Source of the DNA: Escherichia coli
GTDB taxonomy: Bacteria; Pseudomonadota; Gammaproteobacteria; Enterobacterales; Enterobacteriaceae
Reading direction: 5' to 3' (one strand)
Assembly: GCF_009931435.1 (NCBI RefSeq)
Contig: NZ_CP043414.1
DNA length: 64,000 nucleotides
Shown: positions 1 to 64,000 of the stretch, piece by piece
Position numbering within the stretch: position 1 is the stretch's first letter
How the letters are laid out: the number at the start of each line of letters is the position of its first letter
Program-made: the position numbers and the translations under genes
The notes under the pieces: model-generated
Seen by the model: the letters and a program-made list of their open reading frames with translations, nothing else
Database searches by the model: none
Told to the model about the DNA's origin: nothing

Positions 1-314
1 AACGGATGGTGACTCTGGAACATCTGCGTGAACGGGTTGAGCAAGCCGAGCAGCAGGATATTCCGGCAGCGGAGTTACTTGATCCATTACTGATGCCAAT
101 GGACAGTCCAGCTTCGGACTATCCGGTGGTGAATCTTCCGTTAACGTCTTCTGTTTACTTCAAAAATGGTAACCCGGTTCGTACATCCGGTGCGCCGCTG
201 GAAGGACTGGTTCGCGTTACAGAAGGTGAGAATGGCAAGTTTATCGGTATGGGCGAAATTGACGATGAAGGCCGCGTTGCGCCTCGTCGCCTGGTGGTTG
301 AATACCCGGCGTAA
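1..314 (+). CDS. truB: tRNA pseudouridine(55) synthase, C-terminal fragment (5' end lies outside window)
   Basis: ORF 6..314 is open to the window edge; position immediately upstream of rpsO-pnp matches the conserved truB-rpsO-pnp order; protein ends ...RRLVVEYPA. Confidence 0.75.
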
Positions 315-366
315 TGTTAACCGTCTTGCGATAACAAGTCGCTACGAGTAGAATACTGCCGCTTAA

Positions 367-732
<366 letters not shown>

Positions 733-748
733 TTCTTGCGAGTTTCAG

Positions 749-776
749 AAAAGGGGCCTGAGTGGCCCCTTTTTTC
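749..776 (+). terminator. rpsO rho-independent terminator (GGGGCC-loop-GGCCCC + T-run)
   Basis: inverted repeat aaaaggggcctgagtggccccttttttc read directly after rpsO stop. Confidence 0.8.
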
Positions 777-977
777 AAACTGACGGCAGCAATTCACTGG
801 AAACTAATGTATTGTTGCTATGAATGATCTTCCGTTGCAGAGGTTCGCGCGGCTAATGAGAGGCTTTACCCACATTGGGCTGGGTTAGGGTTGTCATTAG
901 TCGCGAGGATGCGCAGAAGATCGGGTATTAACACCAGTGCCGTAAGGTGCTGTCTAAGAAAGAGAAAGGATATTACA
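777..977 (+). promoter_or_regulatory. pnp 5' leader (autoregulatory region; RNase III-processed stem-loop reported for this leader)
   Basis: ~200 nt untranslated gap between rpsO terminator and pnp TTG start; the in-frame upstream extension of the ORF track (891..) is probably leader, not coding. Confidence 0.55.
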
Positions 978-3113
978 TTGCTTAATCCGATCGTTCGTAA
1001 ATTCCAGTACGGCCAACACACCGTGACTCTGGAAACCGGCATGATGGCTCGTCAGGCTACTGCCGCTGTTATGGTTAGCATGGATGACACCGCGGTATTC
1101 GTTACCGTTGTTGGTCAGAAAAAAGCCAAACCAGGTCAGGACTTCTTCCCGCTGACCGTTAACTATCAGGAGCGTACCTACGCTGCTGGTCGTATCCCAG
1201 GTAGCTTCTTCCGTCGTGAAGGCCGCCCAAGCGAAGGCGAAACCTTGATTGCGCGTCTGATTGACCGCCCGATTCGCCCGCTGTTCCCGGAAGGCTTCGT
1301 CAACGAAGTTCAGGTTATCGCCACCGTGGTTTCTGTTAACCCGCAGGTTAACCCGGATATCGTTGCGATGATTGGTGCTTCCGCAGCACTTTCTCTGTCT
1401 GGTATTCCGTTCAATGGTCCGATTGGTGCTGCCCGCGTAGGTTACATCAATGACCAGTACGTACTGAACCCGACTCAGGACGAACTGAAAGAGAGCAAAC
1501 TGGATCTGGTTGTTGCCGGTACAGAAGCTGCCGTGCTGATGGTTGAATCTGAAGCTGAACTGCTGAGCGAAGACCAAATGCTGGGCGCAGTGGTGTTCGG
1601 TCATGAACAACAGCAGGTTGTTATTCAGAACATCAATGAACTGGTGAAAGAAGCCGGTAAACCGCGTTGGGATTGGCAGCCGGAGCCGGTAAACGAAGCG
1701 CTGAACGCGCGCGTTGCTGCGCTGGCTGAAGCTCGTCTGAGCGATGCTTATCGCATCACCGACAAACAAGAGCGTTATGCGCAGGTTGATGTCATCAAAT
1801 CTGAAACCATCGCGACGCTGCTTGCTGAAGATGAAACCCTGGACGAAAACGAACTGGGTGAAATTCTGCACGCTATCGAGAAAAATGTTGTTCGTAGCCG
1901 CGTACTGGCAGGCGAACCGCGTATCGACGGTCGTGAAAAAGATATGATCCGTGGTCTGGATGTGCGTACTGGCGTGCTGCCGCGTACTCACGGTTCTGCG
2001 TTGTTCACCCGTGGTGAAACGCAGGCACTGGTTACCGCAACGCTGGGTACTGCACGTGACGCACAGGTTCTTGATGAACTGATGGGCGAACGTACTGACA
2101 CCTTCCTGTTCCACTACAACTTCCCTCCGTATTCCGTAGGTGAAACTGGCATGGTCGGTTCTCCGAAGCGTCGTGAAATTGGTCACGGTCGTCTGGCGAA
2201 GCGCGGCGTGCTGGCAGTAATGCCGGATATGGACAAATTCCCGTACACCGTACGTGTAGTGTCTGAAATTACCGAATCCAACGGTTCTTCTTCTATGGCT
2301 TCCGTGTGCGGTGCGTCTCTGGCGCTGATGGACGCAGGTGTGCCAATCAAAGCTGCTGTTGCGGGTATCGCAATGGGGCTGGTGAAAGAAGGCGACAACT
2401 ACGTTGTACTGTCTGACATTTTGGGCGACGAAGATCACCTGGGCGATATGGACTTCAAAGTTGCGGGTTCCCGCGACGGTATCTCTGCACTGCAGATGGA
2501 TATCAAAATTGAAGGTATCACCAAAGAGATCATGCAGGTTGCGCTGAATCAAGCTAAAGGTGCGCGTCTGCATATCCTGGGCGTCATGGAGCAGGCGATC
2601 AACGCGCCGCGTGGTGATATCTCTGAGTTTGCACCGCGTATCCATACCATCAAGATCAATCCGGACAAGATCAAAGACGTTATCGGTAAAGGCGGTTCTG
2701 TTATCCGTGCCCTGACCGAAGAAACTGGCACCACCATCGAAATCGAAGATGACGGTACTGTGAAGATCGCAGCGACCGACGGCGAGAAAGCGAAAAACGC
2801 TATTCGTCGTATCGAAGAAATCACCGCAGAAATCGAAGTGGGCCGCGTCTACAATGGTAAAGTGACCCGTATCGTTGACTTTGGCGCGTTTGTTGCCATC
2901 GGCGGCGGTAAAGAAGGTCTGGTCCACATCTCTCAAATCGCCGACAAGCGTGTTGAGAAAGTGACCGACTACCTGCAGATGGGTCAGGAAGTTCCGGTGA
3001 AAGTTCTGGAAGTTGATCGCCAGGGCCGTATCCGTCTGAGCATTAAAGAAGCGACTGAGCAGTCTCAACCTGCTGCAGCACCGGAAGCTCCGGCTGCAGA
3101 ACAGGGCGAGTAA
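978..3113 (+). CDS. pnp: polynucleotide phosphorylase (PNPase), 711 aa, TTG start
   Basis: ORF 891..3113; N-terminus [21 protein letters not shown] begins at the in-frame TTG at 978; RNase PH-like repeats, KH and S1 regions at C-terminus (…[28 protein letters not shown]…). Confidence 0.95.
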
Positions 3114-3123
3114 GGTTGCCATT

Positions 3124-3150
3124 TGCCCTCCGCTGCGGCGGGGGGCTTTT
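3124..3150 (+). terminator. pnp rho-independent terminator
   Basis: gccctccgctgcggcggggggc hairpin followed by tttt just after pnp stop. Confidence 0.75.
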
Positions 3151-3221
3151 AACCGGGCAGGACGCCTTGTTAGCAACCGGGAACAGGACGTTCATTCAAC
3201 CGTGGTCTTCGGGAGTGGGAA

Positions 3222-4106
3222 ATGAAGCCTTTTTTGCGCTGGTGTTTCGTTGCGACAGCACTTACGCTTGCAGGATGCAGTAATACTTCCTGGCGTAAAA
3301 GTGAAGTCCTCGCGGTACCATTGCAACCGACTTTACAGCAGGAAGTGATTCTGGCACGTATGGAACAAATCCTTGCCAGTCGGGCTTTAACCGATGACGA
3401 ACGCGCACAGCTTTTATATGAGCGCGGAGTGTTGTATGATAGTCTCGGTCTGAGGGCATTAGCGCGTAACGATTTTTCGCAAGCGCTGGCAATCCGACCG
3501 GATATGCCGGAAGTATTCAATTACTTAGGCATATATTTAACGCAGGCAGGCAATTTTGATGCTGCCTATGAAGCGTTTGATTCTGTACTTGAGCTTGATC
3601 CAACTTACAACTACGCGCACTTGAATCGCGGGATCGCATTATATTACGGCGGTCGTGACAAGTTAGCGCAAGATGATCTGCTGGCGTTTTATCAAGACGA
3701 TCCCAATGATCCTTTCCGTAGTCTGTGGCTTTATCTCGCCGAGCAGAAGCTCGATGAGAAGCAGGCTAAAGAAGTGTTAAAACAGCACTTCGAAAAATCG
3801 GATAAGGAACAGTGGGGATGGAACATTGTCGAGTTCTACCTGGGCAACATTAGCGAACAAACGTTAATGGAAAGGCTCAAGGCGGACGCAACGGATAACA
3901 CCTCGCTCGCTGAGCATCTCAGTGAAACCAACTTCTATTTAGGTAAGTACTACCTAAGTCTGGGGGATTTGGACAGCGCCACGGCACTGTTCAAACTGGC
4001 GGTTGCCAACAACGTTCATAACTTTGTTGAGCACCGATACGCATTGTTGGAATTATCGCTCCTGGGCCAGGACCAAGATGACCTGGCAGAATCGGACCAG
4101 CAATAG
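3222..4106 (+). CDS. nlpI: TPR-repeat outer-membrane lipoprotein NlpI
   Basis: 294 aa; signal peptide with lipobox LTLAGC; TPR-like repeats; conserved pnp-nlpI-deaD order. Confidence 0.93.
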
Positions 4107-4285
4107 CTGACGTACACATCAGCCCGTAATCTTTTTTGATTGCCATCACCTTAACGGGTGAGGGCGTTGTTGTTCGTTAATACACCTACTTTGAGCCGGT
4201 TCACACTTTTCAATGAAAATTGCTGATCAATTTCATGATGAGTTATGTAGACTGGCCGCCATTAATTTTGAGGCACACGTACTAC

Positions 4286-6175
4286 ATGGCTGAATTCGAA
4301 ACCACTTTTGCAGATCTGGGCCTGAAGGCTCCTATCCTTGAAGCCCTTAACGATCTGGGTTACGAAAAACCATCTCCAATTCAGGCAGAGTGTATTCCAC
4401 ATCTGCTGAATGGCCGCGACGTTCTGGGTATGGCCCAGACGGGGAGCGGAAAAACGGCAGCATTCTCTTTACCTCTGCTGCAAAATCTTGATCCTGAGCT
4501 GAAAGCACCACAGATTCTGGTGCTGGCACCGACCCGCGAACTGGCGGTACAGGTTGCTGAGGCAATGACGGATTTCTCTAAACACATGCGCGGCGTAAAC
4601 GTGGTTGCCCTGTACGGCGGCCAGCGTTATGACGTGCAATTACGCGCCCTGCGTCAGGGGCCGCAGATCGTTGTCGGTACTCCAGGCCGTCTGCTGGACC
4701 ACCTGAAACGTGGCACTCTGGACCTCTCTAAACTGAGCGGTCTGGTTCTGGATGAAGCTGACGAAATGCTGCGCATGGGCTTCATCGAAGACGTTGAAAC
4801 CATTATGGCGCAGATCCCGGAAGGTCATCAGACCGCTCTGTTCTCTGCAACTATGCCGGAAGCGATTCGTCGCATTACCCGCCGCTTTATGAAAGAGCCG
4901 CAGGAAGTACGCATTCAGTCCAGCGTGACTACCCGTCCTGACATCAGCCAGAGCTACTGGACTGTGTGGGGGATGCGTAAAAACGAAGCGCTGGTACGTT
5001 TCCTGGAAGCGGAAGATTTTGATGCGGCGATTATCTTCGTTCGTACTAAAAACGCGACTTTGGAAGTGGCAGAAGCTCTTGAGCGTAACGGCTACAACAG
5101 CGCTGCACTGAACGGTGACATGAACCAGGCGCTGCGTGAGCAGACTCTGGAACGCCTGAAAGATGGTCGTCTGGATATCCTGATTGCGACCGACGTTGCG
5201 GCCCGTGGCCTGGACGTTGAGCGTATCAGCCTGGTAGTTAACTACGATATCCCGATGGATTCCGAGTCTTACGTTCACCGTATTGGTCGTACCGGCCGTG
5301 CGGGGCGTGCTGGTCGTGCGCTGCTGTTCGTTGAGAACCGCGAGCGTCGTCTGCTGCGCAACATTGAACGCACTATGAAGCTGACCATTCCGGAAGTAGA
5401 ACTGCCGAACGCAGAACTGCTGGGCAAACGCCGTCTGGAAAAATTCGCCGCTAAAGTACAGCAGCAGCTGGAAAGCAGCGATCTGGATCAATACCGTGCA
5501 CTGCTGAGCAAAATTCAGCCGACGGCGGAAGGTGAAGAGCTGGATCTCGAAACTCTGGCAGCCGCACTGCTGAAAATGGCACAGGGTGAACGTACTCTGA
5601 TTGTTCCGCCAGATGCGCCGATGCGCCCGAAACGTGAATTCCGCGACCGTGACGACCGTGGTCCGCGCGATCGTAACGACCGTGGCCCACGTGGCGACCG
5701 TGAAGATCGTCCGCGTCGTGAACGTCGTGATGTTGGCGATATGCAGCTGTACCGTATTGAAGTGGGCCGCGATGATGGTGTTGAAGTTCGTCATATCGTT
5801 GGCGCGATTGCTAACGAAGGTGACATCAGCAGCCGTTACATCGGTAACATCAAGCTGTTTGCTTCTCACTCCACCATCGAACTGCCGAAAGGTATGCCGG
5901 GTGAAGTGCTGCAACACTTTACGCGTACTCGCATTCTCAACAAGCCGATGAACATGCAGTTGCTGGGCGATGCACAGCCGCATACTGGTGGTGAGCGTCG
6001 TGGTGGTGGTCGTGGTTTCGGTGGCGAACGTCGTGAAGGCGGTCGTAACTTCAGCGGTGAGCGCCGTGAAGGTGGTCGTGGTGATGGTCGTCGTTTTAGC
6101 GGCGAACGTCGTGAAGGCCGCGCACCGCGTCGTGATGACTCTACTGGTCGTCGTCGTTTCGGTGGTGATGCGTAA
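4286..6175 (+). CDS. deaD: cold-shock DEAD-box ATP-dependent RNA helicase DeaD/CsdA (629 aa)
   Basis: ORF 4220..6175; start set at [13 protein letters not shown]; motifs [12 protein letters not shown] (LVLDEADEM), [13 protein letters not shown]; Arg/Gly-rich C-terminal tail. Confidence 0.95.
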
Positions 6176-6200
6176 TCAACGCTGAACAGCGAACACAATC

Positions 6201-6280
6201 TGTAAAATAATATATACAGCCCCGATTTTAACCATCGGGGCTTTTTTTCTGTCTTTTGTACTCGTGTACTGGTACAGTGC
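6201..6280 (+). promoter_or_regulatory. mtr control region: TyrR-box-like TGTAAA-N6-TATACA and TrpR operator-like palindrome tgtactcgtgtactggtaca
   Basis: motifs read directly upstream of mtr; mtr is known to be TrpR-repressed and TyrR-activated. Confidence 0.55.
6218..6250 (+). terminator. deaD rho-independent terminator
   Basis: agccccgattttaaccatcggggct hairpin + T7 run after deaD stop. Confidence 0.8.
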
Positions 6281-6328
6281 AATGCATAACAACGCAGTCG
6301 CACTATTTTTCACTGGAGAGAAGCCCTC

Positions 6329-7573
6329 ATGGCAACACTAACCACCACCCAAACGTCACCGTCGCTGCTTGGCGGCGTGGTGATTATCGGCGGCACCATT
6401 ATTGGCGCAGGGATGTTTTCTCTGCCAGTGGTCATGTCCGGTGCGTGGTTCTTCTGGTCAATGGCGGCGCTGATCTTTACCTGGTTTTGTATGCTGCATT
6501 CCGGCTTGATGATTCTGGAAGCTAACCTGAATTATCGAATTGGCTCGAGCTTTGACACCATCACCAAAGACTTGCTGGGCAAAGGCTGGAACGTGGTCAA
6601 CGGCATTTCCATTGCCTTTGTGCTCTATATCCTGACCTATGCCTATATTTCTGCCAGCGGTTCGATTCTGCATCACACCTTCGCGGAGATGTCGCTGAAT
6701 GTTCCGGCACGAGCTGCAGGTTTTGGTTTTGCGCTACTGGTGGCGTTTGTGGTGTGGTTGAGCACCAAAGCCGTCAGCCGGATGACGGCGATTGTGCTTG
6801 GGGCGAAAGTTATTACCTTCTTCCTCACTTTCGGCAGTTTGCTGGGGCATGTGCAGCCTGCGACATTGTTTAACGTCGCGGAAAGCAATGCGTCTTATGC
6901 ACCGTATCTGTTGATGACCCTACCGTTCTGTCTGGCCTCATTTGGTTATCACGGTAACGTGCCGAGCCTGATGAAGTATTACGGCAAAGATCCGAAAACT
7001 ATCGTGAAATGCCTGGTCTACGGTACGCTGATGGCGCTGGCGCTGTATACCATCTGGTTGCTGGCGACGATGGGCAACATCCCTCGTCCGGAGTTTATCG
7101 GAATCGCCGAGAAGGGCGGTAATATTGATGTGCTGGTACAGGCATTAAGCGGTGTATTGAACAGCCGTAGCCTGGACCTTCTGCTGGTCGTGTTCTCAAA
7201 CTTTGCAGTGGCGAGTTCGTTCCTCGGCGTAACGCTGGGTTTGTTTGACTATCTGGCAGATCTGTTTGGTTTTGACGACTCTGCCCTGGGCCGCTTGAAA
7301 ACGGCACTGTTGACCTTTGCACCGCCTGTCGTGGGTGGCCTGCTGTTCCCGAACGGATTCCTGTACGCCATTGGTTATGCTGGCTTAGCGGCTACCATCT
7401 GGGCTGCAATTGTTCCGGCGCTGTTGGCCCGCGCATCGCGTAAACGCTTTGGCAGCCCGAAATTCCGTGTCTGGGGCGGCAAGCCGATGATTGCACTGAT
7501 TCTGGTGTTTGGTGTTGGCAACGCACTGGTGCATATTTTATCGAGCTTTAATTTGCTGCCGGTGTATCAGTAA
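6329..7573 (+). CDS. mtr: tryptophan-specific permease Mtr (aromatic amino acid/H+ symporter family)
   Basis: 414 aa polytopic membrane protein [33 protein letters not shown]... Confidence 0.93.
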
Positions 7574-7579
7574 TCAGCG

Positions 7580-7685
7580 GTGCCTTATCCGACATTTCTG
7601 CTGCCTACACAATGCCTGATGTGCTTCGCTTATCAGGCCTACGTAGGACAGCGTTGCCAGCTCGGATAAGGCTTCCCACGTTAAA
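7580..7685. repeat. REP/BIME palindromic elements (2-3 units)
   Basis: gccttatccgacat..., gcttatcaggcctacgtagg..., ctcggataaggc units in the mtr-yhbW convergent gap. Confidence 0.8.
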
Positions 7686-7690
7686 ACACA

Positions 7691-8698
7691 CTATCCCAGT
7701 AACTCTTCCTTAACATCCATCGCCAGCTCAAACGAATGCAGGCGCGCCTGGTGATCGAAAATCTGCCCGTTAACCATAATCTCATCCGCGTCGGTTTCGC
7801 GCAGGATCGACTGCAAACCATGACGCACTTTCGCTTTATCACCCACCAGCGACATACTCAGCGCCTGCTGCACGCCATACTGCTCAGACGGTGACCAGAA
7901 CTGATCCATATTTTGAATCGGTGGCGGCAGTTGCCCGGTTTCACCGCGGCGCAGCTTCACAAAGGCTTGCTGCATTGAGGTAAACAGAAATTCAGCGTCG
8001 CGGTTGCTGTCGGCGGCGATAATATTGATGCACACCATCGCATACGGTTTTTCCAGTCGTGCCGACGGTTTGAAGTTGCTGCGATAAAGATGCAGCGCCT
8101 GGAATAGCATATCCGGTGCGAAGTGTGAGGCAAACGCGAACGGCAGACCAAGCTGCGCCGCCAGTTGTGCACTGTAAAGGCTGGAGCCTAATAACCACAC
8201 GGGGATTTTCTCGCCATAGCCTGGTACCGGGCGCACATGCGGATTGGGATCGCGGGCGTCAAACCAGTCCACCAGCTCCGCGACATCGCGGGGGAAATTA
8301 TCAATATCGCCGCTCATATGACGACGTAGAGCCATCATGGTTCGCTGGTCACTACCCGGAGCACGGCCCAGCCCCAAATCGATTCGCCCCGGATAGAGCG
8401 TATTGAGCGTGCCGAACTGTTCGGCGATCACCAACGGTGAGTGGTTTGGTAACATCACGCCGCCAGACCCCAGATGCAGCGTAGTGGTATTCGCCGCCAG
8501 ATAGCCAATCAAAACTGATGTTGCAGCACTGGCAATACCGGTCATATTGTGGTGTTCTGCCAGCCAGTAGCGATGATAGCCGCGCTTTTCAGCCAGACGG
8601 GCGAGGTCGAGAGAGTGGGAGAACGCTTCTCGCGCTGAAGAACCTTCTGGGATGGGGGCCAGATCGAGTAGCGAAAACGCAGTGGTTTTATCAGTCAT
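7691..8698 (-). CDS. yhbW: luciferase-like (LLM-class) flavin-dependent monooxygenase
   Basis: 335 aa ORF; [19 protein letters not shown]...; position after mtr. Confidence 0.85.
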
Positions 8699-8778
8699 AA
8701 CAGCTCACTTTGTTACCGATTAATCTTTAATACTGCATTAAAGGGTAGTTAAAGTTGTTAACAAAGTGAGCTATTTGC

Positions 8779-9657
8779 TTAGGCTTGCAGTTCCAGCCCA
8801 GCCAGCCGTCTCCAGTAGCCGTTACAGTCGCTGTTTGCCGTCAACGGGAGTGGTGCAGCGCCATTTTCATTAGCGCGGAAGGCGTCGAGCATCGCGAAAG
8901 TGTCAGTACCCTGCGGTGACAGGCGGACCACATCAACCAGCCCCTGCATGGATGCCAGCTCGTTACCGAGGTTGTACACGTAGCCGCTCATGGTCTGAAT
9001 GCCATTGAGCACAAACACTTGTTGGTTTTCCTGCGACAGCACGTTGCGCCCGTTCGGATACTTAATGCAGCAGGTTTCACACTCATCTTTTGGGCGGTCT
9101 TCCGAACGCGCGGTAAAGCAGCGGGCGGAGTAGGCCAGCGGCAGATGACCGTAGCTCAAGACTTCCACTTCAAACTGGTTGCGAATGCCCAGCTCATCGC
9201 ACTGATTAAGCAGATTCACCAGCCAGTCGCGGGAAAGTTCCACCGGCATACACCAGCGCATCATTCCCTGTTTGAGCAATATTTTCAGCGTCACCGCGTT
9301 GTAGCAGTTCAGAGCGTGTCCGGCGACGAACGGCAGTTTGCGCTCAGCGCACATATTCACCACGCCGAGATCGCTGGCTTCAATCAGAAACTCACCGTTC
9401 TCAACATAGCGTTTCAGTTCGCCCAGTTCGGAGGATGCCTGCACCAGCGCCAGCGTGGAGAGCACAATCTGCTTGCCACTTCCGGCGAGCGATTTTGCCA
9501 TCTCCAGCCAGTCGCCAACTTTGGTTGCCCGGCGTTTGCTACAGACCGCTTCACCGAGATAAATCACGTCTGCGCTGCTGGCGGCGGCCTGCTGATAAAA
9601 ATCTTCCAGCGTCTCTTTTGGCCAGTACCACAGCACCGGCCCTAAGGAATATTTCAT
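8779..9657 (-). CDS. ubiV: peptidase-U32 family protein, O2-independent ubiquinone biosynthesis hydroxylase subunit UbiV (YhbV)
   Basis: ORF 8779..9675; start set at MKYSLGPVLWYW (292 aa); U32 family; adjacent to ubiU. Confidence 0.85.
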   Translation of the reverse strand: MKYSLGPVLWYWPKETLEDFYQQAAASSADVIYLGEAVCSKRRATKVGDWLEMAKSLAGSGKQIVLSTLALVQASSELGELKRYVENGEFLIEASDLGVVNMCAERKLPFVAGHALNCYNAVTLKILLKQGMMRWCMPVELSRDWLVNLLNQCDELGIRNQFEVEVLSYGHLPLAYSARCFTARSEDRPKDECETCCIKYPNGRNVLSQENQQVFVLNGIQTMSGYVYNLGNELASMQGLVDVVRLSPQGTDTFAMLDAFRANENGAAPLPLTANSDCNGYWRRLAGLELQA

Positions 9658-9665
9658 TACTTTTC

Positions 9666-10661
9666 TCACTGCCATTTACGGTGATACGCGCCAAGAGTGG
9701 TTTGTGTGCCTTCGGACATCGACCCGAGCGTCTCCATCCACGCGCTTTGCGGCACGAAGTTTTGCGGATCGGCCTTACAACGGTCGATAGCCTGACGCCA
9801 GACTTTCGCTACCTGGCTGACATACGCAGGGCTACGCTGGCGGCCTTCAATTTTCACCGAAGCGATATTCGCCGCCATTAACTCCGGCAGTAGCTCAAGG
9901 GTATTGAGACTGGTTGGTTCTTCCAGCGCATGATAGCGCTCGCCGTCCACCAGATAACGCCCTTTACACAGCGTCGGATAACCTGCGTTTTCGCCGTCCT
10001 GATAACGGTCGATCAGCACTTCGTTCAGGCGGGATTCCAGCCCCTGCGGCGTTTGCTGCCAGCGCACGAAACGGGCCGGAGAACATGCCCCCACGGTGTT
10101 GGGCGACTCACCCGTCAGATACGACGACAGATAGCAACGACCTTCCGACATAATGCACAGACTGCCGAAAGCGAACACTTCCAGCGGTACAGGCGTGACC
10201 CGCGCCAGTTGTTTCACCTGATGAATCGATAACACGCGCGGCAGCACCACGCGGGCAACGTCAAAATGGCGATGATAAAAGTGAATCGCCTCTTCATTGG
10301 TCGCCGAAGCCTGCACTGACACATGACGCTCAATATGCGGGTAACGCTCGGCGGCGTACTCCAGCATGGCGAGGTCGGCGAGAATCAGCGCGTCGGCACC
10401 CAGCTGCGCCGCCATATCCACGGCGCGCTGCCAGCGGGCGTAACCGTCCGGATGCGCAAAAGTGTTAATCGCGATGTGAAGTTTGCGGCGATGTTGATGG
10501 ACAAAACTCACCGCTTCCTGCAATTTTTTCTCGGTAAAGTTAAGGCCGGCGAAGTGACGGGCATTGGTATCATCTTTTAGCCCGATATAAACAGCATCTG
10601 CGCCGTTTTCGATGGCCGCCTTAAGCGCCGGGAGATTTCCGGCAGGGCAGAGCAGCTCCAT
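9666..10661 (-). CDS. ubiU: peptidase-U32 family protein UbiU (YhbU), 331 aa
   Basis: ORF 9666..10688; start set at MELLCPAGNLPALKAA; U32 family with Cys cluster. Confidence 0.85.
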   Translation of the reverse strand: MELLCPAGNLPALKAAIENGADAVYIGLKDDTNARHFAGLNFTEKKLQEAVSFVHQHRRKLHIAINTFAHPDGYARWQRAVDMAAQLGADALILADLAMLEYAAERYPHIERHVSVQASATNEEAIHFYHRHFDVARVVLPRVLSIHQVKQLARVTPVPLEVFAFGSLCIMSEGRCYLSSYLTGESPNTVGACSPARFVRWQQTPQGLESRLNEVLIDRYQDGENAGYPTLCKGRYLVDGERYHALEEPTSLNTLELLPELMAANIASVKIEGRQRSPAYVSQVAKVWRQAIDRCKADPQNFVPQSAWMETLGSMSEGTQTTLGAYHRKWQ

Positions 10662-10869
10662 AATTTTTCCTGAAGGGTGCGCTATCAAAGCGCAAAAATG
10701 TTAACGAACTGGGATTTTAGTTAACCTTGCTGCGACAATTTTTGATTTAAGGCAGTTAAAGTTGTATTGGTGGTAGCAGCAATTTCATATGGAATTGTTG
10801 ATTTATACCGCTATGTTATTTTTCTGATATGGCAAAATAGGATGATTGTTGAAACAGGGAGTAAAACTC

Positions 10870-11394
10870 GTGTTGGATAAACTGCGTTCCCGTATTGTGC
10901 ATTTGGGGCCATCTCTGTTGAGTGTACCGGTAAAACTGACGCCATTTGCGCTAAAACGCCAGGTTCTTGAGCAGGTCTTAAGCTGGCAATTCCGTCAGGC
11001 GCTGGATGATGGCGAGCTGGAGTTTCTTGAAGGCCGCTGGTTAAGTATTCATGTGCGTGATATTGACCTGCAATGGTTTACCTCGGTGGTGAATGGCAAA
11101 CTGGTCGTTAGCCAGAACGCGCAAGCTGATGTGAGTTTTAGTGCCGACGCCAGCGATCTGCTGATGATTGCGGCGCGTAAACAGGATCCGGACACGCTCT
11201 TCTTCCAGCGTCGGCTGGTGATTGAAGGCGATACGGAGCTGGGATTATATGTGAAAAACCTGATGGACGCCATTGAACTGGAGCAAATGCCGAAAGCCTT
11301 ACGCATGATGCTGCTGCAACTGGCGGATTTTGTTGAGGCGGGAATGAAAACCACGCCTGAAACCAAACAGACATCGGTAGGTGAACCATGCTAA
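10870..11394 (+). CDS. ubiT: SCP2-domain lipid-binding protein UbiT (YhbT), GTG start
   Basis: ORF 10846..11394; 174-aa version begins VLDKLRSRIVHLGP; divergent from ubiUV. Confidence 0.8.
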   Translation: MLDKLRSRIVHLGPSLLSVPVKLTPFALKRQVLEQVLSWQFRQALDDGELEFLEGRWLSIHVRDIDLQWFTSVVNGKLVVSQNAQADVSFSADASDLLMIAARKQDPDTLFFQRRLVIEGDTELGLYVKNLMDAIELEQMPKALRMMLLQLADFVEAGMKTTPETKQTSVGEPC

Positions 11395-11891
11395 TTCGAG
11401 TAGAAATTCCAATTGATGCGCCGGGTATTGATGCCCTGCTGCGTCGTTCATTCGAAAGCGATGCGGAAGCGAAGCTGGTTCACGATCTGCGTGAAGATGG
11501 CTTTCTGACGCTGGGGCTGGTGGCGACAGATGACGAAGGTCAGGTCATTGGCTATGTGGCATTCAGTCCGGTTGATGTGCAGGGCGAAGACCTGCAATGG
11601 GTCGGCATGGCACCGCTGGCGGTAGATGAAAAATACCGTGGACAGGGACTGGCACGCCAACTGGTCTATGAAGGACTCGATTCGCTTAATGAGTTCGGCT
11701 ATGCCGCAGTGGTGACGCTGGGCGATCCGGCGCTGTACAGCCGTTTCGGCTTTGAACTGGCGGCACATCACGATCTGCGTTGCCGCTGGCCGGGCACTGA
11801 AAGCGCCTTCCAGGTACATCGTTTAGCGGATGATGCGCTGAATGGCGTAACCGGTTTGGTTGAGTATCACGAACACTTCAATCGCTTTTAA
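11388..11891 (+). CDS. yhbS: GNAT-family N-acetyltransferase YhbS
   Basis: 167 aa; acetyl-CoA-binding-like QGLARQLV motif; 7-nt overlap with ubiT stop. Confidence 0.85.
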
Positions 11892-12180
11892 TCTTTGGGG
11901 TTTGCAGGCTGCTCAACAGTTCTGCAAACCCTGCGCCTTCTGCTACCAGACGCTCTTTTTGCCGTTTGGTCAGTTGCTTGATGCGATATTCCATCCGTAA
12001 CGCCAGCGAGCGGTCGCCCACTGGCGCGGAAAACGCCAGCGTCAGTTCTCCTTTCCCGCGCAGTGCTTTCGCCCCTTTTCCGCTTTGGTGCTGCTGATAG
12101 CGGCGTTCAACATCCGTGGTGATCCCGGTATAAAGCTTATTGTCGGCGGTACGGATCAAGTAAAGAAACCAGGGTGTCAT
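11878..12180 (-). CDS. yhbQ: GIY-YIG domain protein YhbQ (UPF0213)
   Basis: ORF 11878..12192; start set at [27 protein letters not shown] (GIY-YIG signature). Confidence 0.85.
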
Positions 12181-12230
12181 CGTCTGCGTCACATGTTAAG
12201 GTCAGGCCCACAGTATAAAAGAGAACAGCT

Positions 12231-12653
12231 ATGGAAACACTCACCGCCATCAGCCGTTGGCTGGCAAAACAACATGTTGTCACCTGGTGTGTGCAGCAGG
12301 AAGGGGAATTGTGGTGCGCCAATGCCTTTTATCTTTTTGATGCACAGAAAGTTGCCTTCTACATTTTGACGGAGGAAAAAACGCGTCACGCGCAGATGAG
12401 TGGGCCGCAGGCGGCAGTTGCTGGAACGGTAAACGGTCAGCCGAAAACGGTAGCGTTAATTCGCGGCGTGCAGTTTAAAGGTGAGATCCGCAGACTGGAA
12501 GGTGAGGAAAGCGACTTTGCGCGCAAGGCGTATAATCGTCGCTTTCCGGTTGCCAGAATGCTGTCGGCGCCGGTGTGGGAAATCCGGCTTGATGAAATCA
12601 AATTCACTGACAACACGCTGGGCTTTGGTAAAAAAATGATTTGGCTACGTAGC

Positions 12654-12674
<21 letters not shown>
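12231..12674 (+). CDS. yhbP: UPF0306 protein YhbP (pyridoxamine-5'-phosphate-oxidase-like fold family)
   Basis: 147 aa ORF divergent from yhbQ. Confidence 0.8.
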
Positions 12675-13210
<536 letters not shown>

Positions 13211-13211
13211 T

Positions 13212-13262
<51 letters not shown>

Positions 13263-13289
13263 GGGAGCGCAAGGCAGACAATTCTGTAA

Positions 13290-13935
<646 letters not shown>

Positions 13936-14007
13936 TTATTCCCAAGAATTGATAGTGAGCGTAATATTCACGCGCTCAATTATCATAACTTATTCCTGGG
14001 GAATGCT

Positions 14008-15048
14008 ATGACTGGTCAGTCTTCATCTCAGGCGGCAACGCCCATTCAGTGGTGGAAACCCGCGCTTTTCTTTCTCGTTGTCATTGCTGGTCTCTGGTAT
14101 GTGAAATGGCAACCTTACTACGGCAAAGCGTTTACCGCCGCCGAAACTCACAACATCGGTAAATCAATACTCTCACAGGCGGATGCTAATCCGTGGCAGG
14201 CGGCGTTGGATTACGCGATGGTCTATTTCCTCGCGGTATGGAAAGCGGCGGTGCTGGGAGTGATCCTCGGGTCGTTGATTCAGGTGCTGATCCCTCGTGA
14301 CTGGCTGCTACGCACGCTTGGGCAATCGCGCTTTCGCGGCACGCTGCTGGGAACGCTGTTTTCGCTGCCGGGCATGATGTGTACTTGCTGTGCGGCACCG
14401 GTCGCGGCGGGGATGCGTCGCCAACAGGTGTCGATGGGCGGGGCGCTGGCATTCTGGATGGGCAATCCGTTGTTAAACCCGGCGACGCTGGTGTTTATGG
14501 GTTTTGTCCTCGGCTGGGGCTTTGCGGCGATTCGTCTGGTGGCGGGACTGGTGATGGTGTTGCTGATTGCGACCCTGGTGCAAAAATGGGTGCGTGAAAC
14601 ACCGCAAACACAGGCACCGGTCGAAATTGACATGCCGGAAGTGCAGGGCGGATTCTTTAGCCGCTGGGGTAGGGCGCTATGGACGCTTTTCTGGAGTACG
14701 ATCCCGGTATATATCCTTGCCGTACTGGCGTTGGGTGCTGCTCGCGTCTGGTTATTCCCCCATGCCGATGGTGCTGTCGATGACAGCCTGATGTGGGTGA
14801 TTGCGATGGCGGTAGCGGGATGCTTGTTTGTCATTCCCACGGCAGCAGAAATTCCGATTGTACAAACGATGATGCTGGCAGGTATGGGAACCGCTCCGGC
14901 GCTGGCATTGTTGATGACGCTTCCTGCTGTAAGTTTGCCGTCGCTGATAATGTTGCGTAAAGCGTTCCCGGCGAAAGCCTTATGGCTGACGGGTGCGATG
15001 GTGGCGGTGTCTGGTGTGATTGTCGGCGGGCTGGCGCTGTTGTTCTGA
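14008..15048 (+). CDS. yraQ: inner-membrane permease YraQ (UPF0718)
   Basis: 346 aa multi-TM ORF. Confidence 0.85.
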   Translation: MTGQSSSQAATPIQWWKPALFFLVVIAGLWYVKWQPYYGKAFTAAETHNIGKSILSQADANPWQAALDYAMVYFLAVWKAAVLGVILGSLIQVLIPRDWLLRTLGQSRFRGTLLGTLFSLPGMMCTCCAAPVAAGMRRQQVSMGGALAFWMGNPLLNPATLVFMGFVLGWGFAAIRLVAGLVMVLLIATLVQKWVRETPQTQAPVEIDMPEVQGGFFSRWGRALWTLFWSTIPVYILAVLALGAARVWLFPHADGAVDDSLMWVIAMAVAGCLFVIPTAAEIPIVQTMMLAGMGTAPALALLMTLPAVSLPSLIMLRKAFPAKALWLTGAMVAVSGVIVGGLALLF

Positions 15049-15054
15049 TTTGAG

Positions 15055-15245
15055 GGAAAACATGTCGGATGCGGCGTAAACGCCTTATCCGACCTACGGT
15101 TTGCATCGTTGCAGGCCTGATAAGACGCGGCAAGCGTCGCATCAGGCAACGGCAGTCGGATGCGGCGCAGGCGCCTTATTCGACCTACGGTTTGTGTCGT
15201 GTAGGCCTGATAAGACGCGGCAAGCGTCGCATCAGGCATTACAAG
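15055..15245. repeat. BIME: tandem array of about four REP units
   Basis: repeated gatgcggcgtaaacgccttatccgacctacgg / gcaggcctgataagacgcggcaagcgtcgcatcaggca units. Confidence 0.9.
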
Positions 15246-15251
15246 GTGCTG

Positions 15252-15827
15252 CTATTTAATAAACGTAAACGCTGTGGTTACACGTTTTACGCCGCTCACC
15301 CGACTGGCAATATCTGCCGCCGCTTTCGCTTCACGTTCAGTCACCAGCCCCATCAGGAACACTTCACCATTTTCAGTGGTCACTTTCACGTTGGAGGATT
15401 TCACCAGATCGCTGGTTAACAGCTGCGAACGCACTTTGGTGGTGATCCACGTATCGTTAGACGCTTCGCCCAGACCAATCGGCTGGCCCTGACGAATCTC
15501 GTTATACACTTCGTTGGCACCGTCTACGCCCATAGCAATCTGTTTGGCGCGAGCCGAAAGTTCAGCGTTTGGTGACTGCCCAACCAGCAGCACTTTGCCC
15601 TGATAGGCCGTTACATTAATGCGAGCTTCTTTCTTGATTTGTTCGTCTTTCGACAATGCGCTGTTCACGCGCACTTCCAGGGTTCCATCGTCCACCTGGG
15701 TGCCGACACTGCGTGGGTCAGTTGCGGCTTTTGTACCCACAGCCGCGGTGCCCACTACGGCGGCAGCAACGCAACCTTGCAACAGCAGTGCGGAAATAAG
15801 GACTGCGATTGGCGATAATGCCTTCAT
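15252..15827 (-). CDS. dolP: dual-BON-domain outer-membrane lipoprotein DolP (YraP)
   Basis: 191 aa; lipobox LLLQGC; two BON-like halves. Confidence 0.9.
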   Translation of the reverse strand: MKALSPIAVLISALLLQGCVAAAVVGTAAVGTKAATDPRSVGTQVDDGTLEVRVNSALSKDEQIKKEARINVTAYQGKVLLVGQSPNAELSARAKQIAMGVDGANEVYNEIRQGQPIGLGEASNDTWITTKVRSQLLTSDLVKSSNVKVTTENGEVFLMGLVTEREAKAAADIASRVSGVKRVTTAFTFIK

Positions 15828-15836
15828 GTATTCTCC

Positions 15837-16427
15837 TTAAACATCCTGGTGAGGGAAAAGCGTGTTATCGATCAGATCGCACAAGCAATTTACCGTCAGC
15901 ATATGCATTTCCTGAATGCGAGCACTACGATGCGAAGGAATGCGGATCTCCACATCCTGTGGCCCTAACAACCCTGCAAGTTCACCGCCGTCATAGCCAG
16001 TCAATGCCACAATGGTCATATCACGCGTAACAGCAGCTTCTACTGCTTTTACGATATCGCGGCTGTTGCCACGGGTGGAAATGGCTAACAACACATCTCC
16101 CGCATGCCCCAGCGCCCGCACTTGTTTTGCATACACTTCATCATGTAAGCGATCGTTGGCAATCGCCGTTAAGACAACATTATCAGTATTTAGTGCAATG
16201 GCAGGTAAGCTGGGCCGCTCCGTTTCGAATCGGTTGATCATGCTGGCAGCAAAATGCTGTGCGTTGGCAGCGGAAGTTCCATTACCACAACAGAGGATTT
16301 TGTTGCCATTGAGCAGAGACTGAACCAGCGTCATGGCTGCACGGGAGATGGCATCCGGAAGCGCCTCTGCTGCCGCAATTTGAGTTTGAATGCTTTCAGT
16401 GAAGCAAGCTTTAATTCGTTCTTGCAC
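15837..16427 (-). CDS. diaA: DnaA initiator-associating protein DiaA (SIS domain)
   Basis: 196 aa; SIS-domain phosphoheptose-isomerase-like sequence; position between yraN and dolP. Confidence 0.9.
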
Positions 16428-16446
16428 GCTAATCCTTAAACCTTAA

Positions 16447-16842
16447 TTATGAGTGGTCATTAAAGGCATCCTTAATCCACTCAACTTCATTCCCGGTGAA
16501 GGCTACCACATCGAACCGGCAATCCACAGTATCAAAACTCCCATTATGACGCGCGAGCCACAAGCGGGCAGTCTGTAATAATTTGTGTTGTTTGCTGCGG
16601 GTCACACTGGCTGCCGCACCACCGTAAAGGGCTGAGCGGCGGTAACGCACCTCGACAAAAACGGTGGTCCTGCCTTCACGCATTATCAGATCGATCTCGC
16701 CGCCACGCTCGTTCACGTTAGCGGCGACAAACCGCAGTCCTTTGCTCTCCAGCCAGCGACGCGCTTGTGCTTCCCACGCATCGCCGGTCTGTTTAGTGGT
16801 TAACTGGCGGGGACTACCTGACCTTGTTGGTACTGTAGCCAT
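16447..16842 (-). CDS. yraN: UPF0102 protein YraN (predicted Holliday-junction-resolvase-like nuclease fold)
   Basis: 131 aa ORF; overlaps lpoA 3' end. Confidence 0.85.
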
Positions 16843-18836
16843 GATAACTTCCTGTTAATTACGCAATCCGGGTTAGCCGTCAGACTTCCGGTATTACCGT
16901 TGATTTCGAAACCCTGAACCTGGCGCATTTGTGAGAAATGATTTGCCAACGACCAGGCATCAACGCCCATCGCATACATGCGAGCCAGCGAATAATCGTT
17001 ATTCACCGCACTGAGCGCCTGCTGCATTAATGGCAGATTACCGCCCGCCAGCATCGGGATTTCGCTATATTGCAAACCTTCCATTTCCAGACGGAAATCC
17101 GGACCCGCGGTGCCTTGTGCGCTTCGGGAGCTTGCGTACAGCGTTGCACCGCTCTGGCTACCGTTACGCATGGCGATCATCGGTTTGATAAAAGCGATTT
17201 CACCCGGCGTTGCCACAATGTACACCGCATCGACACGACCGCCATTATTGGTGAACTGGTCATAGGTTGGCGTGGTTTGCAGCATTGGATTGTTGGTCGT
17301 TATGCCTGAATCGGTTGTCGCTCTGGGAGTAATCGGGCTACCGGTTAAAGCGATACCAGAACCACCGTTAACTCCCGCGCGTAATTCGCTGGTGGAACCA
17401 AATTTTTGTTGCAAAACGGTACCGCCGCCCAGCTTCTGCCACTCTTGCGCAAACGCATTGGCTACGCGATCGCCCAGCGAACTGCGAGGGATCAGCACCA
17501 GTGGCGCTTGTTTACCCTGGTCACGAATATGACGCGCTGCATCGCGCGCTTCGTCTTCCGGTGAAAGCGCGAAGTAACAAATATTGACGCGGTTTTCGAT
17601 ATTTTCCGGCTGGTTCAGTGCCAGCACGTTCAGCGGGGTGTTGCTTTTCAGTAACTCTTCAACGTTATTTTTCAGCAACGGACCGACCACAATACTCGCG
17701 CCATCCTGCTGAACCTGGTTGAGGATCTGGCTAAGCGGTTGTGATGAGGTATCATAAATTTTCAGCTCTGCGGATGGATTCGCGGGGGCGCTTACCGCCG
17801 CAGTGTTTGCCGCCGGGGCGCTTACAGGCACTGGTTGAGCCGCGGTTTCTTCGCCTGTCAGATCGCTAACCGAGGCTTGTGCCGGGCTGGCAACGCCGTC
17901 AACAGTTTGCTGCTGGGGTTGTTCTGCAACGTCTGCGATTGGTGCGGCAGTTGCCTGTGCCGCCACTGGCTGAGTGCCGATATTTTTCGCCGCTTCAAAG
18001 CCTTGCTGAATAGTGCGGCCAAATACTGCGGCCTGACCATTCAACGGCAATAACAGGGCTATTTTGTTGGTTGACGCTGGTTTAAATGCTTTTACGTTTA
18101 CCAACTGCGTAGGCAGCATTTTCGCGCCCGGGTTGTTCGGATAACGTTTCTGCCAGTCGGCGATCCCAGCTTTCATCATGTCGGGATCGTTACGGTTATC
18201 AAACCAGACGCGCTGCAGATCAAGCCAGCCTTGCAGAATATTTTCGTCGGCGTTGATCACCAGCGTATTCGCCTGGTCCTGAGTCATGGAGGAGAGTGCC
18301 TGCCATGTAGCATCAATATTCTGTTGCTTTTCTTTCGCGCCGAGCAGGGGTTCCTGAGCAATTAAGGCGCGCAGTAAATCAATGGAAGGACGCCCCTGAC
18401 TGGCATCGATTTTTGCCTGCCAGTAACGCGCCTGCTGGTTTTGATCTAAATCGGCAGGTGTGATTTTCGCCAGCAGGGTTTGTGCGCCAGCAAAATCTTT
18501 CTGCGCCAGCTTAATTTCTACTGCCAGAAGAGTTTTCTCGCGACGCTGGTAATCGTTCAGTTCCTGCGGCAGCTGGTTAAACAGCTCCACCGCCTGCCCG
18601 GTTTTACCTTCTTTCACCAGTGCACGAATGGCGAGTAATTGCCAGTTGATCCTGGTATCATCAGCGCTTTGCTGCATCTGCTGAAGATAAAAGGCAGAAT
18701 CAGCCTGCGCCGTGCCCTGCATATAGGCAGTGGACTGATCGGGAGTATGGGTGCCACAACCGGCGAAAATCAGGGCTGCCAGAACAACAGGCAGACAACG
18801 CGCGGCTTTCAAACGAGAAAATGTTGAGGGTACCAT
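16800..18836 (-). CDS. lpoA: penicillin-binding protein 1A activator lipoprotein LpoA (678 aa)
   Basis: ORF 16800..18866; start set at [27 protein letters not shown] (lipobox); N-terminal TPR-like and C-terminal periplasmic-binding-like domains. Confidence 0.9.
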
Positions 18837-18900
18837 AATGTATCCAGTGATATTTTTTTTACGCAATGCTCAATATTAAATCGGCAATACGGACGACACA

Positions 18901-19764
18901 ATGAAACAACACCAATCGGCGGATAATTCTCAGGGCCAGCTTTACATTGTACCGACGCCAATCGGCAATCTGGCAGATATCACCCAGCGTGCGTTGGAGG
19001 TTTTACAGGCCGTTGATCTGATTGCCGCCGAGGATACGCGTCATACCGGTTTACTGCTGCAACATTTTGGAATTAACGCCAGGTTGTTCGCCTTGCACGA
19101 CCATAACGAACAACAGAAAGCCGAAACGTTACTGGCGAAGCTGCAGGAAGGGCAAAACATTGCGCTGGTGTCCGATGCCGGAACGCCACTAATTAACGAT
19201 CCCGGCTATCATCTGGTGCGTACCTGCCGAGAAGCGGGGATTCGCGTGGTGCCACTACCGGGGCCGTGTGCTGCTATCACTGCATTAAGTGCTGCGGGTT
19301 TACCATCCGATCGTTTTTGTTATGAAGGCTTTTTACCTGCCAAATCAAAAGGCCGCCGTGATGCGCTAAAAGCCATTGAAGCGGAGCCGCGCACGCTGAT
19401 TTTTTATGAATCGACCCACCGTCTGTTAGATAGCCTGGAAGATATCGTTGCGGTATTAGGCGAATCCCGCTACGTCGTTCTGGCGCGTGAGCTGACCAAA
19501 ACCTGGGAAACCATTCACGGCGCGCCCGTTGGCGAGCTGCTGGCGTGGGTCAAAGAAGATGAAAACCGTCGCAAAGGTGAAATGGTGCTGATTGTTGAAG
19601 GCCATAAAGCACAGGAAGAAGACTTACCTGCCGATGCCCTGCGCACGCTGGCGTTGTTACAGGCTGAGCTTCCGCTGAAGAAAGCGGCGGCGCTGGCGGC
19701 AGAGATTCACGGCGTGAAAAAAAACGCGCTGTATAAGTATGCGCTGGAACAGCAGGGGGAGTGA
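18901..19764 (+). CDS. rsmI: 16S rRNA (cytidine1402-2'-O)-methyltransferase RsmI
   Basis: 287 aa; tetrapyrrole-methylase-like fold; divergent from lpoA. Confidence 0.9.
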
Positions 19765-19768
19765 TTAC

Positions 19769-19803
19769 AGGCGTCGCAGCAAGAATAGAGCTGCAACGCC
19801 TAC
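19769..19803. terminator. hairpin shared by convergent rsmI and agaI (likely bidirectional terminator)
   Basis: aggcgtcgcag...ctgcaacgcct inverted repeat in the ~50-bp gap. Confidence 0.5.
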
Positions 19804-19813
19804 ACCGGGCGAT

Positions 19814-20581
19814 TTAACGACGACACATCTCATCAATCATGCATGTGAAATAGTTATGCAGCCATAAAAACGAAGCCGGGATAGCGGTAGAGACTTTAGC
19901 CGTGAGAAAACGTTCTGTCGCATCCTGCTTTCCTTCGCCAGTCACCAGTAGCAAAACTTCGCGGGTATTGAGAATATCCTTCAGGCCTAAGGTGATCCCA
20001 CGAGTCACGGGGCGACCCGCGGTTTTTAACATCTCATGTTGCTGTGTTCTGGCATCAAGTTGACTGATATGGCAGGCCGGTTGCAGGCTTTCTCCCGGTT
20101 CGTTCAGCCCAAGATGACCGTTTTTCCCCAATCCGAGAACGCATAAATCCAGACCGCCTTTGCGCGCAATCAGGTTCGTTACCCGTTCGCACTCTGTCTC
20201 ATTTATCTCTTCGGAGCGAAAGCTGATGAGCTGGTCTTCACGTAGCCCCAGCGGCTGCACGATATGCTGTTGAAGGAAAGTTTCGCAGGTGCCAGGCATC
20301 GTTAATGGCAGATCCACCCATTCGTCGAGCTTCACGAAGGTGAGCTGGCTGACATCAACCTGCTGCTGGTGGATTTTTTCTACCAGATAATGATACGTCA
20401 GTAATGGCGTGGCTCCGGTCGCCAGGCAAATCACGGCATCCGGTTTGCTACGGATCACGGCCAATAAATATTCGCTGGCACGTTCACTTAACGCCGTATA
20501 GTTTTCAACTTGTTGAAGGGTTTGCACAGGATGAAATTCCTTTAGTAAAGAGGCACCACCAGACGCAGTGCCTCGTTCCAT
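19814..20581 (-). CDS. agaI: galactosamine-6-phosphate deaminase/isomerase (NagB family)
   Basis: 255-aa ORF, last gene of agaS-kbaY-agaBCDI; NagB-like; true start may be a few codons downstream. Confidence 0.85.
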   Translation of the reverse strand: MERGTASGGASLLKEFHPVQTLQQVENYTALSERASEYLLAVIRSKPDAVICLATGATPLLTYHYLVEKIHQQQVDVSQLTFVKLDEWVDLPLTMPGTCETFLQQHIVQPLGLREDQLISFRSEEINETECERVTNLIARKGGLDLCVLGLGKNGHLGLNEPGESLQPACHISQLDARTQQHEMLKTAGRPVTRGITLGLKDILNTREVLLLVTGEGKQDATERFLTAKVSTAIPASFLWLHNYFTCMIDEMCRR

Positions 20582-21373
20582 TTACAAAATGCCGAATGCG
20601 GAACAAACAATAGAGAGCACAAAAGTCACGCCGATTAACAGCACCGGATGCGCTTTTTTCACCCGCAGGAAGTAATACATCAGCAGGGTATAGGCCATCG
20701 GTAAAATGTTCGGGAAGACTTTATCGAAGAAATCCTGCTGCAGGGCGACGCTGTGGGTACTGTCGATCGCAAACGATGTCACCACGTTAATATGCACATA
20801 CGAAGCGATCAGCCCGCCGATTACCGTGATCCCGAGGATGGTTGCCGAACGAGCAATCATCTGCGAGTTCTCTCGCACTTTATCGATCGCCTTCACGCCG
20901 ACTGAATAACCGACGTGGGTCCAGCCGACGCGCAGGAAGAAGATAAGCAGGTAAACGGCGAAAAATAGAATCGGCCCCAGCAAGTTTCCCTGGCTGGCAA
21001 ATGATGAGCAAATTCCCGCCATAATCGGCAATAAGGTAAACCAGAAAATCGCATCGCCAATCCCGGCGATTGGGCCAAACAGTGCCACTTTGAGGCCTTT
21101 AATGGTGTCGCGGTTTTCTCCTTTTTCTTCCATCGAAATTAATAACCCCATCAGGAATCCGACCAGATTCGGGTGGGTATTAATAAATTCGAGGTTATCT
21201 TTCATCGCCGCGCTTAGGCCCGGTTTGTCGTCCTTATAAATCTTTTTCAGGATCGGCAACATCGCCCAGGTAAAACCGCCCGCCTGCATCCTTTCGTAGT
21301 TAAAGCTTGCTTGTAGCAGTGACGAACGAAAGCCCAGACGGGTGATATCTTTTTTACTGATTTCAGATCCCAT
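20582..21373 (-). CDS. agaD: PTS mannose-family EIID component (galactosamine-specific), 263 aa
   Basis: ORF 20582..21520; start set at MGSEISKKDITRLGFRS, giving 11-nt overlap with agaC. Confidence 0.88.
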   Translation of the reverse strand: MGSEISKKDITRLGFRSSLLQASFNYERMQAGGFTWAMLPILKKIYKDDKPGLSAAMKDNLEFINTHPNLVGFLMGLLISMEEKGENRDTIKGLKVALFGPIAGIGDAIFWFTLLPIMAGICSSFASQGNLLGPILFFAVYLLIFFLRVGWTHVGYSVGVKAIDKVRENSQMIARSATILGITVIGGLIASYVHINVVTSFAIDSTHSVALQQDFFDKVFPNILPMAYTLLMYYFLRVKKAHPVLLIGVTFVLSIVCSAFGIL

Positions 21374-22166
21374 TGCTGTAGTCCTCTTCTTCATTTTTAC
21401 TGGCAACGGGCTGCGGTTGCGCTTGCTGCCGGGATTTCGCATTGAAAAACTCATACACCGCAAAGCCTGCGCCCAGTACGGCAACCGGCAACAGGTTGCT
21501 GACCTGGATGTAGCAAACAAACAGGAAACCGGCGATCAGGTAAGGGATATATTGCGCTTTGAACATTACGCGCAGCAGCAAGCCAAAACCAACGGCAGGC
21601 AGAATACCGCCAGCCACTTCAAAGCCGTGGGTCAGCCAGGCGGGCATCGCTTTCACCAGCGCCTGCATCGCCCCTTGCGCCAGGTAAGTACAGAGGAAAG
21701 CAATCACCGCATACGCTGAAGCGACGATGAGCATCGTTGTCCAGTTAAGTCGGGAAAACGCTGCTGTATCCGCCTCTTTCGCACAATTATCAGCTTTGGT
21801 CATGAATAATGAGAAAGCGGAATAGAAGAACAGAATGACGTACTGCATTAACAAACTAAACGGCAGACCAAGACCAATTGCCGTTTTGGCATCGACGCCC
21901 GTAGACCATGCAATGACGGTGGTCATCAGACCCGCCATAATTGGGTTGGGCGGCTGAACACCACCTGCGGGGGTTAATCCGGCGAAAGCCAGTTCTGTCA
22001 GGCCACCGGTAATTAAGCCAATCTGAATATCACCGAGAATAGCACCTGTAAGGGTACAAACGATTATCGGGCGGAATAAAAATAAGGCTTCCAGCCAAAA
22101 ATCAATCCCCAGAACGAAAACTAACGCCGCCAGGGATAATCCCTGAATTAGGGTTATTTCATGCAT
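21363..22166 (-). CDS. agaC: PTS mannose-family EIIC component (galactosamine-specific)
   Basis: 267-aa membrane ORF MHEITLIQGLSLAALVF... Confidence 0.88.
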   Translation of the reverse strand: MHEITLIQGLSLAALVFVLGIDFWLEALFLFRPIIVCTLTGAILGDIQIGLITGGLTELAFAGLTPAGGVQPPNPIMAGLMTTVIAWSTGVDAKTAIGLGLPFSLLMQYVILFFYSAFSLFMTKADNCAKEADTAAFSRLNWTTMLIVASAYAVIAFLCTYLAQGAMQALVKAMPAWLTHGFEVAGGILPAVGFGLLLRVMFKAQYIPYLIAGFLFVCYIQVSNLLPVAVLGAGFAVYEFFNAKSRQQAQPQPVASKNEEEDYSNGI

Positions 22167-22204
22167 TTTTATTACCTCAAACCAGTATTAAGGCGATTTT
22201 AAAT

Positions 22205-22681
22205 TTAGTCAGGGATTTGTTCTTTTTGATCGCCGGGGACGTCCTGAATAAAAATATTCACACCGCGTTGTTTAATAAAGCGTAAGTCCGCGAGATCTTG
22301 ATCGTCGATATAAACTTTACTGCTGATTTGCTTTTTACCTTCCGAGAAATGCATATTGCCGACGTTGACATCTTTCAGGTCAATGCCACCTTCTATCAAT
22401 TTACGTACCGTTTGCGGCGTACGGCAAATCAAGAAGATTTTCTGATGCGGTGCAGCTTTGCCGATGACGTTAATGGTTTTTTCGATAGTAAAGAAACGAA
22501 TGCCAAAGCCGTAGGTTTCCGCGGTAATACCCATTAATTTTTGTTGAATATCATCGTTAGCGACAACATCATCCACGACTACCAGCAGATTTGCACCGAT
22601 GGTAGATGTCCAGGTCACACCAACCTGACCGTGAACCAGACGGTTATCAATACGGGTTAAGAGAATATTTGGACTGCTCAT
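22205..22681 (-). CDS. agaB: PTS mannose-family EIIB component (galactosamine-specific)
   Basis: 158 aa; RIDNRLVHGQV phospho-His region. Confidence 0.88.
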   Translation of the reverse strand: MSSPNILLTRIDNRLVHGQVGVTWTSTIGANLLVVVDDVVANDDIQQKLMGITAETYGFGIRFFTIEKTINVIGKAAPHQKIFLICRTPQTVRKLIEGGIDLKDVNVGNMHFSEGKKQISSKVYIDDQDLADLRFIKQRGVNIFIQDVPGDQKEQIPD

Positions 22682-22847
22682 TGTGTAATCCTCACCATAA
22701 AGTTGAATAATATAATTTTTTTAAATATATTATTGTTGCGATATTTTACTGATGTATTTATTAAGGTTTAGTTATCTCCTTTACCATTAAGGCACTCCCC
22801 GATATTAATCGGGAAGTACATTGGGATAAATCATAAAAAACTAATGA

Positions 22848-23720
<873 letters not shown>

Positions 23721-24875
23721 TTATGCCTGCCACGGATGAATGATTACGCCTTGCACCACGCGGTTAACGGTGCCGCTGGCTGATGGGGTATCCGGCGTAT
23801 TGCCCATATGCAGCGACTGCATCAGTGCAAACGTCTGGGCGTACATCAGGAAGCAAAATGCCTGCTCAACGTCGATAAAGTGACGTGACGGCGGCAGGAT
23901 GATATGTGGACCGGCGGTAATAACGTCGTTGCCTTCCGCGGCGATGGCGATTACGCGCATTGCCTGGTTGTCACGGCGGAGTTCTGCCAGCAGATCAAGA
24001 TCATACTGACGCGTATAGGGGTGGCTGGAGACAAACACCACCACCAGCGTTTCGTTATCGACCAGCGATTTCGGGCCATGACGGAATCCGGTCGGGGAAT
24101 CATAAAAGGCCGCCAGTTTACCCGCCGTCAGTTCCAGTACTTTCAGCGCCGACTCGCGTGCTGCGCCCTGTAAGCCACCGCTGCCGAGATAAACGATCCG
24201 TTTCCACGGTGCGTAACCAAACACACCTTCGCTGAAATCGCCCAGTGAGGTCAGGATCGCCTGGCAACGATCCGCTACGTCGCGGAAGGTCTGGCTATTG
24301 ATTGTCTCAGGTGCGAAAACCGCGAGGCAGCTGGCCATCATAGTGGTAATGCTGCTTGTCATTGCAAAGCCGCGATCGTGCGTTTCTGCGGGCATCAGCA
24401 GGGCAAACGCGTTGTCGCTGTTGATCGCGTTTTGGTAAAGAGCGCCCGCTTCGTTGCAGGTGATCGGCAGGTGATAGCATTCCGGTACAAACTGATTCGC
24501 CAGTTCCACGGCGGCGACGCTTTCCGGGCTGTTGCCAGATCGACCGAAGGAGATCAACAGCAGTGGATGAGCTGGATTCAGGTAGTCCATCGGATTAGTG
24601 ACCAGATCGGTGGTCGGTACGGCGCTGAAGTTTTTACCGGTATGGCTGGCGAGCCACGGCGCGATGATATCACCGATAAATGCCGAGGTTCCGGCTCCGG
24701 TCAGGATGATCCGCAGATTCTCTTTGCGCAGTAACGGTTCAAGGAAGTTATTGAGCGCGGAACGTAGCGCGTCGATGTTGGTGAGTGAACGGATCCATGC
24801 GCGAGGCTGATGGCGGATCTCTTCTTCAGTCCATGTGCCGGTGGTGGCGGCCGCTGGGGTGTAATTTTCTGGCAT
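23721..24875 (-). CDS. agaS: SIS-domain sugar-phosphate isomerase/deaminase AgaS
   Basis: 384 aa, two SIS domains; first gene of the agaS operon. Confidence 0.88.
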   Translation of the reverse strand: MPENYTPAAATTGTWTEEEIRHQPRAWIRSLTNIDALRSALNNFLEPLLRKENLRIILTGAGTSAFIGDIIAPWLASHTGKNFSAVPTTDLVTNPMDYLNPAHPLLLISFGRSGNSPESVAAVELANQFVPECYHLPITCNEAGALYQNAINSDNAFALLMPAETHDRGFAMTSSITTMMASCLAVFAPETINSQTFRDVADRCQAILTSLGDFSEGVFGYAPWKRIVYLGSGGLQGAARESALKVLELTAGKLAAFYDSPTGFRHGPKSLVDNETLVVVFVSSHPYTRQYDLDLLAELRRDNQAMRVIAIAAEGNDVITAGPHIILPPSRHFIDVEQAFCFLMYAQTFALMQSLHMGNTPDTPSASGTVNRVVQGVIIHPWQA

Positions 24876-24924
24876 AACTCAATCCTTAGTCTGATGAACT
24901 TGACTTCCGGCATTGCAGGCTTCG

Positions 24925-25050
24925 CTTGCCTTTCGTTTCATTTCACTTGGTGATTCGTTTCGTTGATTAAAATCTATAGAAAAGAAATCGAAAGTTCAAT
25001 GGAGAAAAAAGAAATAAAACGAAATTTGTGATCGTTGAAAGAAAAGACAA
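24925..25050. promoter_or_regulatory. agaS promoter region with clustered AgaR-operator-like TTTC/GAAA-rich motifs
   Basis: ctttcgtttcatttc, attcgtttcgttg, gaaatcgaaag, gaaataaaacgaaat seen upstream of agaS. Confidence 0.55.
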
Positions 25051-25084
25051 GGGAAGATTAAAGGATTGCGTGATAACGTCGCTA

Positions 25085-25150
25085 TGTGTACCGATTGCTG
25101 GAAGCGGCGTACCGTAGAGCGGATAAGACGCGCCAGCGTCGCATTCGACA
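25085..25150. repeat. REP-like palindromic element
   Basis: gcggataagacgcgccagcgtcgcat unit between agaS promoter and agaA 3' end. Confidence 0.5.
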
Positions 25151-25225
25151 CCACTGCACAGATTAAAACGAAAGAAAAAGAAAGGCCTTACGGGGGAAGT
25201 GAAGGCCCAATAAAGGAGCAAACCA

Positions 25226-26359
25226 TCAAAACGAAGCTAATTGACCCTGAATCCAGATTTGTTGCACATGCAGTCCGCTATTCAGCGCAACGACGCTGGC
25301 GCGTTTGCCCGGTTTAAGTGATCCCAGAACACCATCAACACCCAGCATACGCGCCGGATGCAGCGATGCCATATGGATGGCTTCCGCAGGCGTTACGCCC
25401 GTCAACTCGACCATGTTGCGCACTGCCGCATCGACAGACAGCGTACTGCCCGCCAGCCCACCGGACGCGGTACGGACAACGCCACCGTGCATCTGCACTT
25501 CTTCACCACATAACGTATAGCGACCATCCGGCATCCCGGCTGCCTGCATCGCGTCGGTGATGAGCACGATTCTCTCTTTCGCACAGCAACAACACAGCGA
25601 CATCGCCGCCGGATGAACATGATGCCCATCGGCTATCAGTTCCAGCCAGGCGCGCTTGTCCGTTAAACCCGCGCCAACCATTCCCGGTTCGCGGTGATGT
25701 AATCCTGTCATCCCGTTATAGCAATGCACCAGGCCGTCTGCGCCAGCATCAAATGCGGCGCGGGTTTGTTGCCAGGTTGCTGCGCTATGTCCCAGCATTA
25801 CCCGCACGTTCTGCTGTTTAAGATGACGAATGGCTTGTAACGCGCCCGTTTTTTCCGGTGCCAGCGCCACCACGCGCAAGGTATGCCGTGAAACAGCAAT
25901 CAATTGATCCAGCTCGGCAATTTCCAGCTCGCGAAACAGCTCCGGCGGATGTGCGCCTTTATTCTGCGGCGTGAAGTACGGCCCTTCGAGATAACTCCCC
26001 AGCACTTGCGCACCAGGTCCACCGCGCTGGCAGCGTAGCGCAATACGTTCCAGCGCCGCATGAATGGTATTAAGCGGCGCGGTTACGGTAGTCGGCAACC
26101 AACTGCCGACACCTTCCCGTGCCTTGTGCATTGCCAGCTTGTCGAGCGCATCCGGCGCGTCATCCATAACATCAACGCCCGCACCACCGTGTACATGGGT
26201 ATCGATATAAGCGGGGCAGAGCAGTTCCGCATCGCGTTCAGTCACGCCCACTGGAATCGGTTCGATTGCTGCGATTACACCGTCAGCAATACACAACTGA
26301 TGGTCATCGAGCCATCCCTCTTCAGTCAGCAGCCTTCTGGCGCGCAGAACGTGTGTCAT
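25226..26359 (-). CDS. agaA: N-acetylgalactosamine-6-phosphate deacetylase (NagA family), apparently full length
   Basis: ORF 25226..26380; start set at MTHVLRARRLL so that ATG overlaps agaF stop (ATGA); metal-binding H-x-H near N-terminus. Confidence 0.85.
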   Translation of the reverse strand: MTHVLRARRLLTEEGWLDDHQLCIADGVIAAIEPIPVGVTERDAELLCPAYIDTHVHGGAGVDVMDDAPDALDKLAMHKAREGVGSWLPTTVTAPLNTIHAALERIALRCQRGGPGAQVLGSYLEGPYFTPQNKGAHPPELFRELEIAELDQLIAVSRHTLRVVALAPEKTGALQAIRHLKQQNVRVMLGHSAATWQQTRAAFDAGADGLVHCYNGMTGLHHREPGMVGAGLTDKRAWLELIADGHHVHPAAMSLCCCCAKERIVLITDAMQAAGMPDGRYTLCGEEVQMHGGVVRTASGGLAGSTLSVDAAVRNMVELTGVTPAEAIHMASLHPARMLGVDGVLGSLKPGKRASVVALNSGLHVQQIWIQGQLASF

Positions 26360-26790
26360 ATTCCTTCCTCGACCGGACATTCTTCATGGCAGCGGCCTAA
26401 CTCGTCTACCAGACTGGTCAGCCCACGGTGTCCACACTCCAGCGCCTGCACACGGAATTCTTCACCGCTTAACCCTTCGCGCTCCAGCACCATTTCCAGT
26501 AACAGTTGCAAATTGGTGCCGGTGATCACTTCATAGCCCGGTTTTTGCATCGCCAGCGTTGAAGCCACGCGAAACGGTGTGCCGCCCAGCAAATCTGTCA
26601 GAAAAACAATGCCGTCTTCACAATCCAGTTTGGCAATGGCTTCTTCAAGCTGCGATGTAAGCAGCGCAGTGCTTGAGGTTTCCGGAAAATCAATGGCGAT
26701 AAACTGCGACTGCTCGCCGAGGATTTGCTTCATTGCTTTTTCCATGCCGCTGGCAAATCCGCCATGCCCTGTCAAAATAATACTTAACAT
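26356..26790 (-). CDS. agaF: PTS mannose-family EIIA component
   Basis: 144 aa; MLSIILTGHGGFASG... Confidence 0.85.
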   Translation of the reverse strand: MLSIILTGHGGFASGMEKAMKQILGEQSQFIAIDFPETSSTALLTSQLEEAIAKLDCEDGIVFLTDLLGGTPFRVASTLAMQKPGYEVITGTNLQLLLEMVLEREGLSGEEFRVQALECGHRGLTSLVDELGRCHEECPVEEGI

Positions 26791-26807
26791 CTAATACCTC
26801 ATTGTAT

Positions 26808-27692
26808 TTAAAGGAAATGACAGAATTTACCGACGATGCCAAGAACCACGGTAACCGCAATCAGGCGCAGCGGACTCCAGCCGCGGCGTACCAGCCAGAA
26901 CATGGTCAGGGTGTAGACCAGCGGTAAGAAGGCAGGCATCAGTTTGTCGATAACGTCAGCCTGCAGCTTAACCACTGCATCGCCCGCCGTGATTTCCAGC
27001 GTGGTGCTTAAACGAACATAGGTTGCCACCAGCGCGCCGATCACCGTCATCCCAACGATAGACGCTGCATGGCCGACTTTTTTGGTATTCGCTTTAATGA
27101 GTGGGATCGCCGCCACGCCCATGCGGTAAGCATAATGCGCCAGACCAAAACGCAGCCCCAGGTGTACCACGTTAAACAGCACAATAAACACGACTGCGCC
27201 AAGAATAGAGCCTTGCAATGCCAGACTGGCACCAATCCCGCCACAAATCGGCAGTAACGTTAGCCAGAACATGGCATCGCCAATCCCACCGAGCGGCGCA
27301 CCGACGGCAATTTTGGTGCTCTGAATACTGTTAACGTCCTGCTTAGAACGCTCCATCGCGAGGATAATGCCAATAACAAACGTCACCAGAAACGGATGGG
27401 TATTGAAGAAACCCATATGCCCCTTCATGGCGCGCGCCAGGTCGCGTTTATTAGTGTGGATCTTTTTCAGAGCAGGCAGCAGACCGTACAACCAGCCGGA
27501 AGCCTGCATACGTTCGTAGTTAAAAGACGCTTGTAACAGCATGGAACGCCAGGCGACGCGGTTGATATCTTTTTTTGTTAGCTCCGCGCCAATGCTCTGA
27601 TCTTCATACACGTTTTCATTGACGCCTGTCAGTAGTGTTTCTTCGTTTTCACTGACGTTCGGCAGGGTAGTTTGATTAGATGCCATCTTCAA
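26808..27692 (-). CDS. agaE: PTS mannose-family EIID component (N-acetylgalactosamine-specific)
   Basis: 294-aa membrane ORF, paralogous to agaD. Confidence 0.85.
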   Translation of the reverse strand: MKMASNQTTLPNVSENEETLLTGVNENVYEDQSIGAELTKKDINRVAWRSMLLQASFNYERMQASGWLYGLLPALKKIHTNKRDLARAMKGHMGFFNTHPFLVTFVIGIILAMERSKQDVNSIQSTKIAVGAPLGGIGDAMFWLTLLPICGGIGASLALQGSILGAVVFIVLFNVVHLGLRFGLAHYAYRMGVAAIPLIKANTKKVGHAASIVGMTVIGALVATYVRLSTTLEITAGDAVVKLQADVIDKLMPAFLPLVYTLTMFWLVRRGWSPLRLIAVTVVLGIVGKFCHFL

Positions 27693-28455
27693 ATTCCTCT
27701 TTCTGTGCCGCAGGTTGAGTCGGTTCAGGAGATTTACGCAGCAGGTCGATCAGCGCCATCGCCAGCGCGGCGGCAGCAATAGCCAGCACCGGTAACTTGA
27801 GCCAGGCGGCGGCAACGAAGCCCAGGATGAAGTAGGGGATATAGACGTTTTTCATCATGATTTTCAGCAGCACGGCAAAACCGATTGCTGGCATGATGCC
27901 GCCCGCGACGCCAAGGCCGTCGATTAACCGTTGCGGCAGGACATCAATGATGGTTTTTGCATGCTCCGCGCCGAAGTAGATAGGCAGGAAAGCGCAGAGA
28001 AAATAGAACGTGCCGAGTGCCAGCAATGCCAGATAGTTCACGCGTTCAATGCCGCGAGTATCGGCGTTCTCCGCCATCCGGTCGCAGCGGGACATCACGC
28101 CAGACATCACCGAGAACAGGAAGGTAATCCCCATCTGTACTGCGACAGCGAAAGGTACGGCGACACCGACCGCGACATCCGGTTTCACGCCAGTAGTAAT
28201 GGCAAACGCCGTGCCGACGATAGTTCCGATAATCACGTTAGGCGGCTGTGCGCCCGCCAGCGGTGCCAGCCCCATCCACACCAGTTCCAGCGTACCGCCG
28301 GTTAAAATACCGGTATGCAGATCGCCAAGCACCAACCCAACTAACGGGCCGAGGACCACCGGGCGGTGCATATGGGTTAGGCCGTTAAACATATCCAGGC
28401 CAGCGATAAAGGCGATAATGCCCAACGCAAATGCCTGCAACAGACTGATTTCCAT
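27676..28455 (-). CDS. agaW: PTS mannose-family EIIC component (N-acetylgalactosamine-specific), full length
   Basis: 259-aa membrane ORF, paralogous to agaC. Confidence 0.85.
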   Translation of the reverse strand: MEISLLQAFALGIIAFIAGLDMFNGLTHMHRPVVLGPLVGLVLGDLHTGILTGGTLELVWMGLAPLAGAQPPNVIIGTIVGTAFAITTGVKPDVAVGVAVPFAVAVQMGITFLFSVMSGVMSRCDRMAENADTRGIERVNYLALLALGTFYFLCAFLPIYFGAEHAKTIIDVLPQRLIDGLGVAGGIMPAIGFAVLLKIMMKNVYIPYFILGFVAAAWLKLPVLAIAAAALAMALIDLLRKSPEPTQPAAQKEEFEDGI

Positions 28456-28465
28456 GATGAATCCC

Positions 28466-28939
28466 TCAAAGTAATTTAAAGAGGTCCACAGCAGGCTCTG
28501 TCGGGACGCCCTGAACGAAGCATTCCACCCCAGCGGCTTTCAGGTCGTTAAATGCTGCGATATCGCCCGCATCCACAGAAACCGTTTTGGCGATTTGTTG
28601 CTTGCCATTGGCGTAGTGCATATTGCCAACGTTAATGCGATTCACCGGAACGCCACCTTTCACCAGCGTCAGGAAATCGGCAGGTGTTTTACAAACCAGC
28701 AGGATTTTCTGTCGATCGGCGGCGCGATGAATGTTGTCGATCACTTTTTGCAGCGTCCAGAAACGTACGGCGATCCCTTCTGCCAGCACCATTTCCATCA
28801 GGTTTTGTTGTACCGGATCTTCGGCAACCTCATCATTGGCTACCAGCACCAGATTTGCCCCCGCAAATCCGACCCACTGAACGCCGACCTGACCGTGAAT
28901 CAAGCGTTCATCAATCCGGCTTAAAACAATATTTGGCAT
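28466..28939 (-). CDS. agaV: PTS mannose-family EIIB component (N-acetylgalactosamine-specific), 157 aa
   Basis: ORF 28466..28975; start set at MPNIVLSRIDERLIHGQ. Confidence 0.85.
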   Translation of the reverse strand: MPNIVLSRIDERLIHGQVGVQWVGFAGANLVLVANDEVAEDPVQQNLMEMVLAEGIAVRFWTLQKVIDNIHRAADRQKILLVCKTPADFLTLVKGGVPVNRINVGNMHYANGKQQIAKTVSVDAGDIAAFNDLKAAGVECFVQGVPTEPAVDLFKLL

Positions 28940-28961
28940 AGCGTGTTCCTCTTTGTTTTGC

Positions 28962-30242
28962 TTATTGGCCTTCACAGGCTGTGTGGTACTGCGCCAGGAT
29001 GTCCTGAATATGGTTGATAATGAGTTCCCGTGGCGTTGGCTGCAGCTCGCCGGAGCGAACTTTCACGTATTGCAGCGGCAGGTACTGACTGATGAGCGGC
29101 AGCGGAATTGGCGCATCCGCCAGGTTACGAACCAGATGAGCGAAAGCGTCATCAATCTGGCTGTCCGGCCAGTAATAGCGCACGCGATCCGAGTAGCTAT
29201 AACCACGCGCCAGACGACGCGCGTTGCCGTCACCGTGGTAGTGGCTTTGCCAGTATTCCGGGCGGTCGAGCATCACGTTTTCCAGCACCTGACGCAGACC
29301 GGAACAGGCTTTTGCTGGCACCAGTTCTTCTTCAATCGCCGCCAGAGAGAACAGAGCTTCACGCAGGGCGAAGGTCAGCGCTGGGCCAACTTTCAGAATG
29401 GCAAAGTGGTCAATCACCAGCTGGCGCAGCGATTGCGGCGTTTGGTAATCGGTAGAGTGCGCTTCGAAAATCAGCGTTTCGTAGTTTTCGACCATCTGGC
29501 TTAAGGCGGTCGCTTTAGCTGGCTGATAATCAATAACGTTGGTGTGATCGAATTCGACGCCGGGTTGTACCACCAGAGCAATGATGCGTGGCCAGATGGC
29601 ATTCAGACCTTGCTTTTCAAAGGCGTGACGATGGGCTTCCAGCGTGGCGCGGGCGGCATCCGGCGTAGTGACCGCCAGCTCGCTTAAGGTTTCATGCGCG
29701 CCGCCAGGTACCGGCACTTCGGTACCAATGACATACACCAGATCGGCTTCGCCAAAGTGTTCACGGCAGGTTTCTTCCGCGACTTTAGCCAGTCGGGCGG
29801 CGCGTTCAGCCACGATGTCATCGGTTAAGGGAACCGGATCGTCCTGACAGGACATGCTGCAATCAAGGTGAATTTTTTTGAATCCTGCCGCCACGTAGCT
29901 TTTAATCAAATCATCGGCATTGGCCATCGCCTGAGCTGCAGGCAGGTTTTGCCAGCGGTTTGGCCCCAGATGATCGCCACCCAGAATCAACGCGTCTTGT
30001 GGGAAATTCAATGAGTCGGCGAGCTGACAAACAAAGCCGCGAAAATCGGCGGGTGTCATTCCGGTATAACCACCGAACTGGTCCACCTGATTGGATGTCG
30101 CTTCAATCAGTAACGGTGTTTGGTTTACACTGGCGTAGCGGATTGCAGCTTCCAGCACCAGCGGGTGTGCGGAACAAACGGCATAAATCCCATTTGTTTT
30201 GCCCTCTTTGTGCTGCCTCACCATTTCTGTCAGATGTTTCAC
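28962..30242 (-). CDS. kbaZ: tagatose-bisphosphate aldolase non-catalytic subunit KbaZ (426 aa, GTG start)
   Basis: ORF 28962..30308; start set at in-frame GTG ([10 protein letters not shown]...); the longer ATG-initiated form would run into the operator region. Confidence 0.8.
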
Positions 30243-30314
30243 TTTCCTCTCCAGTTCAGATTGCTGCGATATTAATCTTTCGTTTTGTTTCAGTTGATAC
30301 TGCGTCATGGTGAG

Positions 30315-30478
30315 ATAAAAATAAAACGAAAGATAATAGTTTTCTGATCTGATTCACAAAAGAAACATAATGAAAGTCACTGAAACGAGAGTAGCTTGCG
30401 TCAATGGGCAAGGTGGGCTTGCATTTGCTCAATAGAAAGGCGTAAATAGGCAAAACGAAATGAAACGAAAGTTTTACG
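30315..30478. promoter_or_regulatory. divergent kbaZ / agaR promoter region with AgaR operator-like motifs
   Basis: aaataaaacgaaag and aacgaaatgaaacgaaag motifs in the intergenic gap. Confidence 0.6.
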
Positions 30479-30490
30479 AAAGGACTTACT

Positions 30491-31300
30491 ATGAGTAATA
30501 CCGACGCTTCAGGCGAGAAGCGAGTGACAGGCACCAGCGAGCGACGAGAACAAATCATTCAGCGCCTGCGACAGCAAGGGAGTGTGCAGGTTAACGATCT
30601 GTCGGCATTGTATGGCGTATCTACTGTGACGATCCGCAACGATCTGGCTTTTCTGGAAAAGCAGGGGATCGCTGTGCGGGCCTATGGCGGCGCGTTGATC
30701 TGCGATAGCACGACGCCGTCAGTCGAGCCATCAGTGGAAGATAAAAGCGCGCTGAACACTGCGATGAAACGCAGCGTTGCGAAAGCTGCCGTTGAGTTGA
30801 TTCAGCCAGGTCATCGGGTGATCCTCGATTCCGGGACCACCACGTTTGAGATTGCTCGTCTGATGCGCAAGCACACCGACGTAATTGCGATGACCAATGG
30901 TATGAACGTAGCCAATGCACTGCTGGAAGCAGAAGGCGTTGAACTTCTTATGACCGGCGGGCATCTGCGGCGTCAGTCGCAATCTTTTTACGGCGATCAG
31001 GCTGAACAATCGCTACAAAATTACCACTTTGATATGCTTTTTCTCGGCGTAGATGCGATCGATCTGGAGCGCGGCGTCAGCACGCATAATGAAGATGAAG
31101 CCCGTTTAAACCGTCGGATGTGCGAAGTTGCGGAACGGATCATTGTGGTCACCGATTCCAGTAAGTTCAACCGTTCCAGTTTACATAAGATCATTGATAC
31201 TCAACGTATCGACATGATCATTGTTGATGAAGGCATTCCTGCGGATAGTCTGGAAGGCCTGCGAAAGGCTGGGGTTGAAGTGATTCTGGTCGGGGAGTGA
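30491..31300 (+). CDS. agaR: DeoR-family transcriptional repressor of the aga operons
   Basis: 269 aa; N-terminal HTH (…[17 protein letters not shown]…) and DeoR sugar-phosphate-binding C-domain. Confidence 0.9.
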
Positions 31301-31589
31301 GAAATGGCGCCCGTAGCTCAACACGGATGTGTTCGGCGGGCATTGTTCACTGACCTTTTACAGCCTGTTTTCTGCTCAAATTAGAAACTTCAGCAAAGGT
31401 AATGCAAATGCATTATTAACAGCAGAAAGCGCCAGAACCAACGAAAAAAGAGAGCATGTTTCCCATTTTGCGAGGCGCTTTCCAAATCACCCGCTCAGTC
31501 CCCTCGCGTTGCAGTGCTAAAAGCACTATTTTGCAAATTTGTGACCTTCTTCACTCTCCCAAAAGGCGGTGATCTCACGGTGGGGATCC

Positions 31590-31815
31590 ACTTTCTGCTT
31601 TCGCTTTTCTGCCGTTAGCACTCGCTATTTCGGCATCTCTTCTTTTCACTTTTTCAGTTTGTCATTTTCATTTGCGGTCAACCGAAAGTTCTGGAGTCGA
31701 TTTTTCCAGGTTTCAACGCCGTTGTCGCGTTCACAAATTCACTTCTTTTCTTCTGATGTAATGCATTCAAAAGAAAATGAAAGCTGCAAAATGCAAGAAT
31801 GCAACGAAATACTTT
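31590..31815. promoter_or_regulatory. long leader of the second DeoR gene, rich in TTTC/GAAA repeats (candidate operator array)
   Basis: ctttctgctttcgcttttctgcc, tcttttcactttttcagtttgtcattttcatttgcgg, gaaaatgaaagctg; motif class resembles the aga operators. Confidence 0.4.
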
Positions 31816-31832
31816 TTCAGGGAGCGATAAAC

Positions 31833-32603
31833 ATGCTAGATAGCCTAAGACGCCGCGAACAAATCATTGATTTGTTATGTGCCCAGGGAAGCGTACGCGT
31901 TGAGCCGCTCAGCATCCATTTTGGTGTCTCATCGGTCACGATCCGCAATGACTTACGGTATCTGGAGCAAAAAGGTTGCGTCATGCGTTCCTATGGCGGT
32001 GCCGTGTTGAATCAACACTTTGCGCTCGACAGACCCTTGCAGGATAAAGATCGCCTTAATCGTGATGTTAAAGTGCGAATTGCCGAAAAAGCGGCCAGTT
32101 TTGTCAAAGATGGCGATACATTAATTATCGATTCTGGTTCAACGACCACGCTAATTCCCGCTTCGCTCAAAGGGCGTCGGGATTTAGTCGTCATGACGAA
32201 TGCCTTGAATATCGCCTGGGAAATGGCCAGTTTTGAACGGGTGGATGTTATGATCCTTGGTGGAAATGTTCGCCAGAGCGTCTACTCCCTGTATGGGCCT
32301 TCGGCAGAACAACAACTCCGGCAGTATCGCTTTGATAAGCTGTTTTTGGGCGTGGACGGCTTTTGCCTTGAAGCAGGGATTACCACACCACATCCGGGTG
32401 AGGCACATCTGAACCAGGTGATGTGCCAGGTTGCGCAGGAAATTACTGTTGTCGCGGACTCCAGTAAATTTGGCCGCAAAAGCTTCTGTATGATCGGTGA
32501 AGTGAGCGAGATAGATCGACTGATTACCGATAGCGGTATTCCGGAGAATTACAAAGCAGCATTAACGCAAATGGGTGTGGAAGTTGTGATTGCTGATGAG
32601 TGA
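31833..32603 (+). CDS. DeoR-family transcriptional regulator, AgaR paralogue (256 aa)
   Basis: ORF 31569..32603; start set at MLDSLRRREQIIDLL preceded by GGAG; alignable by eye with AgaR along its length (…VTIRNDL..LE.KG…YGGA…DSG.TT…FLGVD…). Confidence 0.8.
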   Translation: MLDSLRRREQIIDLLCAQGSVRVEPLSIHFGVSSVTIRNDLRYLEQKGCVMRSYGGAVLNQHFALDRPLQDKDRLNRDVKVRIAEKAASFVKDGDTLIIDSGSTTTLIPASLKGRRDLVVMTNALNIAWEMASFERVDVMILGGNVRQSVYSLYGPSAEQQLRQYRFDKLFLGVDGFCLEAGITTPHPGEAHLNQVMCQVAQEITVVADSSKFGRKSFCMIGEVSEIDRLITDSGIPENYKAALTQMGVEVVIADE

Positions 32604-32604
32604 G

Positions 32605-32642
32605 AAAATGTGGCTGGAGATAAACGTCGCCAGCCACATTAC
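32605..32642. terminator. bidirectional hairpin terminator between convergent DeoR gene and ROK kinase gene
   Basis: aatgtggctgg...ccagccacatt inverted repeat. Confidence 0.6.
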
Positions 32643-32647
32643 GTTAT

Positions 32648-33559
32648 TCAGGTTGCAAGTTCGATTTGCAGCAACGCCGCGCCTCGTACACCGCTCGTTG
32701 CTCCGTGAATCGCAGAAAATACGCGCGCAGGTTCCAGTCCAGGAAGAAGATAACGCGTCATAGCTTTCGGCAATAACGTGTAAATTTCTTTGAAGTTAGA
32801 CACACCGCCGCCAAGAACAAATGCATCTACGTCGAGAATATGCTGCAACTGTGCCAGCGTACAACCAACCATATCTATCCAGGCGCTAATGGTGGTGATG
32901 GCACTGGGAACGCCACGTTGATGATTTTCTAACAATGTCTCCATAGTGATTTGCTCACCGCTGAAATGCTTATGTAACCAGAGCAAGCCAGGACCGGACT
33001 GGTAGCGTTCCAGGCACCCTTGCAAACCGCAGCCGCATTGTAATTCAGGCAGGTTATAGCGCCGCGTAAATGTCGCCGGGAGCGGTAAATGGCCAAACTC
33101 GCAGGCCATACGGTTACGGCCACGGTACAACTGGCCATCAATAACTAATCCCCCGCCCATACCCGTGCCGATAATCGCGCCAAAGATCCGACTATATTGA
33201 CGAGCTTGATCGGTATGCGCTTCTGATAGGGCGAAGCAGCAGCAGTCATTATCCATTATTACCGGGCGGTTAAGGCGATTTGCCAGATCGGTTAACACCT
33301 GGCGTCCGGTCAGGCAGGGAACGTTAGAAGACAACAGTTTACCGGTGTGCCGATCCATAACGCCGGGCATCCCGATACCTATTTTGCCTTGCGTACCCGT
33401 GGCCCAGTCAGCGGTATCAATCAGAGACACAAATGTGGATAGAAAAAGCGCGTAATCCTGAACAGGCGTAGCTACCCGCTTGCGCCAGCAAATTTGTAAA
33501 TCCTGATCAAAGGCGACTATCTCTGTTTTGGTTCCACCAATATCAACACCGTAAAACAT
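32648..33559 (-). CDS. ROK-family sugar kinase (NagK-like N-acetylhexosamine kinase candidate), 303 aa
   Basis: N-terminal GVDIGGTK ATP motif; ROK zinc motif CGCGLQGCLERY; same length as the NagK family. Confidence 0.8.
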   Translation of the reverse strand: MFYGVDIGGTKTEIVAFDQDLQICWRKRVATPVQDYALFLSTFVSLIDTADWATGTQGKIGIGMPGVMDRHTGKLLSSNVPCLTGRQVLTDLANRLNRPVIMDNDCCCFALSEAHTDQARQYSRIFGAIIGTGMGGGLVIDGQLYRGRNRMACEFGHLPLPATFTRRYNLPELQCGCGLQGCLERYQSGPGLLWLHKHFSGEQITMETLLENHQRGVPSAITTISAWIDMVGCTLAQLQHILDVDAFVLGGGVSNFKEIYTLLPKAMTRYLLPGLEPARVFSAIHGATSGVRGAALLQIELAT

Positions 33560-33577
33560 CGCTCATCTCCTTTGGTT

Positions 33578-34834
33578 TCACAGCACAACCAGGGTATTTT
33601 CCTTGCGAGCGCGTTCGGCGGCAAAGACCATTAAATGACTTTCGAGCGATTCATCTGGTCCTGAAAGGATCATCGCTCGATCGTCAGCCATCACGGCATG
33701 GATAAAGCTGTCCATCAGATAGTAATCACCACCACCGTGCCCTCCCATTTGGGTGTGAGTGCCTGCGTTTTTCTCTTCAACGGTGTAAATAGTTTCCTGG
33801 TCGGTGAGAAAATCAAAACACCGAATGGTGTTGCCATCGCCTTCCAGATAACCTTTCGAACCGAAAACTCGGGTTTTGCGATCCTCCATTTTCGTAAAGG
33901 CTGTCATTGTAAAAGTGACGCTCTGCTGATGCGCAAACTGCATGTTTACCACTTGATGATCAACAACATCGTTATCGCAGCAATAAACACAGCGACCATA
34001 GGGGCCGTCACGCAGGGCCTGACGAATATTCTCTTCAGTAGGATTTGGTGTTAACACGTGGCGAAAGTGAAACGTACATTTATGGGCTTCGCCAGCATAA
34101 ATTTTGCATGCGGACCACGGGCAGGTCGCTTCTGCCTGGCAATCGAGACAGCGTTCGGCTGCGCCTTCAGGTTGGTTTTGTTTTACAAAATGGTTGAGCC
34201 CGCCAAATGAGCTAACGGTTTTACAGTTGTCTCCCATGATGTAGCGGATCCAGTCCAGATCGTGGCAGGACTTTTGTAACAACATAAATGATGATTCAGC
34301 CTCGTTGCGCCAGTTACCACGCACAAAAGAGTGTGCCTGGTGCCAGTAACCGACGGGTTCGAGATGCTGCATACTGATAATGTCGCCAATGATGCCGCTG
34401 TCGAGTAAGGATTTGAGTTTTTGTGTATATCGGGTGTAACGAAGAACGTGTGCGACGGCTAATAAGACATTATTGCGTTTGACGGCATCAATGATAATGC
34501 GGCAATCGTGCTCTGTTGGCGCGAGCGGTTTTTCCAACAGAATGTGATAACCGAGATCGGCAAAAGCGACGGCCGGATCTCTATGCATATTGTCTTGCGT
34601 ACAAATAAGTACAGCATCAGCCATTTTTGGCCGAGCAGCAGCCTCTTTCCAGTTGCTAAAAATATTATCTGTCGGGATCGTATGCCGGGACACAACTTGC
34701 TCGCGGTAAGCCTCTCTAGGTTCAGCAACACCTACCACTTGCATTCTGTCCGGATGCTCAAGGGCATAGCGGGAATATATTTCTCCACGTGCGCCTGCAC
34801 CTATTACTAAAACAGTGACTTTATTTTTACTCAT
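33578..34834 (-). CDS. Gfo/Idh/MocA-family NAD(P)-dependent oxidoreductase with Cys-rich insert
   Basis: N-terminal Rossmann VLVIGAGARG and EKP motif (LLEKPLA); internal Cys cluster CLDCQAEATCPWSACK ... CVYCCD. Confidence 0.75.
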   Translation of the reverse strand: MSKNKVTVLVIGAGARGEIYSRYALEHPDRMQVVGVAEPREAYREQVVSRHTIPTDNIFSNWKEAAARPKMADAVLICTQDNMHRDPAVAFADLGYHILLEKPLAPTEHDCRIIIDAVKRNNVLLAVAHVLRYTRYTQKLKSLLDSGIIGDIISMQHLEPVGYWHQAHSFVRGNWRNEAESSFMLLQKSCHDLDWIRYIMGDNCKTVSSFGGLNHFVKQNQPEGAAERCLDCQAEATCPWSACKIYAGEAHKCTFHFRHVLTPNPTEENIRQALRDGPYGRCVYCCDNDVVDHQVVNMQFAHQQSVTFTMTAFTKMEDRKTRVFGSKGYLEGDGNTIRCFDFLTDQETIYTVEEKNAGTHTQMGGHGGGDYYLMDSFIHAVMADDRAMILSGPDESLESHLMVFAAERARKENTLVVL

Positions 34835-34876
34835 ATAAAGAAATACCTTTCTGATAAATTCATCTTAATTGCTACG

Positions 34877-35635
34877 TTATAAATTACGAAAACTAACAAG
34901 ATGAAATCCGTGTTTTTCAATCGCATATTTGAGTGACGGTGTAGTCAGAACCGTAAGTTCTTCCAGCCGTTGATAGCAGTAACTGCTCGACATTAAGTGG
35001 TTATCTACAAATCCAGGGTGACACATAATTTCCAGCGATTTTTCATCACGTTTTATGGCGCTATCGAGGAGTGATAAAAAAAAGTCTTCTGAAATATTAT
35101 TATCGTAGAAATTACTGCTGAATCCCTCACTACTTTTGGCATCCAGCGAATCGATTTTTTTCTCTCGCAGGACAGAATGGTCTATACGTAATGGTAAATT
35201 TTTCTCACGCGCGAACCGCGCGACAACGGGATAAACCTGCGGGAGCATATGAACGCTGTGATGGCTGTCTAAATGGGTGGGCTCCCGTTTAAATACATCA
35301 ATAAAACGTTGATATTGAGAATTCAGTTCCTGTTCAATTTCACCCGTGTTTAATTGCCCTTGCTCCGCGACATCCCAGATCCATTTACCTAATTGGCCTG
35401 CGCGTACCAGCGAAGGCATATCCGTTAAGGCAGCGCCATAGCTCAAAACAAAATGTAACCCGACGCCGAGCTGTGGGGTTTCGGCACTTAAAGAGGCAGC
35501 ATGATCAATTGCCGGAGCATTCATCATCGCAGTTGTTGAGCGAACGACACCATTTCGTACTGCCTCGATAATTCCATAATTAATACCTTTACTTAGTCCA
35601 AAGTCATCCGCATTCACAATTAATAAGCGTTGCAT
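34877..35635 (-). CDS. YdjC/ChbG-family carbohydrate deacetylase
   Basis: MQRLLIVNADDFGLSKGINYGIIEA... and HLDSHH metal-site motif typical of the ChbG/YdjC family. Confidence 0.85.
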   Translation of the reverse strand: MQRLLIVNADDFGLSKGINYGIIEAVRNGVVRSTTAMMNAPAIDHAASLSAETPQLGVGLHFVLSYGAALTDMPSLVRAGQLGKWIWDVAEQGQLNTGEIEQELNSQYQRFIDVFKREPTHLDSHHSVHMLPQVYPVVARFAREKNLPLRIDHSVLREKKIDSLDAKSSEGFSSNFYDNNISEDFFLSLLDSAIKRDEKSLEIMCHPGFVDNHLMSSSYCYQRLEELTVLTTPSLKYAIEKHGFHLVSFRNL

Positions 35636-35647
35636 AAGGCGTCCTTG

Positions 35648-37000
35648 TTATTGATGAGATTGGGTAAGTTCAGCAATGGTGCTGGAAAATTGAGGCAGAT
35701 GTTTTTTATGGGCAATGATCAGTTCACGTACTAATTTTTCAGCGTCGTTATCCGAGGTCATTAGCGGGTTAAGGCACAGAGCCAGCAGCGTATCGTTATA
35801 GTTACCACTTATTGCCGCCCGGGCTGCCGCGATCTCAAAACATTTGATTGAATGAATGAGCCCCAGTACATTTTCGTCAAAATGAGTGAGACGCGGGTGG
35901 GGGGTAACACCGTTATTCCCCAGAATGCAGGTCATTTCAACGGTCCAGTCTTCAGGGATATTTTTTACACTGCCCTTGTGTGGAATATTAACGTAGTGTT
36001 CTGTTTGCGTGTCATTATAAATTGCATTAATAACGGCACAGGCTGCATCTGAATAATACGCACCACCACGCAGCTCCAGTTCTTCAGGTTTTGTATTTAG
36101 TTCTGGGTCCTTATACAGCTCAAATAATTTTTTCTCTAATGCCTGCACGACTTGTGCACGAACGCCATTTTTATAAAATTCCCCCATCTCAATAGCGAGC
36201 ATTTCTTTATGTTTAAAATAGTAACGTAAGTAAGCACAGGGCAGGAGATTAAGTGCCCGAATTAAATTAGGATTGAAGGTTAAACTGTCAATATTTTTGA
36301 CGGTACTTCCTTCAAGCAAACCTTCAACGACGCCATCGAGCAATTCAGCAAAACGTGATTGTCCATTGACCCATACGTCTTTAAGAAAGACCATATGATT
36401 TAAGCCAAATATGTCTATTGAAAGATCATCGTCCGCGCCAAGTTTTAGGGCATTGCAAACGAAGCTCTTCATCCCAATAGGGACATTACAGACACCGATA
36501 AAACGTTTAAATTGGGTATGGCGGTACACGGCTTCAGTAACCATCCCGGCAGGATTGGTAAAATTAATAATCCAGGCATCAGGGCAAAGTTCCTCAACAT
36601 CTTTGATAATATCAAAAACTACTGGAATGGTTCGTAACCCGTTGAATAAACCGCCCGCGCCATTGGTTTCTTGCCCGAGATATCCCTGACTTAGTGGAAT
36701 CAACTCATCCATTTCCCGAGCTTTTAATTGCCCGACCCGAAATTGTGTGGTGACAAAGTGCGCGCCCTGTAATGCAGCGCGACGGTCAAGTGTTTTCACT
36801 ATTTTTAACGGAATGCCAGCTTTTATCACCATCCGCTGACAAAGGTCGAAAATAATGTCCAGCTTTTCTTTGCCTTCTTCAATATCAACTAACCATAATT
36901 CACTGACCGGTAATTCATCGTAGCGTTTTATGAATCCTTCAAGGAGTTCTGGTGTATAGCTACTGCCACCGCCAATAGTAACGATTTTTAAGTTTTTCAT
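35648..37000 (-). CDS. glycoside hydrolase family 4 NAD+/Mn2+-dependent 6-phospho-glycosidase (ChbF-like), 450 aa
   Basis: N-terminal KIVTIGGGSSYTPEL dinucleotide-binding signature and GH4-type core (…FINFTNPAG…CNVPIGM…). Confidence 0.85.
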   Translation of the reverse strand: MKNLKIVTIGGGSSYTPELLEGFIKRYDELPVSELWLVDIEEGKEKLDIIFDLCQRMVIKAGIPLKIVKTLDRRAALQGAHFVTTQFRVGQLKAREMDELIPLSQGYLGQETNGAGGLFNGLRTIPVVFDIIKDVEELCPDAWIINFTNPAGMVTEAVYRHTQFKRFIGVCNVPIGMKSFVCNALKLGADDDLSIDIFGLNHMVFLKDVWVNGQSRFAELLDGVVEGLLEGSTVKNIDSLTFNPNLIRALNLLPCAYLRYYFKHKEMLAIEMGEFYKNGVRAQVVQALEKKLFELYKDPELNTKPEELELRGGAYYSDAACAVINAIYNDTQTEHYVNIPHKGSVKNIPEDWTVEMTCILGNNGVTPHPRLTHFDENVLGLIHSIKCFEIAAARAAISGNYNDTLLALCLNPLMTSDNDAEKLVRELIIAHKKHLPQFSSTIAELTQSHQ

Positions 37001-37077
37001 GTTACTTCCATACTCAATATTAAATTGACTTGTGATGCCATGGTTTTATCTAAACGCTGGCATGATGAAGTGTGCTA

Positions 37078-38439
37078 TTAAAACTTTAATGCATTGGCAA
37101 TGTCTTCTTCGCTTTCTTGTTTAATTATTTCAACTTGTGCTTTGTTTGAGATAATGACAAAGGGAAGATAAACCATTGTGGCAACACCTAAGTTAAAGAG
37201 CGCCAGGAGTAATCCAGCAATGCTACCATTCGAGCTAAAGAACGCATTGAGTCCAGGAGGCATGGTCCAGGGGGCAATATTTGTTGATGGCGGAATAATA
37301 CCCATGTTATAGGCGATTAAGGTAATCCCGGCGAGAATAGGTTGAATCATCACAAACGGGATTAACATAATGGGGTTCATAATGATCGGCAAACCAAATA
37401 AAATAGGTTCGTTGATATTAAAGATACCAGAAGGTAACGCTAATTTAGCAACCTGACGATAATCTTCCCGGCGTGACGCAATGAAAATGGCGAAAATGAG
37501 TCCCAGCGTTGCCCCTGTTCCACCGAGGAACACGTAAGCGTCAAGCATTGGCCCGGTCCAGAAATGGAAGGTTTTTCCTGCTTCCAGTGCCGCTTGTACT
37601 GAACCATATTGTGTATAGGTGGCGATATTCTCCAGTCCCCACGGACCCAACGTGCTGCTTTGCAACGCGGTTAATACTAAGCCGCCGTGGATACCAAAGA
37701 ACCATAACAGGGAATTAAAGACAACGAATGTCCAGCCAACAATACCGCTCATTGACGTTAATGGCGTAGCCAGTGAGGTGATAATGACCTGATGGAAATT
37801 GGTGCCATATATCGACAATATCCCAGACAAACTACCCATAATTAACAGGATGATAAACCCGGGCACCATTGCTGAGAATGAGCGTGATACTGCGGTCGGA
37901 ACACTCGCGGGCAACCGAATCACCCAATTGCGGCGGATAATAAAAGCGAAAATTTCCGCTACAACTAATCCAATGATCATACCAGACAGAATATTGGCGC
38001 CGCCTAACCAGTTTGCACCAATGACATTAGCGGTTTCTCCTGCCTTGAAGGGGGTGACAGTCATAAACGCTGCGACAGAGAGTAAGCCAACGGATAACGA
38101 ATCAACTTTCCGTTCTTCGGCCAACCCCATCCCAATAAAAAAGGGGGTCATGAGTGACATAATGCCCAGCGTGCCATGATAAGCACTGTCACCGACGACG
38201 GTGAAGGCGCTTAAGGTTTTTATGGTCGATGGTTCCAGTCGGACGCCTAATGAATAAAAAAAGGAGCCTTCGCCAAAATCTAAAAAAACGCTATTAATGA
38301 GGACAAATAACGTACCGGCTAACGTTAATGGCATCATACGGATAAAACCGTTTTTTATTGCATTGACGTGAGGTTGTTTCCCTAATTTAACTGCAAAAGG
38401 AAGAATGAGTTTTTCAAGTAACGCCATCACTCCGGGCAT
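37078..38439 (-). CDS. PTS lactose/cellobiose-family EIIC component (ChbC-like)
   Basis: 453-aa polytopic membrane ORF with the lactose/cellobiose-family EIIC motif …[14 protein letters not shown]…. Confidence 0.85.
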
Positions 38440-38508
38440 AAAAATATCCTTATATACCGATTAATGTATCACTGCGACTTTGGTTTTATTAATATCCTGT
38501 TGCTATGG

Positions 38509-38826
38509 TTACTTTTGCTCTTTTTTTATTATGGCGATAGCTGATTTTAGAACACCTAAGCCATCAATTTTTCCATATAACATTGAATCAATAACTTCCA
38601 CTGGCTTTCCTGGTAATAAGCTTTGGATCTCTGATTGCATGTAAGCAATTTGAGGTCCCAATAATATAACATCGGCTTCCGGCCCTTTCTCTGCGGCAAC
38701 AGATTCGGAGAATGCTTCGATAATTACTGGCACATCATATTTTATCGCCTGCACTTTCATTTTTGACACCAGCAGTGATGTTGACATTCCCGCTGAACAA
38801 AATAAGTATATTTTTTTCTTTTCCAT
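38509..38826 (-). CDS. PTS lactose/cellobiose-family EIIB component (ChbB-like), 105 aa
   Basis: ORF 38509..39042; start set at [23 protein letters not shown] (phospho-Cys motif), preceded by GGAG. Confidence 0.8.
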
Positions 38827-39059
38827 AGGGACTCCAGATATATTACGTAATAATATATTTGTCATGCCATGAATGGCATATGAGGCGACTTTAATTAAAA
38901 AGGCACGGATGTTTATATTGATTTCCTGAATGTCGTCTTTTGGTATTAATCTCAAAAATTTCAGGAGCCATTGAATAATCTGGTTTATAGGATTGAATGT
39001 CAAGAGAGTGAAATTGTGGGCGTGTTGTAATAAAAATAGCACGGCTTTCGGTAGGTTTC

Positions 39060-39165
39060 TTTTTTAGCGGAATGAAAAGTACAGGCAAAATGGTAATTGA
39101 ATAAATTAACGTTTTTTCAATAGATTACGTTTTTTTCTGCCTACAGGAATGAAAAAAACAACAAT
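39060..39165 (-). promoter_or_regulatory. putative promoter/operator region of the EIIB-led operon with two GGAATGAAAA repeats
   Basis: gcggaatgaaaagtacagg and acaggaatgaaaaaaacaac about 75 bp apart in AT-rich DNA upstream of the EIIB start. Confidence 0.35.
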
Positions 39166-39211
39166 CTAAAAATACTTTAGATATGTGAGAGTTATCACTT
39201 ACTTTTCGTGG

Positions 39212-39245
39212 GGAAAACGGGGAAACACAGTCTCCCCGTTTTCCG
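39212..39245 (-). terminator. garD rho-independent terminator
   Basis: aaacgggga...tccccgttt hairpin immediately downstream of garD stop. Confidence 0.65.
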
Positions 39246-39259
39246 TTCATGCAAGGCCG

Positions 39260-40831
39260 TCAAGTCACCGGTGCCGGGTTAAACACCGCCAGCTGGTTAT
39301 GCAGTCCCCATTGATCTGAGAAGGTTTTCTTCTTCCCGCTGGCGACGTCGAGAATAAAATGGAACAATTTCCAGCCCACCTCTTCAATAGTTTCTTCGCC
39401 GGTAGCGATGGTGCCCGCATTAATATCCATTAAATCAAACCAGCGGTTCGCCAGCTCGGTGCGGGTCGCCATTTTAATGACGGGTACCGCCATCAGGCCG
39501 TACGGCGTGCCGCGACCGGTCGTAAACACTTGCACGGTAATCCCTGATGCCACCTGTTGCGTGCCACAGACAAAATCGCTGGCTGGCGTCGCGGCGTAAA
39601 TTAATCCGCGTTTAGTCGGGCGTTGACCGGGCGATAGCACTTCAACAATTGCGCTTTTACCCGATTTAGCAATGGAGCCGAGAGCCTTCTCCACTACGTT
39701 TGCCAGACCGCCTTTCTTGTTGCCCGGAGAAGGGTTGGCGCTGCGGTCGGTTTTTCCCATATTGAGATAGTTATCGTACCACTCCATCTCCTCCAGCAGC
39801 CGTTTGCCGACCTCTTCGTTCACTGCGCGTGGTGTCAGCAGATGGATCGCGTCACGCACTTCTGTGACTTCTGAAAACATCACCGTTGCGCCGCAGCGCA
39901 CCAGTAGATCAGACGCATACCCAACCGCCGGGTTTGCCGTTACGCCAGAAAACGCATCGCTGCCACCGCACTGCATGCCGACAACCAGTTCTGAAGCCGG
40001 ACAGGTTTCTCGCTGACGTTGATTCAGTTTTTGTAGATGGCGTTCGGCGACCTGCAAAATATCCTCGACCATGGACTGAAAACCGACATGCTTTTCATCC
40101 TGCAAACTGACAATGCTGGCGCTTTCTACTGGAATAGCTTGCACATCATCCGTTCCAGTCAGCAGGCGCTCAGGCTGCAACTTTTCACAACCCAGACCAA
40201 TCACCATTACTTCGCCGCCAAAGTTAGGGTTCAGCGAAATATTGTGAATGGTACGAATAGGCACAACTGCCGCCGGTGCGTTAATCGCCACGCCACAACC
40301 GTACAAATGATTCAGCCCCACCACGCCATCGACGTTCGGGTATTTCGGTAGCAGATCGCGTTCAATGATTTTTACTACATAGTCCACCACGCCTGCCACA
40401 CAGTGGACGCTGGTGGTGATGCCGAGCAGGTTTTTGGTGCCCACGCTGCCATCGGCATTGCGATAGCCCTCAAAGGTGTATCCTTCCAGTGGCGGTAAGG
40501 GGGCCGGGACTTTAGTTGCCAGTGGCAGCGTGTGTAACGGTGGCGCTTCCGGTAGTACAACCATTGATTCGTCGATCCAGCTTCCGCGTGGGATTGCGCG
40601 CACGGCGTAACCAATCACTTCACCATAACGAATAATTTCACCATTAGCCGGAATGTCCAGCAATGCGACTTTATGCCCCTGGGGAATATGTTCAATTAAT
40701 TCCAGCCCATCCGGAAAACGCGTTCCTGCTTTCAGGCCATTATCATTAACAATAATTGCCACATTATCTGTGTCGTGAACTTTTATATAAAACGCAGTTG
40801 GCGTTTCTTGTCTGATTTCGATGTTGGCCAT
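39260..40831 (-). CDS. garD: galactarate dehydratase (L-threo-3-deoxy-hexulosonate-forming)
   Basis: 523 aa; [28 protein letters not shown]...; divergent from garPLRK. Confidence 0.9.
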
Positions 40832-41205
40832 TGTGCAATATTCTCCAGCCAGGGGTTATTAAAATGAGGACCTGGTCTCATTTAAAAATAAATGACTTCA
40901 TTGGGTGAAATAAGAATGTCAGGAGTTTAAACGCAGAAATGTGATCAATGTCAATCATTTCAGGGATTGCAGTGCCGCCCGGCAGGGTAAAGCGCAAATC
41001 TGTGCTTTAGCGCGCAACCTTATGTGCATATGCTCAAAATAATATTTAAATAGTAATAATTAAATTAGCATTTGCACAATGATTATTATTCTCTCGCTGC
41101 TTATACTAATTCCTGAGTTCATTGTCGTAACGGCATAAATTAAACTCATAAATAACACCTTCCCCATAATAATAAAAATCAGCATAAGTACCCGAGGTAA
41201 ATAAA

Positions 41206-42540
41206 ATGATTCTGGACACCGTTGACGTAAAAAAGAAAGGCGTGCATACCCGCTATTTAATATTACTGATTATTTTTATTGTTACCGCCGTTAACTACGC
41301 CGATCGTGCAACGCTGTCTATTGCTGGTACCGAAGTGGCAAAAGAGTTGCAGTTAAGTGCGGTTTCGATGGGTTACATCTTTTCTGCTTTTGGCTGGGCC
41401 TACTTGCTGATGCAAATCCCCGGCGGCTGGCTGCTTGATAAGTTTGGCTCGAAAAAAGTTTACACCTACAGCCTCTTTTTCTGGTCGCTATTCACCTTCC
41501 TGCAAGGCTTTGTTGATATGTTCCCGCTGGCCTGGGCAGGGATCTCCATGTTCTTTATGCGCTTTATGCTCGGCTTCTCGGAAGCGCCATCATTCCCGGC
41601 GAACGCCCGTATTGTCGCCGCCTGGTTCCCGACGAAAGAACGTGGTACTGCCTCCGCCATCTTTAACTCGGCGCAATATTTCTCGCTGGCGCTCTTTTCG
41701 CCTCTGCTTGGCTGGCTGACTTTCGCCTGGGGATGGGAGCACGTCTTTACCGTTATGGGGGTGATTGGTTTTGTGCTGACGGCGCTGTGGATCAAGTTGA
41801 TTCATAACCCGACAGATCACCCACGTATGTCTGCGGAAGAGCTGAAGTTTATATCTGAAAATGGCGCGGTGGTCGATATGGACCACAAAAAGCCGGGCAG
41901 CGCGGCAGCAAGCGGTCCCAAACTGCATTACATCAAGCAATTGCTCTCTAACCGCATGATGTTGGGCGTATTTTTCGGACAATATTTTATCAACACCATC
42001 ACCTGGTTCTTCCTCACCTGGTTCCCGATTTATCTGGTGCAGGAAAAAGGCATGTCGATTCTGAAAGTGGGTCTGGTCGCCTCGATTCCGGCACTGTGTG
42101 GTTTTGCGGGCGGCGTGCTGGGAGGTGTCTTCTCGGATTATCTGATCAAACGCGGTTTGTCCCTGACCCTGGCACGTAAGCTACCGATTGTGCTGGGAAT
42201 GTTGCTGGCTTCCACCATCATATTATGTAACTACACCAACAACACCACGCTGGTGGTCATGCTGATGGCGCTGGCTTTTTTTGGCAAAGGATTTGGTGCT
42301 CTGGGCTGGCCGGTGATTTCTGACACCGCGCCGAAAGAGATTGTTGGCCTCTGCGGCGGCGTCTTTAACGTCTTTGGAAATGTTGCCTCCATTGTCACTC
42401 CACTGGTGATTGGCTACCTGGTAAGTGAACTGCACTCCTTCAATGCAGCACTGGTTTTCGTGGGATGTTCAGCGCTGATGGCGATGGTCTGCTACCTCTT
42501 CGTAGTTGGCGACATTAAACGTATGGAATTGCAGAAATAA
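41206..42540 (+). CDS. garP: MFS galactarate/glucarate/glycerate transporter
   Basis: 444 aa MFS permease, first gene of garPLRK. Confidence 0.9.
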   Translation: MILDTVDVKKKGVHTRYLILLIIFIVTAVNYADRATLSIAGTEVAKELQLSAVSMGYIFSAFGWAYLLMQIPGGWLLDKFGSKKVYTYSLFFWSLFTFLQGFVDMFPLAWAGISMFFMRFMLGFSEAPSFPANARIVAAWFPTKERGTASAIFNSAQYFSLALFSPLLGWLTFAWGWEHVFTVMGVIGFVLTALWIKLIHNPTDHPRMSAEELKFISENGAVVDMDHKKPGSAAASGPKLHYIKQLLSNRMMLGVFFGQYFINTITWFFLTWFPIYLVQEKGMSILKVGLVASIPALCGFAGGVLGGVFSDYLIKRGLSLTLARKLPIVLGMLLASTIILCNYTNNTTLVVMLMALAFFGKGFGALGWPVISDTAPKEIVGLCGGVFNVFGNVASIVTPLVIGYLVSELHSFNAALVFVGCSALMAMVCYLFVVGDIKRMELQK

Positions 42541-42555
42541 GCAAAGGTATAAGCG

Positions 42556-43326
42556 ATGAATAACGATGTTTTCCCGAATAAATTCAAAGCCGCACTGGCT
42601 GCGAAACAGGTACAAATTGGTTGCTGGTCAGCACTTTCTAATCCGATCAGTACAGAAGTTCTTGGTTTAGCTGGCTTTGACTGGCTGGTGCTGGATGGCG
42701 AACATGCGCCGAACGATATCTCCACGTTCATTCCGCAGTTAATGGCCCTGAAAGGCAGCGCCAGCGCGCCAGTAGTGCGAGTGCCGACCAACGAGCCGGT
42801 AATTATAAAGCGTCTTCTGGATATCGGTTTCTATAACTTCCTGATTCCTTTTGTAGAAACAAAAGAGGAAGCAGAGCAGGCGGTGGCATCAACCCGTTAC
42901 CCACCGGAAGGCATTCGCGGCGTCTCCGTTTCTCACCGCGCCAATATGTTTGGCACCGTGGCGGATTATTTCGCTCAGTCGAACAAGAACATCACCATTC
43001 TGGTCCAGATAGAAAGTCAGCAGGGCGTAGATAACGTCGATGCCATTGCCGCTACCGAAGGTGTAGACGGTATCTTCGTCGGCCCCAGCGATCTGGCTGC
43101 GGCATTAGGCCATCTCGGCAATGCCTCGCACCCGGATGTACAAAAAGCAATCCAGCATATTTTTAACCGTGCCAGTGCGCACGGCAAACCCAGCGGTATC
43201 CTCGCGCCGGTCGAAGCCGATGCGCGTCGTTATCTGGAATGGGGCGCGACGTTTGTGGCTGTCGGCAGCGATCTCGGCGTCTTCCGCTCTGCCACTCAGA
43301 AACTGGCTGATACCTTTAAAAAATAA
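42556..43326 (+). CDS. garL: 5-keto-4-deoxy-D-glucarate (2-dehydro-3-deoxyglucarate) aldolase
   Basis: 256 aa HpcH/HpaI aldolase family. Confidence 0.9.
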
Positions 43327-43361
43327 CCACCACCGCAACAAGAGAGATGATTGATATGACT

Positions 43362-44246
43362 ATGAAAGTTGGTTTTATTGGCCTGGGGATTATGGGTAAA
43401 CCAATGAGTAAAAACCTTCTGAAAGCAGGTTACTCGCTGGTGGTTGCTGACCGTAACCCAGAAGCTATTGCTGACGTGATTGCTGCAGGTGCAGAAACAG
43501 CTTCTACGGCTAAAGCGATCGCTGAACAGTGCGACGTCATCATAACCATGCTGCCAAACTCCCCTCATGTGAAAGAGGTGGCGCTGGGTGAGAATGGCAT
43601 TATTGAAGGCGCGAAGCCAGGTACGGTATTGATCGATATGAGTTCTATTGCACCGCTGGCAAGCCGTGAAATAAGCGAAGCGCTGAAAGCGAAAGGCATT
43701 GATATGCTGGACGCCCCGGTGAGCGGCGGTGAACCGAAAGCCATCGACGGTACGCTGTCAGTGATGGTGGGCGGCGACAAGGCTATTTTCGACAAATACT
43801 ATGATTTGATGAAAGCGATGGCGGGTTCCGTGGTGCATACCGGGGAAATCGGTGCAGGTAACGTCACCAAACTGGCAAATCAGGTCATTGTGGCGCTGAA
43901 TATTGCCGCGATGTCAGAAGCGTTAACGCTGGCAACCAAAGCGGGCGTTAACCCGGATCTGGTGTATCAGGCAATTCGCGGTGGACTGGCGGGCAGTACC
44001 GTGCTGGATGCCAAAGCGCCGATGGTGATGGACCGCAACTTCAAGCCGGGCTTCCGTATTGATCTGCATATTAAGGATCTGGCAAATGCGCTGGATACTT
44101 CCCACGGCGTCGGCGCGCAACTGCCGCTCACAGCTGCGGTTATGGAGATGATGCAGGCACTGCGTGCCGATGGTTTAGGAACGGCGGATCATAGCGCCCT
44201 GGCGTGCTACTACGAAAAACTGGCGAAAGTCGAAGTTACTCGCTAA
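43362..44246 (+). CDS. garR: 2-hydroxy-3-oxopropionate (tartronate semialdehyde) reductase
   Basis: ORF 43347..44246; start set at MKVGFIGLGIMGKPM (Rossmann GxGxxG). Confidence 0.9.
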   Translation: MKVGFIGLGIMGKPMSKNLLKAGYSLVVADRNPEAIADVIAAGAETASTAKAIAEQCDVIITMLPNSPHVKEVALGENGIIEGAKPGTVLIDMSSIAPLASREISEALKAKGIDMLDAPVSGGEPKAIDGTLSVMVGGDKAIFDKYYDLMKAMAGSVVHTGEIGAGNVTKLANQVIVALNIAAMSEALTLATKAGVNPDLVYQAIRGGLAGSTVLDAKAPMVMDRNFKPGFRIDLHIKDLANALDTSHGVGAQLPLTAAVMEMMQALRADGLGTADHSALACYYEKLAKVEVTR

Positions 44247-44342
44247 TGACGTCGTGCCCGGATGGCGTATTGCAATCCGGGCCTGGAATCCAGGCCGAAT
44301 AAGAGAAACGCCCTCCGGCGTCATGTGGTAACAGGCATAGGT

Positions 44343-45488
44343 ATGAAAATCGTAATCGCCCCAGACTCTTATAAAGAAAGTTTATCTGCCAGCGAGGTTG
44401 CGCAGGCGATAGAAAAAGGATTTCGGGAAATTTTTCCTGATGCACAGTATGTTTCCGTTCCGGTTGCCGACGGTGGTGAAGGAACGGTGGAAGCCATGAT
44501 TGCAGCCACCCAGGGGGCTGAACGTCACGCCTGGGTTACAGGGCCGCTGGGCGAGAAAGTGAATGCCAGTTGGGGGATCTCCGGCGATGGCAAAACCGCG
44601 TTTATCGAAATGGCGGCGGCCAGTGGGCTGGAACTGGTACCTGCGGAAAAACGCGATCCACTTGTGACCACTTCACGCGGTACTGGCGAATTAATCCTGC
44701 AGGCGCTGGAGAGCGGCGCGACAAACATTATTATCGGCATTGGCGGCAGCGCCACCAACGACGGCGGCGCAGGCATGGTGCAGGCGCTGGGGGCGAAATT
44801 ATGCGATGCCAACGGCAATGAAATTGGTTTTGGCGGCGGTAGCCTTAATACTCTGAATGATATTGATATTTCCGGCCTCGATCCGCGCTTAAAAGATTGT
44901 GCTATTCGCGTCGCTTGTGATGTCACCAATCCGCTGGTGGGCGATAACGGCGCATCGCGCATCTTTGGCCCACAAAAGGGAGCCAGTGAAGCGATGATTG
45001 TCGAGCTGGACAATAACCTCTCTCACTATGCCGATGTCATTAAAAAAGCGCTGCATGTTGATGTGAAAGATGTCCCCGGCGCAGGAGCTGCGGGCGGTAT
45101 GGGCGCGGCGCTGATGGCGTTTCTTGGTGCGGAACTGAAAAGTGGTATTGAAATCGTCACGACGGCGCTGAATCTGGAGGAACATATTCACGATTGTACG
45201 CTGGTGATCACCGGTGAAGGGCGTATTGACAGCCAGAGTATACACGGCAAGGTTCCGATTGGCGTCGCAAACGTGGCGAAAAAGTACCATAAACCGGTGA
45301 TTGGCATTGCGGGTAGCCTGACCAATGATGTTGGCGTTGTACATCAGCATGGCATTGATGCGGTCTTCAGCGTATTGACCAGTATTGGTACGTTGGATGA
45401 AGCATTCCGCGGGGCTTATGACAATATTTACCGTGCTTCACGTAATATCGCCGCGACACTGGCGATTGGAATGCGCAACGCGGGGTGA
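44343..45488 (+). CDS. garK: glycerate 2-kinase (381 aa)
   Basis: ORF 44262..45488; start set at MKIVIAPDSYKESL (glycerate kinase family N-terminus). Confidence 0.9.
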   Translation: MKIVIAPDSYKESLSASEVAQAIEKGFREIFPDAQYVSVPVADGGEGTVEAMIAATQGAERHAWVTGPLGEKVNASWGISGDGKTAFIEMAAASGLELVPAEKRDPLVTTSRGTGELILQALESGATNIIIGIGGSATNDGGAGMVQALGAKLCDANGNEIGFGGGSLNTLNDIDISGLDPRLKDCAIRVACDVTNPLVGDNGASRIFGPQKGASEAMIVELDNNLSHYADVIKKALHVDVKDVPGAGAAGGMGAALMAFLGAELKSGIEIVTTALNLEEHIHDCTLVITGEGRIDSQSIHGKVPIGVANVAKKYHKPVIGIAGSLTNDVGVVHQHGIDAVFSVLTSIGTLDEAFRGAYDNIYRASRNIAATLAIGMRNAG

Positions 45489-45513
45489 CAAGGGCGCGCA
45501 AACCCTCTATACT
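45484..45513 (+). promoter_or_regulatory. rnpB promoter: -35-like GTGACA overlapping garK stop, -10 TATACT
   Basis: hexamers about 17 bp apart, -10 lies a few nt upstream of the M1 RNA 5' end GAAGCUGACC. Confidence 0.6.
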
Positions 45514-45520
45514 GCGCGCC

Positions 45521-45897
<377 letters not shown>

Positions 45898-45904
45898 ATT
45901 TTAA

Positions 45905-45940
45905 CGAAAACCCGCCAGCGTAAACTGGCGGGTTTTTGCT
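45905..45940 (+). terminator. rnpB rho-independent terminator
   Basis: aacccgccagcgtaaactggcgggtttttgctttt. Confidence 0.8.
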
Positions 45941-45959
45941 TTTGAGGAGGGTGGTCGGA

Positions 45960-46060
45960 AAGATGAACGTCTTATCTGGCCTACAAAACAACGAAAATTC
46001 AATATATTGCACAGAGGCAATGTAGGCCTGATAAGCGTAGCGCCTCAGGCAATTTTGTGT
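45960..46060. repeat. REP palindromic elements
   Basis: ggcctacaaaac... and gtaggcctgataagcgtagcgcctcaggc units. Confidence 0.75.
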
Positions 46061-46169
46061 TTATCATCAGTCTCGAACCTGCTTCGGCAAGCTTTTACTT
46101 TTGGTGCAGACGGAAAGATGAACGAATATCTAAGCTATTAATAATAGACTTTGCAAGAAATCATTACAT

Positions 46170-47339
46170 TTATATTTCATTTAAAAGATCGTAATCATAC
46201 GTATATTCTTTGCTAATAAAACGACACTCGTTGAAGCTAAATTTATCGTCTGAAAAGGAATTGTCAACAGAATCTCTCTCTTCCTCCAGGCTATTATCTG
46301 AAAGCAAGTCGTTTGAGTTAGTATAATCTAGGTTGTAATCGACAGTATAATTAATTTCTGGATCGGTTTGGTAATCATTTTTTTTGACGCAATCATATTC
46401 TTCAATAATTTTGTCGATATAATCATATGCTTTTTCTAATGAGAAGTTTTTCATCTCTGGTAATTTAACTTTGCTCAAATAATTATTAATTTTTGAGGAG
46501 TTTTTATATATGCTTTTTGTTAATTCTTTTTCTAATTTGTCTGTTATATTTGCTGTTGGTATGGATTTTATAATCGCATATCTCATGATTTTTAATTGAT
46601 CTTCGGTTAAATCTCCAAGCTCATTTAAACAACTTTCGACAAAGTTGATTTTTTCTCTGGAATAATCATCGCTGATACTTGTTAACGCTGGGGTGATTTT
46701 TAATAAAGAATTCCATGAGATAGTACCATTGTGTGTCGAACGCATAAAATTTATATTGTACATATTGGTTTTAGTAAACTTTGTTGCAAACAATGTAAAG
46801 GGATCTAAAGTCGCGTAAGCCATATGTTTATTTGAAAAATCATAACCAGTTAAATCGACGTTATGCAAGTCCAGATAGGATAAATCTATTACGTCGCCTG
46901 CTCCAGAGCTAAAGATTACATTTAATCTTCTGATTTCATTGTAAATTTTATTTAATGAACAATTTGTGTTCATGATGTCTGCTGAAATTTTTATGTTATT
47001 TAACGGTTCACAAATTATAAGCTCGCAGGTATTGTCTGATCGTTGCGTTATTTGGGCATTATAACCTAAAAAGTCTATGCGAAGAGACGAGTCATTATAA
47101 ATTATTACATTTTTTAAGTATGCTAATTCTTGTTGAAAATCACCATCGATAATACATGTCCCACCAGGTTGCAACGCGCTGATTAACGTGAGCATTTGAT
47201 TAGAAGTCTGTTTTAGTTTTACTACACCTGGTGCTAGTGCTTTGAGGTCATTTATTATGGGGGTTTCAGGAATGTCATTCATTTTTATACATACTAAATT
47301 ATTACCTAAGTCATTACCTATTGATGAAACCGGGAACAT
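46170..47339 (-). CDS. yhaC: AT-rich uncharacterised protein with pentapeptide-repeat segment (YhaC-like)
   Basis: 389 aa; DLSYL/DLHNV/DLTGY/DFSNK five-residue periodicity; acidic Asp/Asn/Tyr-rich C-terminus; low GC by eye. Confidence 0.7.
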   Translation of the reverse strand: MFPVSSIGNDLGNNLVCIKMNDIPETPIINDLKALAPGVVKLKQTSNQMLTLISALQPGGTCIIDGDFQQELAYLKNVIIYNDSSLRIDFLGYNAQITQRSDNTCELIICEPLNNIKISADIMNTNCSLNKIYNEIRRLNVIFSSGAGDVIDLSYLDLHNVDLTGYDFSNKHMAYATLDPFTLFATKFTKTNMYNINFMRSTHNGTISWNSLLKITPALTSISDDYSREKINFVESCLNELGDLTEDQLKIMRYAIIKSIPTANITDKLEKELTKSIYKNSSKINNYLSKVKLPEMKNFSLEKAYDYIDKIIEEYDCVKKNDYQTDPEINYTVDYNLDYTNSNDLLSDNSLEEERDSVDNSFSDDKFSFNECRFISKEYTYDYDLLNEI

Positions 47340-47360
47340 TATTTTATCCTTTTTAAATAA

Positions 47361-47900
47361 TCAATGAGAATCATGATTAAAATGATCTGGTGAAAAAAAG
47401 AGAATTTGCCAACAATCTGAAACATTGTCAGTTTTATTAAAATGATTAAATTCCGTTAAGATAACTTCTTTTTGCGTGAACTTTGCGCAAAACTTAAAAA
47501 TTGTCTCCTTGATACACTCCAGATCTTTTCTATTGATGGCTGAACAAGTACATTTTTCGCCAAAAGGTGAAAATGTGCCTACATCTAAAGTTTGTATTAT
47601 ATAATCATCATTTACTCCTGTAGAAATATCAATGATGAATGGACTTCTATTTTCCGGTTGGATTCGGATCATTACAGAAGAAACATCACCTTTATAGACA
47701 TTCAATGCAGTAATCGCAGATAATATTCTCCGCAATTCATTGCTTATGCTGTAAATTTCATTAACGTCATTTGTCGATATAATCTCGGCAAATTTTATTT
47801 TTACCTTCCAATAATCAATGTTTCTATTATAAGTGTTAACAGTCTCGTACATTGGTGGTATCGAAGGGGGTAAAAAATGTGAAACCGAATAACCTTTCAT
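47361..47900 (-). CDS. yhaB: AT-rich uncharacterised protein (YhaB-like), 179 aa
   Basis: ORF 47361..47930; start tentatively set at MKGYSVSHFLPP; 21 nt upstream of yhaC on the same strand. Confidence 0.65.
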   Translation of the reverse strand: MKGYSVSHFLPPSIPPMYETVNTYNRNIDYWKVKIKFAEIISTNDVNEIYSISNELRRILSAITALNVYKGDVSSVMIRIQPENRSPFIIDISTGVNDDYIIQTLDVGTFSPFGEKCTCSAINRKDLECIKETIFKFCAKFTQKEVILTEFNHFNKTDNVSDCWQILFFSPDHFNHDSH

Positions 47901-48138
47901 TGATGCCTGCCTTGTCATCATGACAAACAATAATCAATGCTTATTCTCCTTGCACGGTTCGCTCACAACTATCAAAAAACGCTCAATTACCCGGCATTAC
48001 AGTCAACGAAGCAAAATTCTGTGGTCTACAACGATGTAAAGCACAACGAAAATCCTCCTTGTTCTCTTCTTCTGATCGTATAGCGATGAACATCAATTAT
48101 TCGTTTTGTGATCCTCAACACAAAATGCTATTTAGTAA

Positions 48139-48513
48139 CTATGGTGACAGTAGAAACGAGGGGAAACGATTGCATTCACAAAATGACGTCCTGTAAGAAG
48201 GGTGAAAGTTGATGTTAATCAATTGTTCGAGATGATCAATATCTGTATTCAAAATTTTAAAACATTGATAAAATAAATGTTTGTCCTCCAACAAATAGCG
48301 AGAAAAAATGTGACGTGCCGCATTATTTATCGCTGAAAATGATTTATTTATAATAAAATTTGATAACTTGCTCATAAAATTTAACTCAAAATTTGCCTGG
48401 TAATTATCCGCTAATTGCTTGAAATATGGTCGCAGCTGCTTTTTTTTATTAACCACATAACGAATGATGTTATCGCCATAAAATATGGTTATCCCTGTCA
48501 TTTTTTTTGACAA
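48139..48513 (-). CDS. tdcR: AT-rich small ORF at the tdcR position, divergent from tdcA; true start uncertain (internal Met at MSKLSNFII)
   Basis: 124-codon ORF, location upstream of and divergent from tdcABC. Confidence 0.55.
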   Translation of the reverse strand: MSKKMTGITIFYGDNIIRYVVNKKKQLRPYFKQLADNYQANFELNFMSKLSNFIINKSFSAINNAARHIFSRYLLEDKHLFYQCFKILNTDIDHLEQLININFHPSYRTSFCECNRFPSFLLSP

Positions 48514-48689
48514 AAATCAGGGTTTATGCTGATTTATATACTTTAACTTATTGATATATAAAAATATTTAATTGATACAGTGATGTCCAAAAAAGTATTG
48601 AAAGTTAATTTGTGAGTGGTCGCACATATCCTGTTCATTTCATTTTGATACACTTCATGCCGTCAATGAGGTTATTAACGTAGGTAGTT

Positions 48690-49628
48690 ATGAGCACTAT
48701 TCTTCTTCCGAAAACGCAGCATCTGGTAGTCTTTCAGGAAGTCATTAGAAGTGGCTCTATCGGCTCGGCTGCAAAAGAATTAGGGTTAACTCAACCCGCC
48801 GTCAGTAAAATCATTAACGATATTGAAGACTATTTTGGCGTGGAATTAGTGGTGCGGAAAAATACCGGTGTAACATTAACACCTGCCGGTCAATTGTTAC
48901 TCTCCCGTTCCGAATCCATTACCCGTGAAATGAAAAATATGGTTAATGAGATAAGCGGTATGTCTTCTGAGGCGGTGGTGGAAGTCTCATTTGGTTTTCC
49001 TTCATTGATTGGTTTTACTTTTATGTCCGGGATGATCAACAAGTTCAAAGAGGTGTTTCCGAAAGCGCAGGTTTCTATGTATGAAGCGCAACTGTCTTCG
49101 TTCCTACCGGCAATCCGCGACGGTCGCCTGGATTTTGCGATTGGTACGTTAAGCGCAGAAATGAAGCTTCAGGATTTACATGTTGAGCCGCTGTTCGAGT
49201 CCGAGTTTGTGCTGGTAGCCAGTAAGTCCCGAACATGCACCGGCACCACCACGCTGGAGTCGTTGAAGAACGAACAGTGGGTGTTGCCACAAACCAATAT
49301 GGGGTACTACAGCGAGCTGCTTACCACGTTACAAAGAAATGGCATCAGTATTGAAAACATCGTTAAAACTGACTCAGTCGTGACAATTTATAATCTTGTC
49401 CTCAATGCTGATTTCTTAACTGTAATTCCTTGTGATATGACGTCACCTTTTGGTTCTAATCAATTTATTACTATCCCGGTTGAAGAAACATTACCTGTGG
49501 CACAATATGCCGCGGTATGGTCGAAAAATTATCGTATTAAAAAAGCAGCATCGGTTTTGGTGGAATTAGCCAAAGAGTATTCATCTTATAATGGGTGTAG
49601 ACGAAGGCAATTAATAGAAGTTGGTTAG
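48690..49628 (+). CDS. tdcA: LysR-family transcriptional activator of the tdc operon
   Basis: 312 aa, N-terminal LysR HTH (…GSIGSAAKELGLTQPAVSKII…). Confidence 0.9.
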   Translation: MSTILLPKTQHLVVFQEVIRSGSIGSAAKELGLTQPAVSKIINDIEDYFGVELVVRKNTGVTLTPAGQLLLSRSESITREMKNMVNEISGMSSEAVVEVSFGFPSLIGFTFMSGMINKFKEVFPKAQVSMYEAQLSSFLPAIRDGRLDFAIGTLSAEMKLQDLHVEPLFESEFVLVASKSRTCTGTTTLESLKNEQWVLPQTNMGYYSELLTTLQRNGISIENIVKTDSVVTIYNLVLNADFLTVIPCDMTSPFGSNQFITIPVEETLPVAQYAAVWSKNYRIKKAASVLVELAKEYSSYNGCRRRQLIEVG

Positions 49629-49726
49629 TTATTTGTTTTTATTTAAACATAAATAATCCACCTGTCTGTTTTGCAGGTGTCGGTTACGGTTACCTACATA
49701 TTTAATTCAGGCTAAGAGGTTTTATA

Positions 49727-50716
49727 ATGCATATTACATACGATCTCCCGGTTGCTATTGATGACATCATTGAAGCAAAACAACGACTGGCTGGGCGAAT
49801 TTATAAAACAGGCATGCCTCGCTCCAACTATTTTAGTGAACGTTGCAAAGGTGAAATATTCCTCAAATTCGAAAACATGCAGCGTACCGGTTCATTTAAA
49901 ATTCGTGGCGCATTTAATAAATTAAGTTCACTGACCGATGCGGAAAAACGTAAAGGTGTAGTGGCCTGCTCTGCGGGCAACCATGCGCAAGGGGTTTCGC
50001 TCTCCTGCGCGATGCTGGGTATCGACGGTAAAGTGGTGATGCCAAAAGGCGCGCCGAAATCCAAAGTAGCGGCAACGTGCGACTACTCCGCTGAAGTTGT
50101 TTTGCATGGTGATAACTTCAACGACACTATCGCTAAAGTGAGCGAAATTGTCGAAATGGAAGGCCGTATTTTTATCCCACCTTATGATGATCCGAAAGTG
50201 ATTGCCGGTCAGGGAACGATTGGTCTGGAAATTATGGAAGATCTCTATGATGTCGATAACGTGATTGTGCCAATTGGCGGTGGCGGTTTAATTGCTGGTA
50301 TTGCGGTAGCGATTAAATCAATTAACCCGACTATTCGTGTTATTGGTGTACAGTCAGAAAACGTTCACGGCATGGCGGCTTCTTTCCACTCCGGAGAAAT
50401 AACCACGCACCGAACTACCGGCACCCTGGCGGATGGTTGTGATGTCGCCCGCCCGGGTAATTTAACTTACGAAATCGTTCGTGAATTAGTCGATGACATC
50501 GTGCTGGTCAGCGAAGACGAAATCAGAAACAGTATGATTGCCTTAATTCAGCGCAATAAAGTCGTCACCGAAGGTGCAGGCGCTCTGGCATGTGCTGCAT
50601 TATTAAGCGGTAAATTAGACCAATATATTCAAAACAGAAAAACCGTCAGTATTATTTCCGGCGGCAATATCGATCTTTCTCGCGTCTCTCAAATCACCGG
50701 TTTCGTTGACGCTTAA
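49727..50716 (+). CDS. tdcB: catabolic (biodegradative) L-threonine dehydratase, PLP-dependent
   Basis: 329 aa; PLP-Lys motif region …[15 protein letters not shown]…. Confidence 0.92.
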
Positions 50717-50734
50717 TTAATTCGTTGAGGATAG

Positions 50735-52069
<1,335 letters not shown>

Positions 52070-52094
52070 TCCGTAACTCAGGATGAGAAAAGAG

Positions 52095-53303
52095 ATGAAT
52101 GAATTTCCGGTTGTTTTGGTTATTAACTGTGGTTCGTCTTCGATTAAGTTTTCCGTGCTCGATGCCAGCGACTGTGAAGTATTAATGTCAGGTATTGCCG
52201 ACGGTATTAACTCGGAAAATGCATTCTTATCCGTAAATGGGGGAGAGCCAGCACCGCTGGCTCACCACAGCTACGAAGGTGCATTGAAGGCAATTGCATT
52301 TGAACTGGAAAAACGGAATTTAAATGACAGCGTGGCCTTAATTGGCCACCGCATCGCTCACGGCGGCAGTATTTTTACCGAGTCCGCCATTATTACCGAT
52401 GAAGTCATTGATAATATCCGTCGCGTTTCTCCACTGGCACCCCTGCATAATTACGCCAATTTAAGTGGTATTGAATCGGCGCAGCAATTATTCCCGGGCG
52501 TAACTCAGGTGGCGGTATTTGATACCAGTTTCCACCAGACGATGGCGCCGGAAGCTTATTTATACGGCCTGCCGTGGAAATATTATGAAGAGTTAGGTGT
52601 ACGCCGTTATGGTTTCCACGGCACGTCGCACCGCTACGTTTCCCAGCGCGCGCATTCTTTGCTGAATCTGGCGGAAGATGACTCCGGCCTGGTCGTGGCG
52701 CATCTTGGCAATGGCGCGTCAATCTGCGCAGTTCGCAACGGTCAGAGTGTTGACACCTCAATGGGAATGACGCCGCTGGAAGGTTTGATGATGGGTACCC
52801 GCAGTGGCGATGTCGACTTCGGGGCGATGTCCTGGGTCGCCAGTCAAACCAACCAGAGCCTGAGTGACCTGGAACGCGTAGTGAATAAAGAGTCGGGATT
52901 ATTAGGCATTTCCGGTCTTTCTTCGGATTTACGTGTTCTGGAAAAAGCGTGGCATGAAGGACACGAACGCGCGCAACTGGCAATTAAAACCTTTGTTCAC
53001 CGAATTGCCCGTCATATTGCCGGACACGCAGCTTCATTACGTCGCCTGGATGGAATTATATTCACCGGCGGAATAGGAGAGAACTCAAGTTTAATTCGTC
53101 GTTTGGTCATGGAGCATTTGGCTGTATTAGGCGTAGAGATTGATACAGAAATGAATAATCGCTCTAACTCCTGTGGAGAGCGAATTGTTTCCAGTGAAAA
53201 TGCGCGTGTCATTTGCGCCGTTATCCCAACCAACGAAGAAAAAATGATTGCTTTGGATGCCATTCATTTAGGCAAAGTGAACGCGCCCGCAGAATTTGCA
53301 TAA
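52095..53303 (+). CDS. tdcD: propionate kinase / acetate kinase family (402 aa)
   Basis: ORF 52083..53303; start set at [23 protein letters not shown] (acetokinase signature). Confidence 0.9.
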
Positions 53304-53336
53304 TTTAGTTGAAGTATTGTAGAGAGATTATTTTTC

Positions 53337-55631
53337 ATGAAGGTAGATATTGATACCAGCGATAAGCTGTACGCCGACGCATGGCTTGGCTTTAAAGGTA
53401 CGGACTGGAAAAACGAAATTAATGTCCGCGATTTTATTCAACATAACTATACACCGTATGAAGGTGATGAATCTTTTCTCGCCGAAGCAACGCCAGCCAC
53501 CACGGAATTGTGGGAAAAAGTAATGGAAGGCATCCGTATCGAAAACGCGACTCACGCGCCATTGGATTTCGATACTAATATTGCCACCACCATTACCGCT
53601 CATGATGCGGGATATATTAACCAGCCGCTGGAAAAAATTGTTGGCCTGCAAACAGATGCACCATTAAAGCGCGCGCTGCATCCGTTCGGCGGTATTAATA
53701 TGATTAAAAGTTCATTCCACGCATATGGCCGTGAAATGGACAGTGAATTTGAGTACATCTTTACCGATCTGCGTAAAACCCATAATCAGGGCGTATTTGA
53801 TGCGTACTCACCGGATATGCTGCGCTGCCGTAAATCGGGTGTACTGACTGGTTTGCCAGACGGTTATGGTCGTGGGCGTATTATCGGTGACTACCGCCGC
53901 GTAGCGCTTTACGGCATCAGTTATCTGGTACGTGAACGCGAACTGCAATTTGCCGATCTCCAGTCTCGTCTGGAAAAAGGCGAAGATCTCGAAGCCACTA
54001 TCCGTCTGCGTGAGGAGCTGGCGGAACATCGTCGTGCGCTGTTGCAGATTCAGGAAATGGCGGCGAAATACGGTTTTGATATCTCCCGTCCGGCGCGGAA
54101 TGCGCAGGAAGCGGTGCAGTGGCTCTACTTCGCTTACCTGGCGGCAGTGAAATCACAGAACGGCGGCGCAATGTCTCTTGGCCGTACGGCATCGTTCCTC
54201 GATATCTACATTGAGCGCGACTTTAAAGCTGGCGTGCTCAATGAGCAGCAGGCACAAGAACTGATCGACCACTTCATTATGAAGATCCGTATGGTGCGCT
54301 TCCTGCGTACGCCGGAATTTGATTCGCTGTTCTCTGGCGACCCGATCTGGGCGACGGAAGTGATCGGTGGGATGGGGCTGGACGGTCGTACGCTGGTGAC
54401 CAAAAACTCTTTCCGTTATCTGCACACCCTGCACACTATGGGGCCAGCACCGGAACCAAACCTGACCATTCTGTGGTCGGAAGAATTACCGATCGCCTTC
54501 AAAAAATATGCCGCGCAGGTGTCTATCGTCACCTCTTCCTTGCAGTATGAAAACGACGATCTGATGCGTACTGACTTCAACAGCGACGATTACGCGATTG
54601 CCTGCTGCGTTAGCCCGATGGTGATTGGTAAGCAAATGCAGTTCTTTGGTGCACGCGCTAACCTGGCGAAAACGCTGCTCTACGCAATTAACGGCGGGGT
54701 GGACGAGAAGCTGAAGATTCAGGTCGGCCCAAAAACAGCACCGCTGATGGACGACGTGTTGGACTACGACAAAGTGATGGACAGCCTCGACCACTTTATG
54801 GACTGGCTGGCGGTGCAGTACATCAGCGCGCTGAACATCATCCACTACATGCACGACAAGTACAGCTACGAAGCCTCGCTGATGGCGCTGCATGATCGTG
54901 ATGTCTATCGCACTATGGCGTGTGGCATCGCGGGCCTGTCAGTGGCGACGGACTCCCTGTCTGCCATCAAATATGCCCGCGTGAAACCAATCCGTGACGA
55001 AAACGGCCTGGCGGTGGACTTTGAAATCGATGGCGAATATCCGCAGTACGGCAACAATGATGAGCGTGTAGACAGTATTGCCTGCGACCTCGTTGAACGT
55101 TTTATGAAGAAAATTAAAGCGCTGCCGACCTATCGCAACGCCGTCCCTACCCAGTCGATTCTGACTATCACTTCTAACGTGGTGTACGGGCAGAAAACCG
55201 GTAACACGCCGGACGGTCGTCGCGCCGGAACACCGTTCGCACCGGGCGCTAACCCGATGCACGGTCGTGACCGTAAAGGTGCCGTGGCCTCGCTGACGTC
55301 GGTGGCGAAACTGCCGTTCACTTACGCCAAAGACGGTATCTCGTACACCTTCTCAATTGTCCCGGCGGCGTTGGGCAAAGAAGATCCAGTACGTAAAACC
55401 AACCTTGTCGGCCTGCTGGATGGGTATTTCCACCACGAAGCGGATGTCGAAGGCGGTCAACACCTCAACGTCAACGTAATGAATCGGGAAATGCTGCTGG
55501 ATGCCATCGAGCACCCGGAAAAATATCCTAACCTGACAATCCGTGTCTCTGGCTACGCCGTGCGTTTCAACGCACTGACCCGTGAACAGCAACAAGATGT
55601 TATTTCACGTACTTTTACCCAGGCGCTCTGA
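53337..55631 (+). CDS. tdcE: 2-ketobutyrate formate-lyase / pyruvate formate-lyase (glycyl radical enzyme)
   Basis: 764 aa; C-terminal glycyl-radical motif …RVSGYAVRF…. Confidence 0.92.
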
Positions 55632-55644
55632 CGCCGGAGGATGT

Positions 55645-56034
55645 ATGAAAAAGATTATCGAAACGCAACGTGCCCCAGGCGCAATCGGCCCTTATGTTCA
55701 GGGTGTTGATTTAGGCAGCATGGTCTTCACCTCCGGGCAAATTCCGGTTTGCCCGCAGACAGGTGAGATCCCGGCTGATGTGCAAGATCAGGCGCGTTTA
55801 AGCCTCGAAAACGTCAAAGCGATCGTGGTTGCTGCCGGGCTGAGCGTGGGTGATATCATCAAGATGACCGTGTTCATCACCGATCTGAATGATTTTGCCA
55901 CCATCAATGAAGTCTATAAGCAGTTCTTCGATGAGCATCAGGCGACCTACCCGACCCGGAGCTGTGTGCAGGTCGCGCGTTTGCCGAAAGATGTGAAGCT
56001 GGAAATTGAAGCCATCGCAGTACGTAGTGCGTAA
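55645..56034 (+). CDS. tdcF: RidA/YjgF-family enamine/imine deaminase (129 aa)
   Basis: ORF 55582..56034; start set at MKKIIETQRAPGAIGPYVQ preceded by GGAGG. Confidence 0.9.
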   Translation: MKKIIETQRAPGAIGPYVQGVDLGSMVFTSGQIPVCPQTGEIPADVQDQARLSLENVKAIVVAAGLSVGDIIKMTVFITDLNDFATINEVYKQFFDEHQATYPTRSCVQVARLPKDVKLEIEAIAVRSA

Positions 56035-56105
56035 AGCCTCGTGAGCGGGACGGTCGCAAGGTCGTTCCGCTCCACTTCACTGAACGGCAATCCGAGGGTG
56101 TGGAT

Positions 56106-57470
56106 ATGATTAGTGCATTCGATATTTTCAAAATTGGGATTGGACCCTCCAGTTCGCATACCGTGGGGCCGATGAATGCCGGAAAAAGTTTTATTGATCG
56201 GCTGGAAAATAGCGGCTTATTAACCGCGACGAGCCATATTATGGTCGATCTGTACGGGTCGTTGTCACTGACGGGCAAAGGCCATGCCACGGATGTCGCC
56301 ATCATCATGGGACTAGCAGGAAACAGTCCGCAGGATGTTGTTATTGATGAGATCCCTGCATTTATTGAGTTAGTGACGCGCAGCGGGCGGTTGCCGGTGG
56401 CTTCTGGGGCGCATGTTGTTGATTTTCCTGTAGCAAAGAACATTGTTTTCCATCCTGAAATGTTGCCTCGTCATGAGAACGGGATGCGGATTACTGCCTG
56501 GAATGGGCAGAAAGAGCTATTAAGCAAAACTTACTACTCAGTCGGTGGCGGATTTATCGTTGAAGAAGAACACTTCGGTCTGTCGCACGATGTCGAAACC
56601 CTCGTACCTTATGATTTTCACTCAGCAGGTGAACTGCTGAAAATGTGTGATTACAACGGCCTGTCTATTTCTGGCCTAATGATGCACAACGAGCTGGCGC
56701 TGCGCAGCAAAGCGGAAATTGATGCCGGGTTTGCCCGTATCTGGCAAGTGATGCACGACGGCATTGAACGCGGGATGAATACCGAAGGCGTGCTGCCAGG
56801 ACCGCTTAATGTGCCTCGTCGTGCCGTTGCGTTGCGTCGCCAGCTGGTTTCCAGCGATAACATCTCTAACGATCCGATGAACGTCATCGACTGGATCAAC
56901 ATGTACGCGCTGGCAGTGAGTGAAGAAAACGCAGCCGGTGGGCGCGTAGTAACAGCGCCGACCAATGGGGCGTGCGGCATTATTCCGGCTGTGCTGGCTT
57001 ATTATGATAAGTTCCGTCGCCCAGTAAATGAGCGGTCGATTGCCCGCTATCTACTGGCAGCGGGGGCTATTGGCGCGCTGTATAAAATGAACGCTTCCAT
57101 CTCTGGCGCGGAAGTCGGCTGTCAGGGGGAAATTGGCGTGGCCTGTTCAATGGCGGCGGCAGGGTTAACTGAACTACTGGGCGGCAGTCCTGCGCAGGTA
57201 TGCAATGCGGCGGAAATTGCTATGGAGCATAACCTTGGGCTGACCTGCGATCCGGTTGCCGGACAGGTACAAATCCCGTGCATTGAACGTAATGCCATTA
57301 ATGCCGTGAAAGCAGTAAACGCTGCGCGGATGGCGATGCGCCGCACTTCGGCACCGCGTGTTTCACTCGATAAAGTGATCGAGACGATGTATGAAACCGG
57401 CAAAGATATGAACGATAAATACCGCGAAACATCACGCGGAGGATTGGCCATTAAAGTGGTCTGCGGTTGA
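56106..57470 (+). CDS. tdcG: L-serine dehydratase (Fe-S dependent), 454 aa
   Basis: ORF 56100..57470; start set at MISAFDIFKIGIGPSSSHTVGPM. Confidence 0.9.
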   Translation: MISAFDIFKIGIGPSSSHTVGPMNAGKSFIDRLENSGLLTATSHIMVDLYGSLSLTGKGHATDVAIIMGLAGNSPQDVVIDEIPAFIELVTRSGRLPVASGAHVVDFPVAKNIVFHPEMLPRHENGMRITAWNGQKELLSKTYYSVGGGFIVEEEHFGLSHDVETLVPYDFHSAGELLKMCDYNGLSISGLMMHNELALRSKAEIDAGFARIWQVMHDGIERGMNTEGVLPGPLNVPRRAVALRRQLVSSDNISNDPMNVIDWINMYALAVSEENAAGGRVVTAPTNGACGIIPAVLAYYDKFRRPVNERSIARYLLAAGAIGALYKMNASISGAEVGCQGEIGVACSMAAAGLTELLGGSPAQVCNAAEIAMEHNLGLTCDPVAGQVQIPCIERNAINAVKAVNAARMAMRRTSAPRVSLDKVIETMYETGKDMNDKYRETSRGGLAIKVVCG

Positions 57471-57744
57471 CATTGCTGTCAGCTTTCATCCTTGGGTGCA
57501 CAAATGTGCACCTTTTTTTTGTGATCTGACGCAAATAGAGAATGAATATTCTCTTGCGGTTAATTTAGTAGAAAATTCTTATCCATCTCCGTTATTTCAA
57601 AGTCTTGATTGTGAAGATTTTCTCTGACCTCGCGCGTATCATTTCCTTATTCTAATAACTCGCCTGCAAAAATGTAGACCGCATATCGCCTTGATGCGGC
57701 TCGGAAAAAAATAATAAGCCCTACAAAATATTGAGCGAGAAATT

Positions 57745-59076
57745 ATGGAAATTGCATCGAATAAAGGCGTCATTGCAGACGCATCGACCCCGGCAGGTCG
57801 TGCTGGAATGAGTGAGAGCGAGTGGCGAGAAGCGATCAAATTCGACAGTACTGACACCGGCTGGGTGATTATGAGTATCGGGATGGCGATTGGCGCAGGG
57901 ATTGTTTTTCTCCCGGTGCAGGTCGGTTTGATGGGATTGTGGGTATTTTTGCTCTCATCGGTGATTGGTTACCCGGCAATGTATCTGTTTCAGCGGTTGT
58001 TTATTAATACGCTGGCAGAATCACCAGAATGTAAAGATTACCCGAGCGTCATTAGCGGTTATTTAGGTAAAAACTGGGGCATCCTGTTAGGTGCACTCTA
58101 TTTCGTAATGCTGGTGATCTGGATGTTCGTCTATTCCACCGCCATCACCAACGATAGTGCTTCCTACCTGCATACCTTCGGCGTGACGGAAGGGTTGCTG
58201 TCAGACAGTCCCTTTTATGGTCTGGTACTGATTTGCATTCTGGTGGCGATCTCCTCACGCGGCGAGAAATTGTTATTCAAAATTTCGACGGGGATGGTGC
58301 TGACCAAGCTGCTGGTGGTCGCGGCGCTGGGCGTGTCGATGGTGGGAATGTGGCATCTGTATAACGTCGGTTCGCTACCGCCTCTGGGGCTACTGGTGAA
58401 AAACGCCATTATTACTCTGCCGTTTACCCTGACGTCGATTCTGTTTATCCAGACGTTAAGCCCGATGGTGATCTCTTATCGCTCGCGGGAAAAATCCATT
58501 GAAGTGGCGCGGCATAAAGCATTGCGGGCAATGAATATCGCGTTTGGCATTTTGTTTGTCACCGTCTTTTTCTACGCCGTGTCGTTCACGCTGGCGATGG
58601 GACATGACGAAGCGGTAAAAGCCTACGAGCAGAATATTTCCGCGCTGGCAATTGCGGCGCAGTTTATTAGCGGTGACGGCGCAGCGTGGGTGAAAGTGGT
58701 CAGCGTCATTCTTAATATTTTTGCCGTAATGACTGCATTCTTTGGTGTCTATTTAGGTTTTCGCGAAGCAACGCAAGGGATCGTAATGAACATCCTGCGT
58801 CGTAAGATGCCCGCCGAGAAGATTAACGAAAATCTCGTTCAGCGCGGCATCATGATTTTCGCCATTTTACTGGCCTGGAGCGCCATCGTACTGAACGCAC
58901 CGGTGTTGAGCTTCACCTCTATCTGTAGCCCGATTTTCGGCATGGTAGGGTGCTTGATCCCGGCGTGGCTGGTTTACAAAGTACCGGCATTGCACAAATA
59001 CAAAGGGATGTCTCTGTACCTGATTATCGTCACTGGTTTGTTGCTTTGTGTATCTCCGTTCCTGGCATTTTCTTGA
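57745..59076 (+). CDS. cyuP: HAAAP-family amino-acid transporter (cysteine/D-serine importer YhaO/CyuP)
   Basis: 443-aa membrane ORF immediately upstream of cyuA. Confidence 0.85.
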   Translation: MEIASNKGVIADASTPAGRAGMSESEWREAIKFDSTDTGWVIMSIGMAIGAGIVFLPVQVGLMGLWVFLLSSVIGYPAMYLFQRLFINTLAESPECKDYPSVISGYLGKNWGILLGALYFVMLVIWMFVYSTAITNDSASYLHTFGVTEGLLSDSPFYGLVLICILVAISSRGEKLLFKISTGMVLTKLLVVAALGVSMVGMWHLYNVGSLPPLGLLVKNAIITLPFTLTSILFIQTLSPMVISYRSREKSIEVARHKALRAMNIAFGILFVTVFFYAVSFTLAMGHDEAVKAYEQNISALAIAAQFISGDGAAWVKVVSVILNIFAVMTAFFGVYLGFREATQGIVMNILRRKMPAEKINENLVQRGIMIFAILLAWSAIVLNAPVLSFTSICSPIFGMVGCLIPAWLVYKVPALHKYKGMSLYLIIVTGLLLCVSPFLAFS

Positions 59077-59103
59077 TTTACCTGAAATTTTAAGGTTTTT
59101 ATT

Positions 59104-60414
59104 ATGTTTGATTCGACTTTAAATCCGTTATGGCAGCGTTACATCCTCGCCGTTCAGGAGGAAGTAAAACCGGCGCTGGGATGTACTGAACCAATTTCAC
59201 TGGCGCTGGCGGCGGCGGTAGCTGCGGCAGAACTGGAAGGTCCGGTTGAACGAGTAGAAGCCTGGGTTTCGCCAAATCTGATGAAGAACGGTCTGGGCGT
59301 CACCGTTCCTGGCACGGGAATGGTGGGGCTGCCGATTGCGGCGGCGCTGGGAGCGTTAGGTGGAAATGCCAACGCCGGGCTGGAAGTGCTGAAAGACGCA
59401 ACTGCGCAGGCAATTGCCGATGCCAAAGCACTGCTGGCGGCGGGGAAAGTCTCAGTTAAGATCCAGGAACCTTGCGATGAAATCCTCTTCTCACGCGCCA
59501 AAGTCTGGAACGGTGAGAAGTGGGCGTGTGTCACCATCGTCGGTGGGCATACCAACATTGTGCATATTGAGACGCACAATGGCGTGGTGTTTACCCAGCA
59601 GGCCAGTGTAGCAGAGGGCGAGCAAGAGTCGCCACTGACGGTGCTCTCCAGAACGACGCTGGCTGAGATCCTGAAGTTCGTCAATGAAGTGCCGTTTGCG
59701 GCGATCCGCTTTATTCTCGATTCTGCGAAGTTAAATTGTGCGTTATCGCAGGAAGGCTTGAGCGGTAACTGGGGGCTACATATTGGCGCGACGCTGGAAA
59801 AACAGTGTGAACGCGGTTTGCTGGCGAAAGATCTCTCTTCATCCATTGTGATTCGTACCAGCGCGGCATCCGATGCGCGTATGGGCGGCGCTACGCTTCC
59901 GGCAATGAGTAACTCCGGCTCGGGTAACCAGGGGATCACTGCAACAATGCCTGTGGTGGTGGTCGCAGAACACTTCGGGGCCGATGATGAACGGCTGGCG
60001 CGTGCGCTGATGCTTTCGCATTTGAGCGCGATTTACATCCATAACCAGTTACCGCGTTTGTCTGCGTTGTGTGCCGCAACGACAGCAGCAATGGGGGCTG
60101 CTGCTGGGATGGCATGGCTGGTGGATGGGCGTTATGAAACCATCTCGATGGCGATCAGCAGTATGATCGGCGATGTCAGCGGCATGATTTGCGATGGTGC
60201 GTCCAACAGCTGCGCGATGAAGGTTTCGACCAGTGCTTCGGCTGCGTGGAAAGCAGTGTTAATGGCGCTGGATGATACCGCTGTGACCGGTAATGAAGGT
60301 ATTGTGGCGCATGATGTTGAGCAGTCGATTGCCAACCTGTGTGCGCTGGCAAGCCATTCGATGCAGCAAACGGATCGGCAGATTATCGAGATTATGGCGA
60401 GCAAGGCCAGATAA
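59104..60414 (+). CDS. cyuA: L-cysteine desulfidase (UPF0597 / YhaM)
   Basis: 436 aa; Cys-containing motif …[13 protein letters not shown]…. Confidence 0.85.
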
Positions 60415-60429
60415 ACGCCTGGTTATGGG

Positions 60430-60545
<116 letters not shown>

Positions 60546-60546
60546 T

Positions 60547-60711
60547 TTACGCGGTAGCTTCATCCTCGGCTAAACGCGTTTCAGCATCCGCGACAATGGC
60601 TTCCAGTTCGCTCAACATCTCTTCATAGCCAAAATTATTGGCGGTGCGAGCCGGTTCCTTCGCCACCACGGGCTTCACTGGCTGACGCTTTTTGGCCGAT
60701 TTTTTACTCAT
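60547..60711 (-). CDS. yhaL: small basic protein YhaL (~54 aa), not in the supplied ORF track
   Basis: minus-strand ORF reading M(M)SKKSAKKRQPVKPVVAKEPARTANNFGYEEMLSELEAIVADAETRLAEDEATA*; fits the yhaM-yhaL-yhaK order. Confidence 0.6.
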   Translation of the reverse strand: MSKKSAKKRQPVKPVVAKEPARTANNFGYEEMLSELEAIVADAETRLAEDEATA

Positions 60712-60733
60712 CATCATCTCCCTGTAAAAACAA

Positions 60734-61435
60734 CTAGACAGGCAAATCTATCAGCAAAGCGCGCAGTGGGGAATCGGCAACCAGCGTAATGTTAGCCTCG
60801 TCACGAATAAACGCCCCATCACCGCAGGTCAGCACCGCTTTCTCTTCATGATGCGTAAGCGCATGAAATTGCCCGTGAATCGATTGCAAATACGCGCGTG
60901 GCCCATGCAACTGGAAATTCGCACTTTCGCCTTTGTCTAGCACGATATGATGCAGCCACACTTGCTGGCGCAACTGCAGGCTTCCCATCGCCCCCTCTGG
61001 CGAGGCGATTAATTGCTGCTTGCCCATATCAAGCGCCAGTTTTTGAATCAGCGGATTCTCTCGCTGCGGGCAGGCATCCAGCCAAAGCTGCATCCGTGTT
61101 AACGGTTTGTCTTTGCTGAGATTGTGTTCGCTATAGCTGATACCCGGCTGGGTAGAGAGCAGCAACGCTTCACCTGCGTAGGCCTGAATATGATTGCCTT
61201 CGCTGTCACGATACTCAGCTTCTCCATCCAGAATCACATTTAAAATATCGACTTTGGGATAGGTTCGTGGCTGGAAGGCGGCACCTGGGGCCAGAACTTC
61301 CTGGTTAAGCACACGCAGGGAGGCATAACCTAACAATTTCGGGTCGAAGTAGTGTCCAAAGGAAAAAGTATACCGGGCCTGCAACCATCCGTAGTCTGCT
61401 TGTCCACACTGCCTGGCAGTTCGGGTAGTAATCAT
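60734..61435 (-). CDS. yhaK: pirin-like cupin protein YhaK
   Basis: 233 aa bicupin-type ORF. Confidence 0.85.
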   Translation of the reverse strand: MITTRTARQCGQADYGWLQARYTFSFGHYFDPKLLGYASLRVLNQEVLAPGAAFQPRTYPKVDILNVILDGEAEYRDSEGNHIQAYAGEALLLSTQPGISYSEHNLSKDKPLTRMQLWLDACPQRENPLIQKLALDMGKQQLIASPEGAMGSLQLRQQVWLHHIVLDKGESANFQLHGPRAYLQSIHGQFHALTHHEEKAVLTCGDGAFIRDEANITLVADSPLRALLIDLPV

Positions 61436-61539
61436 AATTCTTGACCTCTCTTTACTTCCTTTTATGGTAAGGGGCTGGACGCTACATTGTTAGCCAGATA
61501 TTCTGCCCGGTATGTTCAAATTTCCTGAATGAGAACGAA

Positions 61540-62436
61540 ATGGCCAAAGAAAGGGCATTAACGCTGGAAGCACTACGGGTTATGGATGCGATCGATCGCC
61601 GGGGCAGTTTTGCGGCGGCGGCGGATGAGCTGGGACGCGTGCCTTCCGCACTTAGCTACACCATGCAAAAACTAGAAGAAGAGCTGGATGTGGTGTTGTT
61701 TGACCGCTCGGGCCATCGCACCAAATTCACCAATGTCGGGCGAATGTTGCTGGAGCGAGGGCGCGTTTTGCTGGAAGCCGCAGATAAACTGACTACCGAT
61801 GCGGAAGCCCTCGCGCGCGGTTGGGAAACGCATCTCACCATTGTGACTGAGGCGCTGGTACCGACACCCGCCTTTTTCCCGTTAATCGACAAACTGGCGG
61901 CAAAAGCCAATACCCAACTGGCAATCATCACCGAAGTGCTGGCGGGGGCGTGGGAACGGCTGGAGCAGGGGCGCGCGGATATTGTTATCGCGCCGGATAT
62001 GCATTTTCGCTCCTCGTCGGAGATCAACTCGCGCAAACTCTATACCTTAATGAACGTCTATGTTGCCGCGCCTGATCACCCGATTCATCAGGAGCCGGAA
62101 CCGTTATCTGAAGTGACGCGCGTGAAATATCGTGGAATTGCGGTGGCGGATACCGCTCGTGAGCGCCCGGTGTTGACCGTACAGCTGCTGGACAAACAGC
62201 CGCGCTTAACGGTGAGCACGATTGAAGATAAACGTCAGGCATTACTGGCGGGGCTTGGCGTGGCGACGATGCCGTATCCGATGGTTGAAAAAGATATTGC
62301 GGAAGGACGGTTGCGTGTCGTCAGCCCGGAATCGACCAGCGAGATCGATATTATTATGGCCTGGCGTCGTGACAGTATGGGGGAAGCGAAATCCTGGTGT
62401 CTGCGGGAAATTCCCAAACTTTTTAGCGGAAAATAA
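61540..62436 (+). CDS. yhaJ: LysR-family transcriptional regulator YhaJ
   Basis: 298 aa; N-terminal HTH …FAAAADELGRVPSALSYTMQKLE…. Confidence 0.88.
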   Translation: MAKERALTLEALRVMDAIDRRGSFAAAADELGRVPSALSYTMQKLEEELDVVLFDRSGHRTKFTNVGRMLLERGRVLLEAADKLTTDAEALARGWETHLTIVTEALVPTPAFFPLIDKLAAKANTQLAIITEVLAGAWERLEQGRADIVIAPDMHFRSSSEINSRKLYTLMNVYVAAPDHPIHQEPEPLSEVTRVKYRGIAVADTARERPVLTVQLLDKQPRLTVSTIEDKRQALLAGLGVATMPYPMVEKDIAEGRLRVVSPESTSEIDIIMAWRRDSMGEAKSWCLREIPKLFSGK

Positions 62437-62449
62437 TATTTGTTATTTT

Positions 62450-62480
62450 TAATAAAAAGGGGCGAAATATCGCCCCAATT
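62450..62480. terminator. bidirectional rho-independent terminator between convergent yhaJ and yhaI
   Basis: aaaaaggggcgaaatatcgccccaattc with flanking A/T runs. Confidence 0.75.
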
Positions 62481-62486
62481 CTAAGA

Positions 62487-62843
62487 TTAATTTGAACCAA
62501 ACTTCGGATCGTTTCCGTAACGATTGCTGCCAGAATTGCCTTCTAAACAGGCAAATACAAACAGAACTAACCAGCCAATGACCGGTACCAGATAGAGAAG
62601 CGCCCACGCACCTGAACGGTCAGTATCGTGCAGACGACGAACGCACAGAGCAATGACCGGAATGATTGTTGCTGCCAGGTAAATGAGAGAAAGGAATGGA
62701 AACTCTAAACCTAAAATCAATTGAATGACATTGATAATAGTGCCGACGATGGCGTTAATCAGAGTAAACATCCAGTACTCTTTACGACGTGCACGACCAG
62801 AGAAACCAACATAATTTTTTAATACGGCTAAATACCACTGCAT
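62487..62843 (-). CDS. yhaI: DUF805 inner-membrane protein YhaI
   Basis: 118 aa; MQWYLAVLKNYVGFSGRARRKEYWMF... Confidence 0.85.
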   Translation of the reverse strand: MQWYLAVLKNYVGFSGRARRKEYWMFTLINAIVGTIINVIQLILGLEFPFLSLIYLAATIIPVIALCVRRLHDTDRSGAWALLYLVPVIGWLVLFVFACLEGNSGSNRYGNDPKFGSN

Positions 62844-63045
62844 AAAAACATCCCTTTAATTAAAAGTTGCGAAAGTCTATTCCGGGGATGGAGTAAATGC
62901 TATTCGTATCTTTCTTTTTCGGATGTTATAAAGGTTTTGATATTTAAGATAAATACATGGTCGTGTTTTATATGTAATTTATATAACGACATTGAAATAA
63001 TTTCAATAAACATTAGGAGATTATTTATTCATCAACATGATGATA

Positions 63046-63075
63046 AAAGCCGGATGAGTCAGACATCCGGCGAGG
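63046..63075 (-). terminator. hairpin terminator downstream of yhaH
   Basis: ccggatgagtcagacatccgg inverted repeat; T-rich tract on the minus strand. Confidence 0.55.
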
Positions 63076-63084
63076 AGATTTGTT

Positions 63085-63450
63085 TTAAGGTTCCAGTTTC
63101 GGATCTGGTCCAAAGCGGTTTTCGCCTGGCGTACCTGCCTGGCAGTTAAAGACGATGATAATCAGCCAGCCGATAAACGGAATTAAGAACAGCAGTGCCC
63201 ACCACGCCGAGCGGTCGGTGTCGTGCAGGCGGCGGAACTGAACTGCCCACCATGGTAAAAACACCAGAATACCGTAGATTGTCGTCAGGATGCCTTCGCC
63301 ACCGGCGCGTTGCCAGCCTAACATTTTATCCAGCAGCCCCAGCACGAACGTAAAGATGATGTTGACCAGAATAAACATCCAGTACTCTTTGCGCCGCGCA
63401 CGGCCCCGGAAACCGACATAATTTTTTAGTACTTTCAGATACCAGTCCAT
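63085..63450 (-). CDS. yhaH: DUF805 inner-membrane protein YhaH (121 aa), paralogue of YhaI
   Basis: ORF 63085..63471; start set at MDWYLKVLKNYVGFRGRARRKEYWMF. Confidence 0.85.
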   Translation of the reverse strand: MDWYLKVLKNYVGFRGRARRKEYWMFILVNIIFTFVLGLLDKMLGWQRAGGEGILTTIYGILVFLPWWAVQFRRLHDTDRSAWWALLFLIPFIGWLIIIVFNCQAGTPGENRFGPDPKLEP

Positions 63451-63544
63451 TTTTGCCTCAATTTTGCTCAATCACTTGTTTTTAAAGCAGCAAATTAAGA
63501 ATAGACGTGAATGAAATGGCAGTAAATATTATCTCGATGAATTA

Positions 63545-63700
63545 ATAAGGCGCTGTGAAGGATAAGGGCAAGCGCAAAATTGCCAGATGCGCTACGCTTA
63601 TCTGGCCTGCGCGGTCATTGCAACATATTGAATATAAATGTTTTGTAGGTTTGATAAGGCGTTTACGCCACATCCGACATGAACAACACGCACTTAGCTA
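63545..63700. repeat. REP palindromic elements
   Basis: gcgctacgcttatctggcctgcgcgg... and gtaggtttgataaggcgtttacgccacatccgacat. Confidence 0.8.
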
Positions 63701-63732
63701 ATTATCAGAGGCACCTCGTAAGGCGCCTTTTT

Positions 63733-64000
63733 TTAACCGAAGCGAACATCTCGTCCGTGCGGTTCATCGAGATCCTGCCACGGACCAATTGAAATAATCC
63801 CCGTAGGGTTGATGGTCTTATGGCTGCGGAAGTAGTGATTACGGATGTGAGCGAAATTGACGGTTTCGGCAATTCCCGGCATCTGGTAGATATCGCGCAG
63901 GAAGCCATACAGATTCAGGTAATCGCTGATGCGGTGCTTATCGCACTTGAAGTGGGTGACATACACCGGATCAAAACGGACCAGTGTGGTCCACAGGCGA
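63733..64000 (-). CDS. yqjG: glutathionyl-hydroquinone reductase (Xi-class GST), C-terminal fragment; 5' end outside window
   Basis: minus-strand frame open to the window edge; translation …ISDYLNLYGFLRDIYQMPGIAETVNF…; position after yhaH. Confidence 0.65.
   Translation of the reverse strand, partial: RLWTTLVRFDPVYVTHFKCDKHRISDYLNLYGFLRDIYQMPGIAETVNFAHIRNHYFRSHKTINPTGIISIGPWQDLDEPHGRDVRFG

Follow-up and report, generated by a model that had tools for sequence, protein, structure and literature searches.

The window analysed here, a stretch of 64 000 nucleotides of Escherichia coli DNA (contig NZ_CP043414.1), contains the gene for the cold-shock DEAD-box RNA helicase, deaD (csdA), and the subject of this analysis is the Arg/Gly-rich repeat at the 3' end of that gene. 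The neighbours of deaD are nlpI (3222..4106), a yrbN open reading frame (ORF; 4213..4293) and mtr (6329..7573), that is, the nlpI-(yrbN)-deaD-mtr arrangement of E. coli, with the gene names taken from the RefSeq annotation of matching loci. The features of the locus are as follows.

4286..6175, + strand: deaD/csdA coding sequence, 629 amino acids plus the stop codon (from the ORF list, Pfam, the DEAD_ECOLI cluster and RefSeq)
5750..5959, + strand: folded DbpA-type RNA-binding domain, directly before the tail, amino acids 489–558 (PF03880, E=1.3e-20; the structure 5B88 covers amino acids 479–564)
5978..6172, + strand: Arg/Gly-rich C-terminal tail, predicted to be disordered, amino acids 565–629 (PF12343 covers amino acids 568–629)
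5987..6019, + strand: repeat unit 1, 11 amino acids, 33 nt
6020..6052, + strand: repeat unit 2, 11 amino acids, 33 nt; it holds CGTGAAGGCGGT at 6032..6043, the 12-nt stretch that is doubled in the +12 allele
6053..6097, + strand: repeat unit 3, 15 amino acids, 45 nt
6098..6160, + strand: repeat unit 4, degenerate, 21 amino acids, 63 nt, including the conserved APRRDD and RRRF
6161..6175, + strand: terminal GGDA and the TAA stop codon, with the final RRRFG(G)DA conserved across Enterobacterales
5995..6002, + strand: left copy of the GCGTCGTG microhomology, whose partner lies 132 nt further on, at 6127..6134; the pair flanks the -132 nt deletion
6005..6016, + strand: left copy of the GGTGGTCGTGGT direct repeat, whose partner lies 66 nt further on, at 6071..6082; the pair flanks the -66 nt deletion
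6218..6250, + strand: intrinsic terminator of deaD (9-bp stem with six G-C pairs, followed by a T run)
5970..6185, + strand: poly-Val ORF in the +1 frame, a listed ORF but an artefact that does not belong to the feature
5866..6303, - strand: antisense Pro/Arg/Ser-rich ORF, an artefact that shares its wobble positions with deaD

The identity of the gene, named as deaD in an earlier note on this DNA, is borne out by its Pfam domains, by cluster membership and by the RefSeq annotation. The helicase core (DEAD, 3.3e-52; Helicase_C, 2.5e-32) is followed by the DeaD dimerisation domain (DeaD_dimer, 8e-18), the DbpA-type RNA-binding domain (DbpA, 1.3e-20) and DeaD_C, which is the domain order of DeaD/CsdA. 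The protein is an exact sequence member of the DEAD_ECOLI cluster, and RefSeq attaches the label WP_001295553.1 to DNA identical to that of the window over the 291-nt tail segment that was compared. Three PDB chains described as ‘ATP-dependent RNA helicase DeaD' were matched over their full length: 5GJU (E=2.9e-130, residues 6–210), 5GI4 (E=2.7e-142, residues 218–445) and 5B88 (E=5.6e-51, residues 479–564). The alignment of 5B88, the only one shown of the three, is identical to the window protein except at the first aligned residue. For the DbpA-type domain, AlphaFold2 predicts a beta-alpha-beta-beta-alpha-beta, i.e. RRM-like, fold with pLDDT of 66–78. A search of positions 5700–6400 against Rfam, for an RNA element within or after the repeat, gave Trp_leader at 20.7 bits (threshold 41) and ClpQY_promoter at 17.2 bits (threshold 42); both matches are rejected because they are sub-threshold and overlap the terminator hairpin.

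The 65 residues of the tail comprise 20 Gly (31%), 19 Arg (29%), 11 Asp or Glu (17%) and 4 Phe, with a net charge of +8. Not one of them is Leu, Ile, Val, Met, Trp, Tyr or Cys, so that a hydrophobic core is impossible in this region. The segment from amino acid 568 to 629, at the very C-terminus, matches profile positions 1–62 of the 62 positions of the Pfam family PF12343 (DeaD_C, ‘DeaD helicase C-terminal disordered region') with a score of 45.6 bits against a gathering cut-off of 23.3. No PDB chain that includes residues 565–629 was found, and the PDB constructs end at residue 564. When the RNA-binding domain and the tail were modelled together with AlphaFold2 from an alignment of 32 sequences, the tail came out as coil with pLDDT of 41–50, low values that serve as a proxy for disorder only. 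The composition, the absence from the PDB and the AlphaFold2 model are thus proxies that agree with the Pfam description of the region as disordered. Judged by its profile match, the tail is already catalogued: it is a full member and, in effect, the type example of DeaD_C.

The repeat at the 3' end of deaD is confirmed. The translation of the tail, from the ORF that ends at 6175, is exactly as quoted in the earlier note, where the region was described as a periodic Arg/Gly array. Parsed by codon, it consists of four degenerate [G/S]GERR[E/G]GGRxF units, each ending in Phe, followed by GGDA. At the DNA level, a formal repeat finder recovers head-to-tail repeats of the slippage-prone kind (Tandem Repeats Finder: period 33 nt, 2.9 copies, 73% matches, score 115, at 5987..6082). 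The 24-mer singled out in the earlier note recurs at 5990, 6023 and 6056 with at most three mismatches, compared with 0.00 occurrences expected from 100 shuffles. A separate repeat search of the tail yielded families spaced 33, 45 and 78 nt apart, and a pair of 44-nt segments (5997–6040 and 6075–6118) that are 89% identical represents a higher-order repeat. The G-R-x-F-G/S-G repeat family extends to the very last codons of deaD. In the protein, self-identity is raised at a lag of 11 residues (z=3.5, p=0.0004; 0.012 after correction for 30 lags), and GERR occurs four times compared with 0.18 expected, a count reached by none of 20 000 composition-preserving shuffles. The strict 11-residue period, however, is limited to units 1–3, as counted by the first three GERR starts, with insertions in units 3 and 4.

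The repeat also varies in length among strains. The tail region was found in 5425 of the 5426 complete E. coli genomes surveyed; length alleles were identified by junction-specific searches and protein-cluster look-ups, and the counts are lower bounds that pertain to the known junctions only. Within this scope, in-frame gain or loss in the tail occurs in about 3% of the complete genomes, at the least, and the wild-type length is kept in about 97% of the 5426. Among the matches listed, the 38 with full coverage and at least 95% identity contain no indels, which provides a rough bound on further length variants.

Four length alleles were found, each of them in frame and flanked by repeats or microhomology, and all retain the terminal RRRFGGDA. 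The most common one, present in at least 158 of the 5426 genomes, is a +12 nt allele encoding 633 amino acids (WP_001306022.1); it is a duplication of CGTGAAGGYGGT that yields EGGR-EGGR and is consistent with one origin because three examples show no differences across 330 nt. In the -33 nt allele (618 amino acids), exactly one unit is gone. This allele is carried by one complete genome (K56-43-un) and three draft or read-assembly contigs; all are recombinants between units 2 and 3. As the contigs have three distinct DNA junctions, this loss is recurrent. The -66 nt allele (607 amino acids) has lost two units between the GGTGGTCGTGGT copies at 6005–6016 and 6071–6082, and its three carriers, 14EC047 and the O145:H28 outbreak pair RM12761/RM13516, represent two haplotypes with 5 differences over 330 sites. 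In another O145 strain, the span is that of the wild type. Finally, two genomes from one study carry a -132 nt deletion between the 8-nt GCGTCGTG copies at 5995–6002 and 6127–6134, which leaves 585 amino acids.

Three further hits from the junction searches were rejected. One of these has a deaD gene of wild-type length (1890 nt), and the other two, which are short partial matches, are read as wild-type alleles with a single-nucleotide polymorphism (SNP).

Units of the array are thus repeatedly gained and lost in frame within a single species, through short direct DNA repeats, by replication slippage or unequal recombination, and recurrence seems likely for at least the -33 and -66 nt events. 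The expectation of the earlier note that the repeat is prone to slippage and varies in length between strains holds for E. coli, as the comparison of deaD 3' ends shows, and the periodicity behind it has formal support.

Despite its low complexity and the tolerated loss of units, the amino acid sequence of the repeat is under purifying selection. Among five alleles of wild-type length, the tail has 18 polymorphic sites, 16 of which are synonymous in the deaD frame. Given that 27% of sites are expected to be synonymous, a ratio of 16:2 has a binomial probability of ~6e-8, and the amino acid sequence of the tail is therefore constrained. An enrichment of SNPs in the tail is ruled out, as the deaD gene of the window is diverged from other E. 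coli alleles by ~2.7% along its entire length; among the matches listed, only three genomes have a tail at least 99% identical to that of the window.

Across Enterobacterales, the tail ranges from 38 to 89 amino acids, and the number of its G[ED]RR units lies between one and five. The Klebsiella tail has one extra unit and a doubled APRRDD, and the Salmonella tail has the same number of units as that of E. coli. The best-conserved positions across genera are those around RAPRR[DE][DE] and the terminal RRR(FG)DA.

Several published observations bear on what such a tail might do. ATP-independent annealing by CsdA has been proposed to reside in the highly basic C-terminal domain (PMC3590231), and a secondary, non-specific RNA-binding site has been inferred for the protein (PMC1616957). 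Full-length CsdA aggregates in vitro; residues 1–443 are soluble and active as an ATPase (PMC3814787). According to PMC11850223, which cites Xu 2017, both ATP hydrolysis and RNA unwinding persist in a construct from which the C-terminal tail is missing; the core, the dimerisation domain and the RNA-binding domain are thus enough for these activities in vitro, and the tail is not catalytic. Purified DeaD undergoes liquid-liquid phase separation that depends on protein and salt concentration, and the protein forms foci in vivo (PMC12758526).

The reading that we favour, and consider probable as a whole, is that the repeat-built disordered tail acts as an RNA tether, an annealing surface and a valency array. 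Under this reading, the positively charged, disordered extension of 65 residues that follows the DbpA-type RNA-binding domain of the dimeric helicase would serve as a non-specific electrostatic tether for RNA as well as a surface for annealing, raising the local concentration of RNA for the helicase core and the RNA-binding domain. Arg and Phe residues could act as ‘stickers', spaced by Gly and tempered by Glu and Asp, and would make the dimer multivalent, which would account for the reported aggregation and for the phase separation that depends on salt. The number of repeats would then set the valency. Tail length might drift between species, and occasionally within E. coli, because in-frame changes would be tolerated. 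The tether, annealing and sticker roles are suggested by analogy with the tails of RhlB, Mss116 and CYT-19 and with the disordered regions of RhlE.

In the accessible literature, no experiment was found that isolates residues 565–629 and measures how they bind or anneal RNA or form condensates; the truncations of CsdA that have been published take out the whole 444–629 region. The Arg/Asp-rich linker at amino acids 447–482 could be an alternative source of the aggregation, annealing and phase separation. There are clinical isolates that lack 44 of the 65 tail residues, so that viability does not depend on the greater part of the array.

A different role for the tail, to which we give limited credence, is that of a carrier of protein-binding linear motifs, APRRDD and RRRFG(G)DA, with the GERR repeats being a flexible spacer only. 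The partner might be RNase E, poly(A) polymerase or a component of the ribosome, for instance; CsdA has been reported to bind the first two (PMC1616957). The distal motifs are the part of the tail that is best conserved across genera, and every one of the four E. coli length variants, even the one that is shorter by 44 amino acids, retains the terminal 13 residues. Against this role stands the purifying selection that is detected on the GERR units themselves, which are kept in sequence, and not in length alone, from Escherichia to Klebsiella and Salmonella. Furthermore, no partner mapped to the APRRDD or RRRFG(G)DA residues was found in the accessible literature.

The recurrent series of tail lengths (+4, 0, -11, -22 and -44 amino acids) might also be seen as a tuning knob for condensate valency or cold adaptation, a reading that we regard as doubtful. 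If it were true, some lineages, for example the 158 genomes with the EGGR duplication or the O145:H28 pair with 22 fewer amino acids, would differ measurably from others in RNA chaperoning, in the DeaD condensates linked to persistence, or in growth at low temperature.

It is improbable that the array is neutral low-complexity sequence, harmless to the protein and drifting in length by slippage. Isolates that lack 11, 22 or 44 amino acids are viable, the tails of relatives differ more than twofold in length (38–89 amino acids), and the tail-less construct is active in vitro, all of which is what neutrality would predict. Yet about 97% of the 5426 genomes have the same length in a sequence that is demonstrably prone to slippage, the 16:2 excess of synonymous over non-synonymous sites shows constraint, and conservation within the family is sufficient to build a Pfam model.

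The question whether the tail is an RGG domain, as the label ‘RGG-type' in the earlier note implied, can be approached through the Thandapani classes of RGG/RG motifs, in the form in which PMC9957100 quotes them. The tail contains no match to di-RGG or tri-RGG, i.e. RGG(X0-4)RGG optionally followed by (X0-4)RGG, its single RGG being at residue 572, and no match to tri-RG, RG(X0-4)RG(X0-4)RG. Only the weakest class, di-RG or RG(X0-4)RG, is represented, once, by RGGGRG at residues 572–577. The label is therefore right in a loose sense but fails for each of the three stricter classes. A canonical RGG box or GAR domain of the eukaryotic kind would have the high Gly and Arg content with interspersed Phe that is found here, as well as the location at the C-terminus of a DEAD-box protein. 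Besides the lack of the stricter motifs, however, the recurring motif is GERREGGR rather than RGG and the acidic fraction is substantial; no PRMT-type arginine methylation that could regulate such a box is known in E. coli. Such an identity is accordingly very unlikely, and the tail does not belong among the RGG boxes, although it plausibly works in an RGG/GAR-like manner.

The last alternative, that one of the overlapping ORFs (the poly-Val ORF on the + strand or 5866..6303 on the - strand) is a real gene and the repeat a case of dual coding, starts from the fact that both frames are open over the whole tail. CGT or GGT accounts for 33 of the 65 tail codons, and because of this monotony four of the six frames are free of stop codons across the tail. 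In the poly-Val frame, 16 of the 18 polymorphic sites are non-synonymous, including changes of V to E, V to G and L to P. In the antisense ORF, 15 of the 18 are synonymous, but this apparent synonymy arises because the wobble positions are common to deaD and the antisense frame. With the open frames so explained, the poly-Val product altered at nearly all variable sites, the antisense ORF acquiring a stop codon in strain LH50-c and running across the deaD terminator, neither product matching any Pfam family, and the database ‘proteins' in the Val frame being frameshifted fragments, dual coding is hardly conceivable, and the ORFs in other frames are artefacts of the repeat, as had been proposed from the start.

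Public databases contain four ‘proteins' that cross from DeaD into the Val frame; they are frameshifted fragments from short assemblies. The annotation of this region calls for caution, as such frameshifted readings into the poly-Val frame are already deposited.

Taken together, the feature is real, its interpretation in the earlier note is correct, and the tail is already known. The value for gene discovery is small: the region is a tail that Pfam already lists as disordered, in a helicase that has been studied in depth, and the odd overlapping ORFs can be dismissed. What is new is the within-species series of alleles and its recurrence, of which no description was found in the papers searched and which is a minor detail of population genetics. 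Because DeaD condensates have recently been linked to translation and antibiotic persistence, the natural alleles are ready-made reagents for studying the effect that the valency of a disordered region has on a bacterial helicase.

Among known systems, Hera of Thermus thermophilus and CshA share with DeaD the architecture of core, dimerisation and RNA-binding domains, in which the RRM is followed by a short C-terminal tail (PMC11850223); the alignment of their structures (PDB 5IVL and 4KBF) to DeaD is confined to the helicase core and the dimerisation region. The eukaryotic RGG/RG or GAR regions of fibrillarin, nucleolin, DDX4, LAF-1 and Ded1 resemble the DeaD tail in being disordered Arg/Gly regions with Phe on a protein that binds or remodels RNA, and by analogy the DeaD tail may likewise provide non-specific RNA binding and valency for phase separation. 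In contrast to these regions, it is rich in Glu and Asp, with mixed charge, and falls short of the stricter RGG definitions.

Closer in setting are the tails of RhlB, RhlE and SrmB and the C-tails of Mss116 and CYT-19, which are also unstructured, positively charged appendages that follow the helicase modules. Basic tails of this kind are reported to bind RNA non-specifically, to be required for the RNA-stimulated ATP turnover of RhlB, or to determine how RhlE phase-separates (PMC3814787; PMC11260450). The DeaD tail differs from them in that it has no sequence homology to any of these tails, follows folded dimerisation and RNA-binding domains, and is built of clear 11-residue repeats.

The closest counterpart is PF12343 itself: the deaD tail matches its entire profile and, as in the other members, comes after the DbpA domain. 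Salmonella, Klebsiella, Enterobacter and other relatives likewise have GERREGGR units and end in RRRFG(G)DA. There is no substantive difference between this tail and the family, of which it is the type example because the protein is identical to DEAD_ECOLI: the number of units alone varies, between species and in rare alleles of E. coli.

The tail region of the deaD allele in the window has few close relatives within the species. When the 291-nt segment 5940..6230 was used to search 5,426 E. coli genomes, no more than 3 of these matched it with at least 99% identity, and most were about 97% identical. Strain 2020CK-00188 is 100% identical across the entire segment. Because such close matches are few and the divergence of this deaD from other alleles extends over the whole gene (about 2.7%), the window can be assigned to an uncommon lineage. 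In the same collection, one genome carries a second copy of the tail region, on a plasmid, query coverage fell below 80% in 3 further genomes, and the query found no match in 1 of the 5,426 genomes searched.

An in-frame tail deletion of 66 nt (22 amino acids) is common to the two O145:H28 genomes of the Belgian ice-cream outbreak, RM12761 (sequence L013) and RM13516; the O145 strain RM9872 has the wild-type tail span. The deletion allele could be used as a lineage marker.

Public protein collections also contain DeaD sequences with frameshifted or chimeric C-termini (database proteins P0073, P0075, P0085, P0044, P0006 and P0045). Some of these continue in the poly-Val frame, the +1 frame that overlaps the end of deaD, and in others, the GERR repeat of the tail is fused to the ERRD of the linker and the RNA-binding domain. 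Recombination inside the repeats, or else errors made in sequencing or assembly, probably gave rise to such termini.

At the other end of the gene, the start codon of deaD overlaps the 3' end of a small ORF by 8 nt:

4213..4293 (+), yrbN, a 26-codon small ORF, annotated by RefSeq in relatives and represented by a Pfam family of its own (PF28071)

A 651-aa ORF with a TTG start at 4220 is merely an in-frame upstream extension of deaD. Downstream, the Rfam model Trp_leader yields a sub-threshold match at 6157..6248 (+), with 20.7 bits against a gathering score of 41 bits (E=0.14). This match overlaps the deaD terminator, which shortly precedes mtr, the gene for the tryptophan permease, and is probably explained by the hairpin and the T run.

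The tail is not the only low-complexity stretch in DeaD:

5624..5731 (+), a low-complexity linker of 36 aa (DeaD aa 447-482), the second such stretch in the protein

This linker, with a mixed-charge Arg/Asp/Glu composition, separates the dimerisation domain from the RNA-binding domain, and is encoded by DNA containing near-repeats of 24-27 nt (TRF period 9; repeat family D3). In the interspecies DeaD alignment, the length of the linker differs among species, too, and functions ascribed to the tail could be common to both stretches.

Follow-up and report, generated by a model that had tools for sequence, protein, structure and literature searches.

Organization of the deaD-mtr region

The DNA analyzed here is a stretch of 64,000 nucleotides from Escherichia coli, referred to below as the window. 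The neighborhood of interest comprises the consecutive genes nlpI, deaD, and mtr, all of which are located on the plus strand according to the list of open reading frames (ORFs) and the RefSeq annotation found under megablast matches. These matches were obtained by comparing the region with 5,426 complete E. coli genomes, 5,425 of which matched and annotated deaD and mtr under the match. The gene order in E. coli K-12 MG1655 is pnp-nlpI-yrbN-deaD-mtr, and pnp, nlpI, deaD, and mtr are co-oriented. The individual features are listed in the order of their window positions; negative positions are relative to the probable mtr transcription start at 6286.

3222 to 4106, plus strand: nlpI (ORF list).
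4286 to 6175, plus strand: deaD coding sequence, 629 amino acids, starting with MAEFETTF and ending with the stop codon TAA at 6173 to 6175 (ORF list and RefSeq annotation of E. coli DNA that is the same or nearly so).
6171 to 6188, no strand assigned: candidate weak distal TyrR box, CGTAATCAACGCTGAACA, centered at about -106.5 and overlapping the deaD stop codon.
6201 to 6218, no strand assigned: strong promoter-proximal TyrR box, TGTAAAATAATATATACA, centered at 6209.5, which is about -76.5 (one mismatch to the consensus, conserved spacing).
6218 to 6242, plus strand: predicted stem-loop of the deaD intrinsic terminator, with the stem AGCCCCGAT/ATCGGGGCT and the loop TTTAACC at 6227 to 6233 (terminator scan, RNA fold, and covariation).
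6242 to 6248, plus strand: T7 tract, corresponding to the U tract of the deaD terminator and to positions -44 to -38 of the mtr promoter (sequence).
6249 to 6255, plus strand: putative weak -35 region, CTGTCT/TGTCTT (based on a distance of 17 to 18 bp to the -10 element and on the published 42-bp distance).
6257 to 6276, no strand assigned: TrpR operator, the palindrome tgtactcgtgtactggtaca, with the core GTACTCGTGTACTGGTAC at 6258 to 6275, which is -28 to -11 (likeness to the trp operator and conservation).
6270 to 6278, plus strand: putative extended -10 element, TGgTACAGT, inside the TrpR operator (sequence).
6286, plus strand: probable mtr transcription start, resulting in a 43-nt leader (5' end of an mtr::gfp fusion, 7 nt after the -10 element).
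6315 to 6320, plus strand: mtr Shine-Dalgarno sequence, GGAGAG.
6329 to 7573, plus strand: mtr coding sequence, encoding the tryptophan:H+ symporter of 414 amino acids (ORF list and RefSeq annotation).

The intergenic region between deaD and mtr has a length of 153 bp. Its layout from the deaD stop codon is TAA TCAACGCTGAACAGCGAACACAATC TGTAAAATAATATATACA GCCCCGAT tttaacc ATCGGGGC TTTTTTT ctgtctttt GTACTCGTGTACTGGTAC AGTG... The region is the same locus as the mtr regulatory region of K-12, from which it differs in two bases. Both are A/T differences, one of which lies in the spacer of the candidate weak TyrR box and the other in the terminator loop. The sequences of the strong box, the operator, and the promoter are the same in K-12 and the window, and there is no functional difference between the two regions. 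As far as the upstream gene is concerned, the mechanical ORF call for deaD begins at a TTG codon at 4220, which is 66 nt 5' of the RefSeq-equivalent ATG at 4286, and the RefSeq gene yrbN (26 codons) overlaps the deaD start in K-12. The C-terminal tail encoded by deaD (window positions 5990 to 6170) consists of Arg/Gly-rich repeats (GGERREGGR..), which show many length indels between genera in the alignment.

For comparison among species, a genome scan with Mtr provided 80 loci from approximately 25 enterobacterial genera, which were right-justified on the operator. The alignment contained 67 distinct sequences, the TyrR boxes were counted over 71 loci, and the spacing of the T tract was determined over 70 distinct loci. 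The mtr orthologues examined all follow deaD, with the exception of that of Cronobacter dublinensis, in which mtr is preceded by a tryptophanase-like gene. A candidate orthologue in Klebsiella (locus L082, 1474 to 4257, oxytoca group) encodes a permease of 418 amino acids that is 79% identical to Mtr; it was rejected as a tnaB-type paralogue and not a second mtr, located directly 3' of the tryptophanase gene tnaA. A search of Rfam with window positions 3000 to 8000 gave no family match even at E values of up to 1 and no sign of a known small RNA from a 3' untranslated region (3'UTR) or of a known leader element. The elements described below, their conservation, spacing, covariation, and natural uncoupling were computed here, and the data on TyrR and TrpR binding and on the alpha-CTD of RNA polymerase were taken from the literature; we infer the exact -35 region, the transcription start, the coordinates of the weak box, and actual termination in vivo.

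Hairpin and T tract downstream of deaD

The terminator scan retrieved a hairpin that starts 43 nt 3' of the deaD stop codon and has nine pairs, of which six are G-C, and a 7-nt loop. Seven T residues follow. Folding the 85 nt of RNA between positions 6176 and 6260 resulted in a minimum free energy of -19.2 kcal/mol (z = -2.96), and the hairpin alone had a value of -13.5 kcal/mol. The same minimum free energy fold predicts an additional small RNA hairpin, CGCU-GAAC-AGCG, at window positions 6180 to 6191, that is, between the TyrR boxes within the deaD 3'UTR. The small palindromes found here in other genera are different, an example being GCGTAAG-C-CTTACGC in Enterobacter, which includes the stop codon.

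A number of observations were made on the conservation of this element. (i) The nine stem pairs in the 67 distinct sequences correspond to 603 cells, 99.3% of which are standard pairs, and double-sided changes (G-C to A-U, C-G to U-A, A-U to G-C, and others) were detected at five of the nine pairs. (ii) None of 500 shuffles was as good, and sliding the partner by one to three columns reduced the paired fraction to 28 to 58%. (iii) There were 37 G-U wobble cells in the stem, with 24 of them at a single pair. Since G-U wobbles keep the RNA helix but not the DNA palindrome, selection appears to act on the transcript, in keeping with a terminator. (iv) The loop sequence is essentially free, whereas the T tract and the GC core of the stem are nearly invariant. 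(v) In each of the 70 distinct loci, the T tract has 7 to 9 T residues; the distance from its end to the -10 element is exactly 24 nt in 68 of these loci.

The hairpin and the T tract thus behave as the intrinsic terminator of deaD, and termination at this site in vivo is what its sequence features predict. For the deaD 3' end, the Term-seq supplements of Adams et al. list only one site internal to deaD and one site antisense to mtr, with no entry between coordinates 3305800 and 3305999, and the TERMITe supplements contain no match. The element resembles canonical enterobacterial Rho-independent terminators in its GC-rich stem of 8 to 9 bp, a loop of 5 to 7 nt, the U7 tract, the distance of 43 nt from the stop codon, and the compensatory evolution of the stem. 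Unlike canonical terminators, it is encoded by DNA that falls entirely within the region from which the next promoter is activated, and its span is unusually constant, amounting to 22 to 23 nt across approximately 25 genera.

TyrR and TrpR sites of the mtr promoter

The sequence TGTAAAATAATATATACA at 6201 to 6218 matches the TyrR consensus TGTAAA-N6-TTTACA at 11 of the 12 specified positions; its G-N14-C pair is formed by G6202 and C6217, which correspond to positions 2 and 17. In the 64-kb window this is the only site with no more than one mismatch, as compared to 0.14 sites expected and to 14 of 100 shuffles that contained one. When two mismatches were allowed, matches in the window occurred at chance level. 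A strong box, defined by the G-N14-C pair and at least 9 of 12 matches, was found in 68 of the 71 orthologous loci. The center of the strong box is separated by 42 to 43 bp from the center of the putative -35 region (about 6251.5 to 6252.5), corresponding to about 4.0 helical turns and placing both on the same helical face. These values can be compared with published data. In its passages on mtr, PMC4374768, a secondary account that cites Sarsero, Wookey & Pittard 1991, Sarsero & Pittard 1991, and Heatwole & Somerville 1991 for the TyrR and TrpR sites, states that a strong promoter-proximal TyrR box is centered 42 bp upstream of the -35 region, that a weak distal box is separated from the strong box by eight base pairs, and that TyrR activates mtr via the alpha-CTD of RNA polymerase. 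A distance of 42 bp from the box center at 6209.5 leads to position 6251.5, which fits CTGTCT/TGTCTT as the -35 region. Positions 6201 to 6218 agree with the location that PMC4374768 gives for the strong TyrR box of mtr. Repression of mtr by TrpR and its activation by TyrR are established (PMC5343134); according to the same paper, Enterobacteriales are the only group in which mtr is part of the TyrR regulon.

The candidate for the weak distal box, CGTAATCAACGCTGAACA, agrees with the consensus at 8 of 12 positions and retains the G-N14-C pair. The gap between the 18-mer cores of the weak and strong boxes is 12 bp, which is equal to 8 bp if the boxes are 22-mers; TyrR boxes were presumably counted in this way, which would reconcile positions 6171 to 6188 with the published eight-bp separation. 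Conservation of this candidate is restricted to E. coli sensu stricto and two Citrobacter genomes. In E. whittamii, the C at position 17 of the weak box has been lost, and in several other genera a different candidate for the second box is found, about 21 bp upstream of the strong one. The second site seems therefore to be evolutionarily labile.

The existence of a second box raises the question of whether the palindrome at 6219 to 6241 might itself be a protein-binding DNA site, either the second TyrR box or another operator, and not an RNA terminator. It is a perfect inverted repeat of 8 to 9 bp situated between two operators, and the passages on mtr in PMC4374768 place a second TyrR box nearby. 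We consider this reading extremely improbable, since there is no G-N14-C frame in 6219 to 6249 and no box with at least 7 of 12 matches in this segment of any locus, and since the loop is unconstrained and the 37 G-U wobble cells maintain pairing in RNA and not the palindrome in DNA. The hairpin was thus rejected as a second TyrR box, given the missing frame and the distal, not proximal, location of the weak box reported in the same passages of PMC4374768.

The core of the TrpR operator shares 13 of its 18 bases with the K-12 trp operator GAACTAGTTAACTAGTAC, as read from the genome. It has paired half-sites containing ACT, and its segments GTACT and GTACTGGTACA are invariant in the 67 distinct sequences. 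The pattern used to search for the operator was partly fitted to the site, and its match was not counted. Like the operator of E. coli trpLEDCBA, the mtr operator is an 18-bp pseudo-palindrome with ACT-containing half-sites that overlaps the core promoter. The central CTAG motifs of the trp operator, however, read CTCG and CTGG in the mtr operator, which, unlike that of trp, covers the promoter spacer and the extended -10 element and works alongside an activator; its core reaches over the spacer into the first bases of the -10 hexamer (6273 to 6278). The nine bases at 6249 to 6257, which include the weak -35 region, lie between the T7 tract and the operator core. The -35 region is a poor match to TTGACA and varies between genera, and the -10 element reads TACAAT in many genera. 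An mtr::gfp translational fusion described in the supplement of PMC11878033 begins at the base equivalent to 6286, which that paper does not call a transcription start site; we consider this base to be the probable transcription start of mtr.

The order of TyrR box, hairpin, T tract, nine nucleotides, and operator is kept in the 67 distinct sequences from approximately 25 genera, a recurrence beyond chance, and can be seen in nearly all of the 80 loci. The distance between the box center and the -10 element was 63.5 bp in 53 loci, 62.5 bp in 10 loci, and 64.5 bp in 1 locus, resulting in a standard deviation of 0.39 bp. The mtr terminator was wanted as a control for the variability of terminator length. 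Scanning the DNA 3' of mtr for a terminator revealed no hairpin followed by a T tract and only a REP-like palindrome, GCCTGATGTGCTTCGCTTATCAGGCCTAC, at window positions 7600 to 7650, where mtr converges with yhbW. The length of the mtr leader was used instead, and its standard deviation in the loci of the spacing comparison was 6.0 bp, versus 0.39 bp for the distance from the box to the -10 element.

These data confirm much of the initial annotation, which had described a TyrR-box-like sequence directly 5' of the deaD terminator and a TrpR-operator-like palindrome directly 3' of it, so that the hairpin would sit between two regulator sites of the downstream gene. The TyrR box indeed abuts the hairpin at zero distance, with A6218 being at the same time the last base of the box and part of the first stem pair, and the hairpin is located between the two sites. 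Their assignment to mtr agrees with the position of the box given in the passages on mtr in PMC4374768 and with the control by TrpR and TyrR treated in the corresponding part of PMC5343134. The palindrome was correctly recognized as a TrpR operator, but it does not follow the hairpin directly, since the T7 tract and positions 6249 to 6257 intervene. In addition, naming two sites overlooked the published weak distal TyrR box, for which we propose positions 6171 to 6188.

Relationship between the deaD terminator and mtr activation

Several loci provide natural cases in which the individual elements are uncoupled. Five lineages lack the TyrR box or have a degenerate version of it, namely, Cedecea neteri (L058), Enterobacter sp. 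Cy-643 (L062), Shimwellia (L080), a metagenomic relative (L084), and Erwinia sp. CPCC 100877 (L089), in which the hairpin, the T tract, and the operator are kept at the usual spacing. On the basis of these sequences, we suggest that TyrR control of mtr has been lost repeatedly. Cedecea and Enterobacter sp. Cy-643 contain AAACGGCAGTGATAAAA in place of the box. In Cronobacter sakazakii (L086, 2721 to 3000) and C. turicensis (L091, 285 to 612), the deaD terminator is found just after the stop codon and is followed by approximately 170 to 190 bp of unrelated DNA and then by the mtr promoter. The Cronobacter mtr promoter has neither an adjacent hairpin nor a TyrR box. In C. dublinensis (L092, 370 to 612), the tryptophanase-like gene (Beta_elim_lyase) is directly upstream of mtr, and the spacer in the other Cronobacter species may thus be the remnant of a tna-type insertion. 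The block ATTTTTTCTCCTTTTTGTACTC..GTACTGGTACAATGAATC is invariant in the three Cronobacter species, as is the T6 tract next to the -35 region, which has the promoter position of the T tract of the other loci and which no hairpin adjoins, whereas the DNA upstream has diverged.

A further case is E. coli strain 405 (NZ_CM132945.1; L090, 3075 to 3795), in which an IS200C element is present inside the T tract of the terminator, at the window equivalent of about 6246 to 6247. The junctions are GGGGCTTTTT/TGTGCAC and GATATTTA/TTTCTGTCTTTTGTACTCG, where the slash marks the boundary. The insertion cuts the U tract to T5 and places both TyrR boxes approximately 0.7 kb from the mtr promoter. There were 18 genomes among the 5,425 in which no single place covered at least 80% of the query 6165 to 6285, and similar disruptions may thus exist in other strains. 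Taken together, the uncoupled loci indicate that the terminator is independent of the box, that the promoter and the operator are independent of the hairpin, and that the box is kept only at an activating distance from the promoter.

It is very probable that two independent and already known functions, the termination of deaD transcripts and the TyrR- and TrpR-controlled promoter of mtr, are packed in one stretch of DNA. At the RNA level, the hairpin at 6218 to 6242 and the U7 tract at 6242 to 6248 would end deaD transcripts in a Rho-independent manner. At the DNA level, mtr would be driven by a promoter with a weak -35 region and an extended -10 element that starts transcription at about 6286. 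The Trp repressor shuts this promoter at the operator between -28 and -11. TyrR, bound four helical turns upstream of the -35 region at the strong box (center at about -76.5), activates it by contacting the alpha-CTD, and the candidate weak distal TyrR box lies near -106.5. The DNA of the hairpin spans -68 to -44, and the 30-bp terminator fills the 30 to 31 bp that separate the TyrR box from the -35 region in this activation geometry. Since the terminator exactly fills the activation spacer, the juxtaposition is best described as a packing or spacing constraint and not as a coupling between the hairpin and TyrR.

A similar promoter architecture is known from Enterobacter cloacae ipdC and from E. 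coli tyrP, where, as in mtr, a strong TyrR box precedes the -35 region on the same helical face and TyrR contacts the alpha-CTD; the corresponding class I-type TyrR activation by Phe, Tyr, and Trp is approximately 2- to 4-fold (PMC4374768). The ipdC box is located 33 bp (three turns) from the -35 region, in contrast to 42 bp (four turns) for mtr, where the extra room is filled by the deaD terminator. The passages on ipdC in PMC4374768 describe no terminator between its box and its promoter.

The initial annotation had further proposed that the structure of the terminator and the binding of the activator might interact, for which we found no support. (i) The hairpin is an RNA structure, whereas the target of TyrR is double-stranded DNA. 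(ii) The G-U wobbles and the compensatory pairs of the stem point to selection at the RNA level only. (iii) The hairpin persists without the box, and the promoter and operator persist in Cronobacter and strain 405, where the hairpin has been moved. (iv) TyrR activates ipdC from its 33-bp distance with no such terminator described.

An interaction could alternatively take place through RNA polymerase traffic. TyrR might act as a roadblock that alters termination or read-through of deaD, or terminating polymerases might occlude the mtr -35 region and operator and displace TyrR, which would link the expression of deaD, for example, in the cold, to that of mtr. The zero distance between box and stem, a termination point only 1 to 2 bp from the -35 region, and the co-orientation of pnp, nlpI, deaD, and mtr are consistent with such an effect. 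However, the active site of a terminating polymerase would be about 30 bp or more past the box, and a polymerase releasing at about 6248 to 6250 would have its trailing edge well past the box, so that no steric clash with rebound TyrR is to be expected. The hairpin is moreover unchanged in loci without a box, and the box decays where the terminator has been moved from the promoter, which fits a box that serves the promoter only. The open literature searched does not link deaD, TyrR, and mtr. We therefore regard traffic effects of this kind as very unlikely, and two independent functions remain our preferred explanation.

The spacer between the box and the -35 region could also be used twice. 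The T7 tract would then serve as a proximal UP-like site for the alpha-CTD recruited by TyrR, and the length of the hairpin would keep the box in helical phase. An UP element is an A/T tract between about -38 and -59 that increases promoter activity when bound by the alpha-CTD, and its proximal subsite has the position of the T tract (-44 to -38, counted from the probable start). In favor of such a use, activation of mtr depends on the alpha-CTD, as stated in the passages on mtr in PMC4374768; the T6 tract and the -35 region are invariant in the three Cronobacter species without an adjoining hairpin, where the upstream DNA has diverged; and the box-to-promoter spacing varies far less than the leader. 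However, the Cronobacter sample consists of three closely related species, and the conservation of the T tract outside Cronobacter is uninformative because the terminator needs a T tract anyway. The T run also differs from the A-rich UP consensus, and the five loci that lack a TyrR box have the same hairpin span of 22 to 23 nt, so that phasing need not hold its length. TyrR phasing as the cause of the constant hairpin length is thus weakened, and the constancy of the span is not attributable to it, as the boxless loci share the same span. In view of these arguments, a double use of the spacer is possible but rather unlikely. We judge as unlikely, too, the most far-reaching form of this idea, in which the terminator would be dual coded, with the DNA of the U tract being a docking site for the alpha-CTD, the four-turn box spacing having frozen the hairpin length throughout the Enterobacteriaceae, and polymerases from cold-induced deaD modulating mtr. 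In view of the nearly absolute constancy of the hairpin span and the T tract, which extends to the loci without a TyrR box, and of the T6 tract next to the Cronobacter promoter, the spacer DNA may have a promoter role of its own.

In the preferred explanation of two independent functions, all elements belong to known classes, the TyrR and TrpR sites are those published for mtr, and no new mechanism is involved. In the open literature searched, no paper was found that links deaD, TyrR, and mtr together, and the nesting of the terminator may thus not have been explicitly remarked upon. Consisting of textbook elements and an ordinary terminator, the arrangement has little significance beyond correct annotation. 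It does, however, cleanly illustrate that a terminator can lie within the DNA from which the next gene is activated and yet not be functionally coupled to it. If the T tract doubles as a UP-like element, the region would be a small and neat case in which one sequence carries both an RNA signal and a DNA signal, and such a dual use, if true, would be relevant to the design of compact synthetic operons and to the editing of mtr and deaD for tryptophan production.

Follow-up and report, generated by a model that had tools for sequence, protein, structure and literature searches.

An inverted repeat fills the gap between the ubiV and yhbW genes on the minus strand of the analyzed Escherichia coli DNA (64,000 nucleotides, herein referred to as the window). 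This repeat is clearly a real, selected element. One of its arms covers the ribosome-binding site of yhbW, and the other would lie at the edge of the yhbW promoter. Pairing between the two may block translation of yhbW on transcripts that read through from ubiUV, a tentative reading to which we give somewhat less than an even chance of being correct. The ubiUV genes form an Fnr-activated anaerobic operon (PMC10470549), and YhbW is a luciferase-like flavin monooxygenase (PMC6561319). If the reading is true, two genes of opposite physiology, the anaerobic ubiUV and the O2-requiring yhbW, are kept 80 nt apart without a terminator. 

Structure of the Inverted Repeat

The downstream ORF (7691-8698, minus strand, 335 aa) is named yhbW in the matching RefSeq records and encodes a luciferase-like monooxygenase, the homologues of which belong to Pfam family PF00296. 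The upstream ORF, ending at 8779 on the same strand, is named ubiV in these records. The stop codon of ubiV, TAA, was located at 8779..8781 (minus strand) by the ORF list and by the homologous RefSeq records, where ubiV has 879 bp and ends at the equivalent position. The start codon of yhbW lies at 8696..8698 (minus strand). The gap between the two genes (8699-8778) is therefore 80 nt long, and 77 of these nucleotides (8699-8775) belong to the repeat. Thus, these ORFs bear out the statement of an earlier note on this DNA that the repeat fills the gap between two minus-strand genes.

The same note had described a perfect inverted repeat of 14 nt with an AT-rich loop of about 40 nt, and both features were confirmed. 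By sequence inspection, agctcactttgtta (8702-8715) and taacaaagtgagct (8759-8772) are perfectly complementary over 14 nt. A repeat finder extended the arms to 17 nt (8699-8715 and 8759-8775, 94%, one G.U pair), with 43 nt between them. The spacer (8716-8758) contains 13 G+C among its 43 nucleotides, that is, 70% A+T. The order on the minus strand is the ubiV stop codon, 6 nt, AGCUCACUUUGUUA, the spacer with a nested palindrome, UAACAAAGUGAGCU, GUU, and the yhbW AUG.

The yhbW regulatory unit has the upstream (5') arm, AAUAGCUCACUUUGUUA (8759..8775, minus strand; perfect core 8759-8772), as its first conserved element. The downstream (3') arm, UAACAAAGUGAGCUGUU (8699..8715, minus strand), is the translation initiation region of yhbW. 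A Shine-Dalgarno-like sequence, GUGAG, is found within this arm at 8704-8708 (minus strand). Its GUGA pairs with CACU of the 16S anti-Shine-Dalgarno, which makes it a modest Shine-Dalgarno site. The position of the downstream arm over the Shine-Dalgarno region is key to the likeliest mechanism and had been missed in the earlier note. An N-terminal extension of YhbW through the arm was ruled out because an in-frame TGA is located inside the arm.

In 20,000 shuffles of the 80-nt gap, no perfect inverted repeat of 14 nt was found; the longest one had 13 nt and was seen 3 times. A chance origin of the repeat is therefore excluded. Only 4 inverted repeats (12-nt seed, within 200 nt) were found in the whole 64-kb window, and no second copy of the arm sequence was found there even at 2 mismatches. 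Folding of the minus-strand RNA, suggested earlier as a check, gave -27.2 kcal/mol for the gap (z = -4.2 against shuffles). The fold of the plus strand is about as good, as expected of an inverted repeat. Five of the 14 perfect pairs in the stem are G-C, and the 43-nt loop holds an inner hairpin.

Conservation Within Escherichia coli

The repeat region was found in 5,423 of the 5,426 complete E. coli genomes by a search with an 86-nt query at blastn sensitivity. With this query, the median number of copies per genome is 1 and the highest is 2. A dispersed element (REP/BIME, ERIC, or MITE) was rejected because the repeat is single-copy both in the genomes and in the window. Relative to K-12, the gap has only two changed positions, neither of them in the arms, compared with a divergence of 4-5% in the flanking coding DNA. 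In the most divergent full-length E. coli versions sampled, all polymorphisms of the gap are also located outside the 14-nt arms.

An insertion of 125 bp was found in 5 of the 14 sampled full-length E. coli matches. In strains ACN001 and M19, it is located between the ubiV stop codon and the upstream arm. The insertion carries the ERIC/IRU primer sequences and is of the ERIC type. This 125-bp element is a separate insertion that adjoins the repeat. In many E. coli, as well as in E. albertii and Salmonella, 100-125 bp of ERIC/REP-type DNA lie between the ubiV stop codon and the repeat, and the repeat therefore travels with yhbW and not with ubiV.

Conservation Across Enterobacteriaceae

The DNA ahead of YhbW orthologues was collected from E. 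albertii, two Citrobacter, Superficieibacter, Salmonella, Enterobacter asburiae, two other 'Enterobacter' isolates, Pluralibacter, Cronobacter, Franconibacter, Atlantibacter, Buttiauxella, Mangrovibacter, a 'Klebsiella sp.' isolate, and Tenebrionibacter. Three further contigs were also sampled, together with Erwinia, Brenneria, Acerihabitans, Serratia, Providencia, and Aeromonas. The scan of the genome collection yielded about 13 Enterobacterales among 80 loci, and the Klebsiella pneumoniae sequence was obtained from a primer-sequence scan of metagenomes.

Conservation in related species had also been proposed as a check, and it was found to extend across about 20 Enterobacteriaceae lineages. 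Both arms are recognisable in 20 such lineages and, additionally, in K. pneumoniae; in most of them, the arms differ hardly at all from the E. coli arms. The gene order ubiT-ubiU-ubiV-yhbW is conserved. The conserved unit starts exactly at the upstream arm, which is nearly invariant in these lineages, and the sequence upstream of this arm is unrelated between species. Depending on the species, the unit is preceded by the ubiV stop codon at 4-7 nt, by an ERIC-type element (E. albertii and some E. coli), or by a REP-type element (Salmonella). In loci L093 and L095, a ccdAB module is found upstream of the unit. Between the ubiV stop codon and the core of the upstream arm there are 4-7 nt in 15 lineages, and in L096 the two overlap.

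In 19 of the 20 species, the block GCAGTAT(T)AAA follows the upstream arm at a constant 18-19 nt. No part of the spacer is better conserved than GCAGTAT: C46, T49, and A50 are invariant, and G45 and A47 are conserved at 90% or more. All large indels between species are located downstream of this -10-like block. Spacers of 43 nt are found in Escherichia, Salmonella, Citrobacter, E. asburiae, and Pluralibacter, and spacers of about 90-115 nt in Klebsiella, Cronobacter, Franconibacter, Atlantibacter, and two isolates of Enterobacter. In L096, the spacer reaches about 170 nt, and both arms are still paired. All 21 lineages have the downstream arm at -20 to -4 relative to the ATG. Judging by the alignment, a fixed spacing followed by a free length and then by a fixed arm is the pattern of a promoter, a 5' UTR, and a ribosome-binding site.

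In Erwinia, Brenneria, and Providencia, ACAAAGTGAGC is kept before the ATG without a complementary upstream arm. Conservation of the downstream arm therefore does not need pairing. The Shine-Dalgarno region is 37-59% unpaired in the predicted folds for these three genera. In Erwinia and Brenneria, ubiV is immediately followed by a G+C-rich hairpin and a T-run (the hairpin of Brenneria, with a 10-nt loop, was found by inspection), and in Providencia the upstream gene is not co-oriented with yhbW. No terminator-like hairpin was seen between ubiV and yhbW in the repeat-carrying species. Complementarity of the arms thus appears to be present where transcription could read in unimpeded and absent where it could not, and this small sample agrees with the prediction of an RNA-level role in read-through, which a role in DNA alone does not make.

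Promoter of yhbW and Candidate Marbox

The yhbW gene is a member of the MarA/SoxS/Rob/RamA regulon (PMC6561319, PMC4310594), and in E. coli under vanillin stress no protein was induced more strongly than its product (PMC6561319). A 'yhbW promoter' fragment of K. pneumoniae is shifted by purified RamA, and in vitro its transcription rises 6.9-fold with this activator (PMC4310594). The primers for this fragment are given in the S4 table of PMC4310594, and the sequence between them was recovered in this study from 24 metagenome contigs. The fragment is 261 bp long and extends from 35 nt before the ubiV stop codon to +80 of yhbW. Since it spans just the conserved unit, the RamA-dependent promoter lies inside this unit.

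The strongest candidate MarA/SoxS/Rob/RamA site in this promoter is the upstream arm. The candidate class II marbox, ATAGCTCACTTTGTTAACAA (8755..8774, minus strand), is oriented forward relative to yhbW and would serve as the site for MarA/SoxS/Rob(/RamA). It has 3 mismatches to the 20-mer pattern AYnGCACnnWnnRYYAAAYn, and the upstream arm also matches the pattern gcannwwntgnnaaa weakly, with 3 mismatches. Such 20-mer matches were observed 144 times in the window, with 144 expected. The match as stand-alone evidence was therefore rejected as being no better than chance. The K. pneumoniae fragment of 261 bp has a single 20-mer marbox match at no more than 3 mismatches, namely the upstream arm, and it is forward-oriented there; a 15-mer match at 1 mismatch is located in the yhbW coding part of the fragment. 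The invariant columns of the alignment coincide with the specified marbox positions A1, G4, C5, C7, R13, Y14, Y15, and A16 and with the 'tg' of the ChIP-derived motif. Support for the marbox thus comes from its position at the edge of the unit, from this agreement of columns, and from the distance to the -10 candidate, not from the match alone.

The candidate -10 hexamer, CAGTAT (8730..8735, minus strand), belongs to the conserved block and is located 19 bp after the candidate marbox in the window (18-19 bp among the species). The A at -11 and the T at -7 of this hexamer are conserved. TATTAA (8727-8732, minus strand) is an alternative candidate. We infer that transcription of yhbW starts between the arms, in a zone about 7 nt after the candidate -10 (8720..8726, minus strand; about 3303420-3303426 in MG1655). 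This zone was placed on the basis of the -10 candidates and of the large indels, all of which lie downstream, as in a 5' UTR. No consensus sigma-70 promoter was found in the scanned region, as expected because the promoter is activator-dependent. A distance of 18-19 bp between marbox and -10 is said to be the class II arrangement described by Martin and co-workers in 1999. The candidate marbox, with its forward orientation, would be centred at about -42 from the putative start; class II marboxes are forward and centred at -36 to -55 (PMC12052159).

Known class II marbox promoters (PMC12052159, PMC5684230) resemble the candidate arrangement at yhbW in having a forward site over a poor -35, 18-19 bp from a -10-like block; yhbW is likewise a regulon member, and its orthologous fragment is activated by RamA in vitro. 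Unlike known marboxes, the candidate of yhbW is weak (3 mismatches), and the MarA ChIP-seq peak is located elsewhere, in ubiV. A regulator site for yhbW had been suggested as one function of the repeat. This suggestion holds insofar as the upstream arm is the best candidate activator site; it accounts for one arm only and leaves the complementarity unexplained. No convincing match to FNR, ArcA, OxyR, NsrR, or Fur sites was seen in the arm or in the inner palindrome when these were compared by eye with the consensus sequences.

By MarA ChIP-seq in E. coli H10407, a strong site, gcacaatctgcttac, was identified inside yhbV (ubiV), and no peak was reported in the ubiV-yhbW gap. According to the authors of that study, their list misses the sites preferred by SoxS or Rob. 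In the window, gcacaatctgcttac is found with one mismatch at 9462-9476 (plus strand), which places it about 765 bp ahead of the yhbW start codon and reversed with respect to this gene. The ChIP-seq site was rejected as being the repeat because it maps inside ubiV and not in the gap. It could belong to another promoter, possibly one in ubiV, the transcript of which would carry both arms.

Possible Conservation of Pairing and Predicted Masking

In the 20-species alignment, the long-range pairing of the arms was the only consensus structure predicted by RNAalifold. For the specified structure, 85% of cells are standard pairs, compared with 34-49% when the partners are slid by 1-3 columns; a shuffle control for pairing conservation in this alignment was unimpressive. 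In the 13 core pairs, the yhbW-sense strand has 231 Watson-Crick, 11 G.U, 4 A.C, and 14 other cells, and K. pneumoniae has one additional U.G pair. Counted as events, G.U and A.C stand at about 11 against 4 (p of about 0.06). The lean of single-sided changes toward G.U in the yhbW-sense strand is a suggestive signal of RNA pairing, though not a decisive one. One full compensatory change, from A-U to G-C, was found in Mangrovibacter. The pair just beyond the core is A-U in 3 species, G-C in 6, and unpaired in 10. True covariation is thin because both arms are almost invariant. Pairing is kept at spacers from 43 to about 170 nt, which is more in keeping with an RNA stem than with proteins bound to DNA at a fixed geometry.

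The spacer holds an inner palindrome, CTTTAAT-GCAGT-ATTAAAG (8725..8743, minus strand), which was identified from the fold and from the alignment and overlaps the candidate -10. This palindrome forms helix 2 of the 20-species alignment, with 82% of cells paired. In Cronobacter, its symmetry is kept by changes on both sides (TTCAT...ATGAA).

For the prediction of masking, two RNAs were folded per species: a read-through model, beginning 30 nt upstream of the unit, and a model of the gene's own transcript, beginning just after the -10-like block. In 17 of the 20 species, the minimum-energy fold of the read-through model joins the nine-base stretch AAAGUGAGC to the upstream arm; averaged over these bases, the probability of being unpaired is about 0.001 in 14 of the 20. 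In the model RNAs from the putative start, AAAGUGAGC is 21-86% unpaired. For K. pneumoniae, the unpaired probability of the Shine-Dalgarno region is 0.001 in the read-through model versus 0.54 in the model from the putative start.

Proposed Insulation From Read-Through

At the DNA level, the upstream arm would be the activator site of the yhbW stress promoter, resembling a class II marbox and located over a poor -35. The gene's own transcript would start between the arms. The upstream arm would then be absent from this mRNA, and so the Shine-Dalgarno would be accessible and the mRNA translatable. Transcripts driven by Fnr and running in from ubiUV would carry both arms, because there is no terminator after ubiV. 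In such read-through RNA, a long-range stem of 13-17 bp would bury the Shine-Dalgarno of yhbW and halt translation of the O2-dependent monooxygenase under conditions in which this enzyme would be of no use. The untranslated yhbW RNA would probably be open to Rho, nucleases, or decay. The net effect would be insulation of yhbW translation from upstream read-through, like that provided by the fold-back hairpin of IS10.

A more specific proposal is that one 14-nt sequence is doubly constrained, as a class II marbox in DNA and as an anti-Shine-Dalgarno in RNA, and that it forms a promoter-of-origin switch for YhbW. Oxidative or xenobiotic stress acting through MarA/SoxS/Rob/RamA would then yield YhbW protein, and anaerobic Fnr-driven read-through from ubiUV would yield none. 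We regard this as possible, although on balance we would expect it to fail. To our knowledge, no known marbox has been described as also being an anti-Shine-Dalgarno.

If these proposals are true, promoter DNA that is transcribed from upstream supplies the silencer for translation of its own gene. A promoter-of-origin switch would then be present in a housekeeping locus of the chromosome and conserved across Enterobacteriaceae, and an ordinary chromosomal gene would be using the trick by which insertion sequences protect themselves from outside promoters. An anaerobic RNA-seq signal over yhbW would not need to mean protein. There would be an explanation for the gap being one of the best-conserved non-coding parts of the locus, and mutants of the arms, together with compensatory ones, would provide a concrete and cheap system for the study of promoter-dependent translation. 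If they are wrong, the repeat remains clearly selected and still needs an explanation.

Alternative Explanations

The conservation of the arms could also be explained at the DNA level, with the arms being inverted copies of one protein site and the RNA pairing a by-product. The arms might represent two marboxes for monomeric MarA/SoxS/Rob/RamA, one of them activating and one downstream of the start, or two operators of a putative repressor that loops the promoter. Near-invariance of both arms is usual for protein sites, and the downstream arm is conserved even without its partner. Furthermore, taken in reverse orientation, the downstream arm fits the 15-mer marbox pattern no worse than the upstream arm, and the RamA-bound fragment holds both arms. 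On the other hand, the spacing of the arms varies from 43 to about 170 bp, their helical phase is not conserved, and the window has no further copy of the arm sequence. The element on the promoter side in Erwinia, Brenneria, and Providencia is unrelated to the downstream arm, and the two sites thus need not match. Recognition of DNA also does not predict a lean to G.U in one strand, and the lineages without complementarity have either a terminator or no upstream gene in the same orientation. We consider this explanation unlikely, but worth keeping in view.

Translational coupling would use the same stem in a different way. The stem would close the Shine-Dalgarno of yhbW until a ribosome ending translation of ubiV melts its base, and YhbW would be made in step with UbiV. 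A similar arrangement is reportedly found in the RNA phage MS2, where translation of the replicase is coupled to that of the coat protein through a long-range stem that masks the Shine-Dalgarno. As in such coupling stems, the downstream initiation region of yhbW is paired with a sequence near the end of the upstream cistron. The ubiV stop codon, at 4-7 nt before the upstream-arm core in 15 lineages or overlapping it in L096, is well placed for this role, since the 5'-most bases of this arm pair with the Shine-Dalgarno bases (GUGAGC) and a ribosome at the stop codon could open the stem. The stem also brings the ubiV stop and the yhbW start close in space, there is no terminator between the genes, and the order ubiT-ubiU-ubiV-yhbW is conserved. 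However, the distance from stop codon to stem, which is essential for coupling, is broken by insertions: 100-125 nt of ERIC/REP DNA are present in 5 of the 14 sampled E. coli, in E. albertii, and in Salmonella, and the repeat is unchanged. In L095, a ccdAB module separates ubiV from the unit, yet 10 of the 13 core pairs are kept (12 counting two beyond the core). In addition, yhbW has an activator-dependent promoter of its own, which would be located in the loop, and YhbW needs O2, whereas UbiUV works without it. Coupling is therefore improbable in our view.

The stem formed on read-through could also be a processing or decay site for RNase III, the cutting of which would split ubiUV from yhbW and destroy the initiation region. 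The great length of the stem, its nearly uninterrupted pairing (14 perfect pairs, or 17 with one G.U, at -27 kcal/mol), and its conservation speak for such a site. Its 13-17 bp are nevertheless at or below the length usually needed by RNase III, and as a sole explanation we consider this quite improbable. Cutting by RNase III can coexist with the insulation proposed here, as its executing step.

An intrinsic terminator or attenuator of the ubiUV transcript, which had been the first suggestion for this repeat, was rejected and appears very improbable: like a Rho-independent terminator, the repeat forms a strong hairpin directly after a stop codon, but the sequence 3' of the stem, GUUAUGACUGAU, holds the yhbW start codon and not a U-tract, the loop is very large (43 nt in the window and at least that elsewhere), the stem is AT-rich (5 G-C among 14 pairs), the 3' arm is the ribosome-binding region of the next gene, and ERIC/REP insertions part the repeat from ubiV. 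A scan of positions 8300-9200 found no terminator-like site, and the searchable part of an E. coli 3'-end survey lists no 3' end in the gap, which is weak evidence.

Comparison With Known Systems

No curated RNA family (Rfam 15) was found above its gathering score in the window or in seven orthologous loci, and this candidate identity was rejected. The match found in the window, to a eukaryotic miRNA hairpin model, is below threshold (26.6 bits versus 56) and is attributed to chance. A description of this repeat was not found in the searchable literature.

The closest resemblance is to fold-back inhibition. In IS10/Tn10, only transcripts started outside the element reportedly carry the sequence that folds onto the ribosome-binding site of the transposase, and IS50 is said to be similar. 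The protection of IS10/Tn10 from external promoters is credited to Davis, Simons and Kleckner (1985, as cited in PMC13181058). In IS10 and IS50, as at yhbW if its start is placed correctly, an arm upstream of the gene's own start is complementary to the gene's own ribosome-binding site. The transcripts of the own promoter would thus be translatable, and those started outside would carry both arms. The 3' arm of a fold-back structure lies over the Shine-Dalgarno or the start codon, and the downstream arm of yhbW, at -20 to -4 and including GUGAG, was found in just this position. Unlike in IS10, the gene is not a transposase gene but a single-copy chromosomal stress gene, its 5' arm appears to double as an activator-binding site, and the invading transcription would come from a defined neighbour operon, ubiUV. 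The analogy is suggestive of a repeat that works like the known fold-back designs and would not be surprising in principle.

A conserved inverted repeat is also known from IS200 (PMC4513863); its 3' arm includes the Shine-Dalgarno, and binding of the 30S subunit is blocked. In IS200, repression is constitutive because both arms are located inside the gene's own 5' UTR, whereas the 5' arm of yhbW would lie upstream of the gene's own start.

Palindromes within the ubiV-yhbW Gap

Two shorter palindromes were found in the gap that holds the 14-nt inverted repeat. The first, CTTTAAT-N5-ATTAAAG, is nested in the spacer of the repeat at 8725-8743 on the minus strand and overlaps the candidate -10 of the yhbW promoter. 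This palindrome is kept across genera; in Cronobacter, both sides are changed with symmetry retained (TTCAT...ATGAA). It may serve as an operator to which a dimeric regulator binds, and not as a hairpin in the RNA. The second, TTGTTAACAA (8755-8764), is a perfect 10-bp palindrome that includes an HpaI site. It straddles the junction of the upstream arm with the spacer, and most species retain it.

Elsewhere in the 64-kb window, inverted repeats of comparable size occur at three places: 30275-30334 (16-nt arms, 28-nt spacer), at 25128-25304 (perfect, G+C-rich 14-nt arms with 149 nt between them), and at 39212-39244 (15-nt arms, 3-nt loop); the last of these looks like a terminator.

Insertions around the Repeat

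The ubiV stop codon is separated from the repeat by a variably present 125-bp ERIC/IRU-type element, found in E. coli ACN001 (L002:1790-1914), in E. coli M19 (L003), and in Escherichia albertii (L008, upstream of 2990). Its insertion point corresponds to the interval between 8775 and 8779 of the window. Among the 14 full-length E. coli matches sampled, five have a span of 626 bp versus 501 bp. Salmonella carries a REP/BIME-like insert at the same ubiV stop/repeat junction. The ERIC and REP identities of these inserts are presumed from the consensus sequences of these elements. In two Tenebrionibacter-like contigs (L093 and L095, 1685-2298), a ccdA/ccdB toxin-antitoxin module lies between ubiV and yhbW on the opposite strand; the repeat is still mostly intact in L095 but decayed in L093.

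Palindromic sequences are frequent targets of IS110-type elements. E. coli M19 carries an insertion of an IS110-family transposase (L003:1333-2352, junction near 2440) that ends within the repeat's downstream arm (...TTCTC|TTTGTTACCG...). Through this insertion the start and N-terminus of yhbW were lost, and the gene is annotated as a pseudogene.

Long-Form Insert Downstream of the -10-Like Block

A conserved "long-form" insert (CAGCTTTTCTGGC...GCCAGGCTGGAAGAAGACCTTCAATCTGATGAC..GCTG) occupies about 70 nt from the -10-like block (GCAGTAT) to the downstream arm in Klebsiella pneumoniae (L098) and in the orthologous loci L004, L009, L086, L087, L094, and L089. Escherichia, Salmonella, and Citrobacter are without it. 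The insert, for which no Rfam match was found, contains a hairpin rich in G+C, together with a 4-codon mini-ORF (ATG ACN NNG CTG TAA/TAG). The downstream arm opens with the stop codon of this mini-ORF as its first triplet. All four synonymous third bases occur in the Thr codon (ACC, ACT, ACA, and ACG), and this variation hints at translation of the mini-ORF.

Match to a MarA Site inside ubiV

A MarA site, gcacaatctgcttac, was identified within yhbV of E. coli H10407 by ChIP-seq/EMSA (PMC5684230, Table 1). The window contains GCACAATCTGCTTGC, with one mismatch to this site, inside ubiV at 9462-9476 on the plus strand. It runs in reverse orientation relative to both genes, ubiV and yhbW. A promoter, internal or antisense, may be located here.

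Follow-up and report, generated by a model that had tools for sequence, protein, structure and literature searches.

The closest described system is that of Escherichia coli K-12 MG1655, where ubiT (b3157), ubiU (b3158) and ubiV (b3159) serve O2-independent ubiquinone biosynthesis (Pelosi 2019, PMC6747719; Arias-Cartin 2023, PMC10470549). The K-12 UbiU and UbiV proteins are known to form a heterodimer, to be required for ubiquinone-8 under anaerobiosis and to take the oxygen from prephenate, and the eight positions of their Fe-S cysteine ligands were shown experimentally (PMC6747719). The same three proteins are encoded by ubiUVT (PA3913-PA3911) of Pseudomonas aeruginosa, whose O2-independent ubiquinone pathway is essential for denitrification (Vo 2020, bioRxiv 10.1101/2020.03.22.002311) and whose UbiT homologue binds phosphatidic acid (PMC6747719). 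UbiU also shares the U32 fold family with TrhP (YegQ), the prephenate-dependent hydroxylase of tRNA uridine-34, and motifs of four cysteines related to one another are found throughout the U32 families (PMC6747719). For regulation, the relevant models are the class II FNR promoters of narG, nirB, dmsA and yfiD, whose sites are centred near -41.5 and which have no -35 element (Myers 2013, PMC3688515). The nirB site (TTGATTTACATCAA, 17 bits in the published table; PMC3688515) is, like the other model sites, a near-perfect palindrome.

We analysed a window of 64,000 nucleotides of E. coli DNA, in which positions 8779-11394 almost certainly correspond to the ubiT-ubiUV locus of O2-independent ubiquinone biosynthesis, controlled by FNR as in K-12 (Table 1). 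Since this locus has already been published together with its function and its FNR sites, the finding carries little weight for genome annotation. Gene order and orientation are those of K-12, as are the neighbours (yhbW, mtr and deaD on one side; yhbS, yhbQ, yhbP and yhbO on the other). The differences are allelic only: the coding sequences show 96-99% DNA identity, and five conservative residue changes separate the three proteins from their K-12 counterparts, whereas the length of the spacer, the two FNR sites (F1 and F2), the -10 elements, the Shine-Dalgarno sequences and, in the alignment, the GTG start of ubiT are the same in both strains. The region is matched in 5424 of 5426 complete E. 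coli genomes, where it is annotated as ubiV, ubiU and ubiT.

The two genes of the ubiUV operon are co-oriented and adjacent (8 nt separate the stop of ubiU from the ATG of ubiV), while ubiT diverges from ubiU, an arrangement found in 82 of the 123 loci examined. A preliminary description, made from the sequence, had correctly placed a divergent region between ubiU and ubiT, but at about 180 bp its size was underestimated: it spans 208 bp. That description also ended the unit at 11394, which cuts the ubiT transcription unit short, because yhbS/hqbA is its second gene. The hqbA ATG overlaps the ubiT stop (ATGCTAA), and published work places hqbA downstream of ubiT in one operon that is induced by Fnr and on which ArcA has no effect (PMC10710024). 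In this the locus is unlike ubiUVT of P. aeruginosa, since its ubiT is divergent and paired with hqbA. Mechanically called open reading frames extend upstream of the annotated, conserved starts (to TTG 10688 for ubiU, ATG 9675 for ubiV and TTG 10846 for ubiT). The primer used to clone ubiT replaced the G of the GTG by A (PMC10470549).

Table 1. Genes and control elements of the ubiT-ubiUV locus, in window coordinates.
Feature	Position	Strand	Remarks
ubiV (yhbV)	8779-9657	-	292 aa; ATG; RefSeq annotation mapped from the best-matching E. coli genome
ubiU (yhbU)	9666-10661	-	331 aa; ATG; RefSeq annotation mapped; first gene of the ubiUV operon
Divergent regulatory region ubiU-ubiT	10662-10869	.	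208 bp
Shine-Dalgarno AGGA of ubiU	10668-10671	-	6 nt before ATG; direct sequence reading
ubiUVp transcription start, approximate	10705-10707	-	±1-2 nt; inferred from the published distance and the -10
ubiUVp -10 hexamer TAAAAT	10714-10719	-	kept in 17 Enterobacteriaceae genera
FNR site F1, TTGATTTAAGGCAG	10742-10755	.	identical to published F1; centre 10748.5, about -41.5; drives ubiUV
ubiT P1	10763-10779	+	block TGTATTGGT (10763-10771) holds the presumed -10; start about 10779
FNR site F2, TTGATTTATACCGC	10798-10811	.	identical to published F2; centre 10804.5, about -40.5; drives ubiT P2
ubiT P2 extended -10, TGG CAAAAT	10830-10838	+	start about 10844-10845
Shine-Dalgarno GGGAG of ubiT	10857-10861	+	8 nt upstream of GTG; conserved across genera
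ubiT (yhbT)	10870-11394	+	174 aa; GTG start; RefSeq annotation mapped
yhbS/hqbA	11388-11891	+	GNAT acetyltransferase that binds Hfq; second in the ubiT operon

All three proteins exceed the cut-offs of their NCBIfam equivalog models: 559.8 bits for UbiU (NF047963, quinone_UbiU; cut-off 440), 363.7 bits for UbiV (NF047965, quinone_UbiV; cut-off 275) and 153.6 bits for UbiT (NF047962, SCP2_dom_UbiT; cut-off 46.9). The preliminary reading of two U32-family genes on the minus strand and an SCP2-like gene with a GTG start on the plus strand is borne out, positions and strands included, by matches to Pfam Peptidase_U32 (PF01136; 227.1 bits for UbiU and 38.3 bits for UbiV, cut-off 22.4) and Pfam SCP2 (PF02036; 71.5 bits), and by the GTG itself in the window. 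All four [4Fe-4S] ligands are present in UbiU (C169, C176, C193 and C232; CX6CX16CX38C) and in UbiV (C39, C180, C193 and C197; CXnCX12CX3C). Identity to the K-12 counterparts is at least 99%, with the substitutions E19D and T26A in UbiV, N127H and I190V in UbiU, and A162T in UbiT.

Names might suggest another function. The Pfam family is called Peptidase_U32, and the top match of the ubiV product is NCBIfam PRK15447, "U32 family peptidase", which is also its RefSeq product name. Yet it is extremely improbable that the products of the two U32 genes are peptidases or collagenases instead of hydroxylase subunits, given that both score above the cut-offs of the UbiU and UbiV equivalog models, carry the Fe-S cysteines and differ at only two residues each from K-12 proteins required for anaerobic ubiquinone hydroxylation. 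Moreover, prephenate-dependent hydroxylation is also the activity of TrhP, a paralogous U32 family. The match of UbiU to the TrhP model extends from end to end, but its score of 165.6 bits stays far under the cut-off of 534 bits; TrhP acts on tRNA and not on a prenyl-phenol, and is a paralogue of UbiU, a different protein. The equivalog matches, the eight cysteines and the near identity to the studied K-12 proteins thus uphold the role in O2-independent ubiquinone synthesis that had been proposed for these genes. By analogy with K-12, UbiU and UbiV of this strain would be hydroxylase subunits of the U32 family, each with one [4Fe-4S] cluster held by four cysteines. Their heterodimer would be needed for the three hydroxylations of the ubiquinone ring without O2, with prephenate as the oxygen donor, and UbiT would assist the anaerobic pathway as a lipid-binding accessory factor of the SCP2 type.

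The region between ubiU and ubiT differs from that of K-12 MG1655 at 2 of 208 positions (10677 G/T and 10690 G/A). Both substitutions fall in a hairpin of the ubiUV 5'UTR and none in a site or promoter element, so the K-12 promoter mapping (Arias-Cartin 2023, PMC10470549) transfers directly. Comparison with this mapping, as had been advised, gave agreement in the sequences of F1 and F2 and in their distances. The expectation that the divergent region carries FNR-dependent promoters therefore holds in the sense that both sites proven by mutagenesis in K-12 are unchanged at 10742-10755 and 10798-10811 (PMC10470549). FNR occupancy, mutational dependence and biochemistry come from K-12 and probably apply to this strain as well. 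Of 5424 E. coli genomes, 5197 share at least 99% identity in the intergenic region, whereas only 8 reach 99% over the surrounding 2.9 kb.

Both sites stand where class II activation would place them. From the F1 box to the TAAAAT hexamer there are 22 nt, and from F2 to CAAAAT 21 nt; the centres lie at -41.5 for F1, the class II position, and at -40.5 for F2, within the published class II range of -41.5 ± 4, with an uncertainty of 1-2 nt because the transcription starts were taken from the verbal description in the paper. That paper locates the ubiUV start 36 nt downstream of F1 (PMC10470549), and counting 7 nt downstream of the hexamer gives 10707. A sigma-70 consensus scan of 10600-10930 found no -35/-10 pair for ubiUVp or for ubiTp2; its sole match was an irrelevant pair in the 5' end of ubiU, and all three mapped promoters were missed. 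For ubiUVp, the lack of a usable -35 is as expected of an activator-dependent promoter.

The K-12 data on ubiUV point to F1. After a check of the coordinate offset between K-12 and the window, the summit of the yhbT/yhbU FNR ChIP-seq peak maps to 10745-10749, that is, on F1 (Myers 2013, PMC3688515). The same study filed yhbUV among the operons directly activated by FNR and reported aerobic/anaerobic mRNA ratios of 0.070 for yhbU and 0.115 for yhbV (PMC3688515). Mutation of the F1 TTGAT to GATGA abolishes the production of UbiV (PMC10470549). Under anaerobiosis, holo-FNR bound at F1 would then activate ubiUVp, which has a good -10 and no -35, in the class II manner.

Transcription of ubiT is more composite, with two promoters. 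The P2 start was placed 33 nt downstream of F2, and the P1 start, which is not activated by Fnr, 19 nt upstream of it (PMC10470549). Deletion of F2, or mutation of its TTGAT to CATGA, removes the anaerobic induction of UbiT in K-12 (PMC10470549). A separate laboratory found by western blot that this induction is roughly 35-fold, dependent on Fnr and independent of ArcA (PMC10710024). The K-12 sigma-70 ChIP peak at about 10841-10843 of the window approximately doubles in anaerobiosis (659 to 1332), and yhbT and yhbS have similar aerobic/anaerobic mRNA ratios (0.49 and 0.47; PMC3688515). In sigma-70 occupancy and mRNA that rise anaerobically, the K-12 locus resembles the other class II FNR promoters, as it does in the position of its sites and the missing -35. 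FNR at F2 would thus activate the proximal promoter P2 through its extended -10 (TGnCAAAAT), and the distal P1 would provide basal, FNR-independent expression of ubiT in air, presumably of hqbA too. The TTGATT of F1 (10742-10747), at a spacing of 17 nt, could conceivably serve as the -35 of P1; this is doubtful, because the published F1 mutation had no effect on UbiT levels (PMC10470549).

What distinguishes the locus from narG, nirB, dmsA and yfiD is the make-up of the sites. In F1 and F2 a single half follows the consensus (8.7 and 2.9 bits with the matrix built here) and, unlike in the model class II promoters, two such one-half sites serve two divergent promoters placed back to back. Each site combines a perfect TTGAT half with a degenerate one in which just the key C12 is retained, and each matches 7 of the 10 consensus positions, with the contact positions T2, G3 and C12 kept. 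The degenerate halves explain why no full TTGAT-N4-ATCAA box had been picked by eye: none exists.

They also explain why F1 and F2 are weak matches in formal scans. We built a position weight matrix from 63 ChIP-supported FNR sites and scanned the approximately 64,000 positions of the window. F1 scored 8.69 bits (rank 19) with an ln p of -8.72, equal to the PatSer value published for the same ChIP peak, and F2 scored 2.95 bits (ln p -6.24, rank 176). The matrix scan proposed in the preliminary description hence recovers F1 modestly and F2 at chance level, both below the stringent published genome-wide threshold of ln p -10.75. A plain consensus search (TTGATNNNNATCAA, at most 3 mismatches) had no discriminating power and was set aside: it returned 345 matches in 64 kb where 275 were expected, so that two matches in 208 bp are close to chance. 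Likewise, the 187 FNR sites predicted with high confidence do not include the locus, despite its clear ChIP peak (Myers 2013, PMC3688515).

One might conclude from the excess of consensus matches, the rank of F2 and the absence from the published list that the two TTGAT 14-mers occur by chance, and that anaerobic induction is indirect, through ArcA or another FNR-dependent regulator. We regard this as very improbable. Point mutation of each TTGAT abolishes the induction of the corresponding gene only (PMC10470549), the ChIP-seq summit lies on F1 (PMC3688515) and arcA is without effect on UbiT induction (PMC10710024). The scan alone is equivocal, and the matter is settled in favour of direct FNR control by the ChIP-seq and mutagenesis in K-12, the class II geometry and the cross-species footprint. 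Taking the failure of a formal scan to find an FNR-like site as a refutation, as had been suggested, is misleading, since the proven sites score weakly in our matrix and the locus is missing from the published list.

The footprint was drawn from 79 divergent ubiT/ubiU loci, with expectations from shuffled sequences. An FNR-type box followed after 21-23 nt by TAnnnT is found in 76 of the 79 loci, where shuffling gives 1.9 ± 1.4, and of the 77 loci that have a box, 73 show a spacer of precisely 22 nt. The F2-type pattern (a TTGAT half, C12, 21 nt and CAnAAT) occurs in 57 of 79, against 12.0 ± 3.4 in shuffles; F2 alone reaches only p = 0.09 in the shuffle test. Across 17 Enterobacteriaceae genera, the conserved islands coincide with F1, both -10 elements (T.TGGCAnAAT at P2), F2 and the Shine-Dalgarno sequences (for ubiU, the plus-strand block TCCTG). 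The TGTATTGGT block of P1 is also kept in these genera, although the exact P1 hexamer is presumed. A near-consensus box, with 11-15 bits, occupies the F1 position in Shewanella, Colwellia and Thalassotalea. The F1/-41.5 architecture is thus common to the divergent loci of many gammaproteobacterial genera, which supports an old and conserved control by the FNR family and extends to these loci the mapping published for E. coli. It follows that proven FNR sites can score at or below chance in consensus or matrix scans, that a negative scan is no valid refutation, and that the geometry of box, 22 nt and -10, joined to cross-species footprinting, recovers F1 and F2 clearly.

The non-consensus half-sites of the control region are deeply conserved too. 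Conservation of CTGCC in F1 extends over Enterobacterales, Vibrionaceae, Aeromonas and Moritella, and that of GCCGC in F2 over Enterobacteriaceae.

The control region may hold information beyond the two FNR sites, either for a second regulator or as a selected low-affinity design, though we give this a low probability. If true, the low-affinity design of F1 and F2 would determine the O2 threshold for turning on ubiquinone synthesis by the anaerobic route. A second DNA-binding protein, or a structural requirement, could use the degenerate halves of F1 (CTGCC) and F2 (GCCGC) together with the pair of GTTAAC palindromes that bracket the -10 and +1 of ubiUV. Such a factor is compatible with FNR control and would add to it, but seems rather unlikely. 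Across several orders, 65-67 of 77 loci retain CTGCC, even though its C1 is the base least favoured by FNR; 17 genera preserve GTTAAC at 10700-10705 and 10720-10725 as well as the block ATTGTTAACGA, and conservation is higher in the intergenic region than in the coding sequence on either side. Part of this conservation is nevertheless explained by T2, G3 and C12, the positions contacted by FNR, the loci are phylogenetically related, so that the counts overstate their independence, and the conservation of GTTAAC fades outside Enterobacteriaceae and close relatives. Known motifs were unmatched as well. Judged by eye against the usual consensuses, the GTTAAC/GGCAG blocks misfit ArcA direct repeats (spacing of 20, not 11 or 22) and sigma-54 elements (-24/-12 off by one, with GC replaced by GT), and do not fit sigma-28 boxes. 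FNR acting at F1 and F2 remains our account of the anaerobic induction, with or without such a factor.

At the flanks of the locus, the terminator scan found no intrinsic terminator after ubiV, and a permissive Rfam search of 7500-12500 found no known RNA element; two sub-threshold matches, to one miRNA model and one CRISPR repeat model, were dismissed as chance. A conserved inverted repeat lies between ubiV and yhbW (8699-8778).

The divergent unit formed by ubiV, ubiU and ubiT in the window has the same regulatory sequence as in K-12, for which everything essential has already been published. A 2.9-kb stretch around the locus found a match in 5424 of 5426 complete E. coli genomes (best 99.6%), where the genes are named yhbW, ubiV, ubiU, ubiT and yhbS. 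The gene coordinates in the table are the RefSeq annotation of the best-matching genome projected onto the window (window position = locus position + 5599), and the gene layout of K-12 MG1655 is identical. Genes, strands and the GTG start of ubiT, which K-12 shares, had been correctly read in the preliminary description; the spacer that it put at about 180 bp actually measures 208 bp. A mechanical ORF list gives longer frames, from TTG 10688 (ubiU), ATG 9675 (ubiV) and TTG 10846 (ubiT). Shine-Dalgarno sequences accompany the annotated starts of ubiU (AGGA, 10668-10671) and ubiT (GGGAG, 10857-10861), and the UbiU N-terminus MELLCPAGN is common to 120 other loci retrieved with that pattern. The ubiT stop overlaps the start of yhbS, or hqbA (ATGCTAA), and hqbA has been described as second in the ubiT operon and as induced by Fnr together with ubiT (PMC10710024). 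The functional unit therefore extends to 11891, past the proposed end at 11394.

Features of the ubiUV/ubiT locus, in window coordinates
Feature	Coordinates	Strand	Remarks
ubiV-yhbW spacer with inverted repeat	8699-8778	-	80-bp spacer, ubiV stop to yhbW start; arms ~17 bp
ubiV	8779-9657	-	292 aa, RefSeq annotation mapped
ubiU	9666-10661	-	331 aa, RefSeq annotation mapped
Divergent spacer ubiU/ubiT	10662-10869	.	208 bp
F1 14-mer (FNR site)	10742-10755	.	unchanged from published sequence
F2 14-mer (FNR site)	10798-10811	.	unchanged from published sequence
ubiT	10870-11394	+	174 aa, GTG start

The U32 pair and the SCP2-like gene are indeed genes of anaerobic ubiquinone hydroxylation, and Pfam, equivalog models and Fe-S ligands agree on this. 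Peptidase_U32 scores 227 bits in UbiU and 38 in UbiV, and SCP2 71.5 bits in UbiT; the NCBIfam equivalogs quinone_UbiU (559.8 bits), quinone_UbiV (363.7) and SCP2_dom_UbiT (153.6) exceed their curated cut-offs of 440, 275 and 46.9. All eight cysteines that ligate the two [4Fe-4S] clusters of UbiU and UbiV (Pelosi et al. 2019, PMC6747719) are present: C169, C176, C193 and C232 in UbiU, and C39, C180, C193 and C197 in UbiV. The amino-acid changes relative to K-12 are N127H and I190V (UbiU), E19D and T26A (UbiV), and A162T (UbiT). The UbiU-UbiV heterodimer is needed in the O2-independent hydroxylations of ubiquinone biosynthesis, and UbiT is likely a lipid-binding accessory factor (PMC6747719); the literature gives prephenate as the oxygen donor of these hydroxylations.

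Two FNR sites have been mapped in the K-12 spacer (Arias-Cartin et al. 2023, PMC10470549). The ubiUV start has F1, TTGATTTAAGGCAG, 36 nt upstream, and mutation of the TTGAT in F1 abolished UbiV production. F2, TTGATTTATACCGC, sits between the two ubiT transcription starts, 19 nt past the distal one (P1) and 33 nt ahead of the proximal one (P2); mutation or deletion of the site left UbiT at basal level without anaerobic induction, and P1 showed no FNR activation (PMC10470549). The anticipated FNR-dependent promoters are there, with both proven sites unchanged; across the whole spacer the only differences from K-12 are two bases of the ubiUV 5'UTR, at 10677 and 10690. The K-12 ChIP-seq study of Myers et al. 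(2013, PMC3688515) places an FNR peak at yhbT/yhbU (ubiT/ubiU; summit 3,299,421-3,299,423 in old K-12 coordinates), and classes yhbUV among operons directly activated by FNR. After correction by the offset between the two K-12 coordinate versions (1976-1978, checked with two other published sites), the summit falls at 10745-10749, inside F1, and the sigma-70 peak at about 10841-10843, at P2. Sigma-70 occupancy at yhbT/yhbU rises anaerobically from 659 to 1332, and aerobic/anaerobic mRNA ratios are 0.070 (yhbU), 0.115 (yhbV) and 0.49 (yhbT) (PMC3688515). A separate laboratory found UbiT induced about 35-fold, dependent on Fnr and independent of ArcA (PMC10710024). The observation made from the sequence is confirmed and its interpretation supported.

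Formal scanning is less telling. A consensus scan allowing three mismatches found F1 and F2 and 343 other places in the window, with 275 expected by chance, and is thus uninformative. We also scanned the window with a symmetrised matrix (PWM) built from those sites in Table S6 of Myers et al. that lie at ChIP-seq peaks, 63 in all. F1 emerged as a modest site (8.69 bits, rank 19); its ln p of -8.72 is the value Myers et al. list for that peak and falls short of their stringent threshold of -10.75 (PMC3688515), and their 187 predicted FNR sites do not include this locus (PMC3688515). F2 was at chance level (2.95 bits, ln p -6.24, rank 176). The preliminary description had proposed such a scan, with a lack of any FNR-like site as refutation; since it would yield just one modest site, that outcome is an unsafe ground for rejection.

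The best match in the window was elsewhere, in the tdcR/yhaB area: a perfect palindrome at 48209-48222 (TTGATGTTAATCAA, 18.5 bits), one G-to-A change from the K-12 site TTGATTAACGTCAA, an entry with a ChIP-seq peak at yhaB in Myers et al. (PMC3688515). Matches at 40941-40954 (13.4 bits), 59073-59086 (12.2) and 24963-24976 (12.0) also scored above F1. Another, TTGAACTGGAGCAA (11273-11286, 8.2 bits, rank 25), falls within the ubiT gene, roughly 110 nt ahead of the hqbA ATG, and, as a sequence match, may be due to chance; a possible hqbA transcription start internal to ubiT has been mentioned (PMC10710024).

Promoter geometry and conservation offer evidence independent of the K-12 experiments. 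On the ubiU strand, CTGCCTTAAATCAA is followed after 22 nt by TAAAAT, which would centre F1 at -41.5 if transcription starts 7 nt after the hexamer. For F2, an extended -10 (TGG-CAAAAT) comes after 21 nt, which gives a predicted centre at about -40.5. A sigma-70 consensus scan found no -35/-10 pair for the ubiUV promoter or P2, as expected of activator-dependent promoters.

A degenerate DNA pattern encoding the UbiU N-terminus was used to retrieve 120 loci of other species; as it lies within coding sequence, it leaves the spacer comparison unbiased. Together with the window and a pair of E. coli references this made 123 loci, in 82 of which ubiT was divergent within 1.5 kb. In an alignment of spacers from 17 Enterobacteriaceae genera, conservation islands cover the ubiUV +1 region, the TAAAAT hexamer, F1, the P1 block TGTATTGGT, F2, the P2 extended -10 and the Shine-Dalgarno sequence. 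When three other E. coli sequences are dropped, 76 of 79 divergent loci have TAnnnT 21-23 nt after a box scoring 4.8 bits or more (1.9 +/- 1.4 in shuffled spacers), and 57 have the F2-type arrangement (12.0 +/- 3.4); these loci are related and the counts are not independent events, although they cover many genera and several orders. Of the 77 loci having the F1-type box, all of them invariant at T2, T11, C12 and A13, 73 keep a spacing of exactly 22 nt. The box at this position comes near consensus (11-15 bits) in Shewanella, Colwellia, Thalassotalea and relatives. For the window alone, shuffling gives p = 0.01 for F1 and 0.09 for F2.

The other 41 of 123 loci, mostly Vibrio, Photobacterium, Aliivibrio and Enterovibrio (L005, L009 and L012 among them), yielded no ubiT homologue in the 1.5 kb of sequence available ahead of ubiU, some of these loci being truncated. 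Others may have a different gene arrangement, with a possible parallel in P. aeruginosa, whose ubiUVT genes form a single operon.

Conservation is higher in the spacer than in the adjoining coding DNA (compared over 7691-11891): identity of the spacer to K-12 is 99.0%, against 95.2% for yhbW, 96.3% for ubiV, 96.7% for ubiU and 97.0% for yhbS. Among the 5424 E. coli genomes, 5197 have at least 99% identity in the spacer and only 8 in the 2.9-kb region; the ubiUV/yhbW alleles of this strain are unusually divergent for the species.

This conservation, the half-sites and GTTAAC pair described here, and the ubiV-yhbW repeat are leads that leave the verdict on the locus unaltered. The half of F1 distal to the promoter departs from consensus; its sequence, CTGCC (10751-10755; GGCAG on the plus strand), is kept in 65-67 of 77 loci across Enterobacterales, Vibrionaceae, Aeromonas and Moritella, even though it opens with the base that FNR favours least in the PWM. 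The degenerate half of F2 (10807-10811), (G/A)CCGC, is conserved in Enterobacteriaceae, and Alteromonadales-type loci have near-consensus halves in place of the conserved non-consensus ones. FNR contacts alone do not explain this half-site conservation.

Two GTTAAC palindromes (10700-10705 and 10720-10725), 20 bp apart, bracket the -10 and +1 of the ubiUV promoter; 17 Enterobacteriaceae genera conserve both, together with the block ATTGTTAACGA (10695-10707), as do Pectobacterium, Brenneria and Yersinia in part. They were matched to no known motif. The ubiUV leader (5'UTR, minus strand) has a small hairpin at 10678-10694, and in other genera GC-rich hairpins whose length varies occupy this place. 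The two differences from K-12, 10677 G/T and 10690 G/A, fall on the base and inner pair of the window's hairpin, where they alter the register of the stem but a stem is still formed (-9.0 vs -7.3 kcal/mol for the 49-nt leader).

Downstream of ubiV, a terminator scan found no intrinsic terminator. The spacer to yhbW has inverted-repeat arms, ATAGCTCACTTTGTTAAC and GGTAACAAAGTGAGCTGT, that enclose a smaller hairpin, CTTTAATGCAGTATTAAAG, with a predicted RNA fold of -27.2 kcal/mol (z = -4.2). The arms are kept in about 20 Enterobacteriaceae loci, even with an enclosed segment of up to 140 nt, and both are invariant in these loci, with no covariation. The 3' arm stops 3-4 nt short of the yhbW ATG, over the likely yhbW Shine-Dalgarno. 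Expression of yhbW is about 6.8-fold higher aerobically, and that of ubiUV 9-14-fold higher anaerobically (Myers et al., Table S12, PMC3688515). The repeat could possibly mask yhbW translation on ubiUV read-through transcripts, or be a pair of operator half-sites.

Follow-up and report, generated by a model that had tools for sequence, protein, structure and literature searches.

Two tandem y-z2 REP pairs of the BIME-2 type between the converging yraQ and dolP genes of Escherichia coli

Introduction

What is the repeated sequence that fills the short gap between the convergent genes yraQ and dolP in Escherichia coli, to which of the described classes of REP element does it belong, and what might it do for the two genes that it separates? 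We addressed these questions in a 64,000-nt stretch of E. coli contig NZ_CP043414.1 (RefSeq assembly GCF_009931435.1), referred to here in its full length as the window, for which a first-pass annotation made from the letters alone had described an array of REP units in this gap and had listed several properties that such arrays can have.

The REPs of E. coli, according to Ton-Hoang et al., are 30-40 nt long, form imperfect palindromes, and carry a GTAG on the 5' side; three types, y, z1, and z2, are distinguished (PMC3333891). These units are combined in two kinds of element: BIME-1, in which a z1 and a y unit are joined by a long L linker that often contains an IHF site and which occurs as a single copy, and BIME-2, in which z2 and y units are joined by a short S linker and occur in tandem copies whose number varies between strains (PMC3333891). 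Corneloup et al. give lengths of 35 nt for y, 29 nt for z1, and 37 nt for z2, together with a conserved AA-GC bulge and the 5' GTAG (PMC8266576).

Layout of the yraQ-dolP gap

The gap is bounded on one side by yraQ, which encodes a predicted permease (ORF at 14008-15048 on the + strand; Pfam ArsP_1, E = 1.4e-39; TGA stop at 15046-15048), and on the other by dolP, also named yraP, which encodes a lipoprotein with two BON domains (15252-15827 on the - strand; Pfam BON, E = 2.3e-35; TAG stop at 15254-15252) and whose product in the window is 100% identical to the DolP protein of K-12. Both gene names, as well as the neighbourhood yraR-yraQ / dolP-diaA-yraN-lpoA, are those of the RefSeq annotation of matching E. 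coli genomes. The two genes are convergent, and 203 nt lie between them (15049-15251).

The four-unit REP array of alternating orientation that had been proposed for this gap was recovered by a repeat search, by Tandem Repeats Finder, and by a REP core pattern. Tandem Repeats Finder reported positions 15064-15238 with a period of 91, 1.9 copies, 90% matches, and a score of 294, and the repeat search gave two sets of direct repeats, one 87% identical (15064-15109 and 15155-15200) and the other 97% identical (15110-15148 and 15200-15238). The array is made up of a 90/91-nt Y-Z2 unit present twice in tandem, and each copy is composed of two imperfect palindromes with 14-nt arms. The REP core GATGCGNCG(2-12)CGNCTTAT was matched five times in the 64-kb window, compared to 0.00 matches expected by shuffling, and four of these five matches lie in the yraQ-dolP gap with their strands alternating (+,-,+,-); a looser REP regular expression yielded seven matches in the window, compared to 0.005 in shuffles. 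The array also folds far better than shuffled sequences on either strand (z = -5.3 and -5.1), and its sequence matches a median of nine places per E. coli genome. A stricter query, a 40-nt REP consensus with the loop set at 8 nt, gave no match even at three mismatches, as the stems of these units are GTCGG/CCGAC and their loops differ from 8 nt; the gapped core and the regular expression were used in its place. Elsewhere in the window, an inversely oriented REP pair composed of a z-like unit and a y unit with a 32-nt linker is found at 60436-60541, and a lone, short, z1-like REP of 29 nt at 7614-7642.

Read from the yraQ side, the stop codon is followed by a 15-nt spacer up to the first hairpin stem (15049-15063, TTTGAGGGAAAACAT) and then by REP unit 1, of type y on the - strand (15064-15097), in which a palindrome with the AA/GC bulge (15064-15093) is followed by CTAC on the + strand (15094-15097), that is, 5'-GTAG on the - strand; this unit measures 35 nt when one flanking base is counted. 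A 13-nt S-type linker, from the CTAC end to the GCAG end (15098-15110, GGTTTGCATCGTT), leads to REP unit 2, a 37-nt z2 unit on the + strand (15111-15147) made of GCAG in place of GTAG (15111-15114) and a palindrome (15115-15147). The 7-nt inter-pair linker AACGGCA (15148-15154) separates this first pair from the second, which begins with REP unit 3, again of type y on the - strand (15155-15188). Compared to unit 1, unit 3 has a compensatory change from T-A to C-G at the top of its stem, and it contains one G-T / A-C mismatch involving the T at 15180, which is specific to the window, the nearest genome having a C at this position. A second S-type linker of 12 nt (15189-15200, GGTTTGTGTCGT) is followed by REP unit 4, a 37-nt z2 unit on the + strand (15201-15237) with GTAG and then a palindrome (15205-15237), and a last 14-nt spacer (15238-15251) separates this hairpin from the dolP stop codon.

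Overall, the array extends over 15064-15237, or 15063-15238 with flanking bases, and is wholly extragenic, between two stop codons. The interval initially assigned to it, 15055-15245, does contain the array, although its true extent is slightly inside these bounds, and the description of the gap as "almost entirely" REP is a fair one, with 175 of its 203 nt occupied.

Assignment to BIME-2

All four units share the same architecture, namely a 7-bp lower stem and a 4-5-bp upper stem split by AA opposite GC. Three of them (units 1, 3, and 4) carry GTAG, and unit 2 of the window, like that of its nearest relative, carries GCAG. The lengths of the y units (35 nt) and z2 units (37 nt), the S linkers of 12-13 nt, the tandem arrangement of the pair, and a pair number that differs between strains all match BIME-2. 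We thus interpret the array as a BIME-2, formed of two tandem y-REP/z2-REP pairs at the point where the transcription units of yraQ and dolP meet, and would put the probability of this reading at roughly 95%. In the alignment to the naRNA4 model discussed below, the 7-nt inter-pair AACGGCA aligns as a shortened l linker.

The array shares with the known BIME-2 elements of E. coli, such as those at sucC-sucB and tldD-yhdP and the one known as REP325, an alternation of y and z2 units, a short S linker at the GTAG/CTAC ends, and tandem pairs, as well as an extragenic position at gene 3' ends and a pair number that varies across strains and species. It differs from REP325 in its size, with two pairs here compared to six units in REP325, and in its inter-pair linker, which is 7 nt here and 13 nt in REP325. 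The presence of GCAG instead of GTAG in one z2 unit also sets it apart from the E. coli BIME-2 pattern, without amounting to an essential difference. It does bear on the individual unit, since the E. coli TnpA-REP protein is reported to be intolerant of GTAG mutations (PMC8266576), and unit 2 is therefore probably not a RAYT substrate. The array as such is an ordinary, textbook element of a kind already known, and K-12 carries a one-pair form of it at this locus.

Variation across strains and species

The first-pass annotation had anticipated that unit number would vary across strains, and a census of 5,426 complete E. coli genomes established that it does. For this census, we applied E-value thresholds that demand one uninterrupted alignment; an "80% coverage" criterion was unusable for four-unit alleles because the BLAST pieces of one-pair alleles join to 98% coverage. 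A single y-z2 pair, the type of K-12, BL21, and O157, was found in 4,649 genomes (86%), and two pairs, as in the window, in 321 (6%), so that the junction between pairs is missing from about 94% of E. coli genomes. Three pairs, searched with a synthetic query, were found in 0 of the 5,426 genomes, and 27 genomes remained unclassified at this gap. The K-12 allele occupies the same site as the array of the window, with the same flanks, the same spacers of 14-15 nt to both stop codons, and near-identical y and z2 units, and differs from it by having one y-z2 pair where the window has a second. BIME-2 identity explains the resulting 90-nt difference in gap length between strains.

In the remaining 429 genomes (8%), the REP array is replaced by a 116-nt insert unrelated to REP, and the last codons of yraQ differ as well (e.g., in E. 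coli SCU-313 and E69). Since these genomes have no REP at the site, the array is dispensable and non-essential. At the core of this insert is CCCCTCTCCCCTTTGGGGAGAGGGTTAGGGTGAGGGG, also a dispersed repeat, which is found at a median of six places per genome and may belong to the BoxC family, as this multi-copy behaviour would suggest. An IS insertion into the BIME was considered for one poorly matching genome (E50) and rejected, as this genome carries an ordinary one-pair allele.

Orthologous loci in other species were located by scanning for a degenerate DolP-codon pattern in one genome per species. Two pairs each were found in E. whittamii and in the "E. coli SCPM-O-B-8794" lineage, four in E. 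albertii, at least two, with other linkers, in Escherichia sp. MOD1-EC7003, and one in Escherichia sp. E1V33. In Citrobacter and Salmonella, other palindromes are present downstream of dolP. The placement of the array is nearly constant: the yraQ-side spacer measures 15 nt in all examined copies from E. coli, E. whittamii, and E. albertii, the SCPM-O-B-8794 lineage having 13 nt, and on the dolP side all examined Escherichia copies have 13-14 nt. The inter-pair linker AACGGCA is likewise conserved across Escherichia, with AACAGCA in one E. coli allele (L004). In E. albertii, ACAG replaces GTAG in three of its four y units.

Across distinct copies of the units, the cells of the stem alignment are paired at 94.9% for y and 99.2% for z2, compared to 22-49% in slid controls, and compensatory changes affect three base pairs of the y stem and one of the z2 stem. 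The linkers within pairs are lineage-specific, with ggcgccaacc in four of four E. albertii copies, gacgcaaact in two of two copies of the SCPM-O-B-8794 lineage, and gatgcaaacc in two of two E. whittamii copies. Because tandem copies share linker variants within a lineage and differ between lineages, this pattern points to repeated amplification, or to homogenization by concerted evolution, at one orthologous site. Within E. coli, the linker variant of the second pair is found both in the window and in the usual two-pair allele, which suggests a single origin of the second pair in this species.

Host lineage and the rest of the window

The E. coli lineage to which the window belongs is an outlying one. 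Between yraR and lpoA (7000-19800), identity is only 93-97% to the E. coli sampled, phylogroup B2 among them, and 99-100% to strain MFDS1022581; over 14850-15450, just 2 of the 5,426 genomes reach an identity of at least 99%. Compared to K-12, identity ranges from 92 to 99.7% per kb over the whole window. A local import from another Escherichia species was considered for the 5% divergence near the array and rejected, given that the divergence is window-wide and that no species representative exceeds about 95%. A 100% YraQ match to Escherichia sp. E1V33 was also set aside, as that locus holds just the last ~70 nt of yraQ.

Several other segments of the window differ from K-12. The yraHIJK fimbrial operon, which K-12 carries in the agaI-rsmI interval, is absent at 19758-19857, where ~5.5 kb of K-12 corresponds to ~100 nt here. 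Conversely, a 7.9-kb segment at 31346-39260 is missing at the K-12 site, where prlF-yhaV sits; this is a sugar-utilization island encoding a DeoR-type regulator, a ROK kinase, a GFO/IDH/MocA oxidoreductase, a YdjC-like protein, a family 4 glycosidase, and PTS EIIC and EIIB components. Within the aga cluster, ~2.3 kb at 25784-28080 have no K-12 counterpart, and agaW and agaA are annotated as pseudogenes there in K-12. Since K-12 has pseudogenes where the window carries this additional sequence, the window probably keeps intact agaW and agaA. Finally, positions 46000-49000, just past rnpB, correspond to the K-12 yhaC/yhaB region and are 77-92% identical to K-12, a far higher divergence than in the surroundings.

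Alternative readings of the array

The alternative that survives best is that the array encodes a small RNA comparable to naRNA4, which would bind HU and bridge cruciform DNA, and for which the two-pair allele alone would complete the Y-linker-Z2 order, on the dolP strand. The Rfam model of naRNA4 (RF02564) matches positions 15114-15185 on the - strand with 64.6 bits, the gathering score being 59.5, over model positions 1-77; the alignment runs end to end, from unit 3 (y) across the 7-nt linker into unit 2 (z2), and 6 nt of the model's linker are deleted here. The likeness extends to the whole two-hairpin y-linker-z2 architecture, an order that requires the junction between pairs and that one-pair alleles do not have. 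Many REPs are moreover reported to be transcribed, and naRNA4 function to need just the hairpins and HU (PMC4550694). However, naRNA4 is one of the six Y-l-Z2 units of REP325, the BIME-2 located between yjdM and yjdN (PMC4550694). An above-threshold score is to be expected from a family built on a BIME-2 unit, such that any y-z2 junction will score, and the + strand of the array indeed also reaches 50 bits against the same model. The locus is not REP325, and its linker falls 6 nt short of the model's; a discrete, HU-binding and DNA-condensing transcript is reported for REP325 products only (PMC4550694). In addition, a scan of positions 14800-15500 detected no promoter-like site, and the required junction is absent from about 94% of E. 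coli genomes. The RF02564 match is thus a sign of membership in a repeat family and not of a dedicated RNA gene, and we consider a functional naRNA4-like RNA at this locus improbable.

A second alternative is that the hairpins act as a bidirectional intrinsic, i.e., Rho-independent, terminator for yraQ and dolP. Stable, GC-rich hairpins do stand 14-15 nt past both stop codons, and the gap offers no other candidate. Yet on neither strand does a T-run follow any of the four hairpins, and a terminator scan returned no site in the array, its matches being three overlapping weak sites inside yraQ, compared to 1.0 expected. Intrinsic termination is unlikely on these grounds. Furthermore, the literature credits REPs with Rho-dependent, and not intrinsic, termination (PMC2817692). 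Taken together, we regard the terminator reading as very unlikely.

Still less can be said for a BIME-1 or RIP-type (REP-IHF-REP) element with IHF binding as its main role. The inversely oriented REP pair seen here is a feature of BIME-1 and RIP elements, and one that is common to both BIME classes (PMC3333891). Beyond this shared orientation, BIME-1 and RIP elements have a 29-nt z1 unit, an IHF site within a long, conserved L linker, and a single copy, and none of these is found in the array: both non-y units are 37-nt z2 units, no z1 is present, the linkers measure 12-13 nt within pairs and 7 nt between them, and the pair is duplicated. The IHF consensus WATCAANNNNTTR has no match in 15049-15251, compared to seven elsewhere in the window. 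IHF binding, which the first-pass annotation had included among the possible properties of the array, is a property of BIME-1 and its long L linker, and had to be withdrawn for this locus, where both that linker and the IHF consensus are absent. A BIME-1 identity is accordingly scarcely credible.

The idea that the region codes for protein can be dismissed almost entirely: the two frames in question, a 319-aa ORF antisense to yraQ (14280-15239, - strand), whose N-terminus is translated REP, and a 116-aa ORF (15069-15419, + strand), which overlaps a real gene on the opposite strand, are both long and open, but neither has a Pfam match whereas the genes opposite them match ArsP_1 and BON strongly, the parts of both ORFs within the gap are translated REP repeats, and the length of this gap varies by 90 nt between strains, some of which have a different sequence in its place. 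The first of these ORFs had already been called spurious, and rightly so. Recognition of the array as a BIME-2 explains both these long spurious ORFs across the gap and the naRNA4 match above threshold.

Discussion

With the array assigned to BIME-2, the properties that had been proposed for it can be considered by analogy with other members of this class. Gyrase binding, effects on mRNA 3' ends, and recombination with changes in copy number would each be expected to apply at this level, IHF binding being the one listed property that does not carry over. A literature search on yraQ, yraP, and dolP, supplements included, brought up no gyrase site, no data on transcription of the REPs, and no BIME table entry for this locus.

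At the DNA level, positive supercoils accumulate between converging genes, and a gyrase site would therefore be sensible at this position. Gyrase cleavage is enriched in BIME-2 elements, in y more than in z2 units, is independent of transcription, and gives a signal that rises when transcription is blocked (PMC6379681), and BIME-2 elements have been proposed to act as topological barriers (PMC10592627). By extension, the y units of the array may be preferred sites for gyrase binding and cleavage, where convergent transcription of yraQ and dolP would pile up positive supercoils. REPs also bind Pol I (PMC2817692).

At the RNA level, several effects may be exerted on the two converging transcripts, each of which would end in REP hairpins. 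REP hairpins in 3' UTRs are described as stabilizing the upstream mRNA, and a similar protection might be provided here to both mRNA 3' ends if 3'-exonucleases are blocked by the hairpins. REPs also facilitate Rho-dependent termination (PMC2817692, citing Espeli 2001), and the hairpins of the array may thus favour a Rho-dependent attenuation that would reduce read-through into the opposing gene. Finally, REPs located less than 16 nt from a stop codon stall ribosomes and lower translation (PMC12306157, citing Newbury 1987 and Liang 2015). The first hairpin lies 15 nt past the yraQ stop and 14 nt past the dolP stop, and ribosome stalling could possibly lower the output of both YraQ and DolP. On the yraQ side, this translational effect is uncertain, since a spacing of 15 nt stands exactly at the published limit.

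Changes in the number of pairs could arise in two ways. TnpA-REP has been found to cleave and recombine BIMEs, with strand transfer, in vitro (PMC3333891), and the tandem copies of the array form 90-nt direct repeats in which the z2 copies are 97% identical. By analogy, pair number may change through recombination between these direct repeats or through the action of TnpA-REP (RAYT). One could go further and speculate that the number of pairs (0, 1, 2, or 4) represents a heritable tuning knob, in which additional y units would provide additional gyrase sites at the place where transcription from yraQ and dolP collides, and in which only alleles with at least two pairs would complete a y-linker-z2, naRNA4-like RNA module on the dolP transcript, although we give this view only a slim chance of being correct. 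If it were true, the two-pair allele would measurably alter the expression of dolP, an envelope gene regulated by sigma-E, or the local supercoiling, relative to the K-12 allele.

Irrespective of any such role, the yraQ-dolP gap provides a clean, small example of the expansion and contraction of a BIME-2 at one orthologous site. The site could serve as a marker for strain typing, or as a natural allelic series in which the effect of REP dosage on a pair of converging genes could be followed.

Follow-up and report, generated by a model that had tools for sequence, protein, structure and literature searches.

The rsmI and agaI genes in the 64,000-nucleotide window (the whole stretch of DNA that was analyzed) lie tail to tail across a spacer of exactly 49 bp, and the yraHIJK fimbrial genes that separate them in E. 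coli K-12 are absent. We consider it probable that this is the ancestral-type, yra-less form of the agaI-rsmI junction, passed down within Escherichia cryptic clade I, and that yraHIJK was inserted at this site in other lineages. The yra-less junction is an ordinary allele of a common and already documented presence/absence polymorphism, so that the finding, while real, is known and matters little. The modest additions to published work are the description of the junction at the base level, in which ~98 bp stand in place of ~5.5 kb without flanking repeats, and the recognition of other alleles at the same site in other Escherichia lineages, which is an only mildly interesting extension.

Structure of the junction and comparison with K-12

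The features of the junction are listed here by their positions in the window.

18901 to 19764, + strand: rsmI, an 864-nt ORF of 287 aa for the 16S rRNA C1402 2'-O-methyltransferase, with its TGA stop codon at 19762-19764
19759 to 19856, no strand assigned: allele-specific segment of ~98 bp with no BLAST-alignable K-12 counterpart, made up of the last rsmI codon and stop, the spacer and the last ~14 agaI codons
19765 to 19813, no strand assigned: spacer of exactly 49 bp between the convergent stops, the "empty-site" allele of the agaI-rsmI junction
19768 to 19802, no strand assigned: hairpin of 11-13 pairs closing a 9-nt loop, with a U-tract on neither strand, identified by folding and comparison
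19814 to 20581, - strand: agaI, a 768-nt ORF of 255 aa, annotated as galactosamine-6-phosphate isomerase/deaminase, with its stop seen as TTA on the + strand at 19814-19816

The identities of the two genes were established by tblastn, in which the K-12 RsmI protein matched the window at 100% over 286 aa and the K-12 AgaI protein at 96.8% over 250 aa. Both genes are named likewise in the RefSeq annotation of the collinear strain R32_14_1F, which is 98.5% identical to the window. The neighboring genes are lpoA, yraN, diaA and dolP on the rsmI side and agaD, agaC, agaB, kbaY and agaS on the other. The original prediction had rsmI and agaI converging directly at a distance of about 50 bp, with one shared hairpin between them, and both statements proved accurate: the spacer (19765-19813) contains a single inverted repeat with its core at 19768-19802. 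No ORF or gene lies between the two stops, and tblastn searches with YraH, YraI, YraJ and YraK found no homologs anywhere in the 64-kb window (best E-value 0.067, which is at chance level).

When the window was aligned across rsmI-agaI with K-12 and other E. coli genomes, the two genes were found not to be adjacent in K-12. The gene order in MG1655 is agaI (b3141), yraH, yraI, yraJ, yraK and rsmI (b3146), the stops of agaI and rsmI being 5,449 bp apart. This is the order given in the original prediction, and the 5.4-kb block is indeed missing from the window. The K-12 locus, which encodes the cryptic gamma-type chaperone-usher Yra fimbriae, agrees with the window in its flanking genes, in their convergent orientation and in the wider synteny of the aga cluster and, opposite it, lpoA-yraN-diaA-dolP. 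It differs from the window in its four fimbrial genes and also in the ends of both flanking genes. K-12 RsmI ends in EQQG, one codon short of the EQQGE seen in the window, and K-12 agaI has its own 3' end, encoding a protein of 251 aa that terminates in LHSNFICLINT, whereas the 255-aa protein of the window terminates in LHNYFTCMIDEMCRR. The BLAST alignment of the window with K-12 accordingly ends at 19758 on the rsmI side and restarts at 19857 on the agaI side, and the ~98 bp between these positions sit where K-12 has ~5.5 kb including yraHIJK. The window has all the marks of the yra-less allele: convergent genes with nothing between them, an AgaI of 255 aa with the C-terminus IDEMCRR, an RsmI of 287 aa ending in QQGE, and the 49-bp hairpin spacer. 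Its distinctive AgaI and RsmI C-termini make the yra-less junction a handy lineage marker.

The K-12 yra block has a lower GC content (45.3%) than its flanks (50.6% and 53.9%), and the sequence upstream of yraH is only 28% GC. The block was searched for flanking direct or inverted repeats, as a signature of transposition, integration or excision, but the longest shared words were 8 nt, as expected by chance. If the empty-site spacer were homologous to the rsmI-yraK spacer of K-12 or E. whittamii, the point of insertion would lie between the hairpin and agaI. Scores from local alignment were compared with those of shuffled sequences; the resulting p values of 0.016-0.17, with only 7-8-mers shared, leave such homology unsupported.

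A conserved hairpin in the spacer

The predicted stability of the spacer hairpin depends on the strand. In the rsmI sense it folds at -19.5 kcal/mol (z = -2.0; 9 of 200 shuffled sequences were as stable), and in the agaI sense at -26.2 kcal/mol (z = -4.7; none of 200). The agaI-sense fold is the stronger because a C·A mismatch on one strand is a G·U pair on the other. Six Escherichia sequences retain the hairpin: pairing is preserved in 92% of cells, and at one pair G-C is replaced by A-U in a compensatory change; a single compensatory pair among six sequences is too few for covariation to be significant.

A GC-rich stem-loop is present on both strands, but the stem is followed by ACACCGGG on the + strand and GTAATCAC on the - strand, neither of which qualifies as a U-rich tract, and a terminator-pattern scan of 19500-20100 returned 0 sites. 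Lacking a U-tract, the hairpin is not a canonical intrinsic terminator. It nevertheless resembles the bidirectional intrinsic terminators of convergent genes in being a single GC-rich hairpin between convergent stops that can fold on both strands and is conserved genus-wide; the missing U-rich tract after the stem, on either strand, is the difference. K-12 rsmI, by contrast, has a canonical hairpin and T-run terminator downstream. An Rfam search of the spacer matched no known RNA family. A REP or other dispersed intergenic repeat was considered and rejected, since the hairpin sequence occurs once in the window, even with up to 3 mismatches allowed, and a junction-specific probe found a median of one place per genome. 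The hairpin may serve the convergent aga and rsmI transcripts as a shared 3'-end stabilizer, a processing stop or a transcription barrier.

Distribution of the yra-less allele and lineage of the window

The frequency of the junction was determined among 5,426 complete E. coli genomes with a 1.7-kb query (window positions 18900-20600). Contiguous rsmI-agaI was found in 1,835 of them (34%), including 042 and Nissle 1917; in the remaining genomes the two halves of the query match apart. The 181-nt junction-specific probe detected 1,821 genomes, and yra-bearing genomes match only its bases 1-59, which belong to rsmI. The K-12 yra block is present in 3,523 of the 5,426 genomes; it lies on the chromosome in every case, the median number of places per genome is one, and IS elements split it in some. 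Together the yra-less and yra-bearing classes account for 5,358 genomes, and the rest includes other alleles, such as that of strain N96 described below.

The yra-less relatives closely resemble the window. Strains 042 (phylogroup D) and Nissle 1917 (B2) and the clade I strains R32_14_1F and 2013C-4282 share with the window an rsmI of 864 nt, an agaI of 768 nt, the 49-bp spacer with its hairpin, and the C-termini of AgaI and RsmI. Between the window and R32_14_1F the spacer does not differ at all, and 2013C-4282 matches the 181-nt probe at 100% identity. The differences are point substitutions only, the 1.7-kb query being 95-96% identical to 042 and Nissle 1917 and 98.9% identical to R32_14_1F. 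Spacers that equal that of the window in length and closely resemble it in sequence occur in 042, Nissle 1917, Escherichia sp. E1V33, strain E69 and E. albertii.

The polymorphism has left several traces in the literature. The root lineage of phylogroups E/B1/A has been described as having "acquired the yra operon" (PMC6896753), the usher YraJ is unevenly distributed across E. coli lineages (PMC5717340), and yra transcripts were reported to be specific to A/B1 urinary isolates (PMC4128348). The main text of Wurpel et al. 2013 (PMC3559732) does not mention yra. The UshC operon, which is reported to be mutually exclusive with YraJ, was considered as an alternative allele of the same site and rejected, as the locus tag ECSF_0165 puts it at a different chromosomal location.

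A 22-kb portion of the window covering the gar and tdc region (40200-62400) has only 28 matching genomes with identities of 99% or above; among the matches listed, the next-best identity over this portion is 95.4%, to ordinary E. coli. Identity to strain 2013C-4282 is 99.0% over the 22 kb, and that of the close set is 99.0-99.1%. Strain 2013C-4282 is a defined member of Escherichia cryptic clade I, within which ANI exceeds 98.3%, against ~96% to E. coli sensu stricto (PMC10100065). On identity over the window, rather than genome-wide ANI, the DNA is assigned to cryptic clade I. Seven clade-I-like genomes were inspected, and six of them (R32_14_1F, 2013C-4282, E400634, Z0117EC0005, WL297 and 2017-02-2CC) have the 49-bp junction, in each case between an rsmI of 864 nt and an agaI of 768 nt. 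None of the seven has yra; the seventh, N96, carries a third allele. As read within the 64-kb window, this is a cryptic clade I strain without the cryptic Yra chaperone-usher fimbriae, as in phylogroups B2 and D.

Origin of the alternative alleles

A scan of species-representative genomes for relatives of AgaI yielded six loci. In E. albertii, Escherichia sp. E1V33 and strain E69, agaI and rsmI are convergent across a 49-bp spacer, with AgaI ending in DEMCRR and RsmI in QQGE. In Trabulsiella odontotermitis, agaI also adjoins rsmI, but the genes are 102 bp apart with a REP-like element between them, and RsmI ends in QQG, as it does in K-12. E. whittamii has yraHIJK at the agaI-rsmI site, with 83-90% amino acid identity to K-12. 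At the same site, Escherichia sp. MOD1-EC7003 (our locus L009, 9778-15167) has a four-gene yra-like chaperone-usher operon of 42.7% GC, whose products are 53-65% identical to K-12 YraHIJK and where the AgaI C-terminus reads KLTLEKHNYIL. An AT-rich agaI 3' end, TAACTTTAYTTGYTTAWT, is common to three filled alleles and unlike the empty alleles, which suggests a single origin of the filled allele.

The original prediction had left two possibilities, that the operon was never acquired by this strain or that it was cleanly lost. The first is strongly favored and is by far the better account of the sequences compared: the spacer, the AgaI tail and the RsmI end are those of E. albertii and yra-less E. 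coli, and the same sequences are absent from K-12-type genomes, which speaks against clean loss. Because the empty allele shares with the basal E. albertii conserved sequence that is missing from K-12, it cannot be a simple deletion of the K-12 arrangement, and non-acquisition is therefore the parsimonious reading; the published polarity (PMC6896753) agrees with it. It should be noted that this polarity is based on two outgroups only, and that the QQG terminus of Trabulsiella RsmI implies that the Escherichia empty allele is not itself unchanged at the nucleotide level. The presence of yra or yra-like operons at the same site in E. whittamii and MOD1-EC7003 implies that the filled allele, too, is old and that its distribution in the genus is patchy.

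From these comparisons, a plausible history of the site can be proposed. In the ancestral-type allele, the aga operon and rsmI would have stood tail to tail across the 49-bp spacer, whose hairpin probably marks or stabilizes the 3' ends of both convergent transcripts. The yraHIJK block, of lower GC content, would then have been inserted at the junction in E. coli phylogroups E/B1/A and in E. whittamii, replacing the spacer and the extreme 3' ends of agaI and rsmI. The lineage of the window would never have received yraHIJK, and the strain would for that reason be without Yra fimbriae, the absence of yra being read within the 64-kb window.

Four alleles can be distinguished at the rsmI 3' junction: the empty allele with its conserved hairpin, the yra allele of the K-12/E. 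whittamii type, the yra-like allele of MOD1-EC7003, and a block in N96 that comprises malX/malY, LysR and MBL hydrolase genes. We can therefore offer, as a tentative idea that we hold to be somewhat doubtful, that this junction is a long-lived recombination hotspot at which several alternative alleles have been kept across Escherichia, and that the presence or absence of Yra is a trans-species polymorphism spread by recombination in the flanks, not the outcome of a single gain in the E/B1/A lineage. The supply by each allele of its own AgaI C-terminus may be part of the same phenomenon.

In E. coli N96 (our locus L022, NZ_CM169999.1, 930-6200), the third allele replaces agaB, agaC, agaD and agaI beside rsmI with genes for an MBL-fold hydrolase, a LysR regulator, a PTS IIB fragment, a MalY/PatB-like protein and a MalX-like PTS IIBC. 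On the other side of the junction in the window, the lpoA-rsmI region (16800-19764) is 87-97% identical in 150-bp bins to K-12, 042 and Nissle 1917, against ~98% on the aga side, a divergence that points to a mosaic, presumably recombined flank.

Such a flank bears on the possibility of secondary loss by allelic replacement, in which a yra-bearing ancestor would have regained the empty allele by recombination within agaI and rsmI with yra-less donor DNA. The mosaic flanks fit this course of events, and so do the yra-type alleles at the same site in other Escherichia clades, since they mean that alleles either move between lineages or persist across them. We nevertheless regard it as unlikely, given that six of the seven clade-I-like genomes have the empty allele and none has yra, and that the site is likewise empty in E. 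coli B2 and D, the sister groups, and in E. albertii, the outgroup; with all of these empty, a gain followed by a loss is unneeded. Much less credible is the idea that the strain or its recent ancestors started from a K-12-like arrangement and cleanly deleted yraHIJK. It accounts for the absence of the operon and nothing more, and it is effectively refuted: a deletion cannot make the hairpin spacer and the IDEMCRR and QQGE termini, which recur nearly base for base in E. albertii and are absent in K-12-type genomes, no fragment of yra is left in the 64-kb window, and the K-12 block has no flanking direct or inverted repeats above chance that could mediate excision. Collapse or loss of the operon during assembly has no support and is hardly conceivable with the same junction in 1,821-1,835 independently finished genomes. 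Inheritance of an ancestral-type yra-less junction thus remains the reading that we prefer.

Several differences from other genomes were observed elsewhere in the window. Between agaR and garD lies a sugar-utilization cluster of ~7.9 kb (31346-39260) with genes for a second DeoR/AgaR-like repressor, a ROK protein, a Gfo/Idh/MocA oxidoreductase, a ChbG-like deacetylase, a 6-phospho-beta-glucosidase and PTS IIC and IIB components. Among the genomes inspected, the cluster is common only to R32_14_1F; at its position K-12, E400634, 2017-02-2CC and N96 carry the prlF-yhaV toxin-antitoxin pair. The agaW-agaE-agaF-agaA genes (agaA being nagA-like) are intact at 25784-28080, a segment of ~2.3 kb that is deleted in K-12, where agaW and agaA are pseudogenes. 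Finally, each of two adjacent segments of ~85 bp (15064-15148 and 15155-15238) aligns in R32_14_1F at the place of the other, with 92-96% identity, which indicates a putative short tandem duplication between yraQ and dolP (15064-15238).
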